Assembly (NCBI GenBank): GCA_023437745.1
Contig: JAEZFI010000045.1
Coordinates: forward strand, 1-62,439
Reading direction: 5' to 3'
DNA: 62,439 nt
From: Actinomycetes bacterium
GTDB lineage: Bacteria; Actinomycetota; Acidimicrobiia; Acidimicrobiales; Microtrichaceae
Under the pieces are notes generated by a model. That model had not been told where the DNA came from, did not search any database, and was given only the letters and a program-made list of their open reading frames with translations. Made by a program: the position numbers and the translations under genes. The number at the start of each line of letters is the position of its first letter. Positions within the stretch are counted from its first letter, which is position 1. Positions 1-62,439 of the stretch are shown one piece after another.

Positions 1-1
1 G

Positions 2-367
2 GCGCCCCGCCGCCGGGCGAGGGCGTGGGGGCACCTGGATGCGCCGCGGCTCGAGTTCTCGGGTCCGGAGATCGAGGTCGCGCCCCGTGCCGCGTCGGAG
101 AACACGGCGGTGGACGCGCCGGCGACCGTGACCGCCGCGCCGCCCGAGGTCGAGCCGCCCGACGTCGAGCCGGTCGTCGCCGTGCCGGCGGTGGCGCCGC
201 CTGCGCCAGAACCCGAACCGGAGCCTGAACCCGAACCGGAGCCCGAACCGCCGGCCGACGACCTCGCCGGGCTGCTGAAACCCAAGGGCGGGTTGCTCGG
301 ACGGGCGTTCGAGGCGACGGGACCTCAGCGCTCCGCGCTCACCGAGGTCGCCCCGCCCGACGACTGA
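2..367 (+). CDS. 3' end of a CDS entering from upstream; Pro/Glu/Ala-rich with an (EP)7 repeat
   Basis: The frame is open from base 2 to TGA at 365-367 with high third-position GC. The track only shows the 110..367 part. No family recognised. Confidence 0.4.
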   Translation, partial: APRRRARAWGHLDAPRLEFSGPEIEVAPRAASENTAVDAPATVTAAPPEVEPPDVEPVVAVPAVAPPAPEPEPEPEPEPEPEPPADDLAGLLKPKGGLLGRAFEATGPQRSALTEVAPPDD

Positions 368-1584
368 GCCACTCCGATGTCGAGGCCGTCGTGGAGCGCT
401 GGCGGCGCTGCCCCGACCGGGCGTCGTCTACCGCCCGTCGACAGGGCGACGGCGCCGACCACCAACATGGACACGCCCGTCGCGGTGAACGCGGCGAAGC
501 CGCCCCACGCGTCGTAGAGCGGCGCCATCGACACCGCGGCGAGCCCGGCGGCACCGATGCCCATCGCCCCGCCGAGGCCCTGGCCGGTGCCGAGCTCCTC
601 GGGCTCGCACGCCTCGGCCATCGCCGCCTGCGCGGCGGGCGCGCCGATCGCGTTGGCGAACGCCTCGGGGATGGACACGGCCGCCAGCAGGCCCGGACGT
701 CCCAGGAGCCCGTACCCCACGACGCACGGGACGATCGCCACGAGGCTCCACCACGCCGAGCGGATGGCGCCGACGCGGTCGATCAACCGGGTGCCGAACA
801 GCGCGACCGCCACGTACGGGATGCCGTAGATGCTGAAGCTCAGCCCCACGAACAGGGAGCTGGCGCCGAGGTCGGTGAGATAGCGGGCCCAGAGCACGTC
901 GTAGGTGCCGACCGGCAGGAACAGCGCGAGCTGCAGCAGGGCCGCACGGCGGACCGGACCCTTGGCGACCACGCCGCGCAGGGTGGCCCGGCGGGTCTGC
1001 TGGTGGCGTTGCTCATCGAGCCGGCTGGTGTCCACCCGGGTGAGGCCGACGGCGAGCGTGAGGCTCACCACGGCCAGGATCCAGAAGGGCGCGTCGAGCC
1101 CCCACCACTGGCCGAACACGGACCCCATCAGCGGTCCGACGACGATGCCGGCCAGCTCGCCCGCCGACAGCATCCCGAGGTTGGCGCCCATCCGGTCGGG
1201 GTCCTCGGCGGCGGCGACCGCACGTGCCGCCGGCCCGAACAGCGCGTAGCCGAGCCCTTCGATGAAGCGAGCGCCCATGAACTGCCAGAGGGTCTCGGCC
1301 ACGGCGACCCACACGAGACCTGCGGCGCACACCAGCGCAGCGGCGATCAGCATCGTCCGGGCGTACCCCCGGTCGACGAACCGCGCGAGACCCAGCTGGG
1401 CGATCAGCCCGGCGGCGAACGCCATCGCCGAGATCACGCCGATCTCGCCCGTCGAGAGGTCGTGCGCCTCCTGGATGTCGGGCAGCAGCGGGAAGATCAC
1501 CGCGACCGACCCGAGCAGCACGAAGTTCGCGAGGGCCAACCCGGCCACGGTGCGCGACGGTCCCCGCGTCGTGGTCGGGCGCAT
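325..1584 (-). CDS. MFS transporter
   Basis: 419 aa with ATG start and about 12 hydrophobic segments. The sequence has typical MFS character (GLIAQLGLARFVDRGYAR loop). Confidence 0.8.
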   Translation of the reverse strand: MRPTTTRGPSRTVAGLALANFVLLGSVAVIFPLLPDIQEAHDLSTGEIGVISAMAFAAGLIAQLGLARFVDRGYARTMLIAAALVCAAGLVWVAVAETLWQFMGARFIEGLGYALFGPAARAVAAAEDPDRMGANLGMLSAGELAGIVVGPLMGSVFGQWWGLDAPFWILAVVSLTLAVGLTRVDTSRLDEQRHQQTRRATLRGVVAKGPVRRAALLQLALFLPVGTYDVLWARYLTDLGASSLFVGLSFSIYGIPYVAVALFGTRLIDRVGAIRSAWWSLVAIVPCVVGYGLLGRPGLLAAVSIPEAFANAIGAPAAQAAMAEACEPEELGTGQGLGGAMGIGAAGLAAVSMAPLYDAWGGFAAFTATGVSMLVVGAVALSTGGRRRPVGAAPPALHDGLDIGVAQSSGGATSVSAER

Positions 1585-1633
1585 GCTGCTCAGTCTGGCC
1601 GGGCGCTCCCCGGGGCCACGAGCGGATCGGGGC

Positions 1634-4102
1634 TCAGGCGGGGCCCAGCACCCGCCGCAGCACGACCTCGACGAGCACGAGGAGCCACGCGGCGAGCGAC
1701 ACGAGACCCACGGCCACCCAGATCCCGAGGGAGGGCGGGAGGTCGAGCTCGAAGTACCGGCGTCCCGGACCGGTGACGATCGCGGCCAGGACGGCGGCGC
1801 ACATGGCCCCGACCAGCAGGCCCTTCCACATCACGAACGGGCGCGACGTCCGGATGAGGACGAGCATGCCCACGCCCGTCAGCACCAGCGCGGCCGTGGT
1901 CTGGGTCTGCGCCTCCGACAGCTCCGGGCGGGTCCTCGCCCAGACGTAGGCCACGAGCGTCGCCGTCGCCGCCACCACACCGGACGGGACCGCGACCCGC
2001 GCGACGCGGCCGAAGAAGTTGCCCCGCACCCGATCGGCGTTGGGCGCCAGGGCCAGGAAGAAGGCGGGCACGCCGATCGTGAACGTGCCGACGAGCGTGA
2101 GGTGACGGGGGAGGAAGGGGTACGGGATGCCCGACACGCCCGCGACGAGCGCGATGAGGATCGCCCAGGTGGTCTTGGTGAGGAACAGGCTCGCCACCCG
2201 CTGGAGGTTGTTGATGACCTTGCGCCCCTCGGCGACCACCTGCGGCAGCCCGCTGAAGTTCGAGTCGAGGAGGACGAGCTGCGCGACGGCCCGCGTGGCC
2301 TCCGAGCCCGACGCCATGGCGATGCCCACGTCGGCGTCCTTCAGCGCGAGCACGTCGTTCACCCCGTCGCCGGTCATCGCCACGACGTGGTCCCGGGCCT
2401 GGAGGGCATGCACCATCGAGCGCTTCTGGTGGGGTGACACCCTCCCGAACACGGTGGTCGCGGCGACGGCGTTGGCGAGCGGCTCCGGGTCGGTCGGCAG
2501 CGTGCGGGCGTCGAGCACGTTGTCGGCGTCGTGGAGTCCCGCCCGCGCCGCCACGGCCCCCACCGTGATGGGGTTGTCGCCGCTGATGACCTTGAGCGTG
2601 ACGTCCTGGCGGGCGAAGTAGTCGAGCGTGTCGGGGGCGTCGGGGCGGATCTGGTCCTCGATCATCACGAGCGCCGCGGGCTCGAGGCCGGACGGGAGCT
2701 GCTCGCCCGCGAGGGGTTCGTCGGCGTGGGCGACGGCGAGGACGCGCCGCCCGTTCGCCGCCTCGGCGCCGATCTCCTCGGCGAGGTCCCGGTACTGCGC
2801 CTCCGACATGACCATCTCGGGCGCTCCCACCACCCACGAGCCGTGCCCCTGGAACGACGTCGCCGACCACTTGCGCGCCGAGCTGAACGAGACGGTCCCG
2901 TCGACGACCCAGTCGTCGGGGGCGGCGTCGAACGCGCCCTGCAGGGCGAGCTGCGTCGCGTTGGGGTGCGGGTCGCTCCAGGCGATGGCGGCGAGGGCGG
3001 CGCGTGAGGTCTGCTCGTCGGGGCCATCGGGCAGGTCCCGGATCTCCGCCACGTCCATGTCGCCCGAGGTGATGGTGCCGGTCTTGTCGAGGCAGACGAC
3101 GTCGACCCGCGCCAGGATCTCGATGGCAGGGAGCTCCTGGACCAGCGTGCGGCGCCGAGCGAGCCGCACGACCCCCACGGCGAACGCCACCGTCGTGAGC
3201 AGGATGAGCCCCTCGGGCACCATCGCCACCACGCCACCCACCGTCGTCACGAGCGACTCCCGCAGCGAGGCGTGGTCGTTCCGCAGCGCGCTCCAGAGCA
3301 GCACCGCGCCGGTGGGGATGAGCGCCCACGCGACCCACGTGACGATCTTGTTCACGTTGGCCATCAGCTCGCTCCGGGAGAGCGTGAAGCGGCGGGCCTC
3401 CTCGGCGAGGCGCACGGCGTAGGCGTCGGCTCCGACCTTGTCGACCTGCGCCCGCCCCGTCCCGGCCACCACGAAGCTGCCCGACATGATCTCGTCGCCC
3501 ACGGACTTCACGACGGGATCGCTCTCGCCGGTCAGGAGCGACTCGTCGACCTCGAGGTTGGACGTCGTCGAGACGACGGCGTCGGCGACCACCTGGTGGC
3601 CCGGCTGCAGCTCGATGATGTCGTCGAGCACGATCTCGTCGACCGACATCGTCCTGACCTCGCCGTCGCGCACGACCAGCGCCTTGGGTGCGGACAGGAC
3701 GGCGAGTGCGTCGAGGGTCCTCTTGGCCCGCAGCTCCTGGACGATGCCGACGAGCGCGTTGCCCACGACCACGCCGCCGAACAGCGCGTCCTTGTAGGCC
3801 TGGCACGCCAGGACGATGGCGAGCAGCACGGACATCAGCAGGTTGAAGCGGGTGAAGATGTTGGCGCGGAGGATCTCCGGCACGGTCCGGGACGGCGCGG
3901 CGGGCACCTCGTTCGTGAGGCCCTTGCGCACCCGCTCGGCGACGGCCGCTGCGTCGAGCCCGGTCGCCGGATCGGTGGTCGGCCGGCTCGACGGGGCCGG
4001 CCCGGCGGTGGGCGTTGCGTCGACGGTGGTGCCGGTGTGGGGGGCCGGGACGGTCACCGCGACAGGGTAGGCGTGGGCCGACCCACCGACGCGAGTGACC
4101 AC
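1634..4102 (-). CDS. Cation-translocating P-type ATPase (P2-like, HAD-IC family)
   Basis: 822 aa. Motifs seen are DKTGTIT phosphorylation, MVPEGL in TM4 and TGDGVNDVLALKDADVGIAM hinge. There is no CPC heavy-metal motif. Confidence 0.9.
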   Translation of the reverse strand: MVTRVGGSAHAYPVAVTVPAPHTGTTVDATPTAGPAPSSRPTTDPATGLDAAAVAERVRKGLTNEVPAAPSRTVPEILRANIFTRFNLLMSVLLAIVLACQAYKDALFGGVVVGNALVGIVQELRAKRTLDALAVLSAPKALVVRDGEVRTMSVDEIVLDDIIELQPGHQVVADAVVSTTSNLEVDESLLTGESDPVVKSVGDEIMSGSFVVAGTGRAQVDKVGADAYAVRLAEEARRFTLSRSELMANVNKIVTWVAWALIPTGAVLLWSALRNDHASLRESLVTTVGGVVAMVPEGLILLTTVAFAVGVVRLARRRTLVQELPAIEILARVDVVCLDKTGTITSGDMDVAEIRDLPDGPDEQTSRAALAAIAWSDPHPNATQLALQGAFDAAPDDWVVDGTVSFSSARKWSATSFQGHGSWVVGAPEMVMSEAQYRDLAEEIGAEAANGRRVLAVAHADEPLAGEQLPSGLEPAALVMIEDQIRPDAPDTLDYFARQDVTLKVISGDNPITVGAVAARAGLHDADNVLDARTLPTDPEPLANAVAATTVFGRVSPHQKRSMVHALQARDHVVAMTGDGVNDVLALKDADVGIAMASGSEATRAVAQLVLLDSNFSGLPQVVAEGRKVINNLQRVASLFLTKTTWAILIALVAGVSGIPYPFLPRHLTLVGTFTIGVPAFFLALAPNADRVRGNFFGRVARVAVPSGVVAATATLVAYVWARTRPELSEAQTQTTAALVLTGVGMLVLIRTSRPFVMWKGLLVGAMCAAVLAAIVTGPGRRYFELDLPPSLGIWVAVGLVSLAAWLLVLVEVVLRRVLGPA

Positions 4103-4195
4103 GCGGCGTGGTCGAAGAACACCGCTCCGTGACTCTCCGACGCTACCGTGGCCCCGGGCGCCACCAGGTGGCGACGGAGAAGGGACCGGGTACGC

Positions 4196-5836
4196 ATGGC
4201 ACGTTCACGTCGATGGGTGGGGATCGCGGCGGTCGCGGCGGTCGCAGTGCTGGCCGCGAGCTGCGGCGACGACGACGGGGGGACGGGGGCGACGGACGTC
4301 GAGGACGCCACCGGGCGGGGCGCCGCCAGCTCGGGTCCCGCGCCGGAGGCCATCACCGTCCTGATCCCGAAGTCCATCGACACGTTCGACCCGCACCTCT
4401 CCTTCTCGGAGGACGGCGCCCAGCAGTTCATGCTGTTCGTGTACGACACCCTCGTCCGCCGGAACCTCGACGGTGAGATCGAGCCCAGCGTGGCGACCTC
4501 GTGGCAGCTGCTGCCCGAGGGTGAGGCGCCGACCTCTGCGGTGTTCACGATCCGGGAGGGGGTCACCTGCTCCGACGGCACGCCGATGACGGCGGACCTC
4601 GTCGCCCGCTCGTTCGAGCGCTTCGCCCAGGACGGATCGGGGACGGCTCGCATCTTCGGTCCGGGCGGACCCAAGTCGATCACCGCCGACCCGGCGGCCC
4701 GCACCGTGACCTTCGAGCTGAACGGGCCCAACAACGACATCCTGACGGGCCTCGCCAACAGCGGTCAGATCATCTGCCCGAAGGGGCTCGACGATCCCGC
4801 CTCGATGCAGACGGTCGATGCGGCGGGCACCGGCCCCTACACCCTCCGGCCCGGGTTCACGAAGGACGACGAGTACGTGCTCCAGCGCCGTGACGACTAC
4901 GCGTCGCTGCCCGAGAACACGAGGATCACCGACATCCCGAAGGTCATCACGCTGAAGCTGGTGGTCGAGGACACGACGGCCGCCGACCTCGTCGAGAAGG
5001 ACGCCAACACCGTTGCGGGGATCCTCTCCACCGATGTCCAGCGACTCCGCGAGAACTCCGACCTCGTCAACGTCCCTGCGGCGGCCTACGGGACCAACGC
5101 GGTGGTCTTCAACCAGCGCGACGGCGAGCCGTTCACCGACCCGGCGCTGCGCAAGGGCGTCGCCATGCTGATCGACTCGGTGCAGGGCGGCACCGCCGAG
5201 ACCCAGGGCCTCGGCAACCCCATCCGGACGCTCTACACGGACAACATCGACTGCTTCGATCCGTCGAACGCCACCGCACTGCCGGCCTTCGATCCGGCGG
5301 CCGCTGCGACGGCGCTGGACGAGGCGGGCTACCGGAAGGGCCCCGACGGGTTCCGGACCAAGCCCGACGGGTCGCCCCTGAAGCTGCGGGTCGTCGGCGA
5401 CAACACCCAGTTCAAGGCGCCCGACTACATCGCGCAGGCGCTGCGCGACGGCGGCTTCGACGTCGACCTGAAGGTGGGCATCCGCACCGAGTCGTACGCC
5501 CGCTTCTTCGTCGGTGAGTACGACCTCGGCTCCTACCCGTTCGTGTCGGGGACGCCGCTCCCGGCGCTCTACTTCAACCAGGTGTCGGGGACGGGGGCGC
5601 TGGACAACCTGTCGAAGATCAAGAACGAGCCGTATGTCGCCGCCGGCACCGCGGCGTGGGCGGCGCCGCCCGACTCCGATGAGCGCTGCGCCAAGTGGCA
5701 GGAGGGGGAGCGTGCCCTCCTCGAGAACGCCGACACGATCCCGCTGGACCAGCCCGTGAAGTACTGGTTCGGCAACGGCGTCACCTTCGACGCCGTGTAC
5801 TACAAGATCCTCCCGTTCTCGATCCGCTCGGCGTGA
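4196..5836 (+). CDS. ABC transporter substrate-binding lipoprotein (peptide/nickel family 5)
   Basis: ORF 4148..5836. The internal ATG at 4196 gives MARSRRWVGIAAVAAVAVLAASCGDDDGG, a lipoprotein signal with Cys. The body is family-5 SBP-like. Confidence 0.85.
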   Translation: MARSRRWVGIAAVAAVAVLAASCGDDDGGTGATDVEDATGRGAASSGPAPEAITVLIPKSIDTFDPHLSFSEDGAQQFMLFVYDTLVRRNLDGEIEPSVATSWQLLPEGEAPTSAVFTIREGVTCSDGTPMTADLVARSFERFAQDGSGTARIFGPGGPKSITADPAARTVTFELNGPNNDILTGLANSGQIICPKGLDDPASMQTVDAAGTGPYTLRPGFTKDDEYVLQRRDDYASLPENTRITDIPKVITLKLVVEDTTAADLVEKDANTVAGILSTDVQRLRENSDLVNVPAAAYGTNAVVFNQRDGEPFTDPALRKGVAMLIDSVQGGTAETQGLGNPIRTLYTDNIDCFDPSNATALPAFDPAAAATALDEAGYRKGPDGFRTKPDGSPLKLRVVGDNTQFKAPDYIAQALRDGGFDVDLKVGIRTESYARFFVGEYDLGSYPFVSGTPLPALYFNQVSGTGALDNLSKIKNEPYVAAGTAAWAAPPDSDERCAKWQEGERALLENADTIPLDQPVKYWFGNGVTFDAVYYKILPFSIRSA

Positions 5837-5891
5837 TCGCTCGAAACGCGCCCAACTCACACACCCCGCCGGGTTCGGCAGTGGCGGTCCC

Positions 5892-6857
5892 GTGAACGAC
5901 GGTTGGGGGCGCTTCCTCCTCCGCCGGTTGGTGCGCGTGGTGGTGGTCGCGCTCGTGCTCGTGACGGTGGTCTTCGTCGCGGTGCGGCTCGTCCCCGGTG
6001 ACCCCGCGGTGAAGGCGATCGGCACGCTCGGCGAGCTCAGCGCCGAGGAGCAGGACCGCGTGATCGAGCGGACGCGCCAGGACCTCCACCTCGACGAGGC
6101 CCTGCCGGTCCAGTACGCGCGGGCCGTGAAGTCCGCCGTCACGTTCGACTTCGGCACGTCGGTCGAGAAGCGCCAGCCGGTTCGCACCGTCGTGGCCGAT
6201 CGCCTCTGGTCGACCGTCCGCCTCGCCCTGGCCGGCACGCTCGTGGTCGTCGGTCTGGCCGTGCCGCTCGGGATGCTGGTAGCGCTCCTCACCGACGGCA
6301 ACCGGCGCAAGGGGCTCGAGCTCGGCTTCGGCGCCGGCACCGGGTTCATCGGCTCGATCCCGCCCTACGTGCTGGCGGTGCTCCTGATCTACGGCTTCGC
6401 GTACTCGCTCTCGTGGTTCCCGCGCGTGCCCGAGGGCTCGTGGACCGACGAGGTCCTGCCCGCCCTGGCGGTGGGGCTCGGGCCGGCGCTGCTGCTGGCC
6501 CGGGTGGTGCGCCTCGAGACCCTCGGGGTCCTCGCCCAGGACTACGTCCGCACGGCCCGGAGCAAGCGGCTCCCGTCGTGGCGGATGATGACGCGTGACG
6601 TGCTGCCCAACGTCCTGACCCCGGCGATCACCATCGGCGGCGTGATCTTCTCCTCCCTGATCGGCGGCACCGTCGTGGTGGAGGGGATCTTCAACCGGAA
6701 CGGTCTGGGCAGCGCGCTGGTCGCCGCGATCCAGGTGGGCGACTTCCCGGTGGTCCAGGCGATCGCGCTGCTCATCGGCTTCGCCGTGGTCGTCGTGAAC
6801 ACCCTTGCCGACGTGGCCATCGCGGCCATCGATCCCCGCACGACGGTGGCGGCGTGA
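5892..6857 (+). CDS. ABC transporter permease (DppB/OppB-like)
   Basis: 321 aa with GTG start, multi-TM, binding-protein-dependent transport inner membrane component pattern. Confidence 0.85.
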   Translation: MNDGWGRFLLRRLVRVVVVALVLVTVVFVAVRLVPGDPAVKAIGTLGELSAEEQDRVIERTRQDLHLDEALPVQYARAVKSAVTFDFGTSVEKRQPVRTVVADRLWSTVRLALAGTLVVVGLAVPLGMLVALLTDGNRRKGLELGFGAGTGFIGSIPPYVLAVLLIYGFAYSLSWFPRVPEGSWTDEVLPALAVGLGPALLLARVVRLETLGVLAQDYVRTARSKRLPSWRMMTRDVLPNVLTPAITIGGVIFSSLIGGTVVVEGIFNRNGLGSALVAAIQVGDFPVVQAIALLIGFAVVVVNTLADVAIAAIDPRTTVAA

Positions 6858-7762
6858 CGGGCGCTGCGACACGACGACGGGGCGGCGCGCTGCGCGCCCT
6901 CGTCAGCTCGCCCACCGGGATCACGAGCCTGGTGGTGCTCGCGCTGATCATCGGACTCGCCGTGATCGGACCGCCGATCTGGGGTGAGAAGGCCACCACC
7001 ACCGACTTCGGCGCCATCCTGCGTGAGTCCTCGAACCAGCACCCGCTCGGGACGGACGGCGCCGGTCGGGACATCCTCGCCCGGACGCTGGTGGGCACGC
7101 GGCTCTCGCTCGTGCTCGCGTCGGTCGCCACGGGCATCGCGGCGCTCACGGGGCTGGTCCTCGGCTCCCTGCTCGTGACGATCGGCGGGCGCGTGCAGCG
7201 AGCCGGGATGACGGTCATCGACACCTGGCTCGGCTTCCCGTCGATCCTCCTGTCGGTCCTCGTCATCGCGGTGCTCGAGCCGGGCGGCCTGGCCGCGGCG
7301 GTCGCCGTCGGACTCTCCTTCGCACCGTTCTTCGCCCGGCTGACGGTCACCTCGACGGCGGGCGTCGTCGACCTCGACTACGTCGTGGCGGCGCGCCTGC
7401 TCGGCCTCCCACGCCGCCGGATCGCGATCCGCTACGTGCTGTCCAGCGTGTCGGACTCGCTGGTGGTGGCGGTGTTCTCGATGTTCAGCCAGTGCCTGAT
7501 CGCGGTGTCGGCGCTGAGCTTCCTCGGGCTCGGCGTGCAGGCGGAGGTCGGCGCCGCCGAGCTGTCCAACATCGACTGGGGGCGAATGCTCAACGACAGC
7601 ATCGGCGACTTCCGCCAGCGCCCGGCCGGCACGCTCGGTCCCGCGGTGGCGATCGCCGTCTGCGGCCTGGCCTTCGCCTGGTTCGGGGACGCACTCGGTC
7701 GTGCGCTCAACCCGCAGCTGCGTGGCGTCCGCCGGCTCTCGCGGCGCGAGGTCGTGGCATGA
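6854..7762 (+). CDS. ABC transporter permease (DppC/OppC-like)
   Basis: 302 aa. It has a GTGA overlap with the upstream permease and is multi-TM. Confidence 0.85.
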   Translation: MTGAATRRRGGALRALVSSPTGITSLVVLALIIGLAVIGPPIWGEKATTTDFGAILRESSNQHPLGTDGAGRDILARTLVGTRLSLVLASVATGIAALTGLVLGSLLVTIGGRVQRAGMTVIDTWLGFPSILLSVLVIAVLEPGGLAAAVAVGLSFAPFFARLTVTSTAGVVDLDYVVAARLLGLPRRRIAIRYVLSSVSDSLVVAVFSMFSQCLIAVSALSFLGLGVQAEVGAAELSNIDWGRMLNDSIGDFRQRPAGTLGPAVAIAVCGLAFAWFGDALGRALNPQLRGVRRLSRREVVA

Positions 7763-8778
7763 CGGAGCAGCCGGAGCAGGGTCAACCCGTCCTGGAGCTC
7801 GCCGACCTCACCGTGGGCTTCGGGCACGGGGGCGCGACGGAGGTCGTGCACGGTGTCGCCCTTCGGATCGACGCCGGGGAGATGGTCGGCATGGTGGGCG
7901 AGTCGGGGTCGGGCAAGACGATGACGGCGATGGCCGCCGCCGCGCTGCTCCCCAGCGGCGCGACGTCCTCGACCTCGACGTGGCGCTTCGAGGGCCGAGA
8001 CCTCCGCACCGCGGACCAGGGGGCGCTCGCCGACGCGCTCGGCGGGCGGCTGGCGGTGGTCTTCCAGGACCCCATGTCGTCGCTGAACCCTGCGCGGCGC
8101 ATCGGCGCCCAGATGGGCGACGTGGTCCGGGTGCACGGAGGGCGGACGCGGGCGGAGGCGCTCGCCGACGCGGTCGACCGGCTGCGACGGGTGCGCATCG
8201 CCCATCCCGAGCAGCGGGTCCGGGACCACCCCCACCGCTTCTCCGGTGGCATGCGGCAGCGGGCGATGATCGCCATGGGCCTGATGAGCACCCCCCGGCT
8301 GCTCGTCGCCGACGAGCCCACGACAGCGTTGGACGTGACCGTGCAGGCCGACGTGATGGACCTCATCACGGAGTTGAACCGCAACGAGGGGACTGCGGTG
8401 CTGCTGGTGTCCCACAACATCTCGCTGATCGCCGAGGTGTGCCACCGGGTCGTGGTCATGTACGCCGGCCGGATCGTCGAACGCCTCGACGTGGCGGACC
8501 TCCAGCGGGCGCTGCACCCCTACACCCGGGCGCTCATCGGGTCCGTGCCCACCCTCGACGGGCCCCGCGACGAGCCGCTCCCGACGATCCCCGGCAGCCC
8601 TCCCGACCCCTCGGACCTCCCGGCGGGATGCGCGTTCGCCGACCGGTGCCCGCTGGTCGAGGAGCAGTGCCGCACGGAGGTCCCGCACCTCGTGGCGCTC
8701 GACGGGGGCGACGACGACCGGCAGCCGGCGGTGGCCTGCCACGTCGCAATACGAAAGACGACGGGAGCTGCGACGTGA
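7759..8778 (+). CDS. ABC transporter ATP-binding protein (DppD/OppD-like)
   Basis: Internal ATG at 7759 (ATGA overlap with the permease stop) gives MTEQPEQGQPVLELADLTV. Walker A GESGSGKT, signature FSGGMRQR and a C-terminal oligopeptide-type extension are present. Confidence 0.85.
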   Translation: MTEQPEQGQPVLELADLTVGFGHGGATEVVHGVALRIDAGEMVGMVGESGSGKTMTAMAAAALLPSGATSSTSTWRFEGRDLRTADQGALADALGGRLAVVFQDPMSSLNPARRIGAQMGDVVRVHGGRTRAEALADAVDRLRRVRIAHPEQRVRDHPHRFSGGMRQRAMIAMGLMSTPRLLVADEPTTALDVTVQADVMDLITELNRNEGTAVLLVSHNISLIAEVCHRVVVMYAGRIVERLDVADLQRALHPYTRALIGSVPTLDGPRDEPLPTIPGSPPDPSDLPAGCAFADRCPLVEEQCRTEVPHLVALDGGDDDRQPAVACHVAIRKTTGAAT

Positions 8779-9764
8779 TGCTGCACGTGGAGCGGCTGAC
8801 CGCTCGCTATCCGGGCTCGGACGTCGACGTGATCAGCGAGGTCGGCCTGGAGATCCCGGCCGGCGGCGCGCTGGGCCTGGTGGGGGAGTCGGGTTCCGGC
8901 AAGTCCACGGTCGCCCGCGCGATCCTCGGCCTGCTGCCCCTCAGCGGCGCGTCCCGCGTGGTGGTCGACGGTGTCGACACGACGATGCGGGGGCCGGCCG
9001 AGACGGCGCACCTCCGCCGCCGGGCGCAGATGGTGTTCCAGGATCCGAACGCCTCCCTCCATCCGCGTCTGCGGGTCGGGGCCGCCGTCGCGGAGGCGGC
9101 GGGCGTCGTCCCGGGACGGACGCGCTCGGAGGCGGCGCAGGAGGTGCCGCGGCTGTTCGACCTGGTCGGCCTGCCGGCGCGGCTCGCCGACCGCTACCCC
9201 TTCGAGCTGTCCGGTGGCCAGCGTCAGCGCGTGGCGATCGCCCGGGCGCTGGCGGCGGACCCGCGTCTCCTGATCCTCGACGAGGTCACCGCCTCGCTCG
9301 ACGTGTCGATCCAGGCGACCGTGCTCAACCTGCTGCGCGACCTGCAGGAGGACCTCGGCCTGACGTACCTCGCCATCTCCCACGACCTCGCCGTCATGCG
9401 GCACCTGTGCGACGAGATCGCAGTGATGGAGGGCGGGTCGGTCAAGGAGCGTGCCGGAGCGGAGCGGCTGTTCGCCTCGCCCCGCCACCCGTACTCGGCA
9501 GCGCTGCTCGACGCCGTCCCCCGGATCGGTCGGTCGGAGCCCCGGACGTTCGTGCTCGTCGGCGAGCCGACCGACGCGGCGCACCGCCCGCCGGGGTGCA
9601 GCTTCCACGGGCGTTGCCCGGTCGGACCGGAGGTGGTGGCCGAACGTGCCCGCTGCCGTGAGGAGGTCCCGGAGCTGCTCGGGTCGCCGCACGCGGTGGC
9701 GTGCCACTACCCGTTGGCCGTCGGCGAGGGGGTCGACGACACGTTGCCCCGCGAGCACGCCTGA
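8778..9764 (+). CDS. ABC transporter ATP-binding protein (DppF/OppF-like)
   Basis: ATG at 8778 overlaps the upstream stop (GTG 8775 is also in frame). Walker A GESGSGKST, signature LSGGQRQR and a C-terminal Cys-containing tail are present. Confidence 0.85.
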   Translation: MLHVERLTARYPGSDVDVISEVGLEIPAGGALGLVGESGSGKSTVARAILGLLPLSGASRVVVDGVDTTMRGPAETAHLRRRAQMVFQDPNASLHPRLRVGAAVAEAAGVVPGRTRSEAAQEVPRLFDLVGLPARLADRYPFELSGGQRQRVAIARALAADPRLLILDEVTASLDVSIQATVLNLLRDLQEDLGLTYLAISHDLAVMRHLCDEIAVMEGGSVKERAGAERLFASPRHPYSAALLDAVPRIGRSEPRTFVLVGEPTDAAHRPPGCSFHGRCPVGPEVVAERARCREEVPELLGSPHAVACHYPLAVGEGVDDTLPREHA

Positions 9765-9776
9765 GCTCCGACGAGC

Positions 9777-10199
9777 TCAGGTCCCTGTCATCCCCCAGCC
9801 GTCACCGGCGTCCATCCGGCACCACACGACCTTGAACTGCGGGTGCTCCTCGACGCCCCACTCCGAGGTCATCGCGTCGACGAGGCGGAGACCCATCCCG
9901 CCCGGCGTGCTGCGGTCGAGGTCGCGCAGCTGAGGCACCGTGCCGGGTGCGAAGTCGGTCACCTCCAGGCGGGCCTGGAGCGCAGCCGGGAGGGAGCACC
10001 TGAGCTCGAAGGCGGTCCCGGCGTGGAGCACGGCGTTGGCCGCCAGCTCCGACACGACCAGCCGGGCGCGGTCGACGGCGGCGGGCGGCCAACCACTGGA
10101 GGCGAGCGTCTCGGCCACCAGCTCACGAGCCGACCTGATGTGCTCGACTTCTGCTTCGAACGCGACGCGCATGTCTCTATCGGTGTGCGGCCGGGACAT
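9777..10199 (-). CDS. RsbW-like anti-sigma factor / HATPase_c_2 serine kinase
   Basis: This is the C-terminal 140 codons of track ORF 9777..11573, from ATG 10199 (alternative ATG 10172). VVSELAANAVLHA and GGMGLRLV match the GHKL fold of partner-switching kinases. Confidence 0.65.
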   Translation of the reverse strand: MSRPHTDRDMRVAFEAEVEHIRSARELVAETLASSGWPPAAVDRARLVVSELAANAVLHAGTAFELRCSLPAALQARLEVTDFAPGTVPQLRDLDRSTPGGMGLRLVDAMTSEWGVEEHPQFKVVWCRMDAGDGWGMTGT

Positions 10200-10252
10200 C
10201 TCACCTCGATTCGGACCGCGGGCGTCATCGCGATACCCGGGTGGATGCGTCG

Positions 10253-11449
10253 TCAACCGTGACCGCCGATCGCGAGGCGTGCGAGCGCGACGTCGTCCCG
10301 CCAGCCCGTGACGGCCATGGCTTCGATCTCGCTGAGGAGCCGAGCCAGCACGCCGGGTTCGGTCCCCTGGTTCCGCACGATGATGTCGACGACGTCCTCG
10401 AGGGTGAGGATGGCGCCGGCCTCGCCCCGGACCTCGTACAACCCGTCGGTGTAGAGGGTCACCTCGACCGGGTTGTCGATGTCCACCGTCGTCCCCTCCC
10501 AACGCCGGTCCCCGACGGTGATGCCCAGAGGGGGGCGCCGCCGTTCGTCGTGGACGATCCGGCCGTCGGACAGGATCGGTGGCGGGTGCCCGGCCGATCG
10601 CACGGTGAGCTGGCGTCGGGTCCGGTCGACGGTGATCTCGCAGACCGTGGCGAAGACGTTCGGAGCGGGCCGCTCGCTCATGAGCACCGCCTCGAGCCGG
10701 GGCAGGACGTCGGCGTCGGGCTCGGAGGTCAGGGCGAGGGTGCGCCAACCGATGCGGAGGGCGACACCGAGCGCGGCCTCGTCGGTGCCGTGCCCGGCGA
10801 CGTCGCCGATCACCATCCGGAGGGTCCCGTCCTCGAGCTCGACGCAGTCGGAGAAGTCGCCGCCGATCAGGCCGTCGCGTGACACGACGTACCGTCCCGC
10901 CAGCCGGATCTCCGGTGAGCGGAGGTGCGGCGTCGCGATGAGATGCCGCTCCAGGCGCCGCTGCTCGCGCTCCCGTGTGGCGGCCACCTCGAGCGCGGCG
11001 GCGGTGGTCTCGGCCCGCTTCCGCTCGATGGCGAAGCGCACGGCGCGGGCGATGGTGCCGCCGTTCTCCTGCCCCTTGATGAGGTAGTCCTGGGCGCCGG
11101 TGCGGAGCGCCCGGCTGCCGAGGTCGGCGCCCGCCCAGCCGGTGAGGACCACGACCGGCAGCTCGGGGAGTGCGTCTCGGATGGCGACGAGCGCGTCGAG
11201 GCCCTCGTTGCCGGGCAGGGCCAGGTCGACGACGACGCAGCTCGGACGGTGTCGCCGGGCTTCCTCCAGGCCGGACGCGAGGGAGTCGGCGATCCGGATG
11301 GACAGGTGCGCGTCGGCGCTGCTGACCCGCGCCTCGAACGCGTGGGCGTCGACGGGGTCGGCCTCGATGAGGAGGACCGAGCGCTCGGCGTTGCCGCCCC
11401 CCGAACGCCCCTCGGTGGTGAGGGGGTCGGCCGGGGGGCGCACCATCAC
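10253..11449 (-). CDS. Response regulator receiver fused to PP2C/SpoIIE phosphatase (RsbU-like)
   Basis: 398 aa. The receiver part reads VLLIEADP...VVVDLALPG...DYLIKG, followed by GGDFSD...IGDVAGHGTDEAA, which are PP2C motifs. Confidence 0.85.
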   Translation of the reverse strand: MMVRPPADPLTTEGRSGGGNAERSVLLIEADPVDAHAFEARVSSADAHLSIRIADSLASGLEEARRHRPSCVVVDLALPGNEGLDALVAIRDALPELPVVVLTGWAGADLGSRALRTGAQDYLIKGQENGGTIARAVRFAIERKRAETTAAALEVAATREREQRRLERHLIATPHLRSPEIRLAGRYVVSRDGLIGGDFSDCVELEDGTLRMVIGDVAGHGTDEAALGVALRIGWRTLALTSEPDADVLPRLEAVLMSERPAPNVFATVCEITVDRTRRQLTVRSAGHPPPILSDGRIVHDERRRPPLGITVGDRRWEGTTVDIDNPVEVTLYTDGLYEVRGEAGAILTLEDVVDIIVRNQGTEPGVLARLLSEIEAMAVTGWRDDVALARLAIGGHG

Positions 11450-12036
11450 GGTCGGCGCCGCGCCACCGTGAGGCCGGCGGCCACGAGGCCGAGGGCTGCG
11501 AGCACGACCGCGCCGATGACGATCGCCGAGGAGCTGTCGTCGTCGGCGGACACCGAGGCGTCTCCGGACGCATCCCTGGCGGCGGTGGTGGTCGGGGCCT
11601 GCGGCGAGATGGCGACCGGCGCGGTCGTGGTCGGCGTGGCGGCAGGGATCGTGACCGATCGTTCGATCCGGGCGGCGGGGTCCTCGCTGGCGATGGTGAC
11701 GGCGAAGGTGCCGGGTCGGAGGGTGAGCGTGGTCGTGTAGGTGCCGGGCGCGCCTGTGGACGCGAGGGTCGCGCTCACCGGTTGGCCGCCGTCGGACGGC
11801 GTGGCCGTCGCCGTGACCACGGCGCCGTCGACGGGGTCCCCGTCGTTCTCGAAGCTCAGCACGACCTCGTAGGTGACGGTGTCGGCCTCGATCCGTCCGT
11901 CGACGTCGACGGCGAAGATGCCGACGTCGCCGTGTGCGCTGACGGCAGGGGCGAGGGTGAGCAGTGCGATCGGCGCCAGAAGGAGGCCGAACAGGACCGG
12001 GCGCAGCCGGGGGCGGCAGGGACTCATCGGCGCCAT
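11446..12036 (-). CDS. Secreted, C-terminally membrane-anchored protein of unknown function
   Basis: ATG 12036 (alternative 12027) gives a signal peptide ending AVSA|HGD, a beta-rich domain, a Thr/Pro linker, and a C-terminal TM followed by RRRP. The stop overlaps the downstream RR-PP2C start. Confidence 0.6.
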   Translation of the reverse strand: MAPMSPCRPRLRPVLFGLLLAPIALLTLAPAVSAHGDVGIFAVDVDGRIEADTVTYEVVLSFENDGDPVDGAVVTATATPSDGGQPVSATLASTGAPGTYTTTLTLRPGTFAVTIASEDPAARIERSVTIPAATPTTTAPVAISPQAPTTTAARDASGDASVSADDDSSSAIVIGAVVLAALGLVAAGLTVARRRP

Positions 12037-12136
12037 CTTGTCACCGGAGGCCGTTGCCGGCAGGCCGGCCGACCGCCGAGCGAGGGGCCGGCCATCCCCG
12101 CGGACGAAGCGCCGGCGCAGCCCTAGAGTCGGGGGC

Positions 12137-12379
12137 ATGACCGACGAAGTCCGCAAAGCCCTCTCGGATCTCACCGGCGAGCTCGAGGGCCACGAGGGAC
12201 CGCACGCCGAGCGGGCCAAGGCGCTGCTCGGCGAGGCGAGCTCGGCCGTGGAGGCCGACGAGCACGAGGGCATCGGCGACCGACTGACCGAGGCGGCCAT
12301 CCACTTCGAAGTCGATCACCCGGACCTGTCGGCGGTCATCCGGCGGGCCGCGCAGCTGTTCGGCGCCGCCGGCATCTGA
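12137..12379 (+). CDS. DUF4404-like small protein
   Basis: 80 aa from ATG 12137. The helical acidic protein ends ...AAQLFGAAGI, resembling the DUF4404 C-terminus as I recall it. Confidence 0.55.
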   Translation: MTDEVRKALSDLTGELEGHEGPHAERAKALLGEASSAVEADEHEGIGDRLTEAAIHFEVDHPDLSAVIRRAAQLFGAAGI

Positions 12380-12448
12380 GGCGGTCCCACCCCCGGGGCC
12401 GACGACGCCCGACGTCGTGATCCCCTGGCAGAAGCTGGCGCACAACCG

Positions 12449-12474
12449 GGGTGAGATCCGCTCCGGTGGGGTAC
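12449..12474 (+). promoter_or_regulatory. GNNT-N16-GGGTAC motif, 9 nt before the in-frame ATG 12484 of the nuoF-like gene
   Basis: GGGTAC 12469-12474. The -35 fits only the loose GNNT form (GGGT 12449-12452). Confidence 0.35.
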
Positions 12475-12483
12475 CGGATGGGC

Positions 12484-13926
12484 ATGGATGCCTTCCGAGT
12501 CCTCGAACCCGCGTCCGTCGACACGTTGGCCGCCCATGTGGACGCCGGCGGCGGCGAGGGGCTCTCCGCCGCTCGTCGCGTCGGCACCGACGTGCTCCTG
12601 GGGCTGCTCCACGACGCCGGCCTCCGCGGTCGGGGGGGTGCCGGCTTCCCGACGTGGCGGAAGTGGCAGGCCGCCGCGGCGGCGCTGTCCGACGTCGCCG
12701 CCACCCCGGTGGTGATCAACGCCGCCGAGGGGGAGCCGGGGACCTTCAAGGACCGGGCGCTGCTGCGCACCAACCCGTACCGGGTGCTCGAGGGTGCGCT
12801 GATCGCTGCGCACGCCGTCGCCGCGGACTCGGTGGTCGTCGGGCTCAAGGGCTCGTTCGCCCGGGAGCACGAGCGGCTCCGGCGGGCCATCGACGAGCTG
12901 CGCGACGCCGACTGGCTGGGTGACGTCGAGGTCAGGTTGGTGGCCGGCCCGGAGGAGTACCTCTTCGGCGAGGAGACGGCACTGCTCGAGGTTCTCGACG
13001 GACGTCAGCCGTTCCCCCGGATCACGCCGCCCTACCGGCGGGGCGTCGACGAGGACGCGGACGCCGGTCGATCGGCCTCCGACGTCGAGCTGGCCGCACC
13101 CGGGGGCGCGGCGGGCTCGCCGGCCCTCGTCAACAACGTGGAGACGCTGGCGAACGTGCCGGGCATCGTCGCGAGGGGTGCAGCGTGGTTCCGGGAGGTC
13201 GGCACGGAGGCGTCGCCCGGGACGGTCGTGTGCACGGTCTCGGGTGCGACGCAGCGGGCCGGAGTGGCCGAGGTCCCGCTGGGGACCCCGCTGCGTGAGG
13301 TGCTCGAGCTGATCGGCGGTGGTGCGCAGCGCGGCCACCAGCTCATGTCCGTGCTCCCCGGGGTGGCGAACGCCCTGATCCCCGACGAGCTCTTCGGGAC
13401 CGCCCTCACCTACGAGGACATGGCCGCTGCCGGCACCGGGCTCGGATCGGCGGGGTTCATCGTCTTCGACGAGCGCACGGATCCGGTGGCTGTCGCCGCC
13501 GGGGTCGCCCACTTCCTGTCGGTCGAGTCCTGCGGGCAGTGCGAGCCCTGCAAGCGGGACGGACTGGCGCTGGCCTCCCTCCTCGCCCAGGTGCGGGAGG
13601 GTGAGGCGTCGGACCGCGAGGTGGCGCTGATCCGGGACCGGTTGGGCACGGTGACCGACGGTGCCCGCTGCTACCTCGCCCAGCAGCAGCAGAACGTGAT
13701 CCAGAGCGTGTTGCGCCTGTACCCGGAGCTGATCGGCGAGCACCTGCGCGGGCTGGTCAGCCCGCCGGTGGCGGTCGGCCCGCTGGTCGACATCGTCGAC
13801 GGGATCGCCACCGTCGACGCCCACGAGTTGAAGCAGCCCGACTGGTCGTACGACCCGATCGACTCCGGTACCCCGCCCGCCGCGAGGCTGGCCGACACCC
13901 CCGTCCACGTCGCCGCCGCCCGCTGA
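12484..13926 (+). CDS. NuoF-like FMN/NADH-binding iron-sulfur flavoprotein (orphan complex I 51 kDa family)
   Basis: Motifs seen are GLRGRGGAGFPT, NAAEGEPGTFKDR, EETALLEVL and CGQCEPCKRDG. The start was chosen at ATG 12484, 9 nt after a GGGTAC box; the track ORF starts at 12451. Confidence 0.8.
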   Translation: MDAFRVLEPASVDTLAAHVDAGGGEGLSAARRVGTDVLLGLLHDAGLRGRGGAGFPTWRKWQAAAAALSDVAATPVVINAAEGEPGTFKDRALLRTNPYRVLEGALIAAHAVAADSVVVGLKGSFAREHERLRRAIDELRDADWLGDVEVRLVAGPEEYLFGEETALLEVLDGRQPFPRITPPYRRGVDEDADAGRSASDVELAAPGGAAGSPALVNNVETLANVPGIVARGAAWFREVGTEASPGTVVCTVSGATQRAGVAEVPLGTPLREVLELIGGGAQRGHQLMSVLPGVANALIPDELFGTALTYEDMAAAGTGLGSAGFIVFDERTDPVAVAAGVAHFLSVESCGQCEPCKRDGLALASLLAQVREGEASDREVALIRDRLGTVTDGARCYLAQQQQNVIQSVLRLYPELIGEHLRGLVSPPVAVGPLVDIVDGIATVDAHELKQPDWSYDPIDSGTPPAARLADTPVHVAAAR

Positions 13927-13935
13927 CGGAGTGCT

Positions 13936-14013
13936 CTGCCACCCCCCGATCTCTCTGCCACCCCCCGGTCTCGGCCACCCCCCGATCTCTCGGCCACCAC
14001 CCCCCGTTCTCGG
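13936..14013. repeat. Four tandem degenerate copies of a ~19-nt unit, GCCACCCCCCG(A/G/T)TCTC...
   Basis: Read directly: units at 13936-13954, 13955-13973, 13974-13992 and 13993-14013. The reverse complement reads CCGAGAACGGGGGGTGG..., which is related to the units at 44246-44276. Confidence 0.8.
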
Positions 14014-14018
14014 GGTCC

Positions 14019-14041
14019 AGCGCATCGGTTTCCGACGCGCT
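14019..14041. terminator. GC-rich hairpin between the nuoF-like gene and the tRNA (10-bp stem with 1 mismatch, TTT loop)
   Basis: AGCGCATCGG-TTT-CCGACGCGCT. A second hairpin, AACCCCG-AGAACG-CGGGGTT, lies at 14043-14062. Neither has a U-tract. Confidence 0.4.
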
Positions 14042-14078
14042 CAACCCCGAGAACGCGGGGTTGCGGCGGGCTGTGACG

Positions 14079-14154
14079 TGGTGCCCCCGGCATGATTCGA
14101 ACATGCGACGCACGGTTTAGGAAACCGACGCTCTATCCCCTGAGCTACGAGGGC
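14079..14154 (-). tRNA. tRNA-Arg (anticodon CCT)
   Basis: Hand-folded cloverleaf on the minus strand: acceptor GCCCTCG/CGGGGGC, D arm GCTC-AGGGGATA-GAGC, anticodon loop TTCCTAA, T arm GCATG-TTCGAAT-CATGC, discriminator A and an encoded CCA. 76 nt. Confidence 0.9.
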
Positions 14155-14200
14155 GGGGCCGGCGCGCAACGTGGCAGAAGACTGCTCGGTGACGTCGCCG

Positions 14201-14221
14201 GATACGAGGAGGCATCGTATC
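14201..14221 (-). terminator. Hairpin downstream of the hemerythrin gene
   Basis: GATACGA-GGAGGCA-TCGTATC, 34 nt beyond the stop at 14255. No U-tract. Confidence 0.3.
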
Positions 14222-14254
14222 GGCCGCCTTCGGGAGCTCCCAGCGGCGTTCCAG

Positions 14255-14791
14255 TCAGCGTTGTGCGAGCGCCTCGTGGAGCTCAGCCTTCGTCATCGAC
14301 GACCGGCCTTCGATCCCGGCCTCCTGAGCTTGCTGGTACAGCTCGTCCTTCGTCTTCTCGTCCAACGCGTCCGACCTCAGCGATTCCTTCAGGTCGTGCG
14401 GGTCGCCCAGCGCCTCGATCTCACGGGCCGCCTTCTGGCGCAGCCGCGGGAAGATGGTCTGCTCCTCTTCCTCGACGTGGTGCTCGATGCCCGTCTGCAG
14501 CATCTCCACTGCGGCGACGAAGCCCGGCTGGGCGATCAGCTCGCGCATCCTCTCGAGGCCTGCACGTGTGAGTTGATGCTCGTTCTCGGCGCCTGCGCTC
14601 TGCTCCACTCCGACCTTGGACTGCACGATCGGGTACACGAAGCGCTCCTCCACGGCCATGTGCGTGGCGAGCGACTTCTCGAGAGCTTCGAGTGTCTTCT
14701 CCCGGACGTTGCCGGGTTCGGTCGAGGCCAGCGTCCGCAACATCGCTCTCACGCTGCTGTGCTCCTCGACGAGATGGTCCAAGATGTCCAC
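14255..14791 (-). CDS. Hemerythrin HHE cation-binding domain protein with a C-terminal Rho_N/SAP-like tail
   Basis: 178 aa with GTG start preceded by GAAGGAGG. H/E ligand pattern (EEHSS, ATHMAVEE, IEHHVEEEE). The tail reads SMTKAELHEALAQR. Confidence 0.8.
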   Translation of the reverse strand: MDILDHLVEEHSSVRAMLRTLASTEPGNVREKTLEALEKSLATHMAVEERFVYPIVQSKVGVEQSAGAENEHQLTRAGLERMRELIAQPGFVAAVEMLQTGIEHHVEEEEQTIFPRLRQKAAREIEALGDPHDLKESLRSDALDEKTKDELYQQAQEAGIEGRSSMTKAELHEALAQR

Positions 14792-14839
14792 GAGGTCCTC
14801 CTTCGTCGTCGAGCGCTGGTACCCGGGAGCGGTCGAGCG

Positions 14840-16966
14840 CTAGCCCTCGGGACCCGCCGAGCGCACCGGACGGCGCTTCCGACCTGCCGCCGAAACCATC
14901 GTGAGGCCGACGATCAGGAGCATCGCGCCGCTCGTCGCCAGGCGGAGATCGAGACCGCCGGTCACGGCCAAGGCAACGGGTGCCGCCCGCCGCGCGGCGC
15001 CGCCGGACCGGACCACGGGGGTGACCGACTGCGACGGCGACGGCACGCTGTTGCCCACGGCGTTGGTCGCCACGACGGCGAGGGAAGAGGTGGAGCCGTT
15101 GGCGAGGCCCGTGATCGTGCACGGGCTGGACCGGCAGCTCACGGTCCTGCCGCCGGGCGACACCAGGATCGAGTAGCCCGTGATCGCCGAGCCGTTGTCG
15201 GAGGGTGCGGCGAACTCGACGGTGGCCGAGCCGTCGCCGGCGATGACGGTGAAGGACGTGACGGAGTCGGGGACCGCGGCGGGGACGACGGCGTTCGAGG
15301 TGACCGCCGGGCCGGTGCCGACAGCGTTCACGGCCGACACGGCAACGGAGTAGGTGGTGCCGTTGGTCAGCCCGGTGAGCACGCACGGACTCGCGGCGCA
15401 CGAGTGCGAGGACCCGCCCGGAGCGAGCGTCAGCGTGTACACGGTGATCGGCGAGCCGTTGCCCGCCGGCGCGTCGAAGCTGACCCTGATCGACCGATCG
15501 CCGCGCGTGGCGGACACCCAGCCCGGCGCGCCCGGCACCGACACGGGCGTGACCGCCACGGTGTTGCTGGCCGCTCCGTCGCCGACGCTGTTCTGGGCCC
15601 GGACGCGAAGGTCGTGGAGCGTGCCGTTGGTGAGGCCCCCGACGGTGGCCGCGATGGTTGTGACCACGTTGCCGTCGACGACCGAGTCGACCGGGGTGGT
15701 CGCGATCGACGTCCACGGGCCGCCATCGATCGACACCTGGTAGGCGGTGATCACCGCCCCTCCGTCGCTGGCAGGGTTCCAGCTGAGGTGGGCCGCCGAG
15801 TCGGAGGGGACGGCCGAGAGGGTCGGGGCCGAGGGGGTGGTCGGCGCGTTGGCCACCAACACGTCGGTGGTGTCGGTGACGACGCCGGCGAACCCCGTGC
15901 CCAGGCCCGGGTCATCGTTCGTCTTGCCGCCGTACTCCACCACGTAGCCCTCGACGGCCACCGTGTCGTAGGGGGAGAGGTCGTTCCAGGCGCCCAGCGT
16001 TCCGATCCAGTTGGTGACCGCAGCCCACTCGCCGTCGTAGGCGACGGCCCCCGAGCCGCTGTAGTTGTTGGGCTCGGTGAACTCGGGGGGCGGATCCCAG
16101 GGGAACGCAGGGGTCATGGCCCACGAGGCGTAGTGGTCCGCAGCGTCCTGGAAGTCGCACACACCGATCGCGTTGGCGCACTTGCTGATGACCTGCCCCG
16201 CGATGGCGCTCTCGTCGGCGCCGGCCGTCCATCGCCACACCCGGGGATAGGTGACGCCGTCGACGGTCGCCAGGGCCTCGGTGCCGTCGGTGGCGTTCGA
16301 CTCGTAGACGCGCGCTCCGATCCAGGTGTTGTTGGCGTTGGCGATGCCGTGGGAGAGGAAGTCGTTGACCGAGTCGTCGGGGATGGTCGCCAGGTAGCCG
16401 CGCTGCCCCTGGAAGGTCCGTGCCTTGGCTGCCGCGTCGGCCGACACCCAGTCGATGTTCGGTGCGGGGACGTACTCGTAGAAGTGCTGGTTGGACGCCA
16501 GGTAGTACGACACCGACTGCGAGACGAGGGCGGTCAGGCTGACGTGCGCGGTGCCCGTCGTCCCCGAGGTCGTCAGGTCGACGGTGGCCAGCGCGGCGTT
16601 GATGTCGCTCTGCGATCCGGTGAAGGTGATCGATCCGGTACCGGTCCAGCTGTTGGCGTAGGCGAGCGTGAGTCCGCTCGTCGTCGCGATGTCGAGCGTG
16701 CCCAGGTCCGTGGCCACGGTCGCCTGGAGGACGTCGGTGGGGTTGCCGTCGACCGCCAGCCCCGGCAGCGGCGTCGTGCCGTTGGGGACGACCCAGCTGA
16801 GGGTGGTCGAGCTGACCGTCAACGATGCAGCGGCGGCGGCGGGCGAAGCCCCGATGATCGGCGTTCCGAATGCGGCGACCGTCAGGATCGCTGCGATGGT
16901 CCACCGGCGCCTCAGCGCGGACGTCCCAGCGAGCACCGGGCGAAAAGAGTTCGGAGCGCGACGCAC
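14840..16966 (-). CDS. Cell-surface protein: signal peptide, N-terminal domain, C-type lectin-like domain, three FN3 domains, LAxTG sorting signal
   Basis: Lectin-like segment (HFYEYV...WIGARV...WRWTAG...GAWNDL). Three repeats resemble FN3. The C-terminus is LAVTG, then a hydrophobic stretch, then RKRR. The start is uncertain: GTG at 17044, 16966 or 16936. Confidence 0.75.
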   Translation of the reverse strand: MRRAPNSFRPVLAGTSALRRRWTIAAILTVAAFGTPIIGASPAAAAASLTVSSTTLSWVVPNGTTPLPGLAVDGNPTDVLQATVATDLGTLDIATTSGLTLAYANSWTGTGSITFTGSQSDINAALATVDLTTSGTTGTAHVSLTALVSQSVSYYLASNQHFYEYVPAPNIDWVSADAAAKARTFQGQRGYLATIPDDSVNDFLSHGIANANNTWIGARVYESNATDGTEALATVDGVTYPRVWRWTAGADESAIAGQVISKCANAIGVCDFQDAADHYASWAMTPAFPWDPPPEFTEPNNYSGSGAVAYDGEWAAVTNWIGTLGAWNDLSPYDTVAVEGYVVEYGGKTNDDPGLGTGFAGVVTDTTDVLVANAPTTPSAPTLSAVPSDSAAHLSWNPASDGGAVITAYQVSIDGGPWTSIATTPVDSVVDGNVVTTIAATVGGLTNGTLHDLRVRAQNSVGDGAASNTVAVTPVSVPGAPGWVSATRGDRSIRVSFDAPAGNGSPITVYTLTLAPGGSSHSCAASPCVLTGLTNGTTYSVAVSAVNAVGTGPAVTSNAVVPAAVPDSVTSFTVIAGDGSATVEFAAPSDNGSAITGYSILVSPGGRTVSCRSSPCTITGLANGSTSSLAVVATNAVGNSVPSPSQSVTPVVRSGGAARRAAPVALAVTGGLDLRLATSGAMLLIVGLTMVSAAGRKRRPVRSAGPEG

Positions 16967-17122
16967 CGCTTCCCGTCGGCCGACCCTCGACGGACATGAG
17001 GGTCCACCGCGATGACTCGGTGCGGGATCGGCGGATCGGACCACGTGTCGCCAGGGCTCGATCGCCGAGAATGCTGCCGGTTCTGCCTATCCTCGCCCGT
17101 TCGACCCGAGGGGGAGCAGCTG

Positions 17123-17488
17123 ATGCGCAAGATCGTTCGTGGAGCAGCGGTGGCGACGGTGGCGGTCGTCGCCCTCACAGGATGCGACCTGGGGATGGCC
17201 ACGGCAGGGGCCGGCTGCCTGAAGCCGGGCGAGTTCGCGCAGGACGGCACCCACGTGCTCAAGTGCAACGACGCAGGCATGTGGGAGGCCGGCATCACCG
17301 TCGCCGTCGCCGACCAGTACTACGAGGTCCTCAAGGCGCACCTTGCCCGCGAGTCGAAGATGCGTGACAGCTGGAAGAACTGCACCGAGGTGCGCGACGC
17401 AGGAGTGGCACCGATCCTGCGGGGAGAACGCGGCTACGCAGCGAAGCTCGACCGGGACGACGACGGCCAGGCCTGCGAGTTCGAGTAG
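17123..17488 (+). CDS. Lipoprotein with C-terminal excalibur calcium-binding domain
   Basis: ATG 17123 follows GAGGGGGA. Lipobox VVALTGC. The C-terminus is DRDDDGQACEFE (DxDxDGxxCE). Confidence 0.7.
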   Translation: MRKIVRGAAVATVAVVALTGCDLGMATAGAGCLKPGEFAQDGTHVLKCNDAGMWEAGITVAVADQYYEVLKAHLARESKMRDSWKNCTEVRDAGVAPILRGERGYAAKLDRDDDGQACEFE

Positions 17489-17509
17489 GCGGACCGGGGG
17501 CGCAGGCCG

Positions 17510-17977
17510 TCAGGCCTGATCCTCGTCGTCCAGGCGTGCGGTGAACCCCTCGCGATCCTCGGGCCGGTCGAACCCGACGACCGCCCACGCGTGCTCCCGG
17601 CCGGCGCGCCGGAGTGCCTCGACGCGGTGGTTGCCGTCCTCGAGCTTCATCTGGTCGTCCCGGTAGGTGACGATGACCGGCGGCGTGTCGTAGCCGTCGC
17701 GGACCTTGTCGGACAGCTCGTCGACGTCGTCCCGCCAGTCGTCCTCGTCGACCTCGGCGAGGGCCGGCGCGCCCGGAGGTCCGGCGAGTCGGGCCAACTC
17801 GTCGATCCGCACCTGCACCGGGCCGAGCCACCAGCGGGGTTGCTCCGTCAGCTGCGCTGCCAGCGCGGCGTTGTCGCTCCCCGGGCTGGACAGGAACGCC
17901 GCCACCCAGTCGGCCAGCGCACCTGCGTCGGCGGCCGACCGCGCGCCGCCCGTCGAGAAGTCCTCTTGGTCCACCAC
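17510..17977 (-). CDS. ParB/Srx-like N-terminal domain protein
   Basis: 155 aa. LEDGNHRVEALRRAG resembles the ParB-N DGxHR motif. Confidence 0.55.
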   Translation of the reverse strand: MVDQEDFSTGGARSAADAGALADWVAAFLSSPGSDNAALAAQLTEQPRWWLGPVQVRIDELARLAGPPGAPALAEVDEDDWRDDVDELSDKVRDGYDTPPVIVTYRDDQMKLEDGNHRVEALRRAGREHAWAVVGFDRPEDREGFTARLDDEDQA

Positions 17978-18005
17978 GGCCCTGTGGTACCCGTTCGGCA
18001 GGCGG

Positions 18006-18644
18006 TCATCCCTCGCCGTCGACCGCGAGGTGCACTGCGTCGTTGTAGGTGCGCAGGATCCACCGTCCGGTCGCGTCGTCGTGCTCCCACTCGGTCATCC
18101 CGGTGTTCGACGGCCGAAGGTGTGCGCTGGTGGCGGGATCGAGGATCCCGAGCAGCAGGCGCATCGACGCCATGATGAAGCCGGCGTGGCACACGGCCAC
18201 CACGACCTGGTCGCGGTGCTCGCGAGCCAGCCGTTCGAGGGTCCTCGAGACCCGGGCGTGGAAGCCGTTCCAGCTGTCGCCGCCCGGCGCGAACGGCCGA
18301 TCCGGTTCCGCCTCCATGTCGAACGAGCCGAAGTCGGCGTTGTAGTCGGCCCAGTCGGTCCCGTCCGCCTCGCCGGTGTGGAACTCGCACAGGTCGCAGT
18401 CGTGCGCCGACACCTCCAGTCCGAGGCCCGGGGCGATGATCTCCGCCGTCTCGATGGCGCGGGGGAGCACGCTCGCCAGCAGCACGTCGCAGCGGATCCG
18501 TCCCGTGGTAGCGAGGTGGTCGCGCAGGAGCTCGGCCTGACGGCGTCCGAGGTCGGTCAGCCCCTTGCAGCCCGTCGGTCCGGCGATCGGACCGTGGAAC
18601 CCGGCCTGTGCCTCACCGTGACGGACGAGGACGAGTCGCATCAT
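18006..18644 (-). CDS. Histidine phosphatase (phosphoglycerate mutase family)
   Basis: N-terminal LVLVRHGE (RHG motif) and a later CHAGFI motif. Confidence 0.85.
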   Translation of the reverse strand: MMRLVLVRHGEAQAGFHGPIAGPTGCKGLTDLGRRQAELLRDHLATTGRIRCDVLLASVLPRAIETAEIIAPGLGLEVSAHDCDLCEFHTGEADGTDWADYNADFGSFDMEAEPDRPFAPGGDSWNGFHARVSRTLERLAREHRDQVVVAVCHAGFIMASMRLLLGILDPATSAHLRPSNTGMTEWEHDDATGRWILRTYNDAVHLAVDGEG

Positions 18645-18739
18645 CGCAACGTATCGGAGGTGGGTCTGACGTCGTCCGCGGCGAGATGGCGTTGCACTGC
18701 GGTCGACCGACGCGGGGCCGTACGTGGTAGACGACCGGG

Positions 18740-19090
18740 ATGGACCCGCAGACGACGTCGCCGTCGGACGACCTCTGGTCGTACTTCATCCCGGTCGTGC
18801 TGGGCGGGGTGATCCTCCTGGGCGTGATCCTCTTGGTGGTGGTGATCATCGGCGTGCGGAACTCGGATCTCCGGCGGCCCGTCATCAGCAACCGCTGGCG
18901 GGACGATCGCTGGCGGGTCAGGGCCGACGAGGATGCCGATCGGCCGGCCCATCCCGGGAGCACAGCAGCGGAGCCTGCGACCGACCGGGCCGCCCCTGCC
19001 GTCGACGCGTCGCCGCCCTCCGAGCAGCCCGTCCCCCCGCCGGTTCTGCTCGGCTCGGACGGCGCGCCGCCGCCGATCCCACCCCGCTGA
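18740..19090 (+). CDS. Small single-pass membrane protein with a Pro-rich tail
   Basis: 116 aa with high GC3. One TM (FIPVVLGGVILLGVILLVVVIIGV). A TGGTAG box lies 9 nt before the ATG. Confidence 0.45.
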   Translation: MDPQTTSPSDDLWSYFIPVVLGGVILLGVILLVVVIIGVRNSDLRRPVISNRWRDDRWRVRADEDADRPAHPGSTAAEPATDRAAPAVDASPPSEQPVPPPVLLGSDGAPPPIPPR

Positions 19091-19095
19091 GACGC

Positions 19096-20415
19096 TCAGC
19101 CCACCGGGTCGAGCGACTGGAGGGCGAAGTCGCCCTCCTCCTGGTACTTCAGCGCGCCGAGGGGCGTGTCGGTCTCGATCGTGATGCGGCGCTCGGCCCG
19201 GACGGGGAGGAAGGTCTCGGCGTCGAACCAGAGATCGACCTGCTCCGTGCCGCGCTGGCGGCCGCTGAGCTCGCGCTCCCGGCGGTAGTGGAGCACCGGC
19301 ACCTGCTCGCCGCCGACCGTCATGTCCTCGTGGCCCACGAACACGTTGCGCCCGGTCGACGCCCCGGTCACCGAGTTCTCGTCGGAGACGGTGCAGCGCT
19401 GCTCGAGCCCCTGCCCGTCGGCAGCGGACCTGTCGACGGCCACCGCGTCGCTGCACTCGGTGCGGGTGTGCACGTCGACCGAGATGGCGACGAGGTTCAG
19501 CCGCTGGAATGAGCCGCCGGCCCGCTCGACGAGCCCCTGGTCCGTGCTGCAGTAGTCCCAGCGCTGCCAGTGGTTCGTGCTGTAGTCGATGCGGAACCGC
19601 CAGCAGCCGTCGCCGAGGTGCGTGACCGTCGCCGGCATCTCCGGACCCTGGTCCTGCTCGACCGGAGGGACGCTGAGCCGTTCGGTCCCGGAGCCTGCGT
19701 ACCGGTACACGCCTTCTGCCGGCACGCCCCGGTCGCCGCCGTCCCGCGTCCCTGCCTGGAACTGCGCGGCCGCCTCGTCGACCGTGACGGGGCGTGCCTT
19801 CTCCTGCGTCAACCAACCGATGACCAGGAAGGCGCCGGTCCCGGCGAGGAGCAACCCCCCGATGGCCAGGCCCTTCCGGTGCCGTCGGGGGTGCCGCACG
19901 GGCGAGACGGCGGCGGGGATGGCGCCTGCCACCTCCTGGCGACGGTCGTGGCGGCGATGGCGGGCCAGCACGTGCTCGACGCGGGCGCGGTTGTAGCGCT
20001 GGACGATCACGAACGGGAGGTGGAACACGGCACCGAACACCGTCATGACGAGTCCGATCGGCCAGCGCTGCCAGAGGAAGAACGTGGGACCGAAGGCGAC
20101 GTTGGCCCAGTGGACGATCTCTGCTCGCCGGGTCTCCCTGGCGAACGCCACGAGCGCCGGTCGGTCGAGCGATGTGAGCCGCGCCTTGGGCGGCCCACCG
20201 AACCAGGAGCCGGCGTCGGGCAGCCATCCCTTCCAGCGGCGGACCCGGAACCAGCGTTCGTGGACACGACCACCCCGCTCGAACGGCCGCAGGCGCAGCA
20301 GGCCCCGGTCGTCGTCGAGCCGGCCTGCCGGGATCTTCGTCACGAGCCACCCGGACACCACGCCGAAGGTCGCCCAGGCCGCCGAGTAGACGAGCACCCG
20401 GACCAGGTCGCTCAC
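19096..20415 (-). CDS. CrtO-like glycosyl-4,4'-diaponeurosporenoate acyltransferase domain fused to a ~250-aa C-terminal domain of unknown function
   Basis: GTG 20415 has a GTGA overlap with the upstream GT2. The N-terminus matches the staphylococcal CrtO pattern as I recall it (RWFRVRRWKGWLPDAG, ETRRAEIVHW, IVQRYNRARVE). A TM and a Cys/Trp-containing domain follow. Confidence 0.7.
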   Translation of the reverse strand: MSDLVRVLVYSAAWATFGVVSGWLVTKIPAGRLDDDRGLLRLRPFERGGRVHERWFRVRRWKGWLPDAGSWFGGPPKARLTSLDRPALVAFARETRRAEIVHWANVAFGPTFFLWQRWPIGLVMTVFGAVFHLPFVIVQRYNRARVEHVLARHRRHDRRQEVAGAIPAAVSPVRHPRRHRKGLAIGGLLLAGTGAFLVIGWLTQEKARPVTVDEAAAQFQAGTRDGGDRGVPAEGVYRYAGSGTERLSVPPVEQDQGPEMPATVTHLGDGCWRFRIDYSTNHWQRWDYCSTDQGLVERAGGSFQRLNLVAISVDVHTRTECSDAVAVDRSAADGQGLEQRCTVSDENSVTGASTGRNVFVGHEDMTVGGEQVPVLHYRRERELSGRQRGTEQVDLWFDAETFLPVRAERRITIETDTPLGALKYQEEGDFALQSLDPVG

Positions 20416-21569
20416 GGTGCCACGCCCCCGGCCTCGGGCGGTTCGACGACGCCGCGCGGGTCGAGGGTCCGCCCCTTCCAGCGCACGGCTCTCCTGACGT
20501 GGGTCCTCCACGCCGACACCACGAAGATCGAGGTGAAGAACACGCCGAGGACCGGGAAGCCGAGCGCGGACCACCAGCGGTAGCTCCCCACCCGGTGCAG
20601 CATCACGCCGATCGCCAGCGCCGTCGCGGCGTAGACGAGGAGGGCCGACACGAGCGGTGCCGATGGTCCGCCGATCGTGCGCACCAGGTGGAGGGCGGCC
20701 GTCAGGGTGCCGGCCATCCAGAGCGCCACACCGACGCTGCGGAGGAGCGGCGTCGACCCGACGCCCGTCGCCAGGTTCTTGGTCCAGCCCTCGACGATCG
20801 ACCCGAGGCCGCGGGGGTACATGCGGAACCGCGCGGCCTCACCGCCGCACATCACGCTCGTGGGGATCTCGTCCTCGTGGAGCGCCCTTGCGAGCGCGAG
20901 ATCCTCGACCAGCTCCGATCGGACACGACGATGCCCTCCGACGGCGCGGTAGTCACCCACCCGCCAGCACAGCAGCGGGCCGAAGAGCCCGCTCGGTCGG
21001 TGGGTCCCGGCGCCGATGCCCATCATCGACGCCAGGTTGAAGAGGCCGCTGAGCTGCTCCACCGCCGTCGGGACGGCGTGGTACGGCTGCACCGACAGCA
21101 CGCCGCCCCGCTCGTGCCGCGCGGCCACCACTCGGCCCAGGGCGTCGGGTGCCAGGCGCACGTCCGCGTCGAGGAAGAGGAGCACGTCGTCCTCGTCGGC
21201 GGTCGCCGCACCATGGGCGGCGCCCGCCGGGCACGCCCAGTTCTTCCCCGCCCACCCCGAGGGCAGGGGAGGGGCCGCGAGGACCTGCACCCCGGGGAAG
21301 CCCTCCGCCACCCTGCGAGTCGCGTCGGTCGAGTGGTCGTCGACGACGGTGATCGACGTCGGGGCCGGGTGCAGGCGACCGAGATCGTCGAGGAGCAGGC
21401 CGAGCACCTCCTCCTCGTTGCGGGCCGGGACGACGACGTGCACCGCAGGCCCAGGCGACGGCGGGCGCCGGAGGTCGAGACGGTCCAGGCGCAGCGGGCG
21501 GCCGAACAGGAGCAACCCGAGCGGCACGGCGACGAGCGCCAGCCACGGGACCTGCGTCCATCCGCTCAC
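20412..21569 (-). CDS. Family 2 glycosyltransferase (CrtQ-like)
   Basis: 385 aa with GTG start. VVVPARNEE...VVDDHSTD...FLDADV are GT2 motifs, with C-terminal TM segments. Confidence 0.8.
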   Translation of the reverse strand: MSGWTQVPWLALVAVPLGLLLFGRPLRLDRLDLRRPPSPGPAVHVVVPARNEEEVLGLLLDDLGRLHPAPTSITVVDDHSTDATRRVAEGFPGVQVLAAPPLPSGWAGKNWACPAGAAHGAATADEDDVLLFLDADVRLAPDALGRVVAARHERGGVLSVQPYHAVPTAVEQLSGLFNLASMMGIGAGTHRPSGLFGPLLCWRVGDYRAVGGHRRVRSELVEDLALARALHEDEIPTSVMCGGEAARFRMYPRGLGSIVEGWTKNLATGVGSTPLLRSVGVALWMAGTLTAALHLVRTIGGPSAPLVSALLVYAATALAIGVMLHRVGSYRWWSALGFPVLGVFFTSIFVVSAWRTHVRRAVRWKGRTLDPRGVVEPPEAGGVAP

Positions 21570-21791
21570 CGCGCGCAGCCCCCGTCCACGTCACCCACCG
21601 CGGACAGCTACCCGCGTACGCGGCTCATGTGCCATGTCCCTCGATTCGGAGCGGGTCGGCGGGCGGATTGGCCGGATCGAGAAGGCCGCTCGGGCTCGCG
21701 ACCGGGTGTCCACAGGCTCGCGCAGATCATCCACAGAAGAACCTGCGTTATCCCCTTGTTCCCCACAGGGCAGCGGGCGGACGGTGGGAGC

Positions 21792-21989
21792 ATGGAAGCG
21801 GATGAGCTGCTGGCGCTCCGCCTCGAGCGTTGCGCCGAATGGCACGCCGGACTCAGGACCTGCGAGCGGCAGGACCTGCGGGAGGCAGCGCAACGCCTCC
21901 GGGCGATCTCGCGGGAGATCGACGACGTCGTACGGTCGTCGAGGGAGCTGCAGACGTCGACCGGACGCGAGTCGGCCCACCGCGCCTGA
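21792..21989 (+). CDS. Hypothetical small protein
   Basis: 65 aa; ATG follows GGTGGGAG. Weak evidence only. Confidence 0.3.
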   Translation: MEADELLALRLERCAEWHAGLRTCERQDLREAAQRLRAISREIDDVVRSSRELQTSTGRESAHRA

Positions 21990-22039
21990 ACGCGTCGAAG
22001 CGGGTGCCGGAGCACCCGCTTCGAGCTGCGTGATGTGGG

Positions 22040-22312
22040 TCAGTGCGTGATGGGGCGCTTGTGGCCCACCTGACGCCAGACCAGGAGCGCCACGATGGCG
22101 CCGATGAACGAGCCGATCAGGCCAGAGGTCTGGAACGCACCGTCGGCCGCGTCCCGGCCGAACAGCGCCCAGCCGAGGAATCCGCCGACGAGTGAGCCGA
22201 CGAGGCCGAGGACGATGGTCCCCGCGATCCCCATCGAGTCATCCCCGGGGACGACGGCGCGGGCCAATGCCCCTGCGATCAAACCGATGATGAGTGCCCA
22301 GACGATCCACAT
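22040..22312 (-). CDS. GlsB/YeaQ/YmgE family stress membrane protein
   Basis: 90 aa. The Gly-zipper TM pattern (IIGLIAGALA, GLVGSLVGGFLG, GSFIGAIVALL) is typical of the family. Confidence 0.85.
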   Translation of the reverse strand: MWIVWALIIGLIAGALARAVVPGDDSMGIAGTIVLGLVGSLVGGFLGWALFGRDAADGAFQTSGLIGSFIGAIVALLVWRQVGHKRPITH

Positions 22313-23373
22313 GGTGTTGCCTTTCGGTCAGCGGAACTGCTGGACGGAGGTACCCGACTCGCGCCGGCTCCAAACGAGGAAGGCTCCGAACTTCCGGCAG
22401 TCGAGGTGACAGCATGCGGCGACGACGCGGTGCCGGCGGTCACCCCGGCCGCGTGCGCCGCCGGGTCCGACCTCGTCGCCAGGTGGAAGTCGGCCAGGAG
22501 CGCGGCGTGGTCCGAGGCCGGTCGGGTTCCTCGTTCGAGGTGGTCGATCCACGTCGTGTCCAGTCGCTGGGCGAGCGCGGTGTCCACGGCGATCACGTCG
22601 AGGCGCATGCCGAGGTTCCTGGGGTAGCCGATGCCGTGGTTCCACCACGTGAACCTGCGTGCCCGTGGCCCCCACGCGGCGACGTCCACGTCGACGAGGC
22701 CGGTGTCCAGCAGCCGCCGCAGGGCGTTGCGCTCGGGCTCGGTGACGTGCGTCGCCCCCTCGAACGGGGCGGGATGGAACACGTCGTCGTCGGTGGCGGC
22801 CACGTTCAGGTCGCCGGCCACGACGACGTGCCCGCCCCCCGCCAGCCAGCACCGGCACTGCGCGGTCAACGCCTCGAGGAACGCCAGCTTGTAGTGGTAG
22901 TGCCAGTGGTCCACCTCCCGCCCGTGCGGGACGTAGACCGACGCGACCCTGACGGCCTCGGGGCCGTGCACGGTGCACGTGACCATCCGCGGTTCCCTGT
23001 CCAGGTGCTCGTCACCGAGCGCTCCCGACACCGCCACGTCCTCGATCGGGTGCGGAGACGCGACCGCCACGCCGTTGTACGGCCCGTCCCCCACGTGGAC
23101 GATCCCGTACCCGAGGCGATCGAACGCCTCGGCGGCGACGACCGAGAGCTCGGCCGCCTTCGTCTCCTGGAGGCAGAGGACGTCGGGCCGGGTCCGCTCG
23201 ACGAATCGCTCCACGGCAGGCAGCCGCTGACGCAGCGAGTTCAGGTTCCACGTGGCGAGGCGGAGTCGGTCGGGCGCGGGACCGGTGGGGGTCATCGTCG
23301 GCCGCAGCGCCAGCGCCGCCTCGCGTCGGGCGGCCCTCGCCGCGTCACGTGCTGCAGTGGTGGCAGGGGCCAT
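22279..23373 (-). CDS. xthA: Exodeoxyribonuclease III with an unusual ~70-aa low-complexity C-terminal tail
   Basis: LATWNLNSL, VLCLQETK and a SDHAAL terminal motif are present. An alternative start is ATG 23295. The ORF then runs on to 22279 and overlaps the glsB-like gene. Confidence 0.85.
   Translation of the reverse strand: MAPATTAARDAARAARREAALALRPTMTPTGPAPDRLRLATWNLNSLRQRLPAVERFVERTRPDVLCLQETKAAELSVVAAEAFDRLGYGIVHVGDGPYNGVAVASPHPIEDVAVSGALGDEHLDREPRMVTCTVHGPEAVRVASVYVPHGREVDHWHYHYKLAFLEALTAQCRCWLAGGGHVVVAGDLNVAATDDDVFHPAPFEGATHVTEPERNALRRLLDTGLVDVDVAAWGPRARRFTWWNHGIGYPRNLGMRLDVIAVDTALAQRLDTTWIDHLERGTRPASDHAALLADFHLATRSDPAAHAAGVTAGTASSPHAVTSTAGSSEPSSFGAGASRVPPSSSSADRKATPCGSSGHSSSV
22349..22374 (-). 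promoter_or_regulatory. GTTT-N16-GGGTAC motif upstream of the glsB-like gene
   Basis: The minus strand reads GTTTGGAGCCGGCGCGAGTCGGGTAC. It lies about 36 nt upstream of ATG 22312, inside the xthA tail. Confidence 0.55.
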
Positions 23374-23399
23374 CTCGCGGGGCTTCCCTCACGGTGCAG

Positions 23400-23426
23400 G
23401 TTTGAGACCGCAACGGTGCTGGGCAT
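23400..23426 (+). promoter_or_regulatory. GTTT-N17-GGGCAT motif, 9 nt before the small TM ORF ATG
   Basis: GTTT 23400-23403, GGGCAT 23421-23426, ATG 23436. Confidence 0.45.
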
Positions 23427-23435
23427 CCCCGGAGC

Positions 23436-23591
23436 ATGAGCGTCATCACCGGGGTGTTGTTCGTCGGCCTCTCAGTCCTCATCAGCCTCCTGTGGTGCAA
23501 CATCATCGCCATGGGTGACTACCTCACGCGGCGGGCCCACGACCGCCGCATGGCCCGACCCGACCGGACCGCATCCGACGTCCTCGCCTGA
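23436..23591 (+). CDS. Small (51 aa) single-TM protein, absent from the ORF track
   Basis: MSVITGVLFVGLSVLISLLWCNIIAMGDYLTRRAHDRR... has very high GC3 by eye. The ATG lies exactly 9 nt after a GTTT-N17-GGGCAT box. Confidence 0.45.
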   Translation: MSVITGVLFVGLSVLISLLWCNIIAMGDYLTRRAHDRRMARPDRTASDVLA

Positions 23592-23687
23592 CCGGACCCG
23601 CCGGCGCCCCCGCGAGGCGCGACCTCGACACGGTGATGGCAGACGGGATGACGGCAGTGCAGGCGGTCGCAGCCTCGGTCCCGGAGC

Positions 23688-24968
23688 ATGGGAACCATGA
23701 CGCAGCTCGTGACGCAGCGCACCGACGTCGACCTCCGCACCGGTCAGCTCCGTCGCATGCAGCGACGCGCCACGGCGCTGCTCCTCGCGGTGACCATCGC
23801 GTTCGTCCTGCTGCTGGTGCTCCCGGACGGCTCGCCGGCGTGGCTCGGCTATGCGCTGGCCGCTGCAGAGGGATCGATGGTGGGTGGACTCGCCGACTGG
23901 TTCGCCGTGACGGCGCTCTTCCGGCACCCGCTCGGCCTGCCCATCCCCCACACGGCGATCATCCGTGAGCGCAAGGACCAGTTCGGGCAGACGCTCGGCG
24001 AGTTCGTCCAGGAGAACTTCCTCAACGCCGAGGTCGTCGGGGATCGGATCCGGTCGGCGGGTGCACCGCAGCGGCTCGCCGGCTGGCTCTCGGACGAGGC
24101 GAACGCCCAGCGGGTGTCCGACGCGATCCTCGATGCCGCCGTCACGGCGGTCGACACCGTGAGGGAGCAGCAGGTCCAGCAGCTCGTCGGGCTCGAGATC
24201 GAACGGGCGGTGGCGGCGGCGCCGGTGGCCCGGATCGCAGGGGGTGCGCTCGACTCCGCGTTGGAGAGCGGCGCCCACCGGTCGATGGTGGATGCCGTCC
24301 TGCGGGGCGCCCGATCGTTCCTGCGGGACCAGCGTGGTGCGCTGCACGCCCGCTTCGGCGACGCGTCGCCCTGGTGGCTGCCGGAATCCCTGGGCGACCG
24401 CTTCTTCGACCGCTTCCTGGACGAGGTGCAGGTGCTCCTCACGGCCGTGGCCGCCGACCCGGACCATCCGCTGCGACGCGAGCTCGACGCCCGGCTCGTC
24501 GTGCTCGCCGATCGGCTGCGTGAGGACCCGCACCTCGGGGAACGGGTCGAGGGTGCCGTCAGGGAGGTGCTCGCCTCCCGGTCCTTCCACGAGTGGACGT
24601 CCGGCGTGGCCCGAGACCTGATCGCGACGTTGCGCAGCGGCACGGCGTCGGAGGGCAGCTCGTCCGGACTCCGGGACCGGCTGACCTCGGCGGTGATGTC
24701 GATGGGTCGCCGGCTGGACGAGGATCCGGCCCTCCAGGAGCGGCTGTCCTCGACGGCAGAGACCGCGGTCCGCCACGTCATCACGCACCACCGAGCGGAG
24801 GTCACCGCGCTGATCGCCGACACGATCGCCCGCTGGGACGCCGACGAGACGTCGGACAAGCTCGAGCTGCTGCTGGGTCGTGACCTCCAGTTCATCCGCA
24901 TCAACGGCACGGTCGTGGGAGGACTCGCCGGTGTGGCGCTGCACGCGGTGGCCACGCTGCTGGCCTGA
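23688..24968 (+). CDS. DUF445 family membrane protein
   Basis: 426 aa. GGLADWFAVTALFRHPLGLPIPHTAII is the characteristic DUF445 N-terminal block, and there is a C-terminal TM. Confidence 0.8.
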   Translation: MGTMTQLVTQRTDVDLRTGQLRRMQRRATALLLAVTIAFVLLLVLPDGSPAWLGYALAAAEGSMVGGLADWFAVTALFRHPLGLPIPHTAIIRERKDQFGQTLGEFVQENFLNAEVVGDRIRSAGAPQRLAGWLSDEANAQRVSDAILDAAVTAVDTVREQQVQQLVGLEIERAVAAAPVARIAGGALDSALESGAHRSMVDAVLRGARSFLRDQRGALHARFGDASPWWLPESLGDRFFDRFLDEVQVLLTAVAADPDHPLRRELDARLVVLADRLREDPHLGERVEGAVREVLASRSFHEWTSGVARDLIATLRSGTASEGSSSGLRDRLTSAVMSMGRRLDEDPALQERLSSTAETAVRHVITHHRAEVTALIADTIARWDADETSDKLELLLGRDLQFIRINGTVVGGLAGVALHAVATLLA

Positions 24969-25060
24969 GGCGCAGCGAGGAGGTGTTGGACCCGTGAAGG
25001 GGGTGCAGTACCGTCGTCGTGCCGGCGGGCGGGGGGCCTCCGGCATCGGAGGCGGGATCG

Positions 25061-26980
25061 ATGGGCGTCCGACGACGGGTGGCGTTGCTGGCGGTCGCCG
25101 GCGCGCTGGTGGCCGCCTGTGCGCCGCCGAACGGTGGCGGGCCGGACGAGGGCGGCCCGGTGACGATCTCGATGGACGGGACCTACGGCGGCAGCTTCTT
25201 CTCGCTGCCGTGGCCCAACGCGATCCGCAAGAAGGCCGACGGCAGCCTCGACCTGTGGGGGATCCCCACCAACGGGAGCGTGCCCCTTGCGCTGATGATC
25301 AACGGTGCGTCCGACGTGATCCGCGACTTCGGCACCAACGCCGCGGTCTACCTCCAGTTCACCGGTGAGATCGATGCGGCGACGCTGCCCACCCCGTCCG
25401 CCAGCGCCTCGCCGTCCAGCCCGGTGCAGCTGGTCAACCTCGACGACCCCTCCGACCGGGTCCCCGTCGTGGCGCGGATCGAGCGGGCCGACGGGTACCG
25501 CACGGCGAACCTGCTCTCGCTGCTGCCGTACCCCGGTCGGTCGATGCGGCCGTCGTCGCGCTACGCGGCCATCGTCACGAACGGGGTGAGGGCGCTCGAC
25601 GGCACCCCCCTCGCACCCTCGCCCACGCTGGCAGCGCTCGACGACCCCTGGTGGCTGGGCAGGGCCCGGTCCGAGGCGGCATGGACGGAGCTGCGAGCGC
25701 AGCGCGACGCGGTCCGCTCGTCCCTCGCGGCCACGCCGTGGGCGGCCGCCGACCTCGTCGGGTTCACGGTGTTCACGACGCAGGCGACGCACCGCGAGCT
25801 GGACGCCGTCGCCGCGGCCGTGGCGGCCACGCCGCTGCAGGTGCCCGCGGTCGACGTGGTGACCCCGTGCACCGCCGACCCGGCCAAGCCGGCGCTGCTG
25901 CGCGGCCGGCTGGAGCTGCCGATGTACCAGTCGGGGCCGTACCCCTACGAGTCGTCCGGTGGTGACATCTGGATCGGACCGGACGGCCGGGCGGTCGAGC
26001 AGGGGGTCAGGGACGTGTCGCTCGAGGTCCGCGTGCCGTGCGCGCCGCCGCCCGCGGAGGGGTGGGCGATCCAGACCTACGTCGGCGGGACGGGCTCCGA
26101 CGCCGACGGGAGCGGGCGATTCGGGAAGGACGCGACGGCGACGATCATCGGTGCGATCGCCCCGCTGTACTCACCCGGGGAGGACGGCGACGCCTACTCG
26201 GAGTCGCTCTTCTACAACGTGCTCAACCCGCGGGCGGCCCGCACGAACCCGATCCAGCAGGCGGCGAACAACCTCGTCCTCCTCCGGACGATGGAGGCCT
26301 TCTCGGTGTCGCTCGACCTCGCCGGCTCGACCCGCGTGGTCGGCACCGACGACGCCCACGTCGTCATCACCGGGCACAGCCAGGGCGCGCAGACCCTCAC
26401 GCTCGTGTGGCGGGCCCACCCGGGGATCGACGCGATCGTGTCGAGCGCCGCGTCGAGCGGCCAGTACAACTCGATCAGCTACCGGAGCGACATCCGTGCC
26501 CGCTTCGGTCAGGTGATCGGTGACAGCGCACACCTCGACCCCCGCAACCCCCTCGTGCAGGTCGTCGAGACGCTGATGGACGTCGACGAGCCGGCGAGCT
26601 TCCCCACCTCGGGCTCGTGGTTGAACGTCGCCGGCCTGGCCGACGGTTGCCTGCCCTTCGAGTCCAGCCGCCATCTCGCCGGCGCCCAGCGGTTGACGGT
26701 GGTCAACCCCCAGTACGGCTCCGTCTTCGGCGATGCGGCGCTCGACCCGGTGGTGGGCTCCCTACCGCTCGGCGGCAACGCGGACGGAGGCACGGCCACC
26801 CGCGTCAGCATCGAGACGCCGGGCAGCCACCACAGCGCGCACGCGAACACCCAGCTCGTCGGTCGGTTCATCGACCAGGTCGCCCGCGGCGAGGTGCCGG
26901 TCATCGCAGCGCAGGTGATCAACCCGGGGCTGCCGGACTCGTGTCCGCCCCGCTACGGCCCGATCGGGAACGACCTCTAG
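25061..26980 (+). CDS. Secreted lipoprotein, putative alpha/beta serine hydrolase
   Basis: ATG 25061 gives MGVRRRVALLAVAGALVAAC (lipobox). A GHSQG nucleophile-elbow motif is present. Confidence 0.65.
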   Translation: MGVRRRVALLAVAGALVAACAPPNGGGPDEGGPVTISMDGTYGGSFFSLPWPNAIRKKADGSLDLWGIPTNGSVPLALMINGASDVIRDFGTNAAVYLQFTGEIDAATLPTPSASASPSSPVQLVNLDDPSDRVPVVARIERADGYRTANLLSLLPYPGRSMRPSSRYAAIVTNGVRALDGTPLAPSPTLAALDDPWWLGRARSEAAWTELRAQRDAVRSSLAATPWAAADLVGFTVFTTQATHRELDAVAAAVAATPLQVPAVDVVTPCTADPAKPALLRGRLELPMYQSGPYPYESSGGDIWIGPDGRAVEQGVRDVSLEVRVPCAPPPAEGWAIQTYVGGTGSDADGSGRFGKDATATIIGAIAPLYSPGEDGDAYSESLFYNVLNPRAARTNPIQQAANNLVLLRTMEAFSVSLDLAGSTRVVGTDDAHVVITGHSQGAQTLTLVWRAHPGIDAIVSSAASSGQYNSISYRSDIRARFGQVIGDSAHLDPRNPLVQVVETLMDVDEPASFPTSGSWLNVAGLADGCLPFESSRHLAGAQRLTVVNPQYGSVFGDAALDPVVGSLPLGGNADGGTATRVSIETPGSHHSAHANTQLVGRFIDQVARGEVPVIAAQVINPGLPDSCPPRYGPIGNDL

Positions 26981-26984
26981 CGCG

Positions 26985-27009
26985 GTTCCGAGGCGCGCCG
27001 AGCGGGTAG
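26985..27009 (+). promoter_or_regulatory. GTTC-N15-GGGTAG motif, 9 nt before the DUF1360 ATG
   Basis: GTTC 26985-26988, GGGTAG 27004-27009, ATG 27019. Confidence 0.5.
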
Positions 27010-27018
27010 TCGGTGGCG

Positions 27019-27552
27019 ATGTCCTCCACCCACACCGCCGAGATCGAGGCACGCGGTCCCCATCGACCCGACCGGATCCGCGGCTACCGCACCATCAGCT
27101 CGGTCTTCGGGGCCGCCGTCCTCGCCGGATCGCTCGCGGTGCGCCGGCGCGTCCCGGTCGGCGCCATCCCTCCGGCGTCGGACCGCGGGCAGGCGTGGAG
27201 CGACGTGCTGCTCGTGGCGGTCGGCACGCACAAGGCGGCGAGGGTCCTGACGAAGGAGCGCGTCTCGTCGCCGCTGCGGGCGCCGTTTACCCAGTACGAG
27301 GGCCCGGGTGGTCCGGGCGAGGTGATGGTGCGACCCGTCGGCACGGGTGTGCGGCGGGCGGTCGGCGAGCTGCTCAGCTGCCCGTTCTGCGTCGGCGTGT
27401 GGGTGGCGACGTCGGCGACGTTCGGGCTGCGCCTCGCACCGCAGGCCACGCGGTTCGCGCTCGAGGCATCGGCGGCGGCCGGCCTCGCCGACCTGCTCCA
27501 GTTCGTGCACGGCGACCTGGAGCGCCTCGCCGAGGGCCCGCCCGCGCCCTGA
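27019..27552 (+). CDS. DUF1360 domain membrane protein
   Basis: ELLSCPFCVGVWVATS is the DUF1360 signature. ATG 27019 was chosen because it lies 9 nt after a GGGTAG box; the track ORF starts at GTG 27013. Confidence 0.75.
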   Translation: MSSTHTAEIEARGPHRPDRIRGYRTISSVFGAAVLAGSLAVRRRVPVGAIPPASDRGQAWSDVLLVAVGTHKAARVLTKERVSSPLRAPFTQYEGPGGPGEVMVRPVGTGVRRAVGELLSCPFCVGVWVATSATFGLRLAPQATRFALEASAAAGLADLLQFVHGDLERLAEGPPAP

Positions 27553-27575
27553 GGTCGACCTCCGCCGGCCGCGGC

Positions 27576-28535
27576 TCAGGACGAGCGCAGCGCGGGTTCG
27601 AGCTCGGATGCCCACATGTCGAGGAACGCGTCCTGGTCGGGCCCGACCTGGTGGAAGTAGATGTGGTCGAACCCGGCCTTGCGGTACTCCTCGACCGACT
27701 CGAGCACCCGGGCGGGATCCGGGCCGCAGGGGACCGACTGGGAGGCCGTCTCCACGTCGACGAGCTCGGCGGCCTGCTCGAAGTGGGTGAACGTCGGGAG
27801 GTCCTGCGACAGCTGGCCGGTGATCCCGGCGTTGGGCCACACGCGGTGCACGGTCTCCTTGCACGCCTGCTCGTCGGCCCCGACGCAGACCGTCATCTGC
27901 CCGTAGCGCGGGCCCTTCCCGCCCTTCTCCTCGAACTGCGACACGAGGTCGGGGTCGGGAGAGGTGCCCCACAGGCCGTCACCGATCTCGGCGGCGAGCT
28001 CGATCGCCTTGGGGCCGTACGCCGAGACGACGATCGGGATCTCACCGGGCGGAGGGTCGAAGAGACGTGCGTTCTCCACGTCGTAGTAGTCGCCGTCGTG
28101 GTCGACCGTCTCACCCGTCCACAGCTCCCGGATGATCTGGACCGCCTCGCGCAGCATCGCGAGGCGCACCGCCGGCCGCGGCCACGGGTCGCCCAGGATG
28201 TGCTCGTTGAGCGCCTCGCCGGTGCCGACCCCGAACGTGAAGCGCCCGTCGAGGAGTTGCGCCACCGTCGCGGTCGCCTGGGCGACGATCGCCGGGTGGA
28301 CCCGGATGATCGGGCAGGTCACGCCGACCGCCAGCTCGAGGCGCTCCGTCACCTGGGAGATCGCACCGAGCGTCGCCCAGACGAACGGGCTGTGGCCCTG
28401 CTCCTCGATCCATGGGTGGTAGTGGTCCGACATCGAGGCGAAGCCGAAGCCCAGCTCCTCGGCGCGAGCGGCGAGGCGGACCAGGTCGGCGGGTGGGAAC
28501 TCCTCGCCCGAGAGGGTGTAGCCGTACGTCGTCAT
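27576..28535 (-). CDS. LLM-class F420-dependent oxidoreductase (G6PDH-related family)
   Basis: 319 aa. SDHYHPW, FTFGVGTGEALNEH and similar blocks are typical of the luciferase-like F420 family. Confidence 0.85.
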   Translation of the reverse strand: MTTYGYTLSGEEFPPADLVRLAARAEELGFGFASMSDHYHPWIEEQGHSPFVWATLGAISQVTERLELAVGVTCPIIRVHPAIVAQATATVAQLLDGRFTFGVGTGEALNEHILGDPWPRPAVRLAMLREAVQIIRELWTGETVDHDGDYYDVENARLFDPPPGEIPIVVSAYGPKAIELAAEIGDGLWGTSPDPDLVSQFEEKGGKGPRYGQMTVCVGADEQACKETVHRVWPNAGITGQLSQDLPTFTHFEQAAELVDVETASQSVPCGPDPARVLESVEEYRKAGFDHIYFHQVGPDQDAFLDMWASELEPALRSS

Positions 28536-28563
28536 CGTCGTCCTCCAGCGTCGTCGCCGACCC

Positions 28564-28589
28564 GTACCCGCCGGGGCCGTCGATGATGC
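28564..28589 (-). promoter_or_regulatory. GCAT-N16-GGGTAC motif upstream of the F420/LLM oxidoreductase
   Basis: On the plus strand, gtaccc is at 28564-28569 and atgc at 28586-28589. The leader contains GGAGGA before ATG 28535. Confidence 0.35.
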
Positions 28590-28598
28590 GTGGACGAC

Positions 28599-29561
28599 TC
28601 AGGCGAACGCGGCGTTGCGCTGCGACTGCCCGACGAGCTGGTCGATCAGCAGCTGCTTCATGTCGTCGGCGGTCTCGTTGGGACCCTGGCAGGTGCCCGC
28701 TGCGTGGTGACCGCCCCCACCGTGGCGGAGCATGAGCGCGCCGACGTCGACCGGGTTGCCGCGGTCGAAGATGGACTTGCCCACCGTGTACACGGTGTTC
28801 TGGCGCTCACGCCCCCACATCACGTGCATCGAGATGTCGCACTGCGGGAACATCGCGTAGACGACGAACCGGTTCCCCGCGTAGATCGTCTCCTCGCCCC
28901 TCAGGTCGAGCACGACGAGGTTGTCGTGGACGGTGGCGATCCGGCTGATCTGCGCCCGGAACAGGTCGTGCTGGGCGAAGAAGAGGTCGACGCGCTCCTG
29001 CACGTCGGGCAGGGCGAGGATCTCGTCGATGCCGAGCTCGCGGCACCGGTCGATGAGGGTCATCATCAGCTGGTAGTTCGACACCCGGAAGTCCCGGAAC
29101 CGGCCGAGGCCCGTGCGGGCGTCCATCAGGAAGGACAGCAGCTCCCAGCCCTTGGGGTCGAGGACGTCCTCCATGGTGAACCCGGCGGAGTCGGCCTTGT
29201 CGACGGCCTCCATCATCTCGTCGCTGATCCCACTGAAGCGCTCGCGGCCGCCGAAGTGGTCGTAGACCACTCGCGCCGCCGACTTCGCATCAGGGGAGAG
29301 GATGTAGTTCGGCGTGGGCTGGCCGCCGTTGCGGAGCGCCTCGCTGGAGTGGTGGTCGAAGCAGAGCCCGCAGCCCGGGACGTAGGGCAGGTTCGTGAGG
29401 ATGTCGCGCTCGGTGACCTCGACCTTCCCGTCCTGGACGTCCTTGGGGTGGTGGAACTCGATGTCGCCGAGCAGGCCGAGCTCCTGCAGGAGGACCGCAC
29501 AGACCAGTCCGTCCATGTCGCTTCGGGTCAGCAGTCGGTAGGTGCCGTGCACGGTGTTCAT
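28599..29561 (-). CDS. DHH-family phosphoesterase-like protein
   Basis: ATG 29561 is preceded by GGAGGA. RSDMDGL (DHH motif I-like) and CFDHHSS (DHH motif) are present. Confidence 0.7.
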   Translation of the reverse strand: MNTVHGTYRLLTRSDMDGLVCAVLLQELGLLGDIEFHHPKDVQDGKVEVTERDILTNLPYVPGCGLCFDHHSSEALRNGGQPTPNYILSPDAKSAARVVYDHFGGRERFSGISDEMMEAVDKADSAGFTMEDVLDPKGWELLSFLMDARTGLGRFRDFRVSNYQLMMTLIDRCRELGIDEILALPDVQERVDLFFAQHDLFRAQISRIATVHDNLVVLDLRGEETIYAGNRFVVYAMFPQCDISMHVMWGRERQNTVYTVGKSIFDRGNPVDVGALMLRHGGGGHHAAGTCQGPNETADDMKQLLIDQLVGQSQRNAAFA

Positions 29562-29670
29562 CGCCTGTCCTCCGGGAGACCGAGTGCCGCCGCGACACAG
29601 CGGCGCTCCTCCCCATCGGCACACGGGGTCCGGCGGTTGAGGCGTCGCGCTGCACGGTGGGTGGCGGCGT

Positions 29671-29676
29671 GGGTAG
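29671..29676 (+). promoter_or_regulatory. GGGTAG box 10 nt before the small acidic protein ATG (no convincing -35)
   Basis: GGGTAG 29671-29676, ATG 29687. Confidence 0.3.
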
Positions 29677-29686
29677 GTTCAGGGCG

Positions 29687-29920
29687 ATGTCGAACGTCTC
29701 CGACCCCGAGGATCCCGACGCCCTCGCCGACGACGCCGTCGAGTCGATGCCCGACGACGTGGAGGTGCCGGAGGCCGACGCCCTCGAGCAGCGCCGCACG
29801 CTCGGAGCGACCCCCACGGGAGCGACCGAGCTCCCCGACATGGTCGATCCCGCCGACGCCCTCGACCAGGCCCGTGTCGTCGAGATGTCGGACGACGAGG
29901 ACCTCCGCGACCCCATGTGA
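29687..29920 (+). CDS. Small acidic protein
   Basis: 77 aa, D/E/P-rich. The ATG lies 10 nt after a GGGTAG box. Confidence 0.45.
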   Translation: MSNVSDPEDPDALADDAVESMPDDVEVPEADALEQRRTLGATPTGATELPDMVDPADALDQARVVEMSDDEDLRDPM

Positions 29921-29933
29921 ACGTCGTCGGGCG

Positions 29934-30440
29934 GTGAAGCGGCTGCTCGTCCTGGCGGACACCCACGTGGCGCACCCGGGCTCTCGGCCCGTGCCCGACG
30001 AGGTGTGGGCGGTCGCCCGCACTGCGGACCTCATCCTGCACGCCGGCGACGTCACGTCCCAGTGGTTGCTCGACGAGTTGAGCGGCGTCGCGCCGGTCGT
30101 CGCGGTATTGGGCAACAACGACCTGGAGCTCCGACACGTCCTGCCGGAGGCGGTCGACCTCGAGGTCGAAGGCCTGCCGATCGCCATGCTCCACGACTCG
30201 GGTCCGACGGAGGGTCGGCCGGCACGGCTGCACCGGAGGTTCCCCGACGCGGGCGTCGTGGTCTACGGGCACTCCCACGTCCCCGACGACAGCGACGGCG
30301 TCGGCGGGCAGCGGCTGTTCAACCCGGGCAGCTGCACGCAGCGGCGACGCCAACCCCACGCCACCTACGGCCTCCTCGGGATCCGAGGTGGCCGCCTGGT
30401 GGAGCACCGGGTGGTGACGCTGCGGCCGCCGGCCAACTGA
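29934..30440 (+). CDS. Metallophosphoesterase (YfcE/MJ0936-like)
   Basis: GTG 29934 gives VKRLLVLADTHV...HAGDV...GNND...GHSH, the calcineurin-like motifs. It is the C-terminal part of track ORF 28590..30440. Confidence 0.75.
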   Translation: MKRLLVLADTHVAHPGSRPVPDEVWAVARTADLILHAGDVTSQWLLDELSGVAPVVAVLGNNDLELRHVLPEAVDLEVEGLPIAMLHDSGPTEGRPARLHRRFPDAGVVVYGHSHVPDDSDGVGGQRLFNPGSCTQRRRQPHATYGLLGIRGGRLVEHRVVTLRPPAN

Positions 30441-30476
30441 CCCGACCGGCGGCCGCGACCTGTGGGCGCGGAGCCC

Positions 30477-30908
30477 TCAGTTGTTCGGCGGTGAGGTGGA
30501 GATGGCGGCGACCAGGTCGCCCACCCGGCTCTCGGGCATCTCCCGGGCGATGTCCGCCTGGCTCACCATGCCGATCATCTCGGTGCCGTCGATGACGGGC
30601 AGTCGTCGGATGTCGTGATCCTTCATCGTGCGGATCGCCTCCTCGACGGGGTCGTCCGCTCCGATCGTGACGACCTCGCTGCCGTCGATCAGGTCACGGA
30701 CCCGCACGTCGGCCGGGTTCCGCTCCTCGGCGACCACCTTCACGGCGATGTCACGGTCGGTCACCATGCCCTGGAGGTGGCCCTGGCCGTCGCACACCGG
30801 CAGCGCACCCACGCTCCGCTCCCGCAGCTGGCGGGCTGCGTCGGCCACTGTCACGTCGGCGTCGATCCACTCGGCGTCCGGCGTCATGATCTCTCGAGCC
30901 GTCGTCAT
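30477..30908 (-). CDS. CBS-pair protein, Hrp1-like (hypoxic response protein 1 family)
   Basis: 143 aa from ATG 30908 after GAGGAGGA. MTTAREIMTP...GMVTDRDIAVK...RRLPVIDG...GMVSQADIAR aligns by eye with M. tuberculosis Hrp1 as I recall it. Confidence 0.85.
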   Translation of the reverse strand: MTTAREIMTPDAEWIDADVTVADAARQLRERSVGALPVCDGQGHLQGMVTDRDIAVKVVAEERNPADVRVRDLIDGSEVVTIGADDPVEEAIRTMKDHDIRRLPVIDGTEMIGMVSQADIAREMPESRVGDLVAAISTSPPNN

Positions 30909-30922
30909 GTCGTCCTCCTCGT

Positions 30923-32563
30923 TCAGGCTGCTGGACGCGTGTACCCGGGCCGGAGGGCGCCAAACCCGGTGAGCTCGACCTGGCCGAGCTCGCCGTGATG
31001 ATCCACGGCATGCAGGTCGGCTGACCGTCTGCGAGCAGAGTCCCGCTGCGTCGGGGGCCCGGCCGGCGCACCACGGTCGGCCAGGTCCTCGACGGCAGGG
31101 CCCTGCAGCACCTGCCCGTCCACGTCGAACCGTGAGCCGTGGCACGGGCAGTCCCAGGTTCGCTCCGCCGTGTTGAACGACACCTGGCAGCCGAGGTGCG
31201 TGCACTTCGCCGATCGGCAGTGGAGCTCGCCGTCCTCGTCGCGGAAGGCCGCCACCGTGTGGCCGTCCTGCGCGACGATGCCGCCTTCACCGGGGGCCAG
31301 GGTCTCGATGTCGGGCGGACGGAGGTGTGCCAGCCGGTCTCCGACGAAGCGCTGCGCGACGTCGAGGTTCATCTGGACCAGCTTCTTCCCTCCCTGGCGG
31401 AGGGCACCCCGCGTGGAGTCGAAGGTCGCCGCCCAGGGGTTGTCCACCCCGTCGGCGAGATCCGAGATCAGCATGGCGGCGACCGTCCCGTTGGTCATCC
31501 CCCACTTGCCGAACCCGGTGGCGACCAGGACGCGGTCGGACCCGGGGGTCAGGCGCCCGATGAACGGCAGGTCGTCGGCGCTCTGGTAGTCCTGCGCGGA
31601 CCACCGGTAGTCGAACGCAGGCGCGCCGAAGCGCTCCGCCGCCCACCCCTGCAGCGCGTCGTAGCGGCGGCTGGTGTCGGCGTCGTGACCGACCTTGTGG
31701 CCCTCGCCACCGACCACCACGTACCCGTCCGCAGTCGACCGGATCGATCGGGTGGGCTGGTCGATGCTGATGTACATCCCACTCGGACGCTCGCCCTCGA
31801 TGTGGAACGCACCGGCGTACGACCGCATCGGCTCCATCCGGGCGAAGTGCGCCCCGACGTCGGAGATCGGGATGTGCGTGGCCAGCACGACGAGTTCGGC
31901 GTTGAGCTCGCCGCGATCGGTCGTCACCCGACCGTCCTTGTGGACCTCGAGGGCGCGGGTGTGCTCGTGGACGGCGCCACCGGCGCGGACGATCGCGTCG
32001 GCCAGGCCCAGGCAGTAGCGGCGGGGGTGGAACTGCGCCTGCCCGTCGAGACGGACCGCCCCCCGGATGGCGTAGGGGAGGTCCGTCTCCGTGGTGAAGG
32101 TCACGGCGAGCCCGGCCCGCTGCGCTGCCGCGACCTCTGCTTCGATGGACGCCAGCTCGGCGTCCGTCTCGGTGTACGTGTAGGACGAGGCCTCTTCGAG
32201 CCCGCAGTCGATGCCGTCGTCGGCAGCCAGCTCGCGCACGGTGGTGATCGCTGCCTGGTTGGCCGACGCGTAGACGGCGGCGCGCTCGTCCCCCCAGCGG
32301 CTGCTCAACCGTGAGTAGATCGTCGACTGGAGCGAGGTGACCTTGGCGGTCGTGTAGCCCGTGGTGCCGGCGGCGAGCTCGCCCGCATCGATCACCACGA
32401 CCGAGCGACCGGAGCCCACGAGGAGGCGCGCTGTGGTGAGCCCGGCGATCCCGGCGCCGACCACGACCACGTCGGCTCGTCGGTCACCGACCGACGCGGG
32501 ATGGTCCGTCGCACTCGACGTCCCGACCCACAACGAGGGGTTGCGTTCCCGGGTGCTGCCCAC
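30923..32563 (-). CDS. FAD-dependent oxidoreductase fused to a Rieske [2Fe-2S] domain
   Basis: VVVVGAGIAGLTTA is a dinucleotide-binding motif. The C-terminal CTHLGC...CPCHGSRF are the Rieske ligands. Confidence 0.85.
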   Translation of the reverse strand: MGSTRERNPSLWVGTSSATDHPASVGDRRADVVVVGAGIAGLTTARLLVGSGRSVVVIDAGELAAGTTGYTTAKVTSLQSTIYSRLSSRWGDERAAVYASANQAAITTVRELAADDGIDCGLEEASSYTYTETDAELASIEAEVAAAQRAGLAVTFTTETDLPYAIRGAVRLDGQAQFHPRRYCLGLADAIVRAGGAVHEHTRALEVHKDGRVTTDRGELNAELVVLATHIPISDVGAHFARMEPMRSYAGAFHIEGERPSGMYISIDQPTRSIRSTADGYVVVGGEGHKVGHDADTSRRYDALQGWAAERFGAPAFDYRWSAQDYQSADDLPFIGRLTPGSDRVLVATGFGKWGMTNGTVAAMLISDLADGVDNPWAATFDSTRGALRQGGKKLVQMNLDVAQRFVGDRLAHLRPPDIETLAPGEGGIVAQDGHTVAAFRDEDGELHCRSAKCTHLGCQVSFNTAERTWDCPCHGSRFDVDGQVLQGPAVEDLADRGAPAGPPTQRDSARRRSADLHAVDHHGELGQVELTGFGALRPGYTRPAA

Positions 32564-32620
32564 GTCGTGCTCCGATCGTCGAGGCGGTTGACTCCTCGCC
32601 CTACCCGCCCGCCGGTGGTG

Positions 32621-32815
32621 TCAGTCCGCCGGCGGGGTCTCCTGGGTGCGCGTGGGGACGATGCCGGCCGCGTCGTCGGCCCGCTCGCTGTGCTCGTCGA
32701 GGCGCTCGACGCGTTCGGCGCCGTCGAGCACGTCGCCCTGGTCCGCGGGCTGCGACTCGCGGCCGGAGTCGTCCCGCTGCCTCGGCTCGGTCGGTTGGTC
32801 CTGGTCCATCGGCAT
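32621..32815 (-). CDS. Small hydrophilic acidic protein
   Basis: 64 aa. The ATG is preceded by GAGGAGGAGG. Confidence 0.4.
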   Translation of the reverse strand: MPMDQDQPTEPRQRDDSGRESQPADQGDVLDGAERVERLDEHSERADDAAGIVPTRTQETPPAD

Positions 32816-32862
32816 GGTGCCTCCTCCTCGTCGTCGTCCTCCGTACCCGGTCGGGCGGCGGT

Positions 32863-34584
32863 TCAGTGGTCGTCCAGCACGGCAGCGGTCCCCGCCGGAA
32901 GGTCCACTCGCTCGGAGCCACGACGCTCGACCCCCGACATCGCGAGGACGACGTCGCCCGCGGCCACGGCGCGCGGCCGCTCCGACAGGTTGGCGACCAC
33001 CCGGAACCGCCCCCGTCGCATCACGACCAGCCGGTCGTCCTCCTCCACGGTCGGTCGGTCACCCCCGCCCCGCAGGTCGGCGTGGGAACGGCGCAGCGCG
33101 AGCAACGAGCGGTACCACTCGTGCACCGTGGCGTGCGGCGGTCGGTCCCGCTCGGCCCAGTCCAGGCGCGCGCCGTCGAAGGTGGTCGCGGCGGTCGGGT
33201 CCGGCACCTGGTCCTCGGTCCACCCGAAGGCGGCGAACTCTGCGAACCGGCCCCGGCGGACGGCGTCGCCGAGATCGCCCCCGTGGTCGGCGAAGTAGGG
33301 GAACGGTGTCGAGGCGGCCCAGTCCTCCCCCTGGAACACCAGTGGCACGTACGGCGAGAGGAGCACCAGCGCGGCCGCCGCCATCGTCGGTCCCGTGCCG
33401 ACGACGGTGTGCAGACGGTCGCCCCGGGCCCGGTTGCCGATCTGGTCGTGGTTCTGGAGCGCCACGACGAAGCGGTCGGACGGCCGACCGTCCGGGCTCC
33501 GCCCGTGGGTCCGGCCCCGGGTGGGGGAGAACCGGCCGCGAGCGACGTAGGCATGCTGCAACGCCTCCGCGACGTCGCCGTCCTCGAAGTCCTGGTAGTA
33601 GCCGGAGTGCTCGCCGCTGGTGGTGACGTGCAGGGCGTGGTGCAGCTCGTCGGCCCAGTGCGCGGTCAGCCCGTACCCACCACGGGCGGGATCGTCCACC
33701 ACACGCGGGTCGTTGCGATCCCACTCCGCCACGAGCGCGACGTGCCGGCCCAGCTCGTGCGAGAGCTGACGGCCGACGTGGCCGAGGGCCTCGAGGAGGT
33801 GGACCGATGACGTGTCGACGAGGGCATGGCACGCGTCGAGGCGCAGTCCGTCCACGTGGTGGTCACGGACCCACATGGCCGCGTTCTCGCAGATGAACGA
33901 CCGCACCTCGTCGCTGCCCGGTCCGTCGAGGTTGATCGCCGGGCCCCACGGCGTGCGGTACGCGTCGGTCAGGTACGGGCCGAGACCGGGCGCGGCTGCG
34001 CCGACCGGACCGAAGTGGTTGTGGACGACGTCGAGCAGGACGGCGAGACCTCTCGAGTGGCAGGCCTGGACGAGCGCCCGGAGGTCGTCGGGCGTCCCGT
34101 AGGCGGGGTGCGGGGACCACCAGCAGGCGCCGTCGTAGCCCCAGCCGAACCGGCCCGTCCACGCGTTGACCGGCATCAGCTCGACGTGCGTCACCCCCAG
34201 CGCCGCCACGTGATCGAGGTGGTCGATGGCCCCCCGGAACGTGCCCGCCTCGCTGAACGTGCCGACGTGGATCTCGTAGACCACGGCGTCGCGCCACGGC
34301 GGAGGTTGCCACCCGTCGTCGGTCCACTCGAAGGACGACGGGTCGTCGACGGCGCTGTCGCCCTCGGGCCCGTCGGGTTGCCAGCGCGAGCGCGGGTCGG
34401 TCGAGCGTCGCGCGTCGACGTCGAAGCAGTAGCGCGTGCCGGCCGGGAGCGGCTCGTCGTTGACCCACCAGCCGCCGTCCGGACGCAGCGCACGGTGCCG
34501 GCCCTGCACCACCAGCTGGACCCGCTCGGCGTCCGGCGCCCAGACCGAGCCGATCGGATGGCGTTGGGTGGTCCGCACCCTCAT
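32863..34584 (-). CDS. treZ: Malto-oligosyltrehalose trehalohydrolase
   Basis: ATG 34584 within track ORF 32863..35478. GH13 blocks are present (DVVHNHFGP, GLRLDACHAL, AEWD, HWADELHHAL), and the gene lies next to treY and glgX. Confidence 0.9.
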   Translation of the reverse strand: MRVRTTQRHPIGSVWAPDAERVQLVVQGRHRALRPDGGWWVNDEPLPAGTRYCFDVDARRSTDPRSRWQPDGPEGDSAVDDPSSFEWTDDGWQPPPWRDAVVYEIHVGTFSEAGTFRGAIDHLDHVAALGVTHVELMPVNAWTGRFGWGYDGACWWSPHPAYGTPDDLRALVQACHSRGLAVLLDVVHNHFGPVGAAAPGLGPYLTDAYRTPWGPAINLDGPGSDEVRSFICENAAMWVRDHHVDGLRLDACHALVDTSSVHLLEALGHVGRQLSHELGRHVALVAEWDRNDPRVVDDPARGGYGLTAHWADELHHALHVTTSGEHSGYYQDFEDGDVAEALQHAYVARGRFSPTRGRTHGRSPDGRPSDRFVVALQNHDQIGNRARGDRLHTVVGTGPTMAAAALVLLSPYVPLVFQGEDWAASTPFPYFADHGGDLGDAVRRGRFAEFAAFGWTEDQVPDPTAATTFDGARLDWAERDRPPHATVHEWYRSLLALRRSHADLRGGGDRPTVEEDDRLVVMRRGRFRVVANLSERPRAVAAGDVVLAMSGVERRGSERVDLPAGTAAVLDDH

Positions 34585-34591
34585 CGGCCGC

Positions 34592-37231
34592 TCACCGGTC
34601 CCGTACGAGCAGCGCGACGCCGAGCGGTTCGACGAGCTTCGCCAGGGACGCCGGGTCGCCGGACAGGACCCGGCCGGTGACCCGATCCACCCAGGTGCCC
34701 TCGGGCAGGGCGAGCGACGTGTCGCCCCAGCCGTGCCGGGCCAGCTGCAGCGGGCATCGCGTGGCGACGACCACGACCTCCGAGCCGCGACCGAAGGCCA
34801 CGACGTGGTCGGCCCTTTCCCCGGTCGCGAGGAGTGGCTCGTAGTCGCCGGCGAACGCCTCGGGGAGCTCGCGCCGGGCGGTGAGCGCCGCCGCCACGAC
34901 GCGGAGCTTGTCGACCCCGTCGTCGGCCGGATCGTCGAGGCCCGCTCCCACCGGACGGCTCGACAGCTGCTCGAGGGCTTCGTCGAGCGCCGCGATGTCG
35001 ACGGGTTGGCGGTTGTCGGGGTCCACGAGGCGAAGGTGCCACCGCTCCGTGCCCTGGTAGAGGTCGGGGATCCCCGGCATCGTGAGCTGCACCAGCTTCT
35101 GGCCCAGCGCGGTGACGCGTGCGGCCCGGCGGATCCGGTCGTCCAGGTCGTCCAGCTCGGGGGCGAGCGTCGCCCGGGCGGCGAGCGCGAAGTCGTCGAG
35201 GAACCGCTCGTAGTCCTCGTCGGGCTGGAGCCACGTGGTGTGGACCTTCGCCTCCCGCGCGGCCTTGGCCAGATGCTCCAGCAGGCGCTCGTCGTCGATC
35301 GGCCACGCGCCGACCAAGGTCTGGAGCAGGTACTCGACCGTCGCGGGTTCGGGTCGGCCGTCGCGACGAGTCGGTTCGAGGAGGGAATGCCAACGCTCAG
35401 AGGTCGCCACCCACTCCTCGCCGAGCTCGGCCAGCACCGACAGGCGCGCCCTGACGTCCTCGCTGCGCTTCGAGTCATGGGTCGTGAGCAACGTCATCGA
35501 CGTGGGCAGCTCGTGTCGCCGTCGCAGCATCTCGTCGTGGAACTGCTCGATCGTCGAACCGGCGGCGTCAGGGTCCGCGCCGACCTCGTTGCGCGAGAGG
35601 AGCGCGACCCAGCGGTACCACGCGGTGTCCTCCTTCCCCTTCGCCATCGCGGGGCCGGAGAGCTGTTGGAACCGCTGGCGCACCTCCCACTCCCAGGGTG
35701 CGCCGGGCGCGAGCGGGTCCGTCAGCACCGAGCGGAGCAGTTCGAACAGCTCGGGGTCGAGGTCGGGGCGGGCCGTGACGCACTCCTCCGTCGCCGTCTC
35801 GACGAGCTGCCGGTCGTGCTCGTCGGCGCCACCCACCGGAGGTGCGTAGGTGCGGTAGACGGGCAGGCGGACGATGGCCTCCACCAGGCACTCGTGCAGC
35901 TCGTGACGGGAGAAGTCGCGGAACCGGCGGCGGTGCTCGCACAGCTCGAGCATCCGCTCGGTCAGGCGGTTGAGGTCCGCGGCCAGCACGCTGCGCAGCA
36001 CCTCGCGCTTGGCGACGGTCACCACGTCGTGGGCCGAGGTCGAGGCGGCGTCACGACGCTGCGCTGCCTCCCTCAGCACCTGGTGGCCCTCGTCGTCCAG
36101 GAAGACGCGGGCGACCGCTTCGGCGGCGTCGTACCCGGTGGTCCCGTCGACCGGCCACGACCGCAGCCGCTCCTCGCCCTCCAGGATCTTCTCGACCACG
36201 ATCCAGGCGTCCGGGGCCGCCTCACGGAGCAGCCGGAAGTAGCCGTCGGGGTCGGCGATCCCGTCGGGATGGTCCACCCGGATGCCGTCGACGAGGCCCC
36301 GGTCGACCCAGCCCAGCAGCGCACCGTGGGTGGCCTGGAACACGGCAGGCTGCTCGACGCGCACCCCGATGAGCGAGGTGATGTCGAAGAACCGCCGGTA
36401 GCCGAGGTCGCGCACGCCCTCCTGCCATCGGGCGAGTCGGTAGGGCTGCGCGTCGAGGAGCACGTCGAGGTCGTCGGGACGGCTGGTCAGGGACGCCGCC
36501 TCGGCGTCGACGGCCCGGCGCAGGTCCGGGTCCTCGCAGAGCTCGGCGATGCGGGCGAGCACCACCGACTGGTCGCGCCGGCGGCGCGCCACCTCCTCGG
36601 GATCGGTGACGCCGAAGTGGGGGAGCCGCTCGAGCGCCCCGGCCAGGAACGCCAGCTCGGGGTGGTCGAGCAGCCGTGCCACCTGGTCGAACACCACGGC
36701 GCTGCTCGCCGATTCGATCGGCAGCTCGACCGAAGGATGTCGGAGCACCAGCTCGCCGCGGTGGTGCAGGACCTCGAACGCGCCGCGCTCCAGCTCACGT
36801 CCGTAGTGGTCGGTCAGCACGGGGAGGAGCAACCGCCCCGCGAGACGGCGCTCGGGCGAGTCCCAGTCGATGTCGAAGACCTGTGCCCACTCGCTGGAGG
36901 GGCCGTTGCGCAGCACGTCCCACCACCACGGGTTGCTCCGTGCGTGGACCGCCATGTGGTTCGGCACGATGTCGACGACCAGTCCCAACCCGTGCGAGCG
37001 GGCGCGGTGGGCGAGGTCCTCCAGGCCCGCCTCGCCGCCCAGCTCCGGGTCGACCGTCCGGTGGTCCACCACGTCGTAGCCGTGGCTGGAGCCGGGCGCC
37101 GCGACGGCCACCGGTGACAGGTACAGGTGGCTGATACCGAGACGGGCCAGGCTGCGCAGCACGGTGTCGTCGAGGTCGGCGAACGTCGTCCCACCCCGCA
37201 GCTGGATCCGGTAGGTCGACGTCGGGGTCAC
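34592..37231 (-). CDS. treY: Malto-oligosyltrehalose synthase
   Basis: 879 aa. STYRIQL...GISHLYLSPV...GYDVVDH...DIVPNHMAV. GTGA overlap with the upstream glgX. Confidence 0.9.
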   Translation of the reverse strand: MTPTSTYRIQLRGGTTFADLDDTVLRSLARLGISHLYLSPVAVAAPGSSHGYDVVDHRTVDPELGGEAGLEDLAHRARSHGLGLVVDIVPNHMAVHARSNPWWWDVLRNGPSSEWAQVFDIDWDSPERRLAGRLLLPVLTDHYGRELERGAFEVLHHRGELVLRHPSVELPIESASSAVVFDQVARLLDHPELAFLAGALERLPHFGVTDPEEVARRRRDQSVVLARIAELCEDPDLRRAVDAEAASLTSRPDDLDVLLDAQPYRLARWQEGVRDLGYRRFFDITSLIGVRVEQPAVFQATHGALLGWVDRGLVDGIRVDHPDGIADPDGYFRLLREAAPDAWIVVEKILEGEERLRSWPVDGTTGYDAAEAVARVFLDDEGHQVLREAAQRRDAASTSAHDVVTVAKREVLRSVLAADLNRLTERMLELCEHRRRFRDFSRHELHECLVEAIVRLPVYRTYAPPVGGADEHDRQLVETATEECVTARPDLDPELFELLRSVLTDPLAPGAPWEWEVRQRFQQLSGPAMAKGKEDTAWYRWVALLSRNEVGADPDAAGSTIEQFHDEMLRRRHELPTSMTLLTTHDSKRSEDVRARLSVLAELGEEWVATSERWHSLLEPTRRDGRPEPATVEYLLQTLVGAWPIDDERLLEHLAKAAREAKVHTTWLQPDEDYERFLDDFALAARATLAPELDDLDDRIRRAARVTALGQKLVQLTMPGIPDLYQGTERWHLRLVDPDNRQPVDIAALDEALEQLSSRPVGAGLDDPADDGVDKLRVVAAALTARRELPEAFAGDYEPLLATGERADHVVAFGRGSEVVVVATRCPLQLARHGWGDTSLALPEGTWVDRVTGRVLSGDPASLAKLVEPLGVALLVRDR

Positions 37232-39366
37232 GGCGGGGCCGGCGCCGACTCGTCCGGCGGGCTGGAGCGGAGGAGTGCCGAGGAGCGGCCGGCCAGCGTG
37301 ACCTTCCGGCGGACGGGCTCCTGCGGCGTCTCGCCGAGCGGCGCCGCCGTGTCGACCTCCACCACCCAGCCGGCCGGGAGCGCCTTGCCGGTCGGGAGCC
37401 GCCAGCCGACGGGCTCGTCGCCGATGTTCACGAGGAACAGGAACCAGTCATCCGTGAGGCGCTCGCCTCGGGCGCCCCGCTCGCCGATGGCGTCACCGTT
37501 GAGCATCATCCCCAGCGAGCACAGGTCGGGGCTCGTCCAGTCGTCGTCGGCGAACGACTTGCCGTCGGGTCGCAGCCACGCCACGTCGGGCGGGCGGGTC
37601 GGCTTCCACTCGCCGCCCACCAGCCAGCCGCGCCGTCGCAGGAGCGGGTGCGATCGCCGCAGCTCCACGAGTCGGGCCACCTCGTCGACCAGCGCCGAGT
37701 GCCGGTCGACGAGGTCCCAGTCCATCCAGCTGAGCTCGGAGTCCTGGCAGTAGCCGTTGTTGTTGCCCTGCTGGGTGCGCCGGCACTCGTCACCCATGAG
37801 CAGCATGGGCACGCCCTGCGACACGAGGAGCGTCGTGAGGAAGTTCCGGATCTGGCGCAGCCGCAGCGCCTCGACGTCGGGGTCGTCCGTCGGCCCCTCG
37901 ACGCCGCAGTTCCAGGAGCGGTTGAACGACTCGCCGTCGCGGTTGTCCTCGCCGTTCGCCTCGTTGTGCTTCTCGTTGTAGGAGACGAGGTCCGTGAGGG
38001 TGAACCCGTCGTGGGCGGTCACGAAGTTGATGCTCGCCATCGGTGCGCCGGCGTCGTTGGCGTAGAGGTCGGAGCTGCCGGTGATGCGGGTGGCGAAGTC
38101 GCTGAGCGCTCCGCGCTCCCCTCGCCAGGTGTCGCGCACGGTGTCCCGGTAGCGCCCGTTCCACTCGCGCCAGTAGGGCGGGAAGTTGCCGACCTGGTAG
38201 CCGCCGTCGCCGACGTCCCACGGTTCGGCGATCAGCTTCACCGCGTTGACCACCGGGTCCTGCTGGATGAGGTCGAAGAACGCGGCGAGCCGGTCGACGT
38301 CGTGCAGCTCGCGGGCGAGCGTGGCGGCGAGGTCGAAGCGGAAGCCGTCCACGTGCATCTCGGTGACCCAGTACCGCAGCGAGTCCATCACCAGCTGGAG
38401 CACGTGGGGATGCCGCATGTTGAGCGAGTTCCCGGTGCCGGTGAAGTCGCGGTAGTACCGGGGTTCGTCGGGTTCGACCCGGTAGTACGCGAGGTTGTCG
38501 ATCCCCTTGAACGACAGCGTGGGGCCGAGGTGGTTGCCTTCCGCCGTGTGGTTGTAGACGACGTCGAGGATGACTTCGAGCCCCGCCTCGTGGAGCGTGC
38601 GGACCATCTCCTTGAACTCGCCGACGACGTCGGCGGCGCTCGGCGAGCTGCGGTAGCCGCCGTGCGGTGCGAGGAACCCGATGGTGTTGTAGCCCCAGTA
38701 GTTCCGGAGGCCGCGCTCGACCAGGTGCGCGTCGTGGACGAAGTGGTGGACCGGCTGCAGCTCGACGGCGGTCACCCCGAGGCGCAGGAGGTGGTCGATC
38801 GCGGCGGGGTGGGACAGCCCGGCGTACGTGCCCCGGAGCGCCTCCGGCACGCCTGGGTGGGTGGCGGTGAACCCCTTGACGTGCAGCTCGTAGATGACGG
38901 TCTCGCTCATGGGCCGTGCGGGCGAGCGGTCGTTGCCCCAGTCGAAGTACGGGCTGGTGACGACGGATCGGGGGACCAGCGGCGCGCTGTCGGTCGTGTC
39001 GCACGTCAGTGCGTCGCCGCGCACGTAGCCGAACGCGGCAGGGCTCCAGTCGACCTCGCCGTCGATGGCGGTGGCGTACGGATCGAGGAGGAGCTTCGCC
39101 GGGTTGCACCAGCAGCCGTGCTCCGGCTCCCACGGCCCGTGGACCCGGTAGCCGTAGCGGGTGCCGGGACCGACGCCGGGGAGGTAGGTGTGCCAGTGGT
39201 GCGCCTCGAGCTCCTCGAGCCGGAGGCGCTCCTCGGCGCCCTGGTCGTCGAACAGGCAGAGCTCGACCTCGTCGGCCATCGAGGAGAAGATCGCGAAGTT
39301 GGTGCCGCGGCCGTCCCATCGGGCGCCCAGGGGCAGGGGTTGTCCGGGCCAGGTCTCGGTGCTCAC
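37228..39366 (-). CDS. glgX: Glycogen debranching enzyme (GlgX/TreX)
   Basis: GTG 39366 gives VSTETWPGQPLPLGARWDGRGTNFAIFS. GH13 blocks DVVYNHT, GFRFDLA, EPWD and FVTAHDGF are present. Confidence 0.9.
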   Translation of the reverse strand: MSTETWPGQPLPLGARWDGRGTNFAIFSSMADEVELCLFDDQGAEERLRLEELEAHHWHTYLPGVGPGTRYGYRVHGPWEPEHGCWCNPAKLLLDPYATAIDGEVDWSPAAFGYVRGDALTCDTTDSAPLVPRSVVTSPYFDWGNDRSPARPMSETVIYELHVKGFTATHPGVPEALRGTYAGLSHPAAIDHLLRLGVTAVELQPVHHFVHDAHLVERGLRNYWGYNTIGFLAPHGGYRSSPSAADVVGEFKEMVRTLHEAGLEVILDVVYNHTAEGNHLGPTLSFKGIDNLAYYRVEPDEPRYYRDFTGTGNSLNMRHPHVLQLVMDSLRYWVTEMHVDGFRFDLAATLARELHDVDRLAAFFDLIQQDPVVNAVKLIAEPWDVGDGGYQVGNFPPYWREWNGRYRDTVRDTWRGERGALSDFATRITGSSDLYANDAGAPMASINFVTAHDGFTLTDLVSYNEKHNEANGEDNRDGESFNRSWNCGVEGPTDDPDVEALRLRQIRNFLTTLLVSQGVPMLLMGDECRRTQQGNNNGYCQDSELSWMDWDLVDRHSALVDEVARLVELRRSHPLLRRRGWLVGGEWKPTRPPDVAWLRPDGKSFADDDWTSPDLCSLGMMLNGDAIGERGARGERLTDDWFLFLVNIGDEPVGWRLPTGKALPAGWVVEVDTAAPLGETPQEPVRRKVTLAGRSSALLRSSPPDESAPAPP

Positions 39367-39427
39367 GGTGGTGTCCGCCGGTCGGGTCGTCGGTGCAGGG
39401 GCAGGGTGCGGGTGCAGGGTCGGTGGG

Positions 39428-40435
39428 TCAGGAGGTCGAGAGCGCGAGGCGGGACGGTGCACCGTCGACGAAGCGTCGGGCCATGGCGTCGAAGAACCGC
39501 CGGTTGACCGAGGATCGCCACCGGGCGCCCGTGACGATGCGCGGCCCCCACCCGGGTTCCTGGTCGAGCGGCTCCACGGCGCGCTCGATCCAGTCTCGGC
39601 CGTGGATCGGGTCGGCTCGGGCGTGCTCCTCGTAGAACGGCAGCGCACCGGACGGGGCGTCGAGGCGCTGGAGGGCCCGCACGACCTTGCGGCAGCGAGG
39701 CCCGGCCTGCATCTCGAGCAGCCCGAGCGCGCCGACCATCTCGGGCTGCAGCGCCCGGTTCGTGGCGAGGTAGCCCCCGAGCGCCATGCGTTCGAGTGCC
39801 TCGACCGGCAGCTGCTCCCGCGCGACGTGGGGCATGTCGACCGCCGCCACCAGCCGGTCGTGGAGCACCGTGTGCACCTCGTCCAGCTCGCCGCGGCCCA
39901 TCTCGTCCCAGTAGTTGGCGGCCAGCGCCAGCTTGGGAAGGCCCCGGAGACCCACCTGGCACAGCGCGACCAGGTCGTCGAAGCCCGCATCGGGTCCGCC
40001 CTCGAGGGTGACGAACTCCACCAGCTCGTCGAAGGAGGCGTCCTCCGCCAGCCACTCGTAGACCGCCGGCACCAGATCGATGGCTGCGATGCGACGCAGG
40101 GCGGCCGAGGCGGCGAGCTCCTCGCCGAGCCGTGAGGGATCGGACTCGGCGTCGGCCTCGAGGAACGAGTCCAGCCGGGCCCGCAACGCCTCCTCGAGCT
40201 GACGCTTCAGCAGGACGACCGACGGGTCGCTCTGGTGCTGCGCCCTCGAACCGACCGCCTGGAGCGGTGCCATCCAGAGGTCGTAGATCTCGAGGAGGGT
40301 GATCAGGACGTCGCGGAGGTCGACGGCGTCCGTCCAGCGGAGCGTGGACAGCCGGGTCGGGTCGTCGTCCGCGCTGGCGAGGCGGAACTGCTCGGCCAGC
40401 GTGATGGCGGTGCCGGTGTCGTCGGTGCCGTGCAT
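39428..40435 (-). CDS. Iron-containing redox enzyme family protein (heme-oxygenase-like fold)
   Basis: 335 aa. NYWDEMGRGE...HTVLH...FYEEHARADPIHG resembles the PF14518-type family. The ATG lies 9 nt after a GGGTAG box. Confidence 0.65.
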   Translation of the reverse strand: MHGTDDTGTAITLAEQFRLASADDDPTRLSTLRWTDAVDLRDVLITLLEIYDLWMAPLQAVGSRAQHQSDPSVVLLKRQLEEALRARLDSFLEADAESDPSRLGEELAASAALRRIAAIDLVPAVYEWLAEDASFDELVEFVTLEGGPDAGFDDLVALCQVGLRGLPKLALAANYWDEMGRGELDEVHTVLHDRLVAAVDMPHVAREQLPVEALERMALGGYLATNRALQPEMVGALGLLEMQAGPRCRKVVRALQRLDAPSGALPFYEEHARADPIHGRDWIERAVEPLDQEPGWGPRIVTGARWRSSVNRRFFDAMARRFVDGAPSRLALSTS

Positions 40436-40444
40436 GGCACTGCG

Positions 40445-40470
40445 CTACCCGGTTTCCGCCGCGCCGACAC
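40445..40470 (-). promoter_or_regulatory. GTGT-N16-GGGTAG motif, 9 nt before the iron-redox enzyme ATG
   Basis: On the plus strand, ctaccc is at 40445-40450 and acac at 40467-40470. ATG is at 40435. Confidence 0.4.
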
Positions 40471-40478
40471 CTGGGGTC
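40452..40478 (+). promoter_or_regulatory. GTTT-N17-GGGGTC motif facing the methyltransferase gene
   Basis: GGTTTC lies at 40451-40456, directly abutting the opposite-strand -10 box. GGGGTC is at 40473-40478. The -10 match is weaker. Confidence 0.3.
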
Positions 40479-40497
40479 GCCCGGGTCACACCCGTGT

Positions 40498-41193
40498 GTG
40501 AAACCACCCCTGCGGCGGGAACGGGCTCGCATGACCGCTCTGCAGCACCTCGCGCCCGAGCCCGGCGCCCCCGCCCCCGAGGTCGAGGAGCGGGTCTGCC
40601 AGTTCGGGCCGATGGCGATCCGCTACGACGCGCGGGTCCTCGAACCTCGCCTGTGGACGTTCGAGCAGTCGGTGTGGGCGGCCGACGTCGCCCGCGACGC
40701 TGGCCCCGGACCGCTCCTCGAGCTGTGCTGCGGGGCGGGCCACATCGGCTTGGCCGCTGCGTTGATGTCCGGCCGCCAGCTCCTGCAGGTCGACGCCTCG
40801 ACGGCCGCCTGCGACTTCGCTCGGCGCAACGCGGACGCCGCCGGCCTCTCGGCGAGGACGGTCGTCGTCTGCGGCGACCTCGCCGAGGTCGCGTTGCCGA
40901 CCGCCGTCCCCGTGGTGATCGCCGACCCGCCCTACCTCCCGTCCCGCGCCGTCGCCGCCTTCCCCGACGACCCCGTCTTCGCCGTCGACGGTGGCGAGGA
41001 CGGGCTCGACCTGATCCGCAGCTGCCTCCGCACGGCCGAGCGCGTCCTCGCCCCGTCGGGGACGCTGCTCCTCCAGGTCTGGGGCGAGGACCAGGCCCGC
41101 GAGGTGCAGCGGCGGGTGACCACCACGCTGACGCCCGGCGAGGTGAGGGTCTTCGGGCCCACCCGAGCGCTGATGCGCTACGACGCCGGCTGA
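40498..41193 (+). CDS. Class I SAM-dependent methyltransferase (HemK/PrmC-like, DPPY motif)
   Basis: LELCCGAGHIG is the SAM motif I and IADPPYL is the catalytic motif. The start is GTG 40498 or ATG 40531. Confidence 0.75.
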   Translation: MKPPLRRERARMTALQHLAPEPGAPAPEVEERVCQFGPMAIRYDARVLEPRLWTFEQSVWAADVARDAGPGPLLELCCGAGHIGLAAALMSGRQLLQVDASTAACDFARRNADAAGLSARTVVVCGDLAEVALPTAVPVVIADPPYLPSRAVAAFPDDPVFAVDGGEDGLDLIRSCLRTAERVLAPSGTLLLQVWGEDQAREVQRRVTTTLTPGEVRVFGPTRALMRYDAG

Positions 41194-41254
41194 GGCATCT
41201 CGGCGCGTGTTGTCCCGCGTGGCGGGACTTCTCGCGCCGAGAACGTGAGGTGCC
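41187..41254 (+). repeat. Dispersed repeat, copy 1: nested hairpin plus one CCGAGAACGTGAGGTG unit
   Basis: 65 of 69 positions match 44193-44261 by direct comparison. The hairpin at 41198-41242 is TCTCGGCGCG-TGTT-GTCCCGC-GTG-GCGGGAC-TTCT-CGCGCCGAGA. The repeat starts inside the last codons and stop of the methyltransferase. Confidence 0.85.
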
Positions 41255-41263
41255 GGCGGCACG

Positions 41264-41288
41264 GTTGACCTCGTCGCGACCGGGGTAG
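41264..41288 (+). promoter_or_regulatory. GTTG-N15-GGGTAG motif, 9 nt before the dehydrogenase ATG
   Basis: GTTG 41264-41267, GGGTAG 41283-41288, ATG 41298. Confidence 0.5.
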
Positions 41289-41297
41289 GGCCCGCGG

Positions 41298-42485
41298 ATG
41301 AGAGCACTCACCTGGCACGGCACCCGCGACGTGAGGGTCGAGGAGGTCCCCGATCCCCGCATCGAGGAGCCCACCGACGCCATCGTCCGCATCACCACCA
41401 CCGGGCTCTGCGGCTCGGACCTCCATCTCTACGAGGTCCTGGGACCGTTCATCGAGCCGGGTGACATCCTCGGACACGAGCCGATGGGCATCGTCGAGGA
41501 GGTCGGTTCGGCGGTCTCGCACATCGCCCCGGGTGACCGGGTGGTCGTCCCCTTCAACGTCTCGTGCGGCCATTGCGCCATGTGCGGCGACGGGCTGCAC
41601 TCCCAGTGCGAGACCACTCAGGTGCACGAGCACGGCACCGGCGCGGCGCTGCTCGGCTACACGAAGCTGTACGGGCAGGTGCCCGGCGGGCAGGCGGAAT
41701 ACCTGCGTGTGCCGCAGGCGCAGTTCGGTCCGGTCAAGGTGCCCGAGGGTCACCCGGACGACCGGTTCGTCTACCTCTCCGACGTCCTCCCGACCGCGTG
41801 GCAGGCGGTCCAGTACGCGGGGGTCCCAGCCGGCGGGTCGCTGGCCGTGCTCGGCCTCGGGCCGATCGGTGACATGGCGTTCCGCGTGGCCCAGCACCTC
41901 GGCATCGAGCGGGTCTTCGGAGTCGACCTCGTGCCCGAGCGTCTCGCCCGGGCGGAGCAGCGCGGCGTCGAGACGATCGACCTCCGCGACCACGCCGACG
42001 ACCTCGGCGACGTGCTGAGGGATCGCACCGACGGGCGAGGCCCCGACGCGGTCATCGACGCCGTCGGGATGGAGGCACACGGCTCGCCAGGCGGGAAGCT
42101 CGCGCAGCGGCTGGCCGCGATGTTGCCCGACCCCGTCGAGGCGAAGTTGATGACGAAGGCGGGCGTCGACCGCCTGGCGGCGCTCCACGCCGCCGTCGAC
42201 GTCGTCCGGCGCGGCGGCACGTTGTCGATCTCCGGCGTCTACGGCGGCGCGGCCGATCCGCTCCCGATGCTCACCATGTTCGACAAGCAGCTCACCATCC
42301 GCATGGGCCAGGCGAACGTCCGCCGGTGGACCGAGGACATCCTCCCCCTGCTGACCGGCGACGGTGACCCGTTGGGCGTGGACGACTTCGCGACCCACCG
42401 GGTGCCGCTCGCCGAGGCCCCGCAGATGTACGCCATGTTCCAGAAGAAGGAGGACGGGGCGGTGAAGGTGCTCTTCCAGCCGTGA
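41298..42485 (+). CDS. Zn-dependent alcohol/formaldehyde dehydrogenase (MDR family)
   Basis: 395 aa. GLCGSDLH, GHEPMGIVEEVG and CGHCAMCGDGLHSQC are the catalytic and structural Zn motifs. Confidence 0.85.
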   Translation: MRALTWHGTRDVRVEEVPDPRIEEPTDAIVRITTTGLCGSDLHLYEVLGPFIEPGDILGHEPMGIVEEVGSAVSHIAPGDRVVVPFNVSCGHCAMCGDGLHSQCETTQVHEHGTGAALLGYTKLYGQVPGGQAEYLRVPQAQFGPVKVPEGHPDDRFVYLSDVLPTAWQAVQYAGVPAGGSLAVLGLGPIGDMAFRVAQHLGIERVFGVDLVPERLARAEQRGVETIDLRDHADDLGDVLRDRTDGRGPDAVIDAVGMEAHGSPGGKLAQRLAAMLPDPVEAKLMTKAGVDRLAALHAAVDVVRRGGTLSISGVYGGAADPLPMLTMFDKQLTIRMGQANVRRWTEDILPLLTGDGDPLGVDDFATHRVPLAEAPQMYAMFQKKEDGAVKVLFQP

Positions 42486-42562
42486 GGCGGCGCCCGGCCG
42501 GCCGGCCGTCTGGCCGGGCCCGTGTTGCGGGAACCCCGTCACAGCAGCCGGGAAGGAGTGCC

Positions 42563-44200
42563 ATGGCCGAGCCCTCCACGTCGAAGCGACGTCGCTCCGC
42601 GGCGCCCACGAAGCTCCGCACCTACCGGGACAAGCGCGACTTCACCCGGACGCGGGAGCCTGTCGGCGGCGACGCTCCTGGCGGGTCCAGCACTGCGCCG
42701 CGGTTCGTCGTGCAGCGGCATCGGGCCCGCCGTCTGCACTACGACCTCCGCTTCGAGGTCGACGGCGTGCTCGTCAGCTTCGCCGTGCCGAAGGGCCCCA
42801 CGTTGGACCCGGCCGTCAAGCGGCTGGCCGTCCGCACCGAGGACCACCCGATCGAGTACATCGACTTCGAGGGTGTGATCCCCGAGGGCGAGTACGGCGG
42901 CGGCGACGTCATCGTGTGGGACCGCGGGACGTGGGAGCTGCACGGCGCCGAGGACGCGGCGGCGGCCGTCGCCGCCGGCGAGCTGCACGCCGAGGTCCAC
43001 GGCGAGAAGCTGTGCGGGCGCCTGGTCCTCGTGCGCCGGGGAGGTGGCGGGGCGGGGGAGAAGGAGCAGTGGCTGCTCTTCCACAAGCGCGACGAGGCAG
43101 CGGTGGACGGCTGGGACCCGGAGGACCATCCGCAGTCCGTCAGGTCCGGTCGGACCAACGACGAGGTGCTGGCCGACCCCGACGCCCTCTGGCAGTTCGG
43201 GGCGGCCCCCGAGTCCGCCGAGGTGCTGCTCCGTGCTCACGGGCCGGAGCCCGAGAAGCTGGACGCCCTGGCGGCACTGGGGGAGAAGGGCACCTGGACG
43301 ATCGCGGGCCGGGAGCTGAAGCTGACGAACCTGGACAAGGTGCTCTTCCCGCCTCGAGGCGACGAGCCGGCCATCACCAAACGGGACCTCATCCGCTACC
43401 ACTCGCAGATCGCTCCGCACCTCGTGCCCCACCTCGCCGGTCGGCCCGTGAACCTCCACCGCTACCCCGACGGCGTGGAACAGTCCGGCTTCTGGAACAA
43501 GGCCGTCCCGTCGCACGCGCCCGGCTGGATCAGCCGGTGGCACAACGACGAGGCGGATGCCGGGGAGACGAAGGTGTACTTCGTGGCGGACTCCACGCCC
43601 ACGGTCGCGTGGCTCGCCAACTACGGGGCCGTCGAGCTGCACCCGTGGACGTCGCGGCTGCCCGACGTGCACCGACCGACCTACGCGCTGTTCGACCTCG
43701 ACCCGGGCACTGCGACCACGTGGGAGGACCTGCTGACACTCGCCCGCCTGCACCGCACCGCCCTGGAGCACCTCGGTGTCACCGCCTTCCCCAAGGTGTC
43801 GGGTCGACGGGGCATCCAGATCTGGGTCCCGATCGTGCCGGAGTACACCTTCCAGCAGACGACGCGCTGGGTCGAGACGGTGTCCCGCTCGGTCGGCCGC
43901 GTCGTCCCCGAGCTCGTGAGCTGGAAGTGGGAGAAGTCGGCCCGGCGAGGGCTCGCGCGCCTCGACTACACGCAGAACGCGATCAACAAGACGCTCGTGG
44001 CGCCGTACGGCGTCCGCCCCGCTCCGGGCGCCCCCGTGTCTGCGCCCATCCGCTGGGACGAGCTGGACGACCCCGACCTGCGGCCCGACCGCTGGACGAT
44101 CCGCACGATCTTCGATCGTCTCGAGGAGGTCGGCGATCTCTTCGCCGACGCGCCACGCGCGGCCCAGCGGCTCCCCGAGCTCGACGGCGAGCCCGGCTGA
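42563..44200 (+). CDS. ligD: LigD-type NHEJ protein with 3'-phosphoesterase and primase-polymerase domains only
   Basis: ATG 42563 follows GGAAGGAG. PE block: RFVVQRHRARRLHYDLRFE...EDHPIEY...GGGDVIVWD. Pol block: LTNLDKVLFP...VNLHRYPDG...FDLDPG...SGRRGIQIWVP. No adenylation (KxDG) domain was seen. Confidence 0.85.
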   Translation: MAEPSTSKRRRSAAPTKLRTYRDKRDFTRTREPVGGDAPGGSSTAPRFVVQRHRARRLHYDLRFEVDGVLVSFAVPKGPTLDPAVKRLAVRTEDHPIEYIDFEGVIPEGEYGGGDVIVWDRGTWELHGAEDAAAAVAAGELHAEVHGEKLCGRLVLVRRGGGGAGEKEQWLLFHKRDEAAVDGWDPEDHPQSVRSGRTNDEVLADPDALWQFGAAPESAEVLLRAHGPEPEKLDALAALGEKGTWTIAGRELKLTNLDKVLFPPRGDEPAITKRDLIRYHSQIAPHLVPHLAGRPVNLHRYPDGVEQSGFWNKAVPSHAPGWISRWHNDEADAGETKVYFVADSTPTVAWLANYGAVELHPWTSRLPDVHRPTYALFDLDPGTATTWEDLLTLARLHRTALEHLGVTAFPKVSGRRGIQIWVPIVPEYTFQQTTRWVETVSRSVGRVVPELVSWKWEKSARRGLARLDYTQNAINKTLVAPYGVRPAPGAPVSAPIRWDELDDPDLRPDRWTIRTIFDRLEEVGDLFADAPRAAQRLPELDGEPG

Positions 44201-44276
44201 GGCATCTCGGCGCGTGTTGTCCCGCGTGGCGGGACAATTCGCGCCGAGAACGTGAGGTGCCGAGAACGTGGGGTGC
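44193..44276 (+). repeat. Dispersed repeat, copy 2: nested hairpin plus two tandem CCGAGAACGTG(A/G)GGTG units
   Basis: Same element as 41187-41254, again starting in the last codons and stop of the preceding gene (ligD). It carries one extra 16-nt unit. Confidence 0.85.
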
Positions 44277-44334
44277 GGGGAGGCCACGCACAGTTTTCGG
44301 GCGAACGCACTGAGTGGGCCGCTATCGTCCGTCC

Positions 44335-44799
44335 ATGGGCGACCGCCAGCGGCTCTCCATCACCATCGACCTCAACGCGACACCGCCGGTCGTCGCGCTG
44401 GCCGGCGAGATCGACGTCGAGACGGCGCGGGACCTCCGGCACGTCCTCGACGAGTTCGCCGGCAGTCCGCAGGACGTGGTGTTCGACATGTCGGCCGTCG
44501 AGTTCATCGACTCCTCGGGCCTCGGTCTCCTCCTGTCGGTGCGCCGCCTCGGGATGCTCACCCTGCGCGGCCTCAGCGATCGGGCCTACCGGTTGTTCGA
44601 GCTGACGGGGCTCCACGAGGTGTTCAACCTCGAGCGGATCGACGCGGTCGTGCTGGACGACGAGGACGACGAGGACGACGTGGACGTCGAGGTGGAGTTG
44701 GTCGACGGCAGCGACGTCGCCGACGTCGCCGACGTCACCGACGGGGCCCGTCGCAACGGCGCGCCCGCGACGACGGCGGACGACTCGTCCGGCGTGTGA
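44335..44799 (+). CDS. STAS-domain anti-sigma factor antagonist with an acidic C-terminal tail
   Basis: LAGEIDVETA...VVFDMSAVEFIDSSGLGLLL is the SpoIIAA/RsbV-like pattern with a conserved Ser. The start is ATG 44335 or GTG 44314. Confidence 0.75.
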   Translation: MGDRQRLSITIDLNATPPVVALAGEIDVETARDLRHVLDEFAGSPQDVVFDMSAVEFIDSSGLGLLLSVRRLGMLTLRGLSDRAYRLFELTGLHEVFNLERIDAVVLDDEDDEDDVDVEVELVDGSDVADVADVTDGARRNGAPATTADDSSGV

Positions 44800-44819
44800 C
44801 CTGGTCCGTGCGGGGGTAT
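44794..44819 (+). promoter_or_regulatory. GTGT-N16-GGGTAT motif upstream of the nucleotidyltransferase gene
   Basis: GTGT 44794-44797 overlaps the STAS stop. GGGTAT is at 44814-44819 and ATG at 44839. Confidence 0.4.
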
Positions 44820-44838
44820 CCCGTGCACAGGTCCCGCC

Positions 44839-45477
44839 ATGTCGAACCCGAAGCACTACCCGAACGGCAACGAGCCGGGGCCTGAGGCGTTCCGTGCCGC
44901 GCTGATCGAGCTGTCGGATGCGCTCGCCGGCACCGAGTTCCGGGCGCTCCTCATGGGCGGGGTGGGTTCCTTCACGCTGGCCCGGCCCCGCCACACCGAC
45001 GACATCGACCTCTTCGTCCACCCTGACGACGTCGCCGAGCTGACGAAGCACCTGGCCGACCGCGGCTTCGAGACCGAGGTCAACGATCCGACCTGGTTGC
45101 ACAAGGCACACCGGTACGGCGTGCTGATCGACCTCATCTTCCGGTCGACCGGCGACATCTACGTCGACGACGAGATGCTCGAGCGCAGCAGCGTCCAGGA
45201 CTACAAGGGCGTCGCGGTCCGCACGGTGTCACCCGAGGACCTGCTCGTCATCAAGGCGGTCGCTGCGGCGGAGCACTCACCGCATCACTGGTACGACGCA
45301 CTGGGCGTGATGCGGCGCTGCGACCTCGACTGGGACTACCTCGCCGACCGCGCCCGACGGCACGGGCCCCGTCGCGTGCTCAGCCTGCTGCTGTACGCCG
45401 AGTCCATCGACCTCGCCGTCCCGACCGAGATCATCGAGTCGCTGTTCCGGACGGTCCACACCGGGGCGACGGCATGA
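44839..45477 (+). CDS. Pol-beta-superfamily nucleotidyltransferase family protein
   Basis: 212 aa. GGVGS-x12-DDIDLFV fits the hG[GS]-x9-13-D-x-D NTase motif. Confidence 0.6.
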   Translation: MSNPKHYPNGNEPGPEAFRAALIELSDALAGTEFRALLMGGVGSFTLARPRHTDDIDLFVHPDDVAELTKHLADRGFETEVNDPTWLHKAHRYGVLIDLIFRSTGDIYVDDEMLERSSVQDYKGVAVRTVSPEDLLVIKAVAAAEHSPHHWYDALGVMRRCDLDWDYLADRARRHGPRRVLSLLLYAESIDLAVPTEIIESLFRTVHTGATA

Positions 45478-45764
45478 CGGATCCCGGCGTCGCGCCGAGC
45501 CACGCCGAGCCCCCCGAGTACGTGCTCGCCCACATCCGGCAGCGGTTGGCGCTGGGTGCGGCGCACGAGCTGGGGATCGCCGTCGAGGTCGGTGAGCTGC
45601 ACGTGACGCTGAGCGGCTGGGTGACCTCGGAGTCGGCCCGCCGCCAGATCGTCGAGGCGGCGGCCGAACTGGCGGTCGACCGCGAGGTGATCGACGACCT
45701 GGAGGTGGCGTCGGCTCACGCGGAGCCGGGTGGTCGCGAGCGCGACGCCGGGTCGACGGGATGA
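45474..45764 (+). CDS. BON-like domain protein
   Basis: 96 aa with an ATGA overlap upstream. IAVEVGELHVTLSGWVTSESARRQIVEAA...VIDDLEV matches the BON pattern. Confidence 0.5.
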   Translation: MTDPGVAPSHAEPPEYVLAHIRQRLALGAAHELGIAVEVGELHVTLSGWVTSESARRQIVEAAAELAVDREVIDDLEVASAHAEPGGRERDAGSTG

Positions 45765-46549
45765 CCTCGCAGGCGGAGCTCGAGGCGCCGACGGTCGCGG
45801 TGGCGGCGGTGGGCGACATCCACGTCGGGGAGGACAGCGTGCTCCCGGACCTCGACGACGTCGGCGAACGCGCCGACCTGCTGCTCCTCGCCGGGGACCT
45901 GACCCGATGCGGCGAGTCCTCGGAGGCGACGCGCCTCGCCGCCCTGCTCCGTGACGTCGCGATCCCCGTCGTCGCCGTGCTCGGCAACCACGACCACCAC
46001 GCGGAGCAGCCCGACGCGCTCGTCGCGACGCTCGAGGACGCGGGGGTCACCGTGCTCGAGCAGTCCGCGACGACGGTCGAGATCCGCGGCCTCACGGTGG
46101 GCGTCGCCGGTGCGAAGGGCTTCGCCGGGGGGATGGCCGACTTCGGGGTCTCGGCGTTCGGTGAGCCGGAGATGAAGGCGTTCGCCGCGCACGGCGGCGT
46201 GGCCAGCGACGGCGTGGCGGCCGCGCTCGCCGGGCTCGACACCGACGTGCGGCTGGTGCTGCTGCACTACTCGCCGATCCTCGCCACCCTCCAGGGTGAA
46301 CGGGCCGAGATCCTGGCGTTCATGGGGGACTACCGCCTCGCGGAGGCGATCGACGCCCACGGGGCCGATCTCGTCCTCCACGGGCACGCGCACCACGGCC
46401 GTGAACGCGGACGCACCCCCGGCGGCATCCCCGTCCGGAACGTGGCGTGGCCCGTGATCCGCTCGCCCTACCGCGTGTACGACGTGCCCGTCGGGGTCGG
46501 GTGGTCGGCGGCGGCGGCGGTCGGCGCAGGTCGACGGTTCTCGGCCTGA
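45761..46549 (+). CDS. Metallophosphoesterase
   Basis: 262 aa with an ATGA overlap upstream. GDIHVG, AGDLT, GNHDHH and HGHAHHG are the calcineurin-like motifs. Confidence 0.75.
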   Translation: MTSQAELEAPTVAVAAVGDIHVGEDSVLPDLDDVGERADLLLLAGDLTRCGESSEATRLAALLRDVAIPVVAVLGNHDHHAEQPDALVATLEDAGVTVLEQSATTVEIRGLTVGVAGAKGFAGGMADFGVSAFGEPEMKAFAAHGGVASDGVAAALAGLDTDVRLVLLHYSPILATLQGERAEILAFMGDYRLAEAIDAHGADLVLHGHAHHGRERGRTPGGIPVRNVAWPVIRSPYRVYDVPVGVGWSAAAAVGAGRRFSA

Positions 46550-46596
46550 GCCGAACGGGGGATGACCCCTAGGACCCGTCCCAGGAGGAATCCGAC

Positions 46597-47013
46597 ATGA
46601 CAGCGATCAGCGCCCTGATGACCCGCGAGCCGTGCTGCGTCTCACGAGGCACGACCCTGCGGGAGGCCGCCGAACGGATGCGCGACCTCGACGTGGGGGA
46701 CGTGCTCGTCGTGGAGGACGACCGCCTCGAAGGCATCATCACCGATCGCGACATCACGGTCAGGGCAGTGGCCGACGGGATGGACGTCGACGTCACCACC
46801 GTGGACGAGATCTGCTCGGGGGACCCGCTCACCGCATCGCCCGAGGAGGACGCCGAGGCGGTCGCGGACCGCATGCGCCAGGGGGCCGTGCGGCGGATCC
46901 CGGTGGTCGAAGGCGGCCGGCCGGTCGGCATCGTCTCGCTCGGGGACCTCGCCATCCGGATGGATCCGAGCTCTGCGCTCGCCGACATCTCGGAGGCGCC
47001 GGCCGACCGGTAG
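46597..47013 (+). CDS. CBS-pair protein, Hrp1-like (second copy)
   Basis: 138 aa; ATG follows CAGGAGGAA. LMTREP...GIITDRDITVR...RRIPVVEG...GIVSLGDLA. Confidence 0.85.
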   Translation: MTAISALMTREPCCVSRGTTLREAAERMRDLDVGDVLVVEDDRLEGIITDRDITVRAVADGMDVDVTTVDEICSGDPLTASPEEDAEAVADRMRQGAVRRIPVVEGGRPVGIVSLGDLAIRMDPSSALADISEAPADR

Positions 47014-47083
47014 CGCGCCCTCCGCGAGCACCCGGCAGCGCGCCTGCAGTTTCTCTGTCATCCGGCCGTCAGGGCTGGAATGA

Positions 47084-47110
47084 TGTTTGTCATCAGCGAA
47101 GGCAGGGGTA
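47084..47110 (+). promoter_or_regulatory. SigB/SigF-type promoter-like motif upstream of the sigma factor gene (GTTT-N17-GGGTAC)
   Basis: GTTT at 47084-47087 and GGGTAC at 47105-47110, 62 nt before ATG 47173. Confidence 0.55.
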
Positions 47111-47172
47111 CGCGCGGCCACAACGGGCCATCGGGACCGCACACATGGCGTGGGGTTCTCGCGGAGGCAGCG

Positions 47173-47922
47173 ATGAAGCCGACGGAGGAAGAGCAGAACG
47201 CGCTCTTCGACGCGTACTGGGAGTCCGGCCGTGCCATCCCGGCGCGTGACCGGATCATCGAGCGCTATCGCTACGTCGCGGACTACCACGCCGCACGCTT
47301 CCACCGCCCGGGCATCGAGACGGACGACCTCCGGCAGCTCGGCCTCCTCGCGATCCTGCGGGCGGTCGACCGGTTCGACCCCGGTCGCGGCGCGTCGTTC
47401 GCGACGTTCGCCGATCGGACCGTGGAGGGCGAGTGCAAGCGGTACCTCCGGGACCGCACGTGGCTGATCCGCCCGCCCCGCCGGCTGCACGACGCGCACC
47501 TCCGCGTGCGTTCGGCGGCCGACACGCTGACGTCGTCGCTCCACCGTTCGCCCACCGTGCCCGAGATCGCTGCCGAGCTGGGGTGGCGGGACGAGGACGT
47601 GCTCGAGGCCTTCGAAGTCTCCGATCTGCGCCATGGCGCGGACATCGACCTGCGAACCGGCCTGGACGGATGGGTCTACGAGCCGGCGGTGGACGACGAG
47701 GAGATGGAGCGGGCGACGGAGAACATGTGGCTGAAGGAGGCGCTGGACCGTGTCGACCCGTCGACGCGCGAGCTGGTGCTCCTGCGCTACTTCAAGGGTC
47801 GGAGCCAGGAGGACCTGGCGCAGGCGTACGGGGTCAGCCAGTCCTACATGTCGCGTCTCCTCCGACGGGCCGTCTCCCGCGTGCGTCAGGCGGGCGAGGT
47901 CGCGGTCGACGCCGCGTCGTGA
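47173..47922 (+). CDS. RNA polymerase sigma factor, SigB/SigF/SigG (group 3) family
   Basis: ATG 47173. Region 2 reads DDLRQLGLLAILRAVDRFDPGRGASFATFADRTVEGECKRYLRD and region 4 reads LRYFKGRSQEDLAQAYGVSQSYMSRLLRRA. Confidence 0.85.
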   Translation: MKPTEEEQNALFDAYWESGRAIPARDRIIERYRYVADYHAARFHRPGIETDDLRQLGLLAILRAVDRFDPGRGASFATFADRTVEGECKRYLRDRTWLIRPPRRLHDAHLRVRSAADTLTSSLHRSPTVPEIAAELGWRDEDVLEAFEVSDLRHGADIDLRTGLDGWVYEPAVDDEEMERATENMWLKEALDRVDPSTRELVLLRYFKGRSQEDLAQAYGVSQSYMSRLLRRAVSRVRQAGEVAVDAAS

Positions 47923-47967
47923 CGCGGCCCTCCGAGCCGACCGTCGGTCGCCGCAGCGATCGCCGCC

Positions 47968-47993
47968 GTTCTGCCTGCGCCACCCGCGGGTAG
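47968..47993 (+). promoter_or_regulatory. GTTC-N16-GGGTAG motif upstream of the carbamoyltransferase gene
   Basis: GTTC 47968-47971 and GGGTAG 47988-47993. The 32-nt leader contains GAGGAGGA before GTG 48026. Confidence 0.5.
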
Positions 47994-48025
47994 TCCACCC
48001 TCGATCCCTTCCGAGGAGGACCGCG

Positions 48026-49651
48026 GTGGCTGCTGTGCTCGGTCTCAACGCAGTGTTCCATGACCCGGCCGCGGCGCTGGTCGTCGACGGGACCGTCGTC
48101 GCCGCCGCCGAGGAGGAGCGCTTCAGCCGGCGGAAGCACGGCAAGGAGCCCGTGCCGTTCTCGACCTGGGAGCTGCCCGTGGCCGCGGCGACGTGGTGCC
48201 TCGAGGCCGCGGGCATGGAGGCAGCCGATCTCGACGCCATCGCCTACTCGTACGATCCGTCGCTGGCCCCGCCCGCGTCGGAGGATCTGACGGCGAGCGA
48301 ATGGGAGCCGTTGCGGACGCTGTTCGTCCGCCGTGCGCCCCACTTCGTGGCGTCGGCCTTCCCGGGGTCCGAGCGCGTCCCGTTCCGCCACGTCGCCCAC
48401 CACGTCGCGCACGCGGCGTCGGCGTACCTCGGCGGGCCGCACCGCGACTGCGCCGTGCTGGTCGCCGATGGGCGTGGTGAGCGCCACTCGATGCTCGGCG
48501 GGGACGTGGTCGACGGCGCGTTCACGCCGCTCTTCAGCCAGGAGCTGCCGCACTCCCTGGGCTTGCTGTACGAGGAGCTGACCGTCCACTGCGGGTTCCA
48601 CCGTTCGAGCGACGAGTACAAGGTGATGGCGCTGGCGTCGTACGGCACACCGCGGTGGCTCGACGACTTCCGCGAGCTCGTCACCGCCGTGCCGGACGGC
48701 GGCGTCCACACGTCGCCGGTCGACTTCGGCCGATGGGTGCCGAAGGCGACGCAGGGGCCCGGGCAGGGTCACATGGACCTCGCCGCCTCCGTGCAGCGGC
48801 GCCTGGAGGAGGTCCTCCTCGAGACCGGGAGCTGGTTGCACGAGCGAACGGGTCACGACGCCCTGGTGATGGCGGGCGGCGTCGCTCTGAACTGCGTCGC
48901 CAACGAGGTGCTCTGGCGCTCGGGGCCGTTCCGCGACGTGTGGGTGCAACCGGCCGCCGGCGATGCGGGCACCGCGCTCGGCGCAGCGATGTACGTGTCG
49001 GCGGAGCTGGGCGACGACCCCGCCCCCATGGCGACCGCGGCGTTGGGGCGGAGCTGGTCCGACGCAGAGGTCGAGCAGGTGCTCCGCCGGGCGCACGTGC
49101 CCTACGAGCGGCCTCTCGACCTGGCGGGTGCCGTGGCGGACTGCCTGGCCACCGACCACGTCGTCGCATGGTTCCAGGGGGCGAGCGAGTTCGGGCCTCG
49201 TGCGCTCGGTCACCGGAGCCTCCTGGCCGACCCGCGTCCGGCGGGCAACCTCGACCGCTTGAACGACATCAAGGGCCGCGAGGAGTTCCGGCCCGTCGCA
49301 CCGATGGTCACGTTGGAGCGGGCGTCGGAGATCTTCGACGGGCCGATCCCGAGCCCGCACATGCTGTTCGTGCATCGGGTGCGCGACGGCTGGCGCGAGC
49401 GGATCCCGGCGGTCGTGCACGTGGACGGCACCGCCCGCGCCCAGACGGTCGACCGGGCACAGGAGCCGCTGATGGCGTCCGTGCTGGACGGCTTCGACGC
49501 TCGCACCGGCGTGCCGGTGGTCGTCAACACCAGCTTTAACACGGCAGGCCGCCCGATGGTCGACAGCCCGTCGGACGCCCTGGAGTGCTTCGGCAGCAGT
49601 CCGATCGACGTGCTGGCACTCGGTCCGTTCCTCGTCCACCGTCGGAGGTAG
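48026..49651 (+). CDS. Carbamoyltransferase (NodU/CmcH family)
   Basis: GTG 48026 follows GAGGAGGA. VLGLNAVFHDPAAALVVDG...EEERFSRRKH...HHVAHAASAY...VVNTSFN is typical of the family. Confidence 0.85.
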   Translation: MAAVLGLNAVFHDPAAALVVDGTVVAAAEEERFSRRKHGKEPVPFSTWELPVAAATWCLEAAGMEAADLDAIAYSYDPSLAPPASEDLTASEWEPLRTLFVRRAPHFVASAFPGSERVPFRHVAHHVAHAASAYLGGPHRDCAVLVADGRGERHSMLGGDVVDGAFTPLFSQELPHSLGLLYEELTVHCGFHRSSDEYKVMALASYGTPRWLDDFRELVTAVPDGGVHTSPVDFGRWVPKATQGPGQGHMDLAASVQRRLEEVLLETGSWLHERTGHDALVMAGGVALNCVANEVLWRSGPFRDVWVQPAAGDAGTALGAAMYVSAELGDDPAPMATAALGRSWSDAEVEQVLRRAHVPYERPLDLAGAVADCLATDHVVAWFQGASEFGPRALGHRSLLADPRPAGNLDRLNDIKGREEFRPVAPMVTLERASEIFDGPIPSPHMLFVHRVRDGWRERIPAVVHVDGTARAQTVDRAQEPLMASVLDGFDARTGVPVVVNTSFNTAGRPMVDSPSDALECFGSSPIDVLALGPFLVHRRR

Positions 49652-49754
49652 CGGTCGGGGGACCCTCGAACCTCGAAAGGCCGTGAACCCGGCCGGAAGT
49701 CGGTGCCCCGCCACCGCCTTCCGGCCAGGTTCGGCAGTCGACGCTCGCGTCAGC

Positions 49755-50471
49755 TCAGGGCCAGGAGCCCTCGGTGTCGGGGCACACGACCAGCTCCCGC
49801 ACCTCGCAGCCCGGCGGCTGGTCGAGGGCGAAGGCGATCGACGCCGCCACCACCGCGGGATCGTTCAGGTGGGCGTCCGGGCCGGGCCGGTACTGCTCCG
49901 TCCGCCCGTCGAAGAAGGCGGTGCGCATCCCGCCCGGGATGAGCGTGGTGACCCCGACGGTGCCCGCCTCCTCCACCGCGAGGCACCGGGAGAACGCGAG
50001 GACGCCGGCCTTCGACGCGCAGTAGGCGCTGGCGTCGCCCAGCGAGCGCAGGGCGAGCGTCGATGCGACCGTCACGACCCTGCCCCGCGATGCCCGGAGG
50101 GCCGGGAGCGCGGCGCGGACCGTGGCGGCGAGGCCGATGAGGTTGACCTGGATGACCCGCTCCCACGCCTCGGACGGCACCGAGCCCAGCGCTCCGCACG
50201 CGTCGGTCCCCGCCGCGCAGACGAGCGCGTCGAGGCCACGCCCCTCGGTCCAGCTCCGGACTGCGTCCTCGGCGCGCCGGGCGTCGGTGAGGTCGACGGC
50301 CAGGTACTCCAGGTCGCCGTTCGGCGGGTCACGGTCGAGGACCGCGACCTCCCAGCCGCGCCGGCCCAGCAGGTCGACGCATGCGGCGCCCAGGCCCGAC
50401 GACCCCCCGGTGACGAGCGCTCGCCGGGGGATCGGGTTCTCTTCGCTCACGGTGGCACCTCCATGGTTCAT
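49755..50471 (-). CDS. Short-chain dehydrogenase/reductase (classical SDR)
   Basis: ALVTGGSSGLG is the cofactor motif and YCASKAG is the catalytic YxxxK. ATG 50471 makes an ATGA overlap with the hldE stop. GTG 50450, which follows GGAGG, is an alternative start. Confidence 0.8.
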   Translation of the reverse strand: MNHGGATVSEENPIPRRALVTGGSSGLGAACVDLLGRRGWEVAVLDRDPPNGDLEYLAVDLTDARRAEDAVRSWTEGRGLDALVCAAGTDACGALGSVPSEAWERVIQVNLIGLAATVRAALPALRASRGRVVTVASTLALRSLGDASAYCASKAGVLAFSRCLAVEEAGTVGVTTLIPGGMRTAFFDGRTEQYRPGPDAHLNDPAVVAASIAFALDQPPGCEVRELVVCPDTEGSWP

Positions 50472-51844
50472 CCCGTTGCGCCCTGCGCGCTGTGCTCGAT
50501 CAGACGGGACGTGCTGCGTCCCGAGACGTACGGGACCACGACGACCTCGCCACCCCACTCCGCCACGGTGGCGCGCTCGGGGATCGACAGCGGTGAGTGG
50601 TAGTCGCCGCCCTTCACGAACACGTCGGGTCGGAGGCGTCGGAGCGTCTCGACGGGAGTGGGCTCGTCGAAGACCACGACGGCGTCCACGTCCGACATCG
50701 CTCGGAGCACCGAGGCGCGGTCCTCCTGGCCGACCACCGGACGTCCCGGACCCTTGAGATCCGTGACGGAGCGGTCCGAGTTGAGCAGCACGACCAGGCA
50801 GTCGCCCAGCCGCGCAGCAGCACGGATCAGCTCGACGTGGCCGACGTGGATCAGGTCGAAGCAGCCGCCCGTGGCCACCACGACGCCCCCGGCGGCGCGG
50901 ACCCGTCGCACGACGCTCTCGGCATCCTCGCCGGACCGGCCACCGCCCGGGGTCGCCTCCAGAGCGGCGACGCCACCGAGCGCGACGAGCTCGCCCGCCC
51001 GGTGCACGGCGCGGACGACGGCGTCCGAGAGCAGCAGCCCGCTGCCGAGGCACACGGCGAGCTCCCCGGCGAAGCAGTCACCGGCCCCACACGCGTCGCC
51101 CACGACAGGGTGCCCCGTGACGGCGAGGGGCGGGATGCCCTCCTCCACGACGAGGGCACCCTCGTCTCCGCAGGTGAGCGCGACGGCACCCGCACCCGTG
51201 GACGCCCGCAGTCGACGCGCGGCATCGATGCGGCGGGCCATCGGCGACCGGCCGGACGGGCTTCCCTCATCGGCCGTCATCGCGGCGAGCTCGGCCAGGT
51301 TGGGGGTGAGCACCCGTGCGCCGGGCAGCGGCGGGGCCCCTCGCGGGTGCGGATCCCACACCACGGGCGCCGTGCCCTGCAACGCCTTCCTGAGCAGCGG
51401 GTGGCGCAGGAGCCCGAGCCCGTAGTCCGAGGCGAGGACGACGTCCGCGCCTCCACCGACGCGGTCGAGCGAACCGACGACCTGCAGCTCGGGCGGCGTT
51501 GCCGCCCGGTCCACCCTCGTCACGGTGGTGCGGTCGACGCGGATGCGCGTCTTGATCCCCGTGACCCCTTCGCCCTGTGCGAGGTCGACCACCTCGACGC
51601 CGTGCCGAGTCGTCCAGCGCCGCACCTCGTCACCCGCCCGGTCCGGCGCGAGTGCCGTGGCGAGGGTGACCTGCGCACCCGCGCGCTGGGCCAGCACCGC
51701 GGTCAGCGCGGCGCCGCCCCCTCGTCGCGTGGTGTGCGCCTGCGTGACCACCGGCACCGGACCGTCGGGCGAGAGCCGATCCGCTGCCCCCGACACGTCG
51801 ACGTCCAGGAACGCATCGCCGACGACGAGCACCCGAGGCGTCAC
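50468..51844 (-). CDS. hldE: Bifunctional D-beta-D-heptose 7-phosphate kinase / D-beta-D-heptose 1-phosphate adenylyltransferase
   Basis: GTG 51844 has a GTGA overlap with the gmhA stop. The N-terminus is a ribokinase-like domain (VLVVGDAFLD...GAGDCF). The C-terminus is cytidylyltransferase-like (GGCFDLIHVGHVELI). Confidence 0.85.
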   Translation of the reverse strand: MTPRVLVVGDAFLDVDVSGAADRLSPDGPVPVVTQAHTTRRGGGAALTAVLAQRAGAQVTLATALAPDRAGDEVRRWTTRHGVEVVDLAQGEGVTGIKTRIRVDRTTVTRVDRAATPPELQVVGSLDRVGGGADVVLASDYGLGLLRHPLLRKALQGTAPVVWDPHPRGAPPLPGARVLTPNLAELAAMTADEGSPSGRSPMARRIDAARRLRASTGAGAVALTCGDEGALVVEEGIPPLAVTGHPVVGDACGAGDCFAGELAVCLGSGLLLSDAVVRAVHRAGELVALGGVAALEATPGGGRSGEDAESVVRRVRAAGGVVVATGGCFDLIHVGHVELIRAAARLGDCLVVLLNSDRSVTDLKGPGRPVVGQEDRASVLRAMSDVDAVVVFDEPTPVETLRRLRPDVFVKGGDYHSPLSIPERATVAEWGGEVVVVPYVSGRSTSRLIEHSAQGATG

Positions 51845-52464
51845 GTGCCCGGACCCGTCTCGTCGTCGGGCTCCATGCCGCTCAGTTCGCCGTCCAGCGC
51901 CGCGCACAGCAGGTGGATGAGGACCTGGTGGCCCTCCTGGATGTGCGAGGTCGCCCGGGCATCGACCCGGATCGACCGTTCGCACGCCTGCGCCAAGGGT
52001 GAGTCGCCCGGGCCGATCAGACCCCAGGGATGCGCGCCCGACGCCGTCGCCTGCGCAGCTGCGGCCACCAGGTTCGGGCTGCGACCCGACGTGGAGAGCA
52101 GCACGACGACGTCGCCGGGCCGTGCGTGCGCGGCCACCTGACGCTCGATCATGTGCTCGAAGCCGTAGTCGTTCCCCAGCGCGGTCACCACCGCGGGGTC
52201 GGTCACGAGCGACACGGCGGGCAGCGCCGTCCGCTCGCCCTCGAACCGCCCGACGATCTCCGCCACGAGGTGTCCCGACTGGGCCGCCGAGCCCCCGTTC
52301 CCCGCAGCGAGCAGCCTGCCGCCCGCGCCGAACGTCCCAGCGAGCAGCGAGGCCCAGGCAGCGATCTCGTCGACGTGCTGCTCGAGCGACGCCACGGCGT
52401 CGACGGAGCCGTGCAGCCGCGCCCGCAGGTCTCCGGTCGTCGAGGGGCGGTGGTCCGTGATCAC
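51841..52464 (-). CDS. gmhA: D-sedoheptulose 7-phosphate isomerase (SIS domain)
   Basis: GTG 52464 has a GTGA overlap upstream. GNGGSAAQSGHLVAE...NDYGFE...LSTSGRSPN are the GmhA-type SIS motifs. Confidence 0.8.
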   Translation of the reverse strand: MITDHRPSTTGDLRARLHGSVDAVASLEQHVDEIAAWASLLAGTFGAGGRLLAAGNGGSAAQSGHLVAEIVGRFEGERTALPAVSLVTDPAVVTALGNDYGFEHMIERQVAAHARPGDVVVLLSTSGRSPNLVAAAAQATASGAHPWGLIGPGDSPLAQACERSIRVDARATSHIQEGHQVLIHLLCAALDGELSGMEPDDETGPGT

Positions 52465-53693
52465 GACCGCGCCCCCTCGGACACGTTCGCCATGGCCGTC
52501 AACTGGTAGGCCTGCTCCACCTGCTCGGCGATCACGTCCCACGAGTACTGCTCCCGGCCGCGAGCCGCCCCGGCTGTCCCGAGGCGGTGGCGGAGCAGCG
52601 GGTCGGCCGCCAGCCGTGCGATCGACCTGGCGAGCGCAGCCGGGTTGCGGGGTGGCACGACGAGACCGGTCACCTCGTCGACCACCGAGTCGACCAGCCC
52701 GCCGACGGCCGACACGACCACGGGCCGCCCGGACGCCATGATCTCGATCGGCACGATCCCGAAGGGCTCGTACCACGGCACGCACACGGCGAGGTCGTGC
52801 GCGGCGATCACCTGCGGGACCTCCTCCCGCGCCACGCGGCCGACGAAGCGCACGCGATCCGCGACGCCCAGGCGCTCGGCCAGCCCCGACAGGCGGCAGA
52901 CCTCGGGGTCGAGGGACAGCGCGTCGGGGGTCGGTCCGCCGGCCACCGTGAGCTCGACGTCGCGCACGGCCGCCACGGCCCGGATCACGTCATCGACGCC
53001 CTTGCGGGGGACGAGGCGCCCCAGCGACAGCACGCGCAGGCGGTCGTGGCGGATCGGCCGCTTCGGGGTGAAGGCGCCGTGGTCGACACCGCAGGGGACG
53101 ACCGAGATCCGGTTGGGGTCGGCGCCAAGGTCGACGAGCTCGCGCACCTCGTCCTGGCAGGTGGCGATCACTCGGTCGACCGAGTGCAGGAGCTGGGACT
53201 CGACGGCCAGGCGGTTGGGTGGCGAGGTGTCGGCGGCGCCCTGGTGGCGACGCTTGACCACCCCGAGGGCGTGGAAGGTGTGCGCGACGGGCAGGTGGTG
53301 CCGCTGTGCCGCCTGCACCGCGGCGTAGCCCGACATCCAGAAGTGCGAGTGGACCACGTCGGGTGGCGACTCGGCCCAGACCTGGGCGAGGCCGTCGGCG
53401 AACGTGTCCATGTAGGGGAACAGCTCGTCCTTCGGCACCTCGGCCGGAGGGCCGGCGGCGACGTGGTGGACGGTGACGCCGGGGGCCAGCTCGACCCGGT
53501 CGGGGAGCACGGTGCTGTCCCGCCGGGTGTGCACCACCACCTCGGCGCCGCGCCGGGCGAGCCTCGTGGCGAGCTCCGCGACCACCACGTTCTGGCCGCC
53601 GGCGTCCTCACCGCCGAGGACGGCGAGCGGACTCGCGTGCTCGGAGACCATGTCGATCCGGTGGATGCCGCGGGCGAATGATGCATCCGTCAT
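52461..53693 (-). CDS. GT4-family glycosyltransferase (MshA-like architecture)
   Basis: ATG 53693 has an ATGA overlap upstream. GGQNVVVAELA...HSHFWMSG...EPFGIVPIEIMASGRPVV is the GT-B retaining-type pattern. Confidence 0.85.
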   Translation of the reverse strand: MTDASFARGIHRIDMVSEHASPLAVLGGEDAGGQNVVVAELATRLARRGAEVVVHTRRDSTVLPDRVELAPGVTVHHVAAGPPAEVPKDELFPYMDTFADGLAQVWAESPPDVVHSHFWMSGYAAVQAAQRHHLPVAHTFHALGVVKRRHQGAADTSPPNRLAVESQLLHSVDRVIATCQDEVRELVDLGADPNRISVVPCGVDHGAFTPKRPIRHDRLRVLSLGRLVPRKGVDDVIRAVAAVRDVELTVAGGPTPDALSLDPEVCRLSGLAERLGVADRVRFVGRVAREEVPQVIAAHDLAVCVPWYEPFGIVPIEIMASGRPVVVSAVGGLVDSVVDEVTGLVVPPRNPAALARSIARLAADPLLRHRLGTAGAARGREQYSWDVIAEQVEQAYQLTAMANVSEGARS

Positions 53694-54646
53694 GACGAAA
53701 CCTCCTTCAGCACCTCGTCCCAGTCCTGCAGGAACCGCGTCAGCGCGAATCGGGTGCGGACGGCCTCGCGGGCGAGGCTGCCCTCCTCCGTGGCGCGCTC
53801 CGGTGCGACCAGGTAGTCCCGGTACCGCTCGTGCAACTGCCCCACGTCGCTCGCGACGAGACCACCGCCGTTCGGCACCACCGACGGCGCCTCCGTCGCC
53901 GCGACGGCGAGGGGTGGGACGCCCAGCATCATCGACTCGAGGAGCGACAGGCCGAGCGACGTCCACCGGTTGAGGTGGAGGTAGCACCGGCGACGAGCGA
54001 CCTCCCGGTGCAGTTCGGGGTGGGTGAGATCCCCGCGGGGCGCCACGCCCTCGACGCAGTCGGCGACGTCGTCGTTGCCCATCCCGTAGAGGTCGACCGG
54101 GGCGATCCTGGCGAACCCGTCGAGGAGGTCGGTCCCGACCAGGCGCCAGCGACGCACCGCCTCGTTGATCACCGCGGCGGCGGCCGGGACCTCGCCCGAG
54201 TAGCGGTGACCCGGGTCGGGGATCCCGTGCTCCACCACGGTGCTCGGCGTCGCGCCGACGTCCCACAGCAGCGCGTTGTGGTGCGTGACGTGGACGACGA
54301 GGAGCTCCGGCCGATCCGCGGCCCAGTGCCGCATCTCGGCGATGTCGCCCCTCGGCATGTTGTGCTCGAGGACCACGGTGGGGACGTCGATCCCGGGTCG
54401 GAGTCCGAACCAGTCCTCGACCAGTGAGGTCAGCTCGACCGGCCGCTGGACCACCACGACGTCCGGGCGGGCGTACGGGGCGCGCTCCCGTGTGACCTCC
54501 TGCGCCGAGGCAGGCCACGTCCAGGTGGCCGCTCGACCTCGACCGTCGGCGTCCCGCTGCGGGTTCGCCGGGATCAGGTAGTCGTGGGAGCCCTGGACGA
54601 ACGCTGTCGTCCACGACCCGTGCTGATGCCAGATCGCCACCCTCAT
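53690..54646 (-). CDS. Glycosyltransferase (GT1/GT4-like C-terminal domain)
   Basis: ATG 54646 has an ATGA overlap upstream. 318 aa. SLGLSLLESMMLGVPPLAVA is the nucleotide-sugar-binding block. Confidence 0.65.
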   Translation of the reverse strand: MRVAIWHQHGSWTTAFVQGSHDYLIPANPQRDADGRGRAATWTWPASAQEVTRERAPYARPDVVVVQRPVELTSLVEDWFGLRPGIDVPTVVLEHNMPRGDIAEMRHWAADRPELLVVHVTHHNALLWDVGATPSTVVEHGIPDPGHRYSGEVPAAAAVINEAVRRWRLVGTDLLDGFARIAPVDLYGMGNDDVADCVEGVAPRGDLTHPELHREVARRRCYLHLNRWTSLGLSLLESMMLGVPPLAVAATEAPSVVPNGGGLVASDVGQLHERYRDYLVAPERATEEGSLAREAVRTRFALTRFLQDWDEVLKEVSS

Positions 54647-56154
54647 CGCCCGGGCCCCGGAGTCAGGAGCGCCAGTTCGGTCGCTGCGGCGAGTCGGTCC
54701 ACGACCGTCGGCGCAGCCAGCACCTCCGCCGGCCTGGTCGCTGCGGTCGGCACCATGATCGCCGTGGCGCCTGCTGCGAGGGCGGCCTCGACGTCGGCGC
54801 CGATGTCGCCGATGACGACGCACCGGCGCGGATCGACGCCCATCGAGGCCGCCGCGTCGATGACGAGGCCGGGGTGGGGCTTGCGGCGGGTGCAGCCGTC
54901 ACCGTCGACGTGGCCGCACCACTCCCACACGTCGAAGGGGCCGAGGACCTCCTCGACCCGCGAGTTCACTGCGCGCACGTCGTCGGGGGAGAGCAGGCCA
55001 CGTCCGATGCCGCTCTGGTTCGACACCACACCGACGGCCACACCGGCGCAGCGCGCGTTGCGCAGCGCGGCGGATCCGTCGGGAACCGGGTCCACCCTCT
55101 CCGGGTCGCCGTTGTAGGGCACGTCGACGATGAGCGTGCCGTCGCGGTCGAAGAGGAGGCCGTCGACGCGAGGGGCGCGTGACCAGCCGCGCCACAGACC
55201 CTGCAGCCACCACCCGACCGCGGCAGGAGGGATCGCCAGGGAGGTGGCGAACAGCGCGGCGAGCTCACCGGGACGCCTGCTCGCACCCCACCAGCGCCGG
55301 GCGGTGAGCTCCGCGGTGGCGGTGCCCCACACGAGCGCAGCGACACGCCCTCGCCTCGAACGACGGCCGCTGACCGCCAGCAGCGCGACGGCCACCGTCG
55401 CCGCGTGGATCGGCCGTCGACCACGCGGCACGTCGCCGAGGCGCCGCCAGCCCCACCCGTGCCGGAGGAGGAGGCGGGCGTCGTCGGCGTTCCCCCGCTG
55501 GCGTCGGACGCTCTCCCACCAGGGCGCCTCTGCAACGGGGTGAGTGGAACGCCGAGCGCCCCGCACCAACGTCCAACCGGCACGGCGGAGGCGGATCGCC
55601 AGGTCGGTGTCCTCGCGGAACGCGTGGGGGAACGTCGGGTCGAAACCGCCGATCGAACGGAGCGCGTCGACCTTGACGGCCATGTCGGCGGTGATCCACG
55701 CCGCCTGCTCGAGGGCCCTCACGCTGTTCTGCCAATCGGTCGAGCGGCCGGCCACCGGGACCTGCACCCGACCCTGGACGGCACCGACCTCCGGGCGGCC
55801 GGCGACGGCGACGAGGTCGGCCGCCAGGGTGGACGACCACTCGGGTCCGACCCGGACGTCGTCGTCCACGAAGACGATCCACGAGGCCTCGGTGCCGCTC
55901 CAACCGACGTTCCGGGCGAAGGCCGGCCCCCGCCCACCCGAGCGCCGCACCACCACTCCGGCCCCGAGGTCGAGTGGTGCGCTCGGCGCCGGGCGGTCGT
56001 CCACCACCACGATGCGGGTGGTGGGCGGGACCTGCGCACGCAGGGCGGCGACCAGCGTCGCGAGCGAGCTCCGTCCGACCGTCGGCACCACGACGTCGTA
56101 CGTGACCGGTGACCCTGGGGTCGGGAGACGGGAGGTGGAAGCGGCTCTGCGCAT
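54643..56154 (-). CDS. GT2 glycosyltransferase - membrane linker - D,D-heptose 1,7-bisphosphate phosphatase (GmhB) fusion
   Basis: GT2 block: YDVVVPTVGR...VVVDDRP...FVDDDV. Hydrophobic segments follow, then the HAD-IIIA block: LLFDRDGTL...VSNQSG...CGHVDGDGCTRRKP...VIGD. The start is ATG 56154 (10 nt after a GGGTAG box) or ATG 56172. Confidence 0.8.
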   Translation of the reverse strand: MRRAASTSRLPTPGSPVTYDVVVPTVGRSSLATLVAALRAQVPPTTRIVVVDDRPAPSAPLDLGAGVVVRRSGGRGPAFARNVGWSGTEASWIVFVDDDVRVGPEWSSTLAADLVAVAGRPEVGAVQGRVQVPVAGRSTDWQNSVRALEQAAWITADMAVKVDALRSIGGFDPTFPHAFREDTDLAIRLRRAGWTLVRGARRSTHPVAEAPWWESVRRQRGNADDARLLLRHGWGWRRLGDVPRGRRPIHAATVAVALLAVSGRRSRRGRVAALVWGTATAELTARRWWGASRRPGELAALFATSLAIPPAAVGWWLQGLWRGWSRAPRVDGLLFDRDGTLIVDVPYNGDPERVDPVPDGSAALRNARCAGVAVGVVSNQSGIGRGLLSPDDVRAVNSRVEEVLGPFDVWEWCGHVDGDGCTRRKPHPGLVIDAAASMGVDPRRCVVIGDIGADVEAALAAGATAIMVPTAATRPAEVLAAPTVVDRLAAATELALLTPGPGR

Positions 56155-56164
56155 CCACTTCGGC

Positions 56165-56190
56165 CTACCCATCGACCTCGCGGTCAGAAC
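56165..56190 (-). promoter_or_regulatory. GTTC-N16-GGGTAG motif, 10 nt before ATG 56154 of the GT2-gmhB operon
   Basis: On the plus strand, ctaccc is at 56165-56170 and gaac at 56187-56190. Confidence 0.5.
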
Positions 56191-56217
56191 AGTCCTCGTG
56201 ACGAATTCTCTGCCGTG

Positions 56218-56242
56218 GTTCGCGACGCTCGGGGGCGGGTAG
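56218..56242 (+). promoter_or_regulatory. GTTC-N15-GGGTAG motif upstream of the GT9 pair
   Basis: GTTC 56218-56221, GGGTAG 56237-56242, GTG 56282. Confidence 0.5.
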
Positions 56243-56281
56243 TGGGCGGACAGGAGGTGCGGGAGACGACTCCCGACACAC

Positions 56282-57331
56282 GTGGAACGACCACCTGATC
56301 GATCGACCAGCCAGGGGTCGCGCACGGTCCTCATCGTGCGCGCCGACAACCTCGGGGACGTGCTGCTGGCCGGGCCGGCGGTGCGCGCGGTCGCCTCCAG
56401 CGGTGCACGTGTGGTGATGGCCGTGTCGCCTCGCGGGCGGCCTGCGGCCGAGCGGCTGCCGGGGATCGGGCACGTCGTCGAGGTGGAGCTGCCGTGGATC
56501 AGCGCCGACCCCGTGCCGTACGACGAAGCGCAGCACGAGCGACTGGTCGAGTCGCTGCGGGCGGTGCGCGCGGACGAGGCGCTGGTGCTCACCTCGTACC
56601 ACCAGTCGGCGCTACCGACCGCCCTGCTCCTGCGCCTGGCCGGGGTCCCGTGGATCACCGCGATCTCCGAGGACTACCCCGGGTCCCTCCTCGACGTCCG
56701 GGTCCCGCCCCCGCCACCGATGCACGAGGTCGAGCGCATGCTCGCCGTGGCGGCCGCCGCGGGCTACGTGCTGGAGGAGGGCGACGACCGGTCGCTGCAC
56801 ATCGCCGGCGCCCCCACGCCCGGCGACTGGTCCGAAGTGGGTCCCTACGTGGTGGTGCACCCCGGCTGCAGCGTCCCGGCGCGCACCCTCGATCCGGACC
56901 GGTGGGCGGCGATCGTGGCGGAGCTCGGCCGCCGCACCGCCGTGGTGGTCACGGGCTCGGTCGCCGAGCGCCGGCTGGTCGATCGTGTCCTCGCCCACCA
57001 GCCGGACGGGGTGCGTGCGGCGATCACCTCGAGGTTCGACGACCTGGCGTGCGTCCTCGCCGGCGCCTCGGCGGTGGTCGTCGGCAACACGGGTCCGGCC
57101 CACCTCGCTGCGGCGCTGGGCGTACCCGTGGTCTCGATCTTCGCGCCGACGGTGGATCCCGACGCATGGCGCCCGTGGGGCGTTCCCCATCGGCTGCTCG
57201 GCCGACTCGACATCGCGTGCGCCGGGTGTCGGAGCCGGGTCTGTCCCCTCGACGAGCAGGCGTGCCTCGCCGCAGTGCGGCCGGGGGACGTGGTGGCCGC
57301 CGTCGCCGAGCTGGCCGGCGTTCTCCGATGA
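56282..57331 (+). CDS. GT9-family glycosyltransferase (heptosyltransferase-like)
   Basis: 349 aa with GTG start. VLIVRADNLGDVLLAGPA...VGNTGPAHLAAALGVPVVSIF are GT9 hallmarks. Confidence 0.8.
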   Translation: MERPPDRSTSQGSRTVLIVRADNLGDVLLAGPAVRAVASSGARVVMAVSPRGRPAAERLPGIGHVVEVELPWISADPVPYDEAQHERLVESLRAVRADEALVLTSYHQSALPTALLLRLAGVPWITAISEDYPGSLLDVRVPPPPPMHEVERMLAVAAAAGYVLEEGDDRSLHIAGAPTPGDWSEVGPYVVVHPGCSVPARTLDPDRWAAIVAELGRRTAVVVTGSVAERRLVDRVLAHQPDGVRAAITSRFDDLACVLAGASAVVVGNTGPAHLAAALGVPVVSIFAPTVDPDAWRPWGVPHRLLGRLDIACAGCRSRVCPLDEQACLAAVRPGDVVAAVAELAGVLR

Positions 57332-58413
57332 CCCGCTACGTGGCGCTGAGGGCGAGCGGGCTCGGCGACCTGCTCTGCGTGGTGCCGGCGTTGTCCGCGT
57401 TGCGCTCCGCAGGCCGCACCGAGCTGTGGACGTCGCCGTGGCTGGTGCCGTTCGCCCGCGCCCACGGGCTGGGTCACGAGGTGCGCCCAGTGGCTTCGAT
57501 CGCCGACGTGCCGCCTGCCTCGCTCGAGGGTGCCATCGCGGTGAACCTCCACGGCAGCGGACCCGAATCGCACCGCTTCCTCCTCACCGCGGGCCCGCGG
57601 GTGCTGTGGGGCCACCGGCACGGCGACGTCCCGGAGTCGTCGGACGGGCCGACGTGGCGCGAGGGCGAGCACGAGGTCGATCGGTGGCGCCGACTGCTCG
57701 GGCACTACGGCGTCGACGCCCACCGCACCTCGCTCCGACTGACGCCTCCCGTGACGCCGGTGCCTGGCGCGCCCGTCCTGCTCCACGTCGGCGCCGGGGC
57801 GCCGGGGAGACGCTGGCCAGCGGACCGCTGGTCGCGCATCGCGGCGCGCCTCCGGCGTGACGGGATGCCCGTGCGACTCTCGGGCGGTCCCGGGGAGGAC
57901 CGTCGGCTCCGGTGGATCGCCCAGTCGTCCCGGGTGGGAGAGCGAGCGATCGTGCCGACGAACCTCGACCTGCTGTCGTTCTCCGCCGTGGTGGCCGGCG
58001 CCGCCGCCGTCGTCGTGGGGGACACCGGGGTCGCCCACCTGGCCACTGCGTTCGACCGGCCGAGCGTGGTGCTGTTCGGTCCCGTGCCGCCCGCGGAATG
58101 GGGGCCGCCACCCGGTCCTCGTCACATCGCGCTCTGGGCGGGGCGCCGCGGTGACCCGCACGGTCGCGACCTGGACCCCGGGCTGGCGGAGCTGGGCGTC
58201 CACGAGGTCTGGCGTGCGTTGCGCCGGATCCTCGACGGGGCGGCAGCAGAGCCGACTCCCGGTCGGTGGGCCGACGAACCGACCGCGAGTGCCCGTCAGG
58301 CGGGTCGGCCCCGCTCGTCCATCTTCGGATCGGCGGGCGAGGTGCTCGACTGCGGCTCGCCGTCGGCCGAGAGCGTCGAGCCGTCCAGTTCGGGCAGCCG
58401 GCCGCCCCAGTAG
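57328..58413 (+). CDS. GT9-family glycosyltransferase (heptosyltransferase-like), second copy
   Basis: ATG 57328 has an ATGA overlap upstream. ALRASGLGDLLCVVPA...VGDTGVAHLATAFDRPSVVLFG. Its low-complexity tail overlaps the convergent gene. Confidence 0.75.
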   Translation: MTRYVALRASGLGDLLCVVPALSALRSAGRTELWTSPWLVPFARAHGLGHEVRPVASIADVPPASLEGAIAVNLHGSGPESHRFLLTAGPRVLWGHRHGDVPESSDGPTWREGEHEVDRWRRLLGHYGVDAHRTSLRLTPPVTPVPGAPVLLHVGAGAPGRRWPADRWSRIAARLRRDGMPVRLSGGPGEDRRLRWIAQSSRVGERAIVPTNLDLLSFSAVVAGAAAVVVGDTGVAHLATAFDRPSVVLFGPVPPAEWGPPPGPRHIALWAGRRGDPHGRDLDPGLAELGVHEVWRALRRILDGAAAEPTPGRWADEPTASARQAGRPRSSIFGSAGEVLDCGSPSAESVEPSSSGSRPPQ

Positions 58414-58730
58414 ACGAGGCCCACGGTGCCGCCGGCGATCGCCCCGATGATCGCGCACGTGAGGATGCGCAGGCCCAGCGCGACGTCCGCGTCACCCCAG
58501 CCGATGAGGCCGAACGGACTCAGGAGCAGCGCGCCGATGACGCCACCGACGAGCGCCCCGGCGAGGCCGCCCTTGGTCTGTCCGCCGACGTGGGTGGCCT
58601 CGTGGTGGTGGCGCTCCATGCGGTCGGCCACGGAGTGGCCGCGTTCGGGGACCGGATCCCGGTCGTCGGGCTGGGCGAGGTCGTCGATCGCCCGCTCGAC
58701 CTGCCGAACCTGTCGTTGTCTCGTGGTCAT
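58296..58730 (-). CDS. Glycine-zipper membrane protein (stress-protein-like)
   Basis: 144 aa. GGLAGALVGGVIGALLL and IIGAIAGGTVG segments. The ATG lies exactly 9 nt after a GGGTAG box. Confidence 0.6.
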   Translation of the reverse strand: MTTRQRQVRQVERAIDDLAQPDDRDPVPERGHSVADRMERHHHEATHVGGQTKGGLAGALVGGVIGALLLSPFGLIGWGDADVALGLRILTCAIIGAIAGGTVGLVYWGGRLPELDGSTLSADGEPQSSTSPADPKMDERGRPA

Positions 58731-58739
58731 GGGAGGCCC

Positions 58740-58764
58740 CTACCCGCCGGGCCGCCGAGCCAAC
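58740..58764 (-). promoter_or_regulatory. GTTG-N15-GGGTAG motif, 9 nt before the glycine-zipper protein ATG
   Basis: On the plus strand, ctaccc is at 58740-58745 and caac at 58761-58764. ATG is at 58730. Confidence 0.5.
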
Positions 58765-58843
58765 CCGCATGGCCCAGGAACCCCGAGCGACAGGAGGAAC
58801 GGTGAGGAGAGAGGTGAGGAGAGAGAAGAAATGCCTCGACCGC

Positions 58844-58869
58844 GCATCGTCGACGTGGCGAACGGGTAC
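58844..58869 (+). promoter_or_regulatory. GCAT-N16-GGGTAC motif, 10 nt before GTG 58880 of the Mo oxidoreductase
   Basis: GGGTAC 58864-58869. The -35 fits only the loose GNNT form. Confidence 0.35.
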
Positions 58870-58879
58870 GGCCGCGCGC

Positions 58880-61348
58880 GTGACACGGGTGGACCGCATC
58901 CAGGAGCCGTGGGGAACCCGGACCCCCTACGGACCGGGCGAGACGTGGCCGGTGCGGGTGGACACCTACCTGCAGCCGGGCGTCGACGAGGCGTCGGTGG
59001 ACCGCTGGGTGCAATCGGCATCGATCCTGCACTCCAACGGGGACGCGCTCGACATCGCCGTGCAGGACGGCAGGATCGTCGGCGTCCGGGGGCGGGCCGC
59101 CGACCGGGTCAACCACGGCCGGCTCGGTCCGAAGGACCTCTTCGGATGGCAGGCCAACCACTCGCCCGACCGGCTCACCTCGCCGCTGATCCGCCGCGGC
59201 GGGCGGCTGGTCGAGTGCAGCTGGGACGAGGCGATGGACGCCGTGGTGGGGCGGGTGCGTGACCTGCTCGACGAGCAGGGCCCCAGCGCTGTCGGCTTCT
59301 ACACCTCCGGGCAGCTGTTCCTCGAGGAGTACTACACGCTCGGACTGATCGCCCACGGCGGGATCGGCACGAACCACGTCGACGGCAACACGCGTCTGTG
59401 CACCGCAACGGCGAGCGAGGCGCTCAAGGAGTCGTTCGGGTGCGACGGTCAGCCCGGCTCGTACAGCGACGTCGACCATGCGGACGTCATCGCGCTCTAC
59501 GGGCACAACGTCGCCGAGACCCAGACGGTCCTCTGGGCCAGGATGCTCGATCGGCTCGCCGGGGTGGACGCGCCGCGAGTCCTGTGCGTCGATCCGCGGC
59601 GCACGCCGGTGGCCGAGGCAGCGACGGTCCACCTGGCGCCGCGCCTCGGGACGAACCTCGCGCTGATGAACGGCCTCCTGCACGAGCTCATCGCGAACGG
59701 GTGGGTCGACGAGTCCTACCTCGAGGCGAACGCCGTGGGGTACGACGAGCTGGTCGAACGGGTGGCGCCCTACACCCCGGAGGAGGTCGCGACGATCTGC
59801 GACGTCCCGGCGCGTGACCTGCGCGCCGCCGCCGAGCTCCTCGGCACGGCCGAGCGGCTCCTCTCGACCGTGCTCCAGGGCTTCTACCAGTCGAACCAGG
59901 CGACGGCCGCGGCCGTCCAGGTGAACAACGTGCACATCCTCCGTGGCATGCTCGGCCGCCCCGGTGCGGGGGTCCTGCAGATGAACGGCCAGCCGACTGC
60001 GGAGAACACCCGCGAGTGCGGCGCCGACGGGGACCTGGCGGCGTTCCGGAACTGGGCCAACGACGATCACCTCGCCGACCTCGGTCGTGTCTGGAACATC
60101 GACCCGGCCACGATCCCGCACTACACCGCACCGACCCACCTGATGCAGATGATGCGGTACGCCGAGCAGGGCTCGATCCGCTTCCTCTGGGTGAACGGCA
60201 CGAACCCTGCGGTCTCCCTCCCGGAGCTGGCCCGGGTGCGACGCATCCTCGCCGACGACGGCCTGTTCCTGGTCGTGCAGGACCTGTTCCTCACCGAGAC
60301 GGCGCAGCTCGCCGACGTCGTGCTGCCCGCGGCCACGTGGGGCGAGAAGACGGGCACCTTCACCAACACCGACCGGACGGTGCACCTCTCGGAGAAGGCG
60401 GTGGAACCGCCGGGGGAGGCCCGGCCGGACCTCGACATCTTCATCGACTTCGCCCACCGCCTCGGCTTGGAGGACAAGGACGGCGCGCCGCTGGTGAAGT
60501 GGTCCGACGCCGAGGGCGCGTTCGAGGGGTGGAAGGAGTGCTCCGCGGGGCGACCCTGCGACTACACGGGCATCACGTACGACCGGCTGCGCGGTGGGAG
60601 CGGCATCCAGTGGCCGTGCAACGACGAGCACCCCGACGGCTGCGAACGCCTCTACGGCGACGGCATCTCGTGGGCGCACCCGGACGTCTGCGAGACCTAC
60701 GGGCGCGACCTGGTCACGGGTGCTCCGGTCGAGCCCGTCGAGTACAAGGCGCTGAACCCCACGGGCAAGGCCGTGATCAAGGCCGCCGACTACGTGCCGC
60801 CCCACGAGATCCCCGACGAGGAGCACCCGATGCAGCTCACGACGGGGCGCACGCTCTTCCAGTTCCACACCCGCACGAAGACCGGCCGGGCGCCCCAGCT
60901 CCAGGCCGCGGCGCCGGAGGTGTGGGTCGAGGTGTCGGCCGGCGATGCGGATCAGCACGGCATCGCCGAGGGCGACCTCGTCGCCGTCACGACACCCCGT
61001 GGTCGGATCGAGGCGAAGGCGCGCATCGCTGGGATACGACCCGGCGTGCTGTTCGTGCCGTTCCACTACGGCTACTGGGACACCGCGGCGGGACACGAGC
61101 CGGGCGACGCCCCCAGTCGGGCCGCCAACGAGCTGACGATCACCGACTGGGACGCCGCCTCACGGCAACCGCTCTACAAGACGGCGGCAGCCCGTCTCGA
61201 CCGGCTCGCAGGCTCGGACGGGCAGCCGGCACCGGCGCCGACGAACACCGCGTCCAAGCCCGTGGACGCGACGGTCACGCCGACGTCCGGCGGCCCCGAC
61301 GCGCTCGCCAGCGAGAGCATCGACTCGAACGGGGAGGTCCCGAGATGA
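58880..61348 (+). CDS. Molybdopterin (bis-PGD) oxidoreductase, nitrate-reductase-like, without the N-terminal 4Fe-4S Cys motif
   Basis: Molybdopterin-family blocks are present, including DGNTRLCTATAS (a putative Cys Mo ligand), and a C-terminal Molydop_binding-like part. No CxxCxxxC lies near the N-terminus. GTG 58880 was chosen because it is 10 nt after GGGTAC; the track ORF starts at 58769. Confidence 0.8.
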   Translation: MTRVDRIQEPWGTRTPYGPGETWPVRVDTYLQPGVDEASVDRWVQSASILHSNGDALDIAVQDGRIVGVRGRAADRVNHGRLGPKDLFGWQANHSPDRLTSPLIRRGGRLVECSWDEAMDAVVGRVRDLLDEQGPSAVGFYTSGQLFLEEYYTLGLIAHGGIGTNHVDGNTRLCTATASEALKESFGCDGQPGSYSDVDHADVIALYGHNVAETQTVLWARMLDRLAGVDAPRVLCVDPRRTPVAEAATVHLAPRLGTNLALMNGLLHELIANGWVDESYLEANAVGYDELVERVAPYTPEEVATICDVPARDLRAAAELLGTAERLLSTVLQGFYQSNQATAAAVQVNNVHILRGMLGRPGAGVLQMNGQPTAENTRECGADGDLAAFRNWANDDHLADLGRVWNIDPATIPHYTAPTHLMQMMRYAEQGSIRFLWVNGTNPAVSLPELARVRRILADDGLFLVVQDLFLTETAQLADVVLPAATWGEKTGTFTNTDRTVHLSEKAVEPPGEARPDLDIFIDFAHRLGLEDKDGAPLVKWSDAEGAFEGWKECSAGRPCDYTGITYDRLRGGSGIQWPCNDEHPDGCERLYGDGISWAHPDVCETYGRDLVTGAPVEPVEYKALNPTGKAVIKAADYVPPHEIPDEEHPMQLTTGRTLFQFHTRTKTGRAPQLQAAAPEVWVEVSAGDADQHGIAEGDLVAVTTPRGRIEAKARIAGIRPGVLFVPFHYGYWDTAAGHEPGDAPSRAANELTITDWDAASRQPLYKTAAARLDRLAGSDGQPAPAPTNTASKPVDATVTPTSGGPDALASESIDSNGEVPR

Positions 61349-61824
61349 TCGCCCTGGCCATCGAGGAGCTCCACCGGTCCGAGAACGACCTCGCGGTCGA
61401 GCTCCTCCAGGTGGCTGCCCGCCACGAGACGGAGCACGGCGTGTTCCACCTCGCCTGCGACCTGGCCGCATGGTCCCAGCGACACGTGTCCGAGCTGGCG
61501 GAGGCCGGGCGCGACTTCGGGCTCGACCTCGACCCCGAGCCGAAGGCTCCGAGCGGGATCGCCACCGCCGTCCGCGAGAAGGGAGCCGAGCTGCTGGGGC
61601 GGCGCCCGGAGCCGGCGCTGCTCCTCCTCGCCGACCTGCGGCGGGTGCACCGCATGGCAGCCGGAACGTCCCTCGACTGGGAGGTGCTGGCCCAGACCGC
61701 CCAGGCCATCCAGGCGAAGGAGCTGCTGGCGCTGACGAAGCGCTGCCACCCCGAGACCCTTCGCCAGCTCCGCTGGTCCAACGCAACGGTCAAGGAGCTG
61801 GCGGCGCAGGCCCTGACCAGCTGA
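61345..61824 (+). CDS. Helical protein of unknown function, translationally coupled to the Mo enzyme
   Basis: 159 aa with an ATGA overlap on the upstream stop. It is the C-terminal part of track ORF 60016..61824, with several His/Glu in predicted helices. Confidence 0.55.
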   Translation: MIALAIEELHRSENDLAVELLQVAARHETEHGVFHLACDLAAWSQRHVSELAEAGRDFGLDLDPEPKAPSGIATAVREKGAELLGRRPEPALLLLADLRRVHRMAAGTSLDWEVLAQTAQAIQAKELLALTKRCHPETLRQLRWSNATVKELAAQALTS

Positions 61825-61874
61825 CTGGACCAGCTGCCCTGCCGCCAGGTGGACCCGCCCGGCAGCGCGATGCC

Positions 61875-61886
61875 GGGGGGGGGGGG
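61875..61886 (+). repeat. G12 homopolymer tract
   Basis: Counted directly: 12 consecutive G, immediately after ATG 61870. Confidence 0.95.
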
Positions 61887-61936
61887 CGGCCGGGGCCGCG
61901 GGCGCCGACAAGGGCCTGCTCGCCAAGCTCAAGCAC

Positions 61937-62439
61937 ATGGCGCCGACCGTGGGCAGCACCGCCGCCATCGCCGCAGTGGTTGGCGGTCTCGTCGGCATGG
62001 GCACCGCGGTGTCCCGCGAGGACGGCCGGCCGCTGAACTCGGCCGCGGACGCTGCCGACATCGGCGGTGGTGGCCCGCTGTCCGACGAGTGGGGCGGCGG
62101 GGACGACGGCGACGGCGGCGGGGGCAACAGCGACTCGCTGTTCGGCGACGACGACTTCGCGCTCAGCCCGTTCGACGACGGCGCCGACGATTTCGACCTC
62201 GGCGACAGCTTCGATCTCAACGACGAGTACAGCGATTTCGACGATGGTTTCGGCGACGACTTCGACTTCGACGAGGACGACTTCGACGACGACCTCGGCG
62301 ACTACGACTTCGGCGACGACTTCGATGACGAGGTGGCCGGTCCCCTGCCCCGCAGCGGCCCGCGCAGCCGCCCGGGCGGGGGGACGACCCGGCCGAGCAG
62401 CCCGTCGGCGCCCTCGCCGTCGCCTCGGCCCTCCACCCC
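61937..62439 (+). CDS. Membrane-anchored acidic protein with D/F/G-rich repeats (partial; runs off the window end)
   Basis: The frame is not listed in the track. It reads MAPTVGSTAAIAAVVGGLVGMGTAV (TM), then ...DDFDLGDSFDLNDEYSDFDDGFGDDFDFDEDDFDDD..., then a Pro/Ser tail. GC3 is very high, and the coding signal in this frame extends upstream to the G12 tract. Confidence 0.55.
   Translation, partial: MAPTVGSTAAIAAVVGGLVGMGTAVSREDGRPLNSAADAADIGGGGPLSDEWGGGDDGDGGGGNSDSLFGDDDFALSPFDDGADDFDLGDSFDLNDEYSDFDDGFGDDFDFDEDDFDDDLGDYDFGDDFDDEVAGPLPRSGPRSRPGGGTTRPSSPSAPSPSPRPST

Follow-up and report, generated by a model that had tools for sequence, protein, structure and literature searches.

A rearranged copy of a conserved actinobacterial heptose cassette and its probable glycoconjugate product

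Gene content and layout of the locus

The window analysed here is a stretch of 62,439 nucleotides from a Microtrichaceae genome (contig JAEZFI010000045.1), in which nine genes for heptose supply, glycosyl transfer and sugar modification lie together (Table 1). All nine open reading frames are uninterrupted and have coding-type composition (GC3 0.88-0.94 versus GC2 0.48-0.61), and Pfam and NCBIfam searches returned the families that a first-pass annotation had read from the sequence. What the genes encode, how they are arranged in an operon, and their orthology and conserved synteny were shown directly. Scores fell under the curated cut-offs of the NCBIfam models for NodU, HldE and both its domains, GmhA, GmhB, MshA and the LPS heptosyltransferases, so the proteins are divergent members of their families. 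The window also carries a SigB/F/G-family sigma factor, an anti-sigma antagonist and a TreXYZ-like gene set, in keeping with the actinobacterial context recognized previously.

Table 1 Features of the heptose locus (positions in the window)
Feature	Position	Strand	Basis
CarbT, O-carbamoyltransferase, NodU/CmcH/TobZ family, 541 aa	48026..49651	+	Pfam Carbam_trans_N and Carbam_trans_C
Inverted repeat	49685..49732		21-nt arms, 6-nt loop, arms 90% complementary
Classical SDR, last operon gene	49755..50471	-	adh_short 117 bits
HldE, bifunctional	50468..51844	-	PfkB and CTP_transf_like; PRK11316 238 bits
GmhA, sedoheptulose 7-phosphate isomerase	51841..52464	-	SIS_2; PRK13936 147 bits; TIGR00441 126 bits
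GT4, retaining, sucrose-phosphate-synthase/MshA-like branch	52461..53693	-	Glycos_transf_1 and Glyco_transf_4
GTx, compact GT4-like GT-B	53690..54646	-	Below Pfam thresholds; AlphaFold2 and Foldseek
GT2-GmhB, first operon gene	54643..56154	-	Pfam and NCBIfam; AlphaFold2
Divergent intergenic region, 127 bp, presumed promoter region	56155..56281		Between six-gene operon and GT9 pair
GT9a, heptosyltransferase-family GT-B	56282..57331	+	Glyco_transf_9 78 bits
GT9b, heptosyltransferase-family GT-B	57328..58413	+	Glyco_transf_9 72 bits

The GT9 pair diverges from a six-gene operon, on which the CarbT gene converges. The translational coupling proposed earlier rested on six 4-nt junctions, all of which are present in the sequence (four ATGA, including that joining the GT9 genes, and two GTGA, one at each end of the GmhA gene). 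One of them, between HldE and SDR, is uncertain: the SDR could start at ATG 50471 (238 aa, with the ATGA overlap) or at GTG 50450 (231 aa), and the latter, 21 nt downstream, is the more likely start, with GGAGG 7 nt 5' of it and a public gene call of 231 aa, which would leave a 17-nt gap. The CarbT gene has a GTG start preceded by GGAGGA. Between the convergent CarbT and SDR genes, the inverted repeat resembles a bidirectional terminator but, as it has no T-run, was not called by a consensus terminator scan. Neither a sigma-70-like nor a Streptomyces sigma-E-like site was found in the divergent intergenic region, nor does a sigma-E-like promoter motif precede any of the three transcription units.

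HldE combines a heptose 7-phosphate 1-kinase domain of PfkB fold (NCBIfam rfaE domain I, 124 bits) with a heptose 1-phosphate nucleotidyltransferase domain (rfaE domain II, 167 bits), and its translation shows the GAGD and HxGH motifs. With GmhA and GmhB also found, the families expected for ADP-heptose supply are in place, but the earlier assumption of an ADP-only donor was overstated: the C-terminal YVSGRSTS of HldE contains a GRSTS that resembles the STTR5 motif, reported as a mark of CTP/UTP-promiscuous enzymes, so the donor may not be restricted to ADP-heptose. The whole window is devoid of an HldD-like extended SDR, as had been noted.

The GT2-GmhB protein comprises a GT-A-type GT2 domain (aa 21-219), a three-helix module (aa 247-325) and a HAD-IIIA/GmhB domain (aa 333-491). 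In an AlphaFold2 model (pLDDT 93), the predicted HAD domain superimposed on solved GmhB structures with TM scores of 0.77-0.80, and the DDD, DRDGT and GDxxxD motifs were invariant in 40 homologues. The GmhB domain scored higher with the NCBIfam model for the beta-anomer than with that for the alpha-anomer (90 versus 33 bits). The linker had been described as hydrophobic segments tying GmhB to a membrane GT2. We rejected it as a membrane anchor: its three helices are rich in Ala, Arg and Trp, and the best 19-residue Hessa dG was +4.9 kcal/mol (median of 40 homologues, +5.1; control MFS transporter from the window, -1.9), which predicts no insertion.

CarbT matched Carbam_trans_N (165 bits) and Carbam_trans_C (219 bits), and its matches among PDB sequences were NovN (291 bits), TobZ (280 bits) and GdmN (255 bits).

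A cassette shared across the Actinomycetota

We compared 83 loci; five classes of the Actinomycetota are represented, plus a single Dormibacteria metagenome-assembled genome. The synteny check that the first-pass annotation had proposed revealed a conserved cassette with the canonical order CarbT-GT2/GmhB-GT9a-GTx-GT4-GmhA-HldE-SDR-GT9b, each partner being present in 65-79 of the 83 loci; co-occurrence of nine families at this level excludes chance. CarbT is the most conserved member (its orthologues in the GTDB loci are 59-68% identical) and its gene adjoins the fusion gene in 71 loci. The SDR is kept in 68 (50-63% identity for the in-cassette copy) and GTx, which has more than 3,383 homologues, in 65. 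The GT2-GmhB fusion, previously thought unusual, is the normal form in Actinomycetota: over 4,000 homologues match it in full length, and at least 579 species genomes, spanning every major class, encode it. A rearranged version is common to the window and the two relatives nearest to it (59-79% identity). The nine genes are this organism's rearranged copy of a heptose cassette common to hundreds of actinobacterial species, rather than a peculiarity of one genome.

This distribution bears on whether the genes could belong to a specialised-metabolite cluster that makes an antibiotic with a heptose, such as septacidin or hygromycin B. Both of those actinomycete pathways begin at sedoheptulose 7-phosphate and use GmhA-, HldE- and GmhB-type enzymes, and O-carbamoyltransferases of the NodU/CmcH/TobZ family are common in antibiotic pathways. 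However, all classes of the phylum have the nine-gene set, at least 579 species genomes in total, a spread atypical for a specialised metabolite; the 10 kb on each flank contain no PKS, NRPS, aminotransferase, nucleoside or aminocyclitol genes; and the GC content of the cluster is uniform with its flanks. We therefore regard an antibiotic cluster as very improbable.

In other genomes, genes for a polysaccharide pyruvyl transferase, a UDP-glucose dehydrogenase and a UXS-like enzyme recur next to the cassette. Its neighbourhoods showed no conserved flippase, ABC exporter, transporter, priming phosphoglycosyltransferase, polymerase, LCP or other ligase.

Glycosyltransferases and the proposed product

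WaaC and WaaF are distant relatives of both GT9 proteins (E of 1e-7 to 1e-12 in a PDB sequence search). GT9a aligns over its full length to WaaF (1PSW) and WaaC, the N-terminal LGDVL motif being part of the alignment, and the start at 56282 retains the first beta-strand. Its DTG sugar-nucleotide motif is replaced by NTG, as in every GT9a orthologue whose motif could be located (37 of 46 ORFs). GT9b keeps DTG and matches WaaC at E 2.5e-12; roughly its last 60 aa are unconserved, matches to orthologues stopping near residue 302-330. These enzymes might instead O-heptosylate proteins in the manner of the TibC/AAH autotransporter heptosyltransferases, with the other glycosyltransferases extending the glycan. 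Such heptosylation is ADP-heptose-dependent, is performed by GT9-related enzymes and is established in Proteobacteria, and a cytoplasmic location is predicted for the cassette enzymes. This seems improbable to us, as the PDB search (E <= 0.01) with GT9a and GT9b returned WaaC, WaaF and an unnamed GT9 protein (3TOV) but no TibC-type enzyme, no conserved candidate substrate protein adjoins the cassette, and the system by which Actinomycetes are known to glycosylate proteins is Pmt/Ppm1 mannosylation.

The sole domain match of GTx, a weak one, was to the GT1 C-terminal domain. Its AlphaFold2 model (pLDDT 90.9) has a predicted GT-B fold nearest to BshA-type GT4 enzymes (best Foldseek match BshA, E 9e-12, TM 0.72); tll1591 is another neighbour, and GlgM, which we take to use glucose 1-phosphate, also ranks high. 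The best PDB matches of GT4 were 6KIH (Tll1590; 228 bits), presumably a sucrose-phosphate synthase, and Corynebacterium glutamicum MshA (185 bits). The nearest relatives of GT4 thus transfer sugars to soluble sugar phosphates, an observation that speaks against an envelope destination.

We infer the individual reactions, the acceptor, the sequence in which sugars are added and the final location as follows. GmhA would isomerise sedoheptulose 7-phosphate, the HldE kinase domain would yield the beta-1,7-bisphosphate and the GmhB domain of the fusion protein would take off the 7-phosphate; because there is no HldD, the D,D-isomer of heptose is probably used. GT9a and GT9b would add heptose, and GT4, GTx and the GT2 domain other sugars. 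The TobZ/NovN-type enzyme would O-carbamoylate a hydroxyl, probably a primary one, and the classical SDR may modify a sugar or the acceptor. No transmembrane segment is predicted in any of the nine proteins, which would therefore be soluble or peripheral and work on the cytoplasmic side. The acceptor would most probably be membrane-bound and the product exported by machinery encoded elsewhere, by analogy with LPS inner-core assembly, to become most probably a cell-envelope glycoconjugate.

As two GT9 enzymes, three further glycosyltransferases and a TobZ/NovN-type carbamoyltransferase form one conserved unit, a heptose-containing, probably carbamoylated glycoconjugate is a reasonable product. 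Of the carbamoylated heptose envelope glycan suggested earlier, the glycoconjugate is thus supported, but its envelope location is an inference: the proteins lack transmembrane segments and no exporter is linked. Our literature search yielded neither a wall polymer nor a glycolipid from Actinomycetota that contains heptose.

The same properties would suit an intracellular, non-exported heptose oligosaccharide or small glycoconjugate, which GT4 would start on a phosphorylated soluble primer and which would serve in storage or in protection against stress or osmotic change, much like the polymethylated polysaccharides of mycobacteria or mycothiol-type conjugates. Besides the missing membrane segments and exporter, this is suggested by the closest solved GT4 relatives, 6KIH and MshA, which we assume act on sugar phosphates, and by K88 and R161 of GT4, conserved throughout its family and counterparts of MshA K78 and R154, which presumably bind the acceptor phosphate. 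The structural neighbours of GTx use small acceptors (malate for BshA and sucrose for tll1591, from PDB entry titles), S. coelicolor cwgA and a Frankia heptosyltransferase respond to salt, and the CarbT gene in the window comes after a SigB/F-type stress gene string. Yet the two phosphate-contacting hydroxyl residues of MshA are substituted (Y to F, T to A) throughout that family, a pyruvyl transferase typical of surface polymers recurs beside the cassette, and cell-wall antibiotics induce cwg via sigma-E. The missing transmembrane segments do not discriminate, because LPS core enzymes, too, are soluble or peripheral, with no exporter linked to them. We consider an intracellular product possible but rather unlikely, and judge it fairly probable that this cwg-type cassette makes a heptose glycoconjugate, assembled cytoplasmically and most probably destined for the cell envelope.

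Comparison with known systems

The gene set is genuine but already known, its Streptomyces version having been described in 2002 as the cwg ('cell wall glycan') operon of S. coelicolor (SCO6179-6190, cwgA-L; Hong, Paget and Buttner 2002; Tran et al. 2019, PMC6767563), a direct, vancomycin-induced target of sigma-E. The link was made at the sequence level through S. rimosus, whose orthologous cluster has 41-63% identity to the window cassette and the order UXS-like, CarbT, GT2, HAD, GT9, GT, GT, SIS, rfaE2, GT, GT, and was extended to S. coelicolor by the published cwgA-L annotation, which this order matches. Shared are the core CarbT, GT2, HAD/GmhB, GT9, GT, GT4, GmhA and HldE and their internal order. 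GT2 and GmhB are fused in the window but separate genes in Streptomyces; the window has a classical SDR that the S. rimosus cluster lacks; and the UXS-like dehydratase, the pyruvyl transferase and two extra downstream glycosyltransferases are absent from the window. Whereas cwg is one operon, the window has a divergent GT9 pair and a convergent CarbT gene, and no sigma-E-type promoter motif.

The septacidin and hygromycin B pathways and that to GDP-D-glycero-alpha-D-manno-heptose for S-layer and capsule glycans, all in Gram-positive bacteria, likewise begin with sedoheptulose 7-phosphate and employ GmhA- and GmhB-type enzymes. The window differs in having no antibiotic tailoring genes and a phylum-wide cassette, in its kinase, of the PfkB/HldE beta-type instead of the GHMP HddA type, and in the higher score of its GmhB domain with the beta-anomer than with the alpha-anomer model (90 versus 33 bits). 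Actinobacterial NDP-heptose synthetases have been surveyed (Tang et al. 2022, Sci China Life Sci; Tang et al. 2024, Science), in work that, according to a commentary (PMC11573728), deals with nucleotide-sugar enzymes. Set against the types as presented there, the window HldE would be a didomain kinase/nucleotidyltransferase with an STTR5-like GRST motif, and the in-frame GmhA-HldE fusion in 4 of 65 related cassettes would correspond to the tridomain type.

The closest biochemical analogue would be the Pseudomonas LPS inner core, whose WaaG is presumably a GT4 enzyme. The window differs in its actinobacterial host, in GT9 proteins distant from WaaC and WaaF, and in having no genes for lipid A, Kdo, a WaaP-type heptose kinase, HldD or MsbA. 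That core, GalN-HepII-HepI with a 7-O-carbamoyl group on HepII, is built by WaaC, WaaF, the GalN transferase WaaG and the carbamoyltransferase WapO/PA5005 (PMC8005017). Both systems would thus pair two GT9 enzymes with a further sugar transferase, a carbamoyltransferase (by description) and a supply of NDP-heptose, all working from the cytoplasm.

Gene content and relationship to the Streptomyces cwg operon

Because ORF lists are artefact-rich at 72% GC, we checked each claimed gene by codon-position GC and homology. The nine cassette ORFs were intact at the coordinates first assigned to them, with GC3 of 0.88-0.94 and GC2 of 0.48-0.61. The family calls of the first-pass annotation were confirmed, eight through Pfam/NCBIfam and GTx, a GT4-like GT-B glycosyltransferase, through its predicted fold. 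The six 4-nt junctions it had described were also all present (ATGA four times, GTGA twice), although the HldE-to-SDR one is uncertain as an overlap because GTG 50450, which GGAGG precedes by 7 nt, is the better start for SDR and is also that of the public gene call (231 aa). For GT9a, the start at 56282 was preferred to the public 56336 because it keeps the first β-strand that aligns with WaaC and WaaF. GT9b carries a Pro/Ser/Ala-rich tail of roughly its last 60 codons that is missing in orthologues and is overlapped by an opposing ORF. An inverted repeat with 21-nt arms separates the convergent CarbT and SDR genes, and a search around the cluster for sigma-70 promoters and T-rich terminators gave none that were convincing. 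The enzyme-specific NCBIfam scores (NodU, HldE, GmhA, GmhB, MshA and LPS heptosyltransferases) all fell below the curated equivalog cut-offs, and the proteins are therefore divergent members rather than close orthologues of the Gram-negative enzymes. An 85-kb metagenome scaffold (ENA ERZ28593428) contains a stretch identical to the window sequence, which therefore comes from an uncultured organism.

Features of the window, with the number of compared loci (of 83) in which an orthologue lies near the GT2-GmhB fusion
Feature	Position	Strand	Loci	Remark
CarbT	48026-49651	+	71	O-carbamoyltransferase
SDR	49755-50471	-	68	
HldE	50468-51844	-	71	
GmhA	51841-52464	-	73	
GT4	52461-53693	-	70	
GTx	53690-54646	-	65	GT4-like GT-B
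GT2-GmhB	54643-56154	-		fusion
GT9a	56282-57331	+	79	
GT9b	57328-58413	+	71	
ORF opposing GT9b tail	58296-58730	-		144 aa, high GC3; a gene in the public record
Response-regulator/PP2C (SpoIIE-type) phosphatase	10253-11449	-		33 kb from the stress-regulation string
CrtO-like glycosyl-carotenoid acyltransferase and GT2/GT21-like glycosyltransferase	19096-21569	-		adjacent genes
Alpha-amylase-family genes	32863-39366	-		three, consecutive
Zn-dependent alcohol dehydrogenase (ADH)	41298-42485	+		395 aa, 5.5 kb from CarbT
LigD-like protein	42710-44200	+		496 aa; 3'-phosphoesterase and primase-polymerase domains, no ligase domain match
Stress-regulation string	44335-47922	+		STAS, nucleotidyltransferase, BON, metallophosphoesterase, CBS pair, sigma factor; precedes CarbT on the same strand

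On a 511-kb linear Streptomyces rimosus replicon, a tblastn search of PLSDB located a cluster whose proteins are 41-63% identical to those of the window. Its annotated order is GT9, pyruvyl transferase, UDP-glucuronate decarboxylase-like protein, carbamoyltransferase, GT, HAD-IIIA, GT9, GT, GT, SIS, rfaE2, GT, GT. A matching order appears in the published annotation of the S. coelicolor cwg operon, which has 12 genes (SCO6179-6190; Hong, Paget and Buttner 2002; Tran et al. 2019): nucleotide-sugar dehydratase (SCO6179), transferases (SCO6180, SCO6181), 'dehydratase' (SCO6182), heptosyltransferase (SCO6183), transferases (SCO6184, SCO6185), phosphoheptose isomerase (SCO6186), bifunctional synthase/transferase (SCO6187) and transferase (SCO6188). 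We infer that the 'dehydratase' of SCO6182 is an old HisB-type label for the HAD-IIIA protein. The S. coelicolor link was drawn from annotation order and the S. rimosus locus.

The window holds co-located orthologues of CarbT, GT2, GmhB, two GT9 enzymes, the GT4-like GT, GT4, GmhA and HldE, the set that defines a cwg-type cassette. By homology and gene order, the cluster is thus an orthologue of an already described, widespread cassette, of a known kind that is functionally uncharacterised. The first-pass annotation was correct in what it observed and reasonable in the function it proposed. The cwg operon is a direct sigma-E target and is induced by vancomycin, and a literature search for its later characterisation found nothing. 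A loose form of the sigma-E motif (AAC, 16-17 nt, CGTCT; background about one per kb) had no match upstream of the three transcription units of the window, and the motif may be Streptomyces-specific.

Conservation and genomic context of the cassette

The GT2-GmhB fusion had been called unusual, a view that its distribution overturns: full-length homologues at about 50% identity number more than 4,252, and the fusion occurs in at least 579 genomes in a scan of one genome per GTDB species, spread over Actinomycetes, Acidimicrobiia, Thermoleophilia, Rubrobacteria, Nitriliruptoria (Euzebyales) and one Dormibacteria MAG. We compared the nine window proteins with 83 loci by tblastn and found a canonical one-strand order, CarbT - GT2/GmhB - GT9a - GTx - GT4 - GmhA - HldE - SDR - GT9b. 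Rubrobacter xylanophilus has eight of the nine genes in a single overlapping operon and lacks only the in-cassette SDR. Conservation is highest for CarbT (59-68% identity) and for SDR (50-63%), which is of the classical type. The window cassette is rearranged, with the GT9 pair divergent and CarbT convergent; exactly this arrangement is shared by its two nearest relatives (NCBI MAGs, 59-79% identity), so the rearrangement is a stable feature of the lineage. In 4 of 65 related loci (L044, L047, L061 and L074, from Georgenia twice, Sanguibacter and a Nocardioidaceae MAG), an in-frame fusion of GmhA with HldE within the same cassette gives a tridomain isomerase/kinase/nucleotidyltransferase. A tridomain NDP-heptose synthetase of this type is reportedly conserved in Actinobacteria.

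Outside Actinomycetota, a Candidatus Dormibacteria MAG (L052, JBHELP010000180.1) carries a copy comprising CarbT, GT2/GmhB, GT9a, GT4, GmhA and HldE at 43-61% identity, which could reflect horizontal transfer, wider ancestry or a binning error. Accessory genes that recur at other loci encode a UXS (UDP-glucuronate decarboxylase)/4,6-dehydratase-like extended SDR (34 loci), a small GT2 (29), UDP-glucose dehydrogenase (19), aldehyde dehydrogenase (17) and polysaccharide pyruvyl transferase (8). An ADH lies beside the cassette in about seven other genomes and is 70% identical to that of the window; an extended SDR adjoins this ADH in several of those genomes, Rubrobacter and Conexibacter among them. 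The window's ADH may lie near CarbT through loose linkage or by coincidence.

GC content is uniform across the region. Upstream of CarbT are genes for an anti-sigma antagonist, a nucleotidyltransferase, BON and CBS proteins, a metallophosphoesterase and a SigB/F/G-family sigma factor; LigD also lies in the flanks, and a molybdopterin oxidoreductase follows the GT9 pair. The sigma, STAS, BON and CBS genes were considered as part of the cassette and rejected, as just 9 of 83 loci have a sigma homologue within 12 kb and one to five have the others; they are treated as local context, outside the system. No PKS, NRPS or other scaffold genes were found in the flanks. A specialised-metabolite cluster of the septacidin or hygromycin type is very improbable, given a cassette that spans the phylum in at least 579 species genomes and is flanked here by stress-regulation, LigD and molybdopterin oxidoreductase genes rather than by scaffold or tailoring genes.

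Elsewhere in the window, the TreX/TreY/TreZ-type maltooligosyl-trehalose genes of the first-pass annotation were matched in the alpha-amylase-family genes. The CrtO-like acyltransferase and its neighbouring glycosyltransferase suggest, by similarity, synthesis of a glycosylated, acylated carotenoid. In a related MAG, a 768-aa LigD with a weak ligase-domain match occupies the equivalent position adjoining CarbT.

Heptose precursor enzymes and glycosyltransferases

GmhA is of the SIS-fold sedoheptulose 7-phosphate isomerase type (PRK13936, 147 bits; TIGR00441, 126 bits; both below curated cut-offs) and has the GNGGS and STSG motifs. HldE aligns with PRK11316 over residues 4-451 (238 bits), matches both the kinase and the nucleotidyltransferase domain models, and retains GAGD (PfkB kinase) and HVGH (cytidylyltransferase-like nucleotidyltransferase); PGAP names its S. 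rimosus orthologue rfaE2. The GmhB domain (HAD-IIIA; PRK08942, 90 bits) has all four HAD motifs (DxDxT, SNQSG, RKP and GDxxxD), and its model superposes on the GmhB structures 3L8H, 3L8E and 2GMW with TM scores of 0.77-0.80 (Foldseek). Its score on the beta-anomer GmhB model (90 bits, versus 33 on the alpha-anomer model), together with the PfkB-type kinase, points to a beta-series NDP-heptose rather than the GDP-alpha-heptose of S-layer and capsule pathways. In the zinc loop (CxH...CxC), the fourth ligand, at fusion residue 423, is Arg rather than Cys (CTRRKP). The closest homologue, P0002, also has Arg (CDRRKP), and of 40 homologues at least 90% retain Cys; one zinc ligand seems to have been lost specifically in this lineage.

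HldE ends in YVSGRSTS, and about 40 of 69 cassette orthologues have xxxGRSTT. This fits the STTR5 motif, which is reported to be a mark of NDP-heptose enzymes that also accept CTP or UTP; from its GRSTS motif, HldE may likewise use CTP or UTP and make CDP- or UDP-heptose. No HldD-like extended SDR was found anywhere in the window, as had been claimed, and because of this the donor is likely to be the D,D-isomer of heptose. EPI1, the extended SDR that flanks the cassette in 34 loci and is not in the window, was considered as HldD and rejected, being closer to dTDP-glucose 4,6-dehydratase/UXS/GalE than to HldD (129 versus 50 bits).

Both GT9 proteins have the N-terminal GD catalytic motif. At the C-terminal D(T/S)G motif, GT9b has GDTG, like WaaC, and GT9a has NTG, as do all GT9a orthologues in which the motif was found; this family-wide difference may reflect a different donor or geometry. 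PDB sequence searches with GT9a and GT9b (E <= 0.01) returned only WaaC, WaaF and the unnamed GT9 entry 3TOV, with no TibC-type match. This resemblance to WaaC and WaaF makes heptosylation of proteins, as by TibC/AAH-type enzymes, improbable.

The closest PDB sequences to GT4 are 6KIH (Tll1590; 228 bits), which we take to be a cyanobacterial sucrose-phosphate synthase (SPS), and MshA (185 bits). By alignment, the basic residues K88 and R161 are kept family-wide; their equivalents in Corynebacterium glutamicum MshA, K78 and R154, presumably bind the acceptor phosphate. The Tyr and Thr contacts of MshA are replaced by Phe and Ala. GTx falls below Pfam thresholds. In its AlphaFold2 model (pLDDT 90.9) it adopts a compact GT-B fold, to which GT4 enzymes of the BshA type are nearest. 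CarbT is a full-length O-carbamoyltransferase of the TobZ/NovN/GdmN type, with matches to both the N- and the C-terminal domain of the family.

Cellular location, probable product and known systems

No transmembrane segment was predicted in any cassette protein. The linker of the fusion (residues 247-325) consists of three Ala/Arg/Trp-rich helices with invariant polar residues and a best insertion ΔG of +4.9 kcal/mol. A role as membrane anchor was rejected: on the Kyte-Doolittle and Hessa scales, neither the window protein nor any of 40 homologues showed a segment for which insertion is likely. A Foldseek match to Chlorella virus hyaluronan synthase (405 columns, r.m.s.d. 8.8, TM 0.35) was judged too weak a basis for a membrane-embedded architecture. 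In Streptomyces the same three helices belong to a stand-alone GT2 protein; they may lie against the membrane interface. No transporter, flippase, priming transferase or ligase recurred beside the cassette in the other genomes examined.

On balance, the cassette probably makes a carbamoylated, heptose-containing glycoconjugate that is assembled at the cytoplasmic face, in a manner that would resemble the LPS inner core, and is destined for the envelope. The envelope destination would follow from three indirect lines, namely the control of cwg by sigma-E and vancomycin, the link with pyruvyl transferase and the analogy with LPS. The main rival, a glycan that stays inside the cell and starts from a soluble phosphorylated primer, is rather unlikely; consistent with it are the SPS/MshA-like GT4, the small acceptors used by structural neighbours of GTx, the lack of an export gene and the salt-responsive expression reported in Streptomyces and Frankia.

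Extending the envelope glycoconjugate to the phylum is more tentative. We regard it as doubtful, if conceivable, that most Actinomycetota, from Rubrobacter to Streptomyces, make a conserved, undescribed LPS-inner-core-like product, of which the window would encode one version: a carbamoylated D,D-heptose oligosaccharide that soluble GT9, GT4 and GT2 enzymes would build on a membrane lipid and that would then be displayed on the envelope. If so, a phylum-wide envelope component would have been overlooked by classical cell-wall chemistry, and monoderm bacteria would be a source of ALPK1-active NDP-heptose. A literature search for a heptose-containing actinobacterial wall polymer found nothing, and the role of heptose outside Gram-negative LPS has been stated as an open question (PMC11573728).

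The cwg product has been undefined since 2002, though the envelope-stress sigma factor of Streptomyces acts on the operon directly. Our comparison gives genetic and glycan-chemical work on cultured species a more precise target: a nine-gene cassette fixed across the phylum, with CarbT and SDR best conserved, GT9a forming an NTG subfamily and no linked exporter. New relative to the earlier description are a canonical definition in nine genes, GT2/GmhB in fused and in split form, the GT9a subfamily, the STTR5-like HldE motif, the absence of membrane and export components, and the rearranged architecture of the window lineage. The window, whose organism is uncultured, contributes a variant of the cassette's architecture and not a new system.

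LPS inner-core systems have a Kdo2-lipid A acceptor and genes for lipid A, Kdo and HldD, whereas none of these genes occurs in the 62-kb window, nor next to the cassette at 80 further loci. In biochemical terms the nearest analogue is the Pseudomonas core, whose GalN transferase WaaG we take to be a GT4 enzyme. There, two GT9 enzymes, WaaG and the carbamoyltransferase WapO produce GalN-HepII-HepI with a 7-O-carbamoyl group (PMC8005017).
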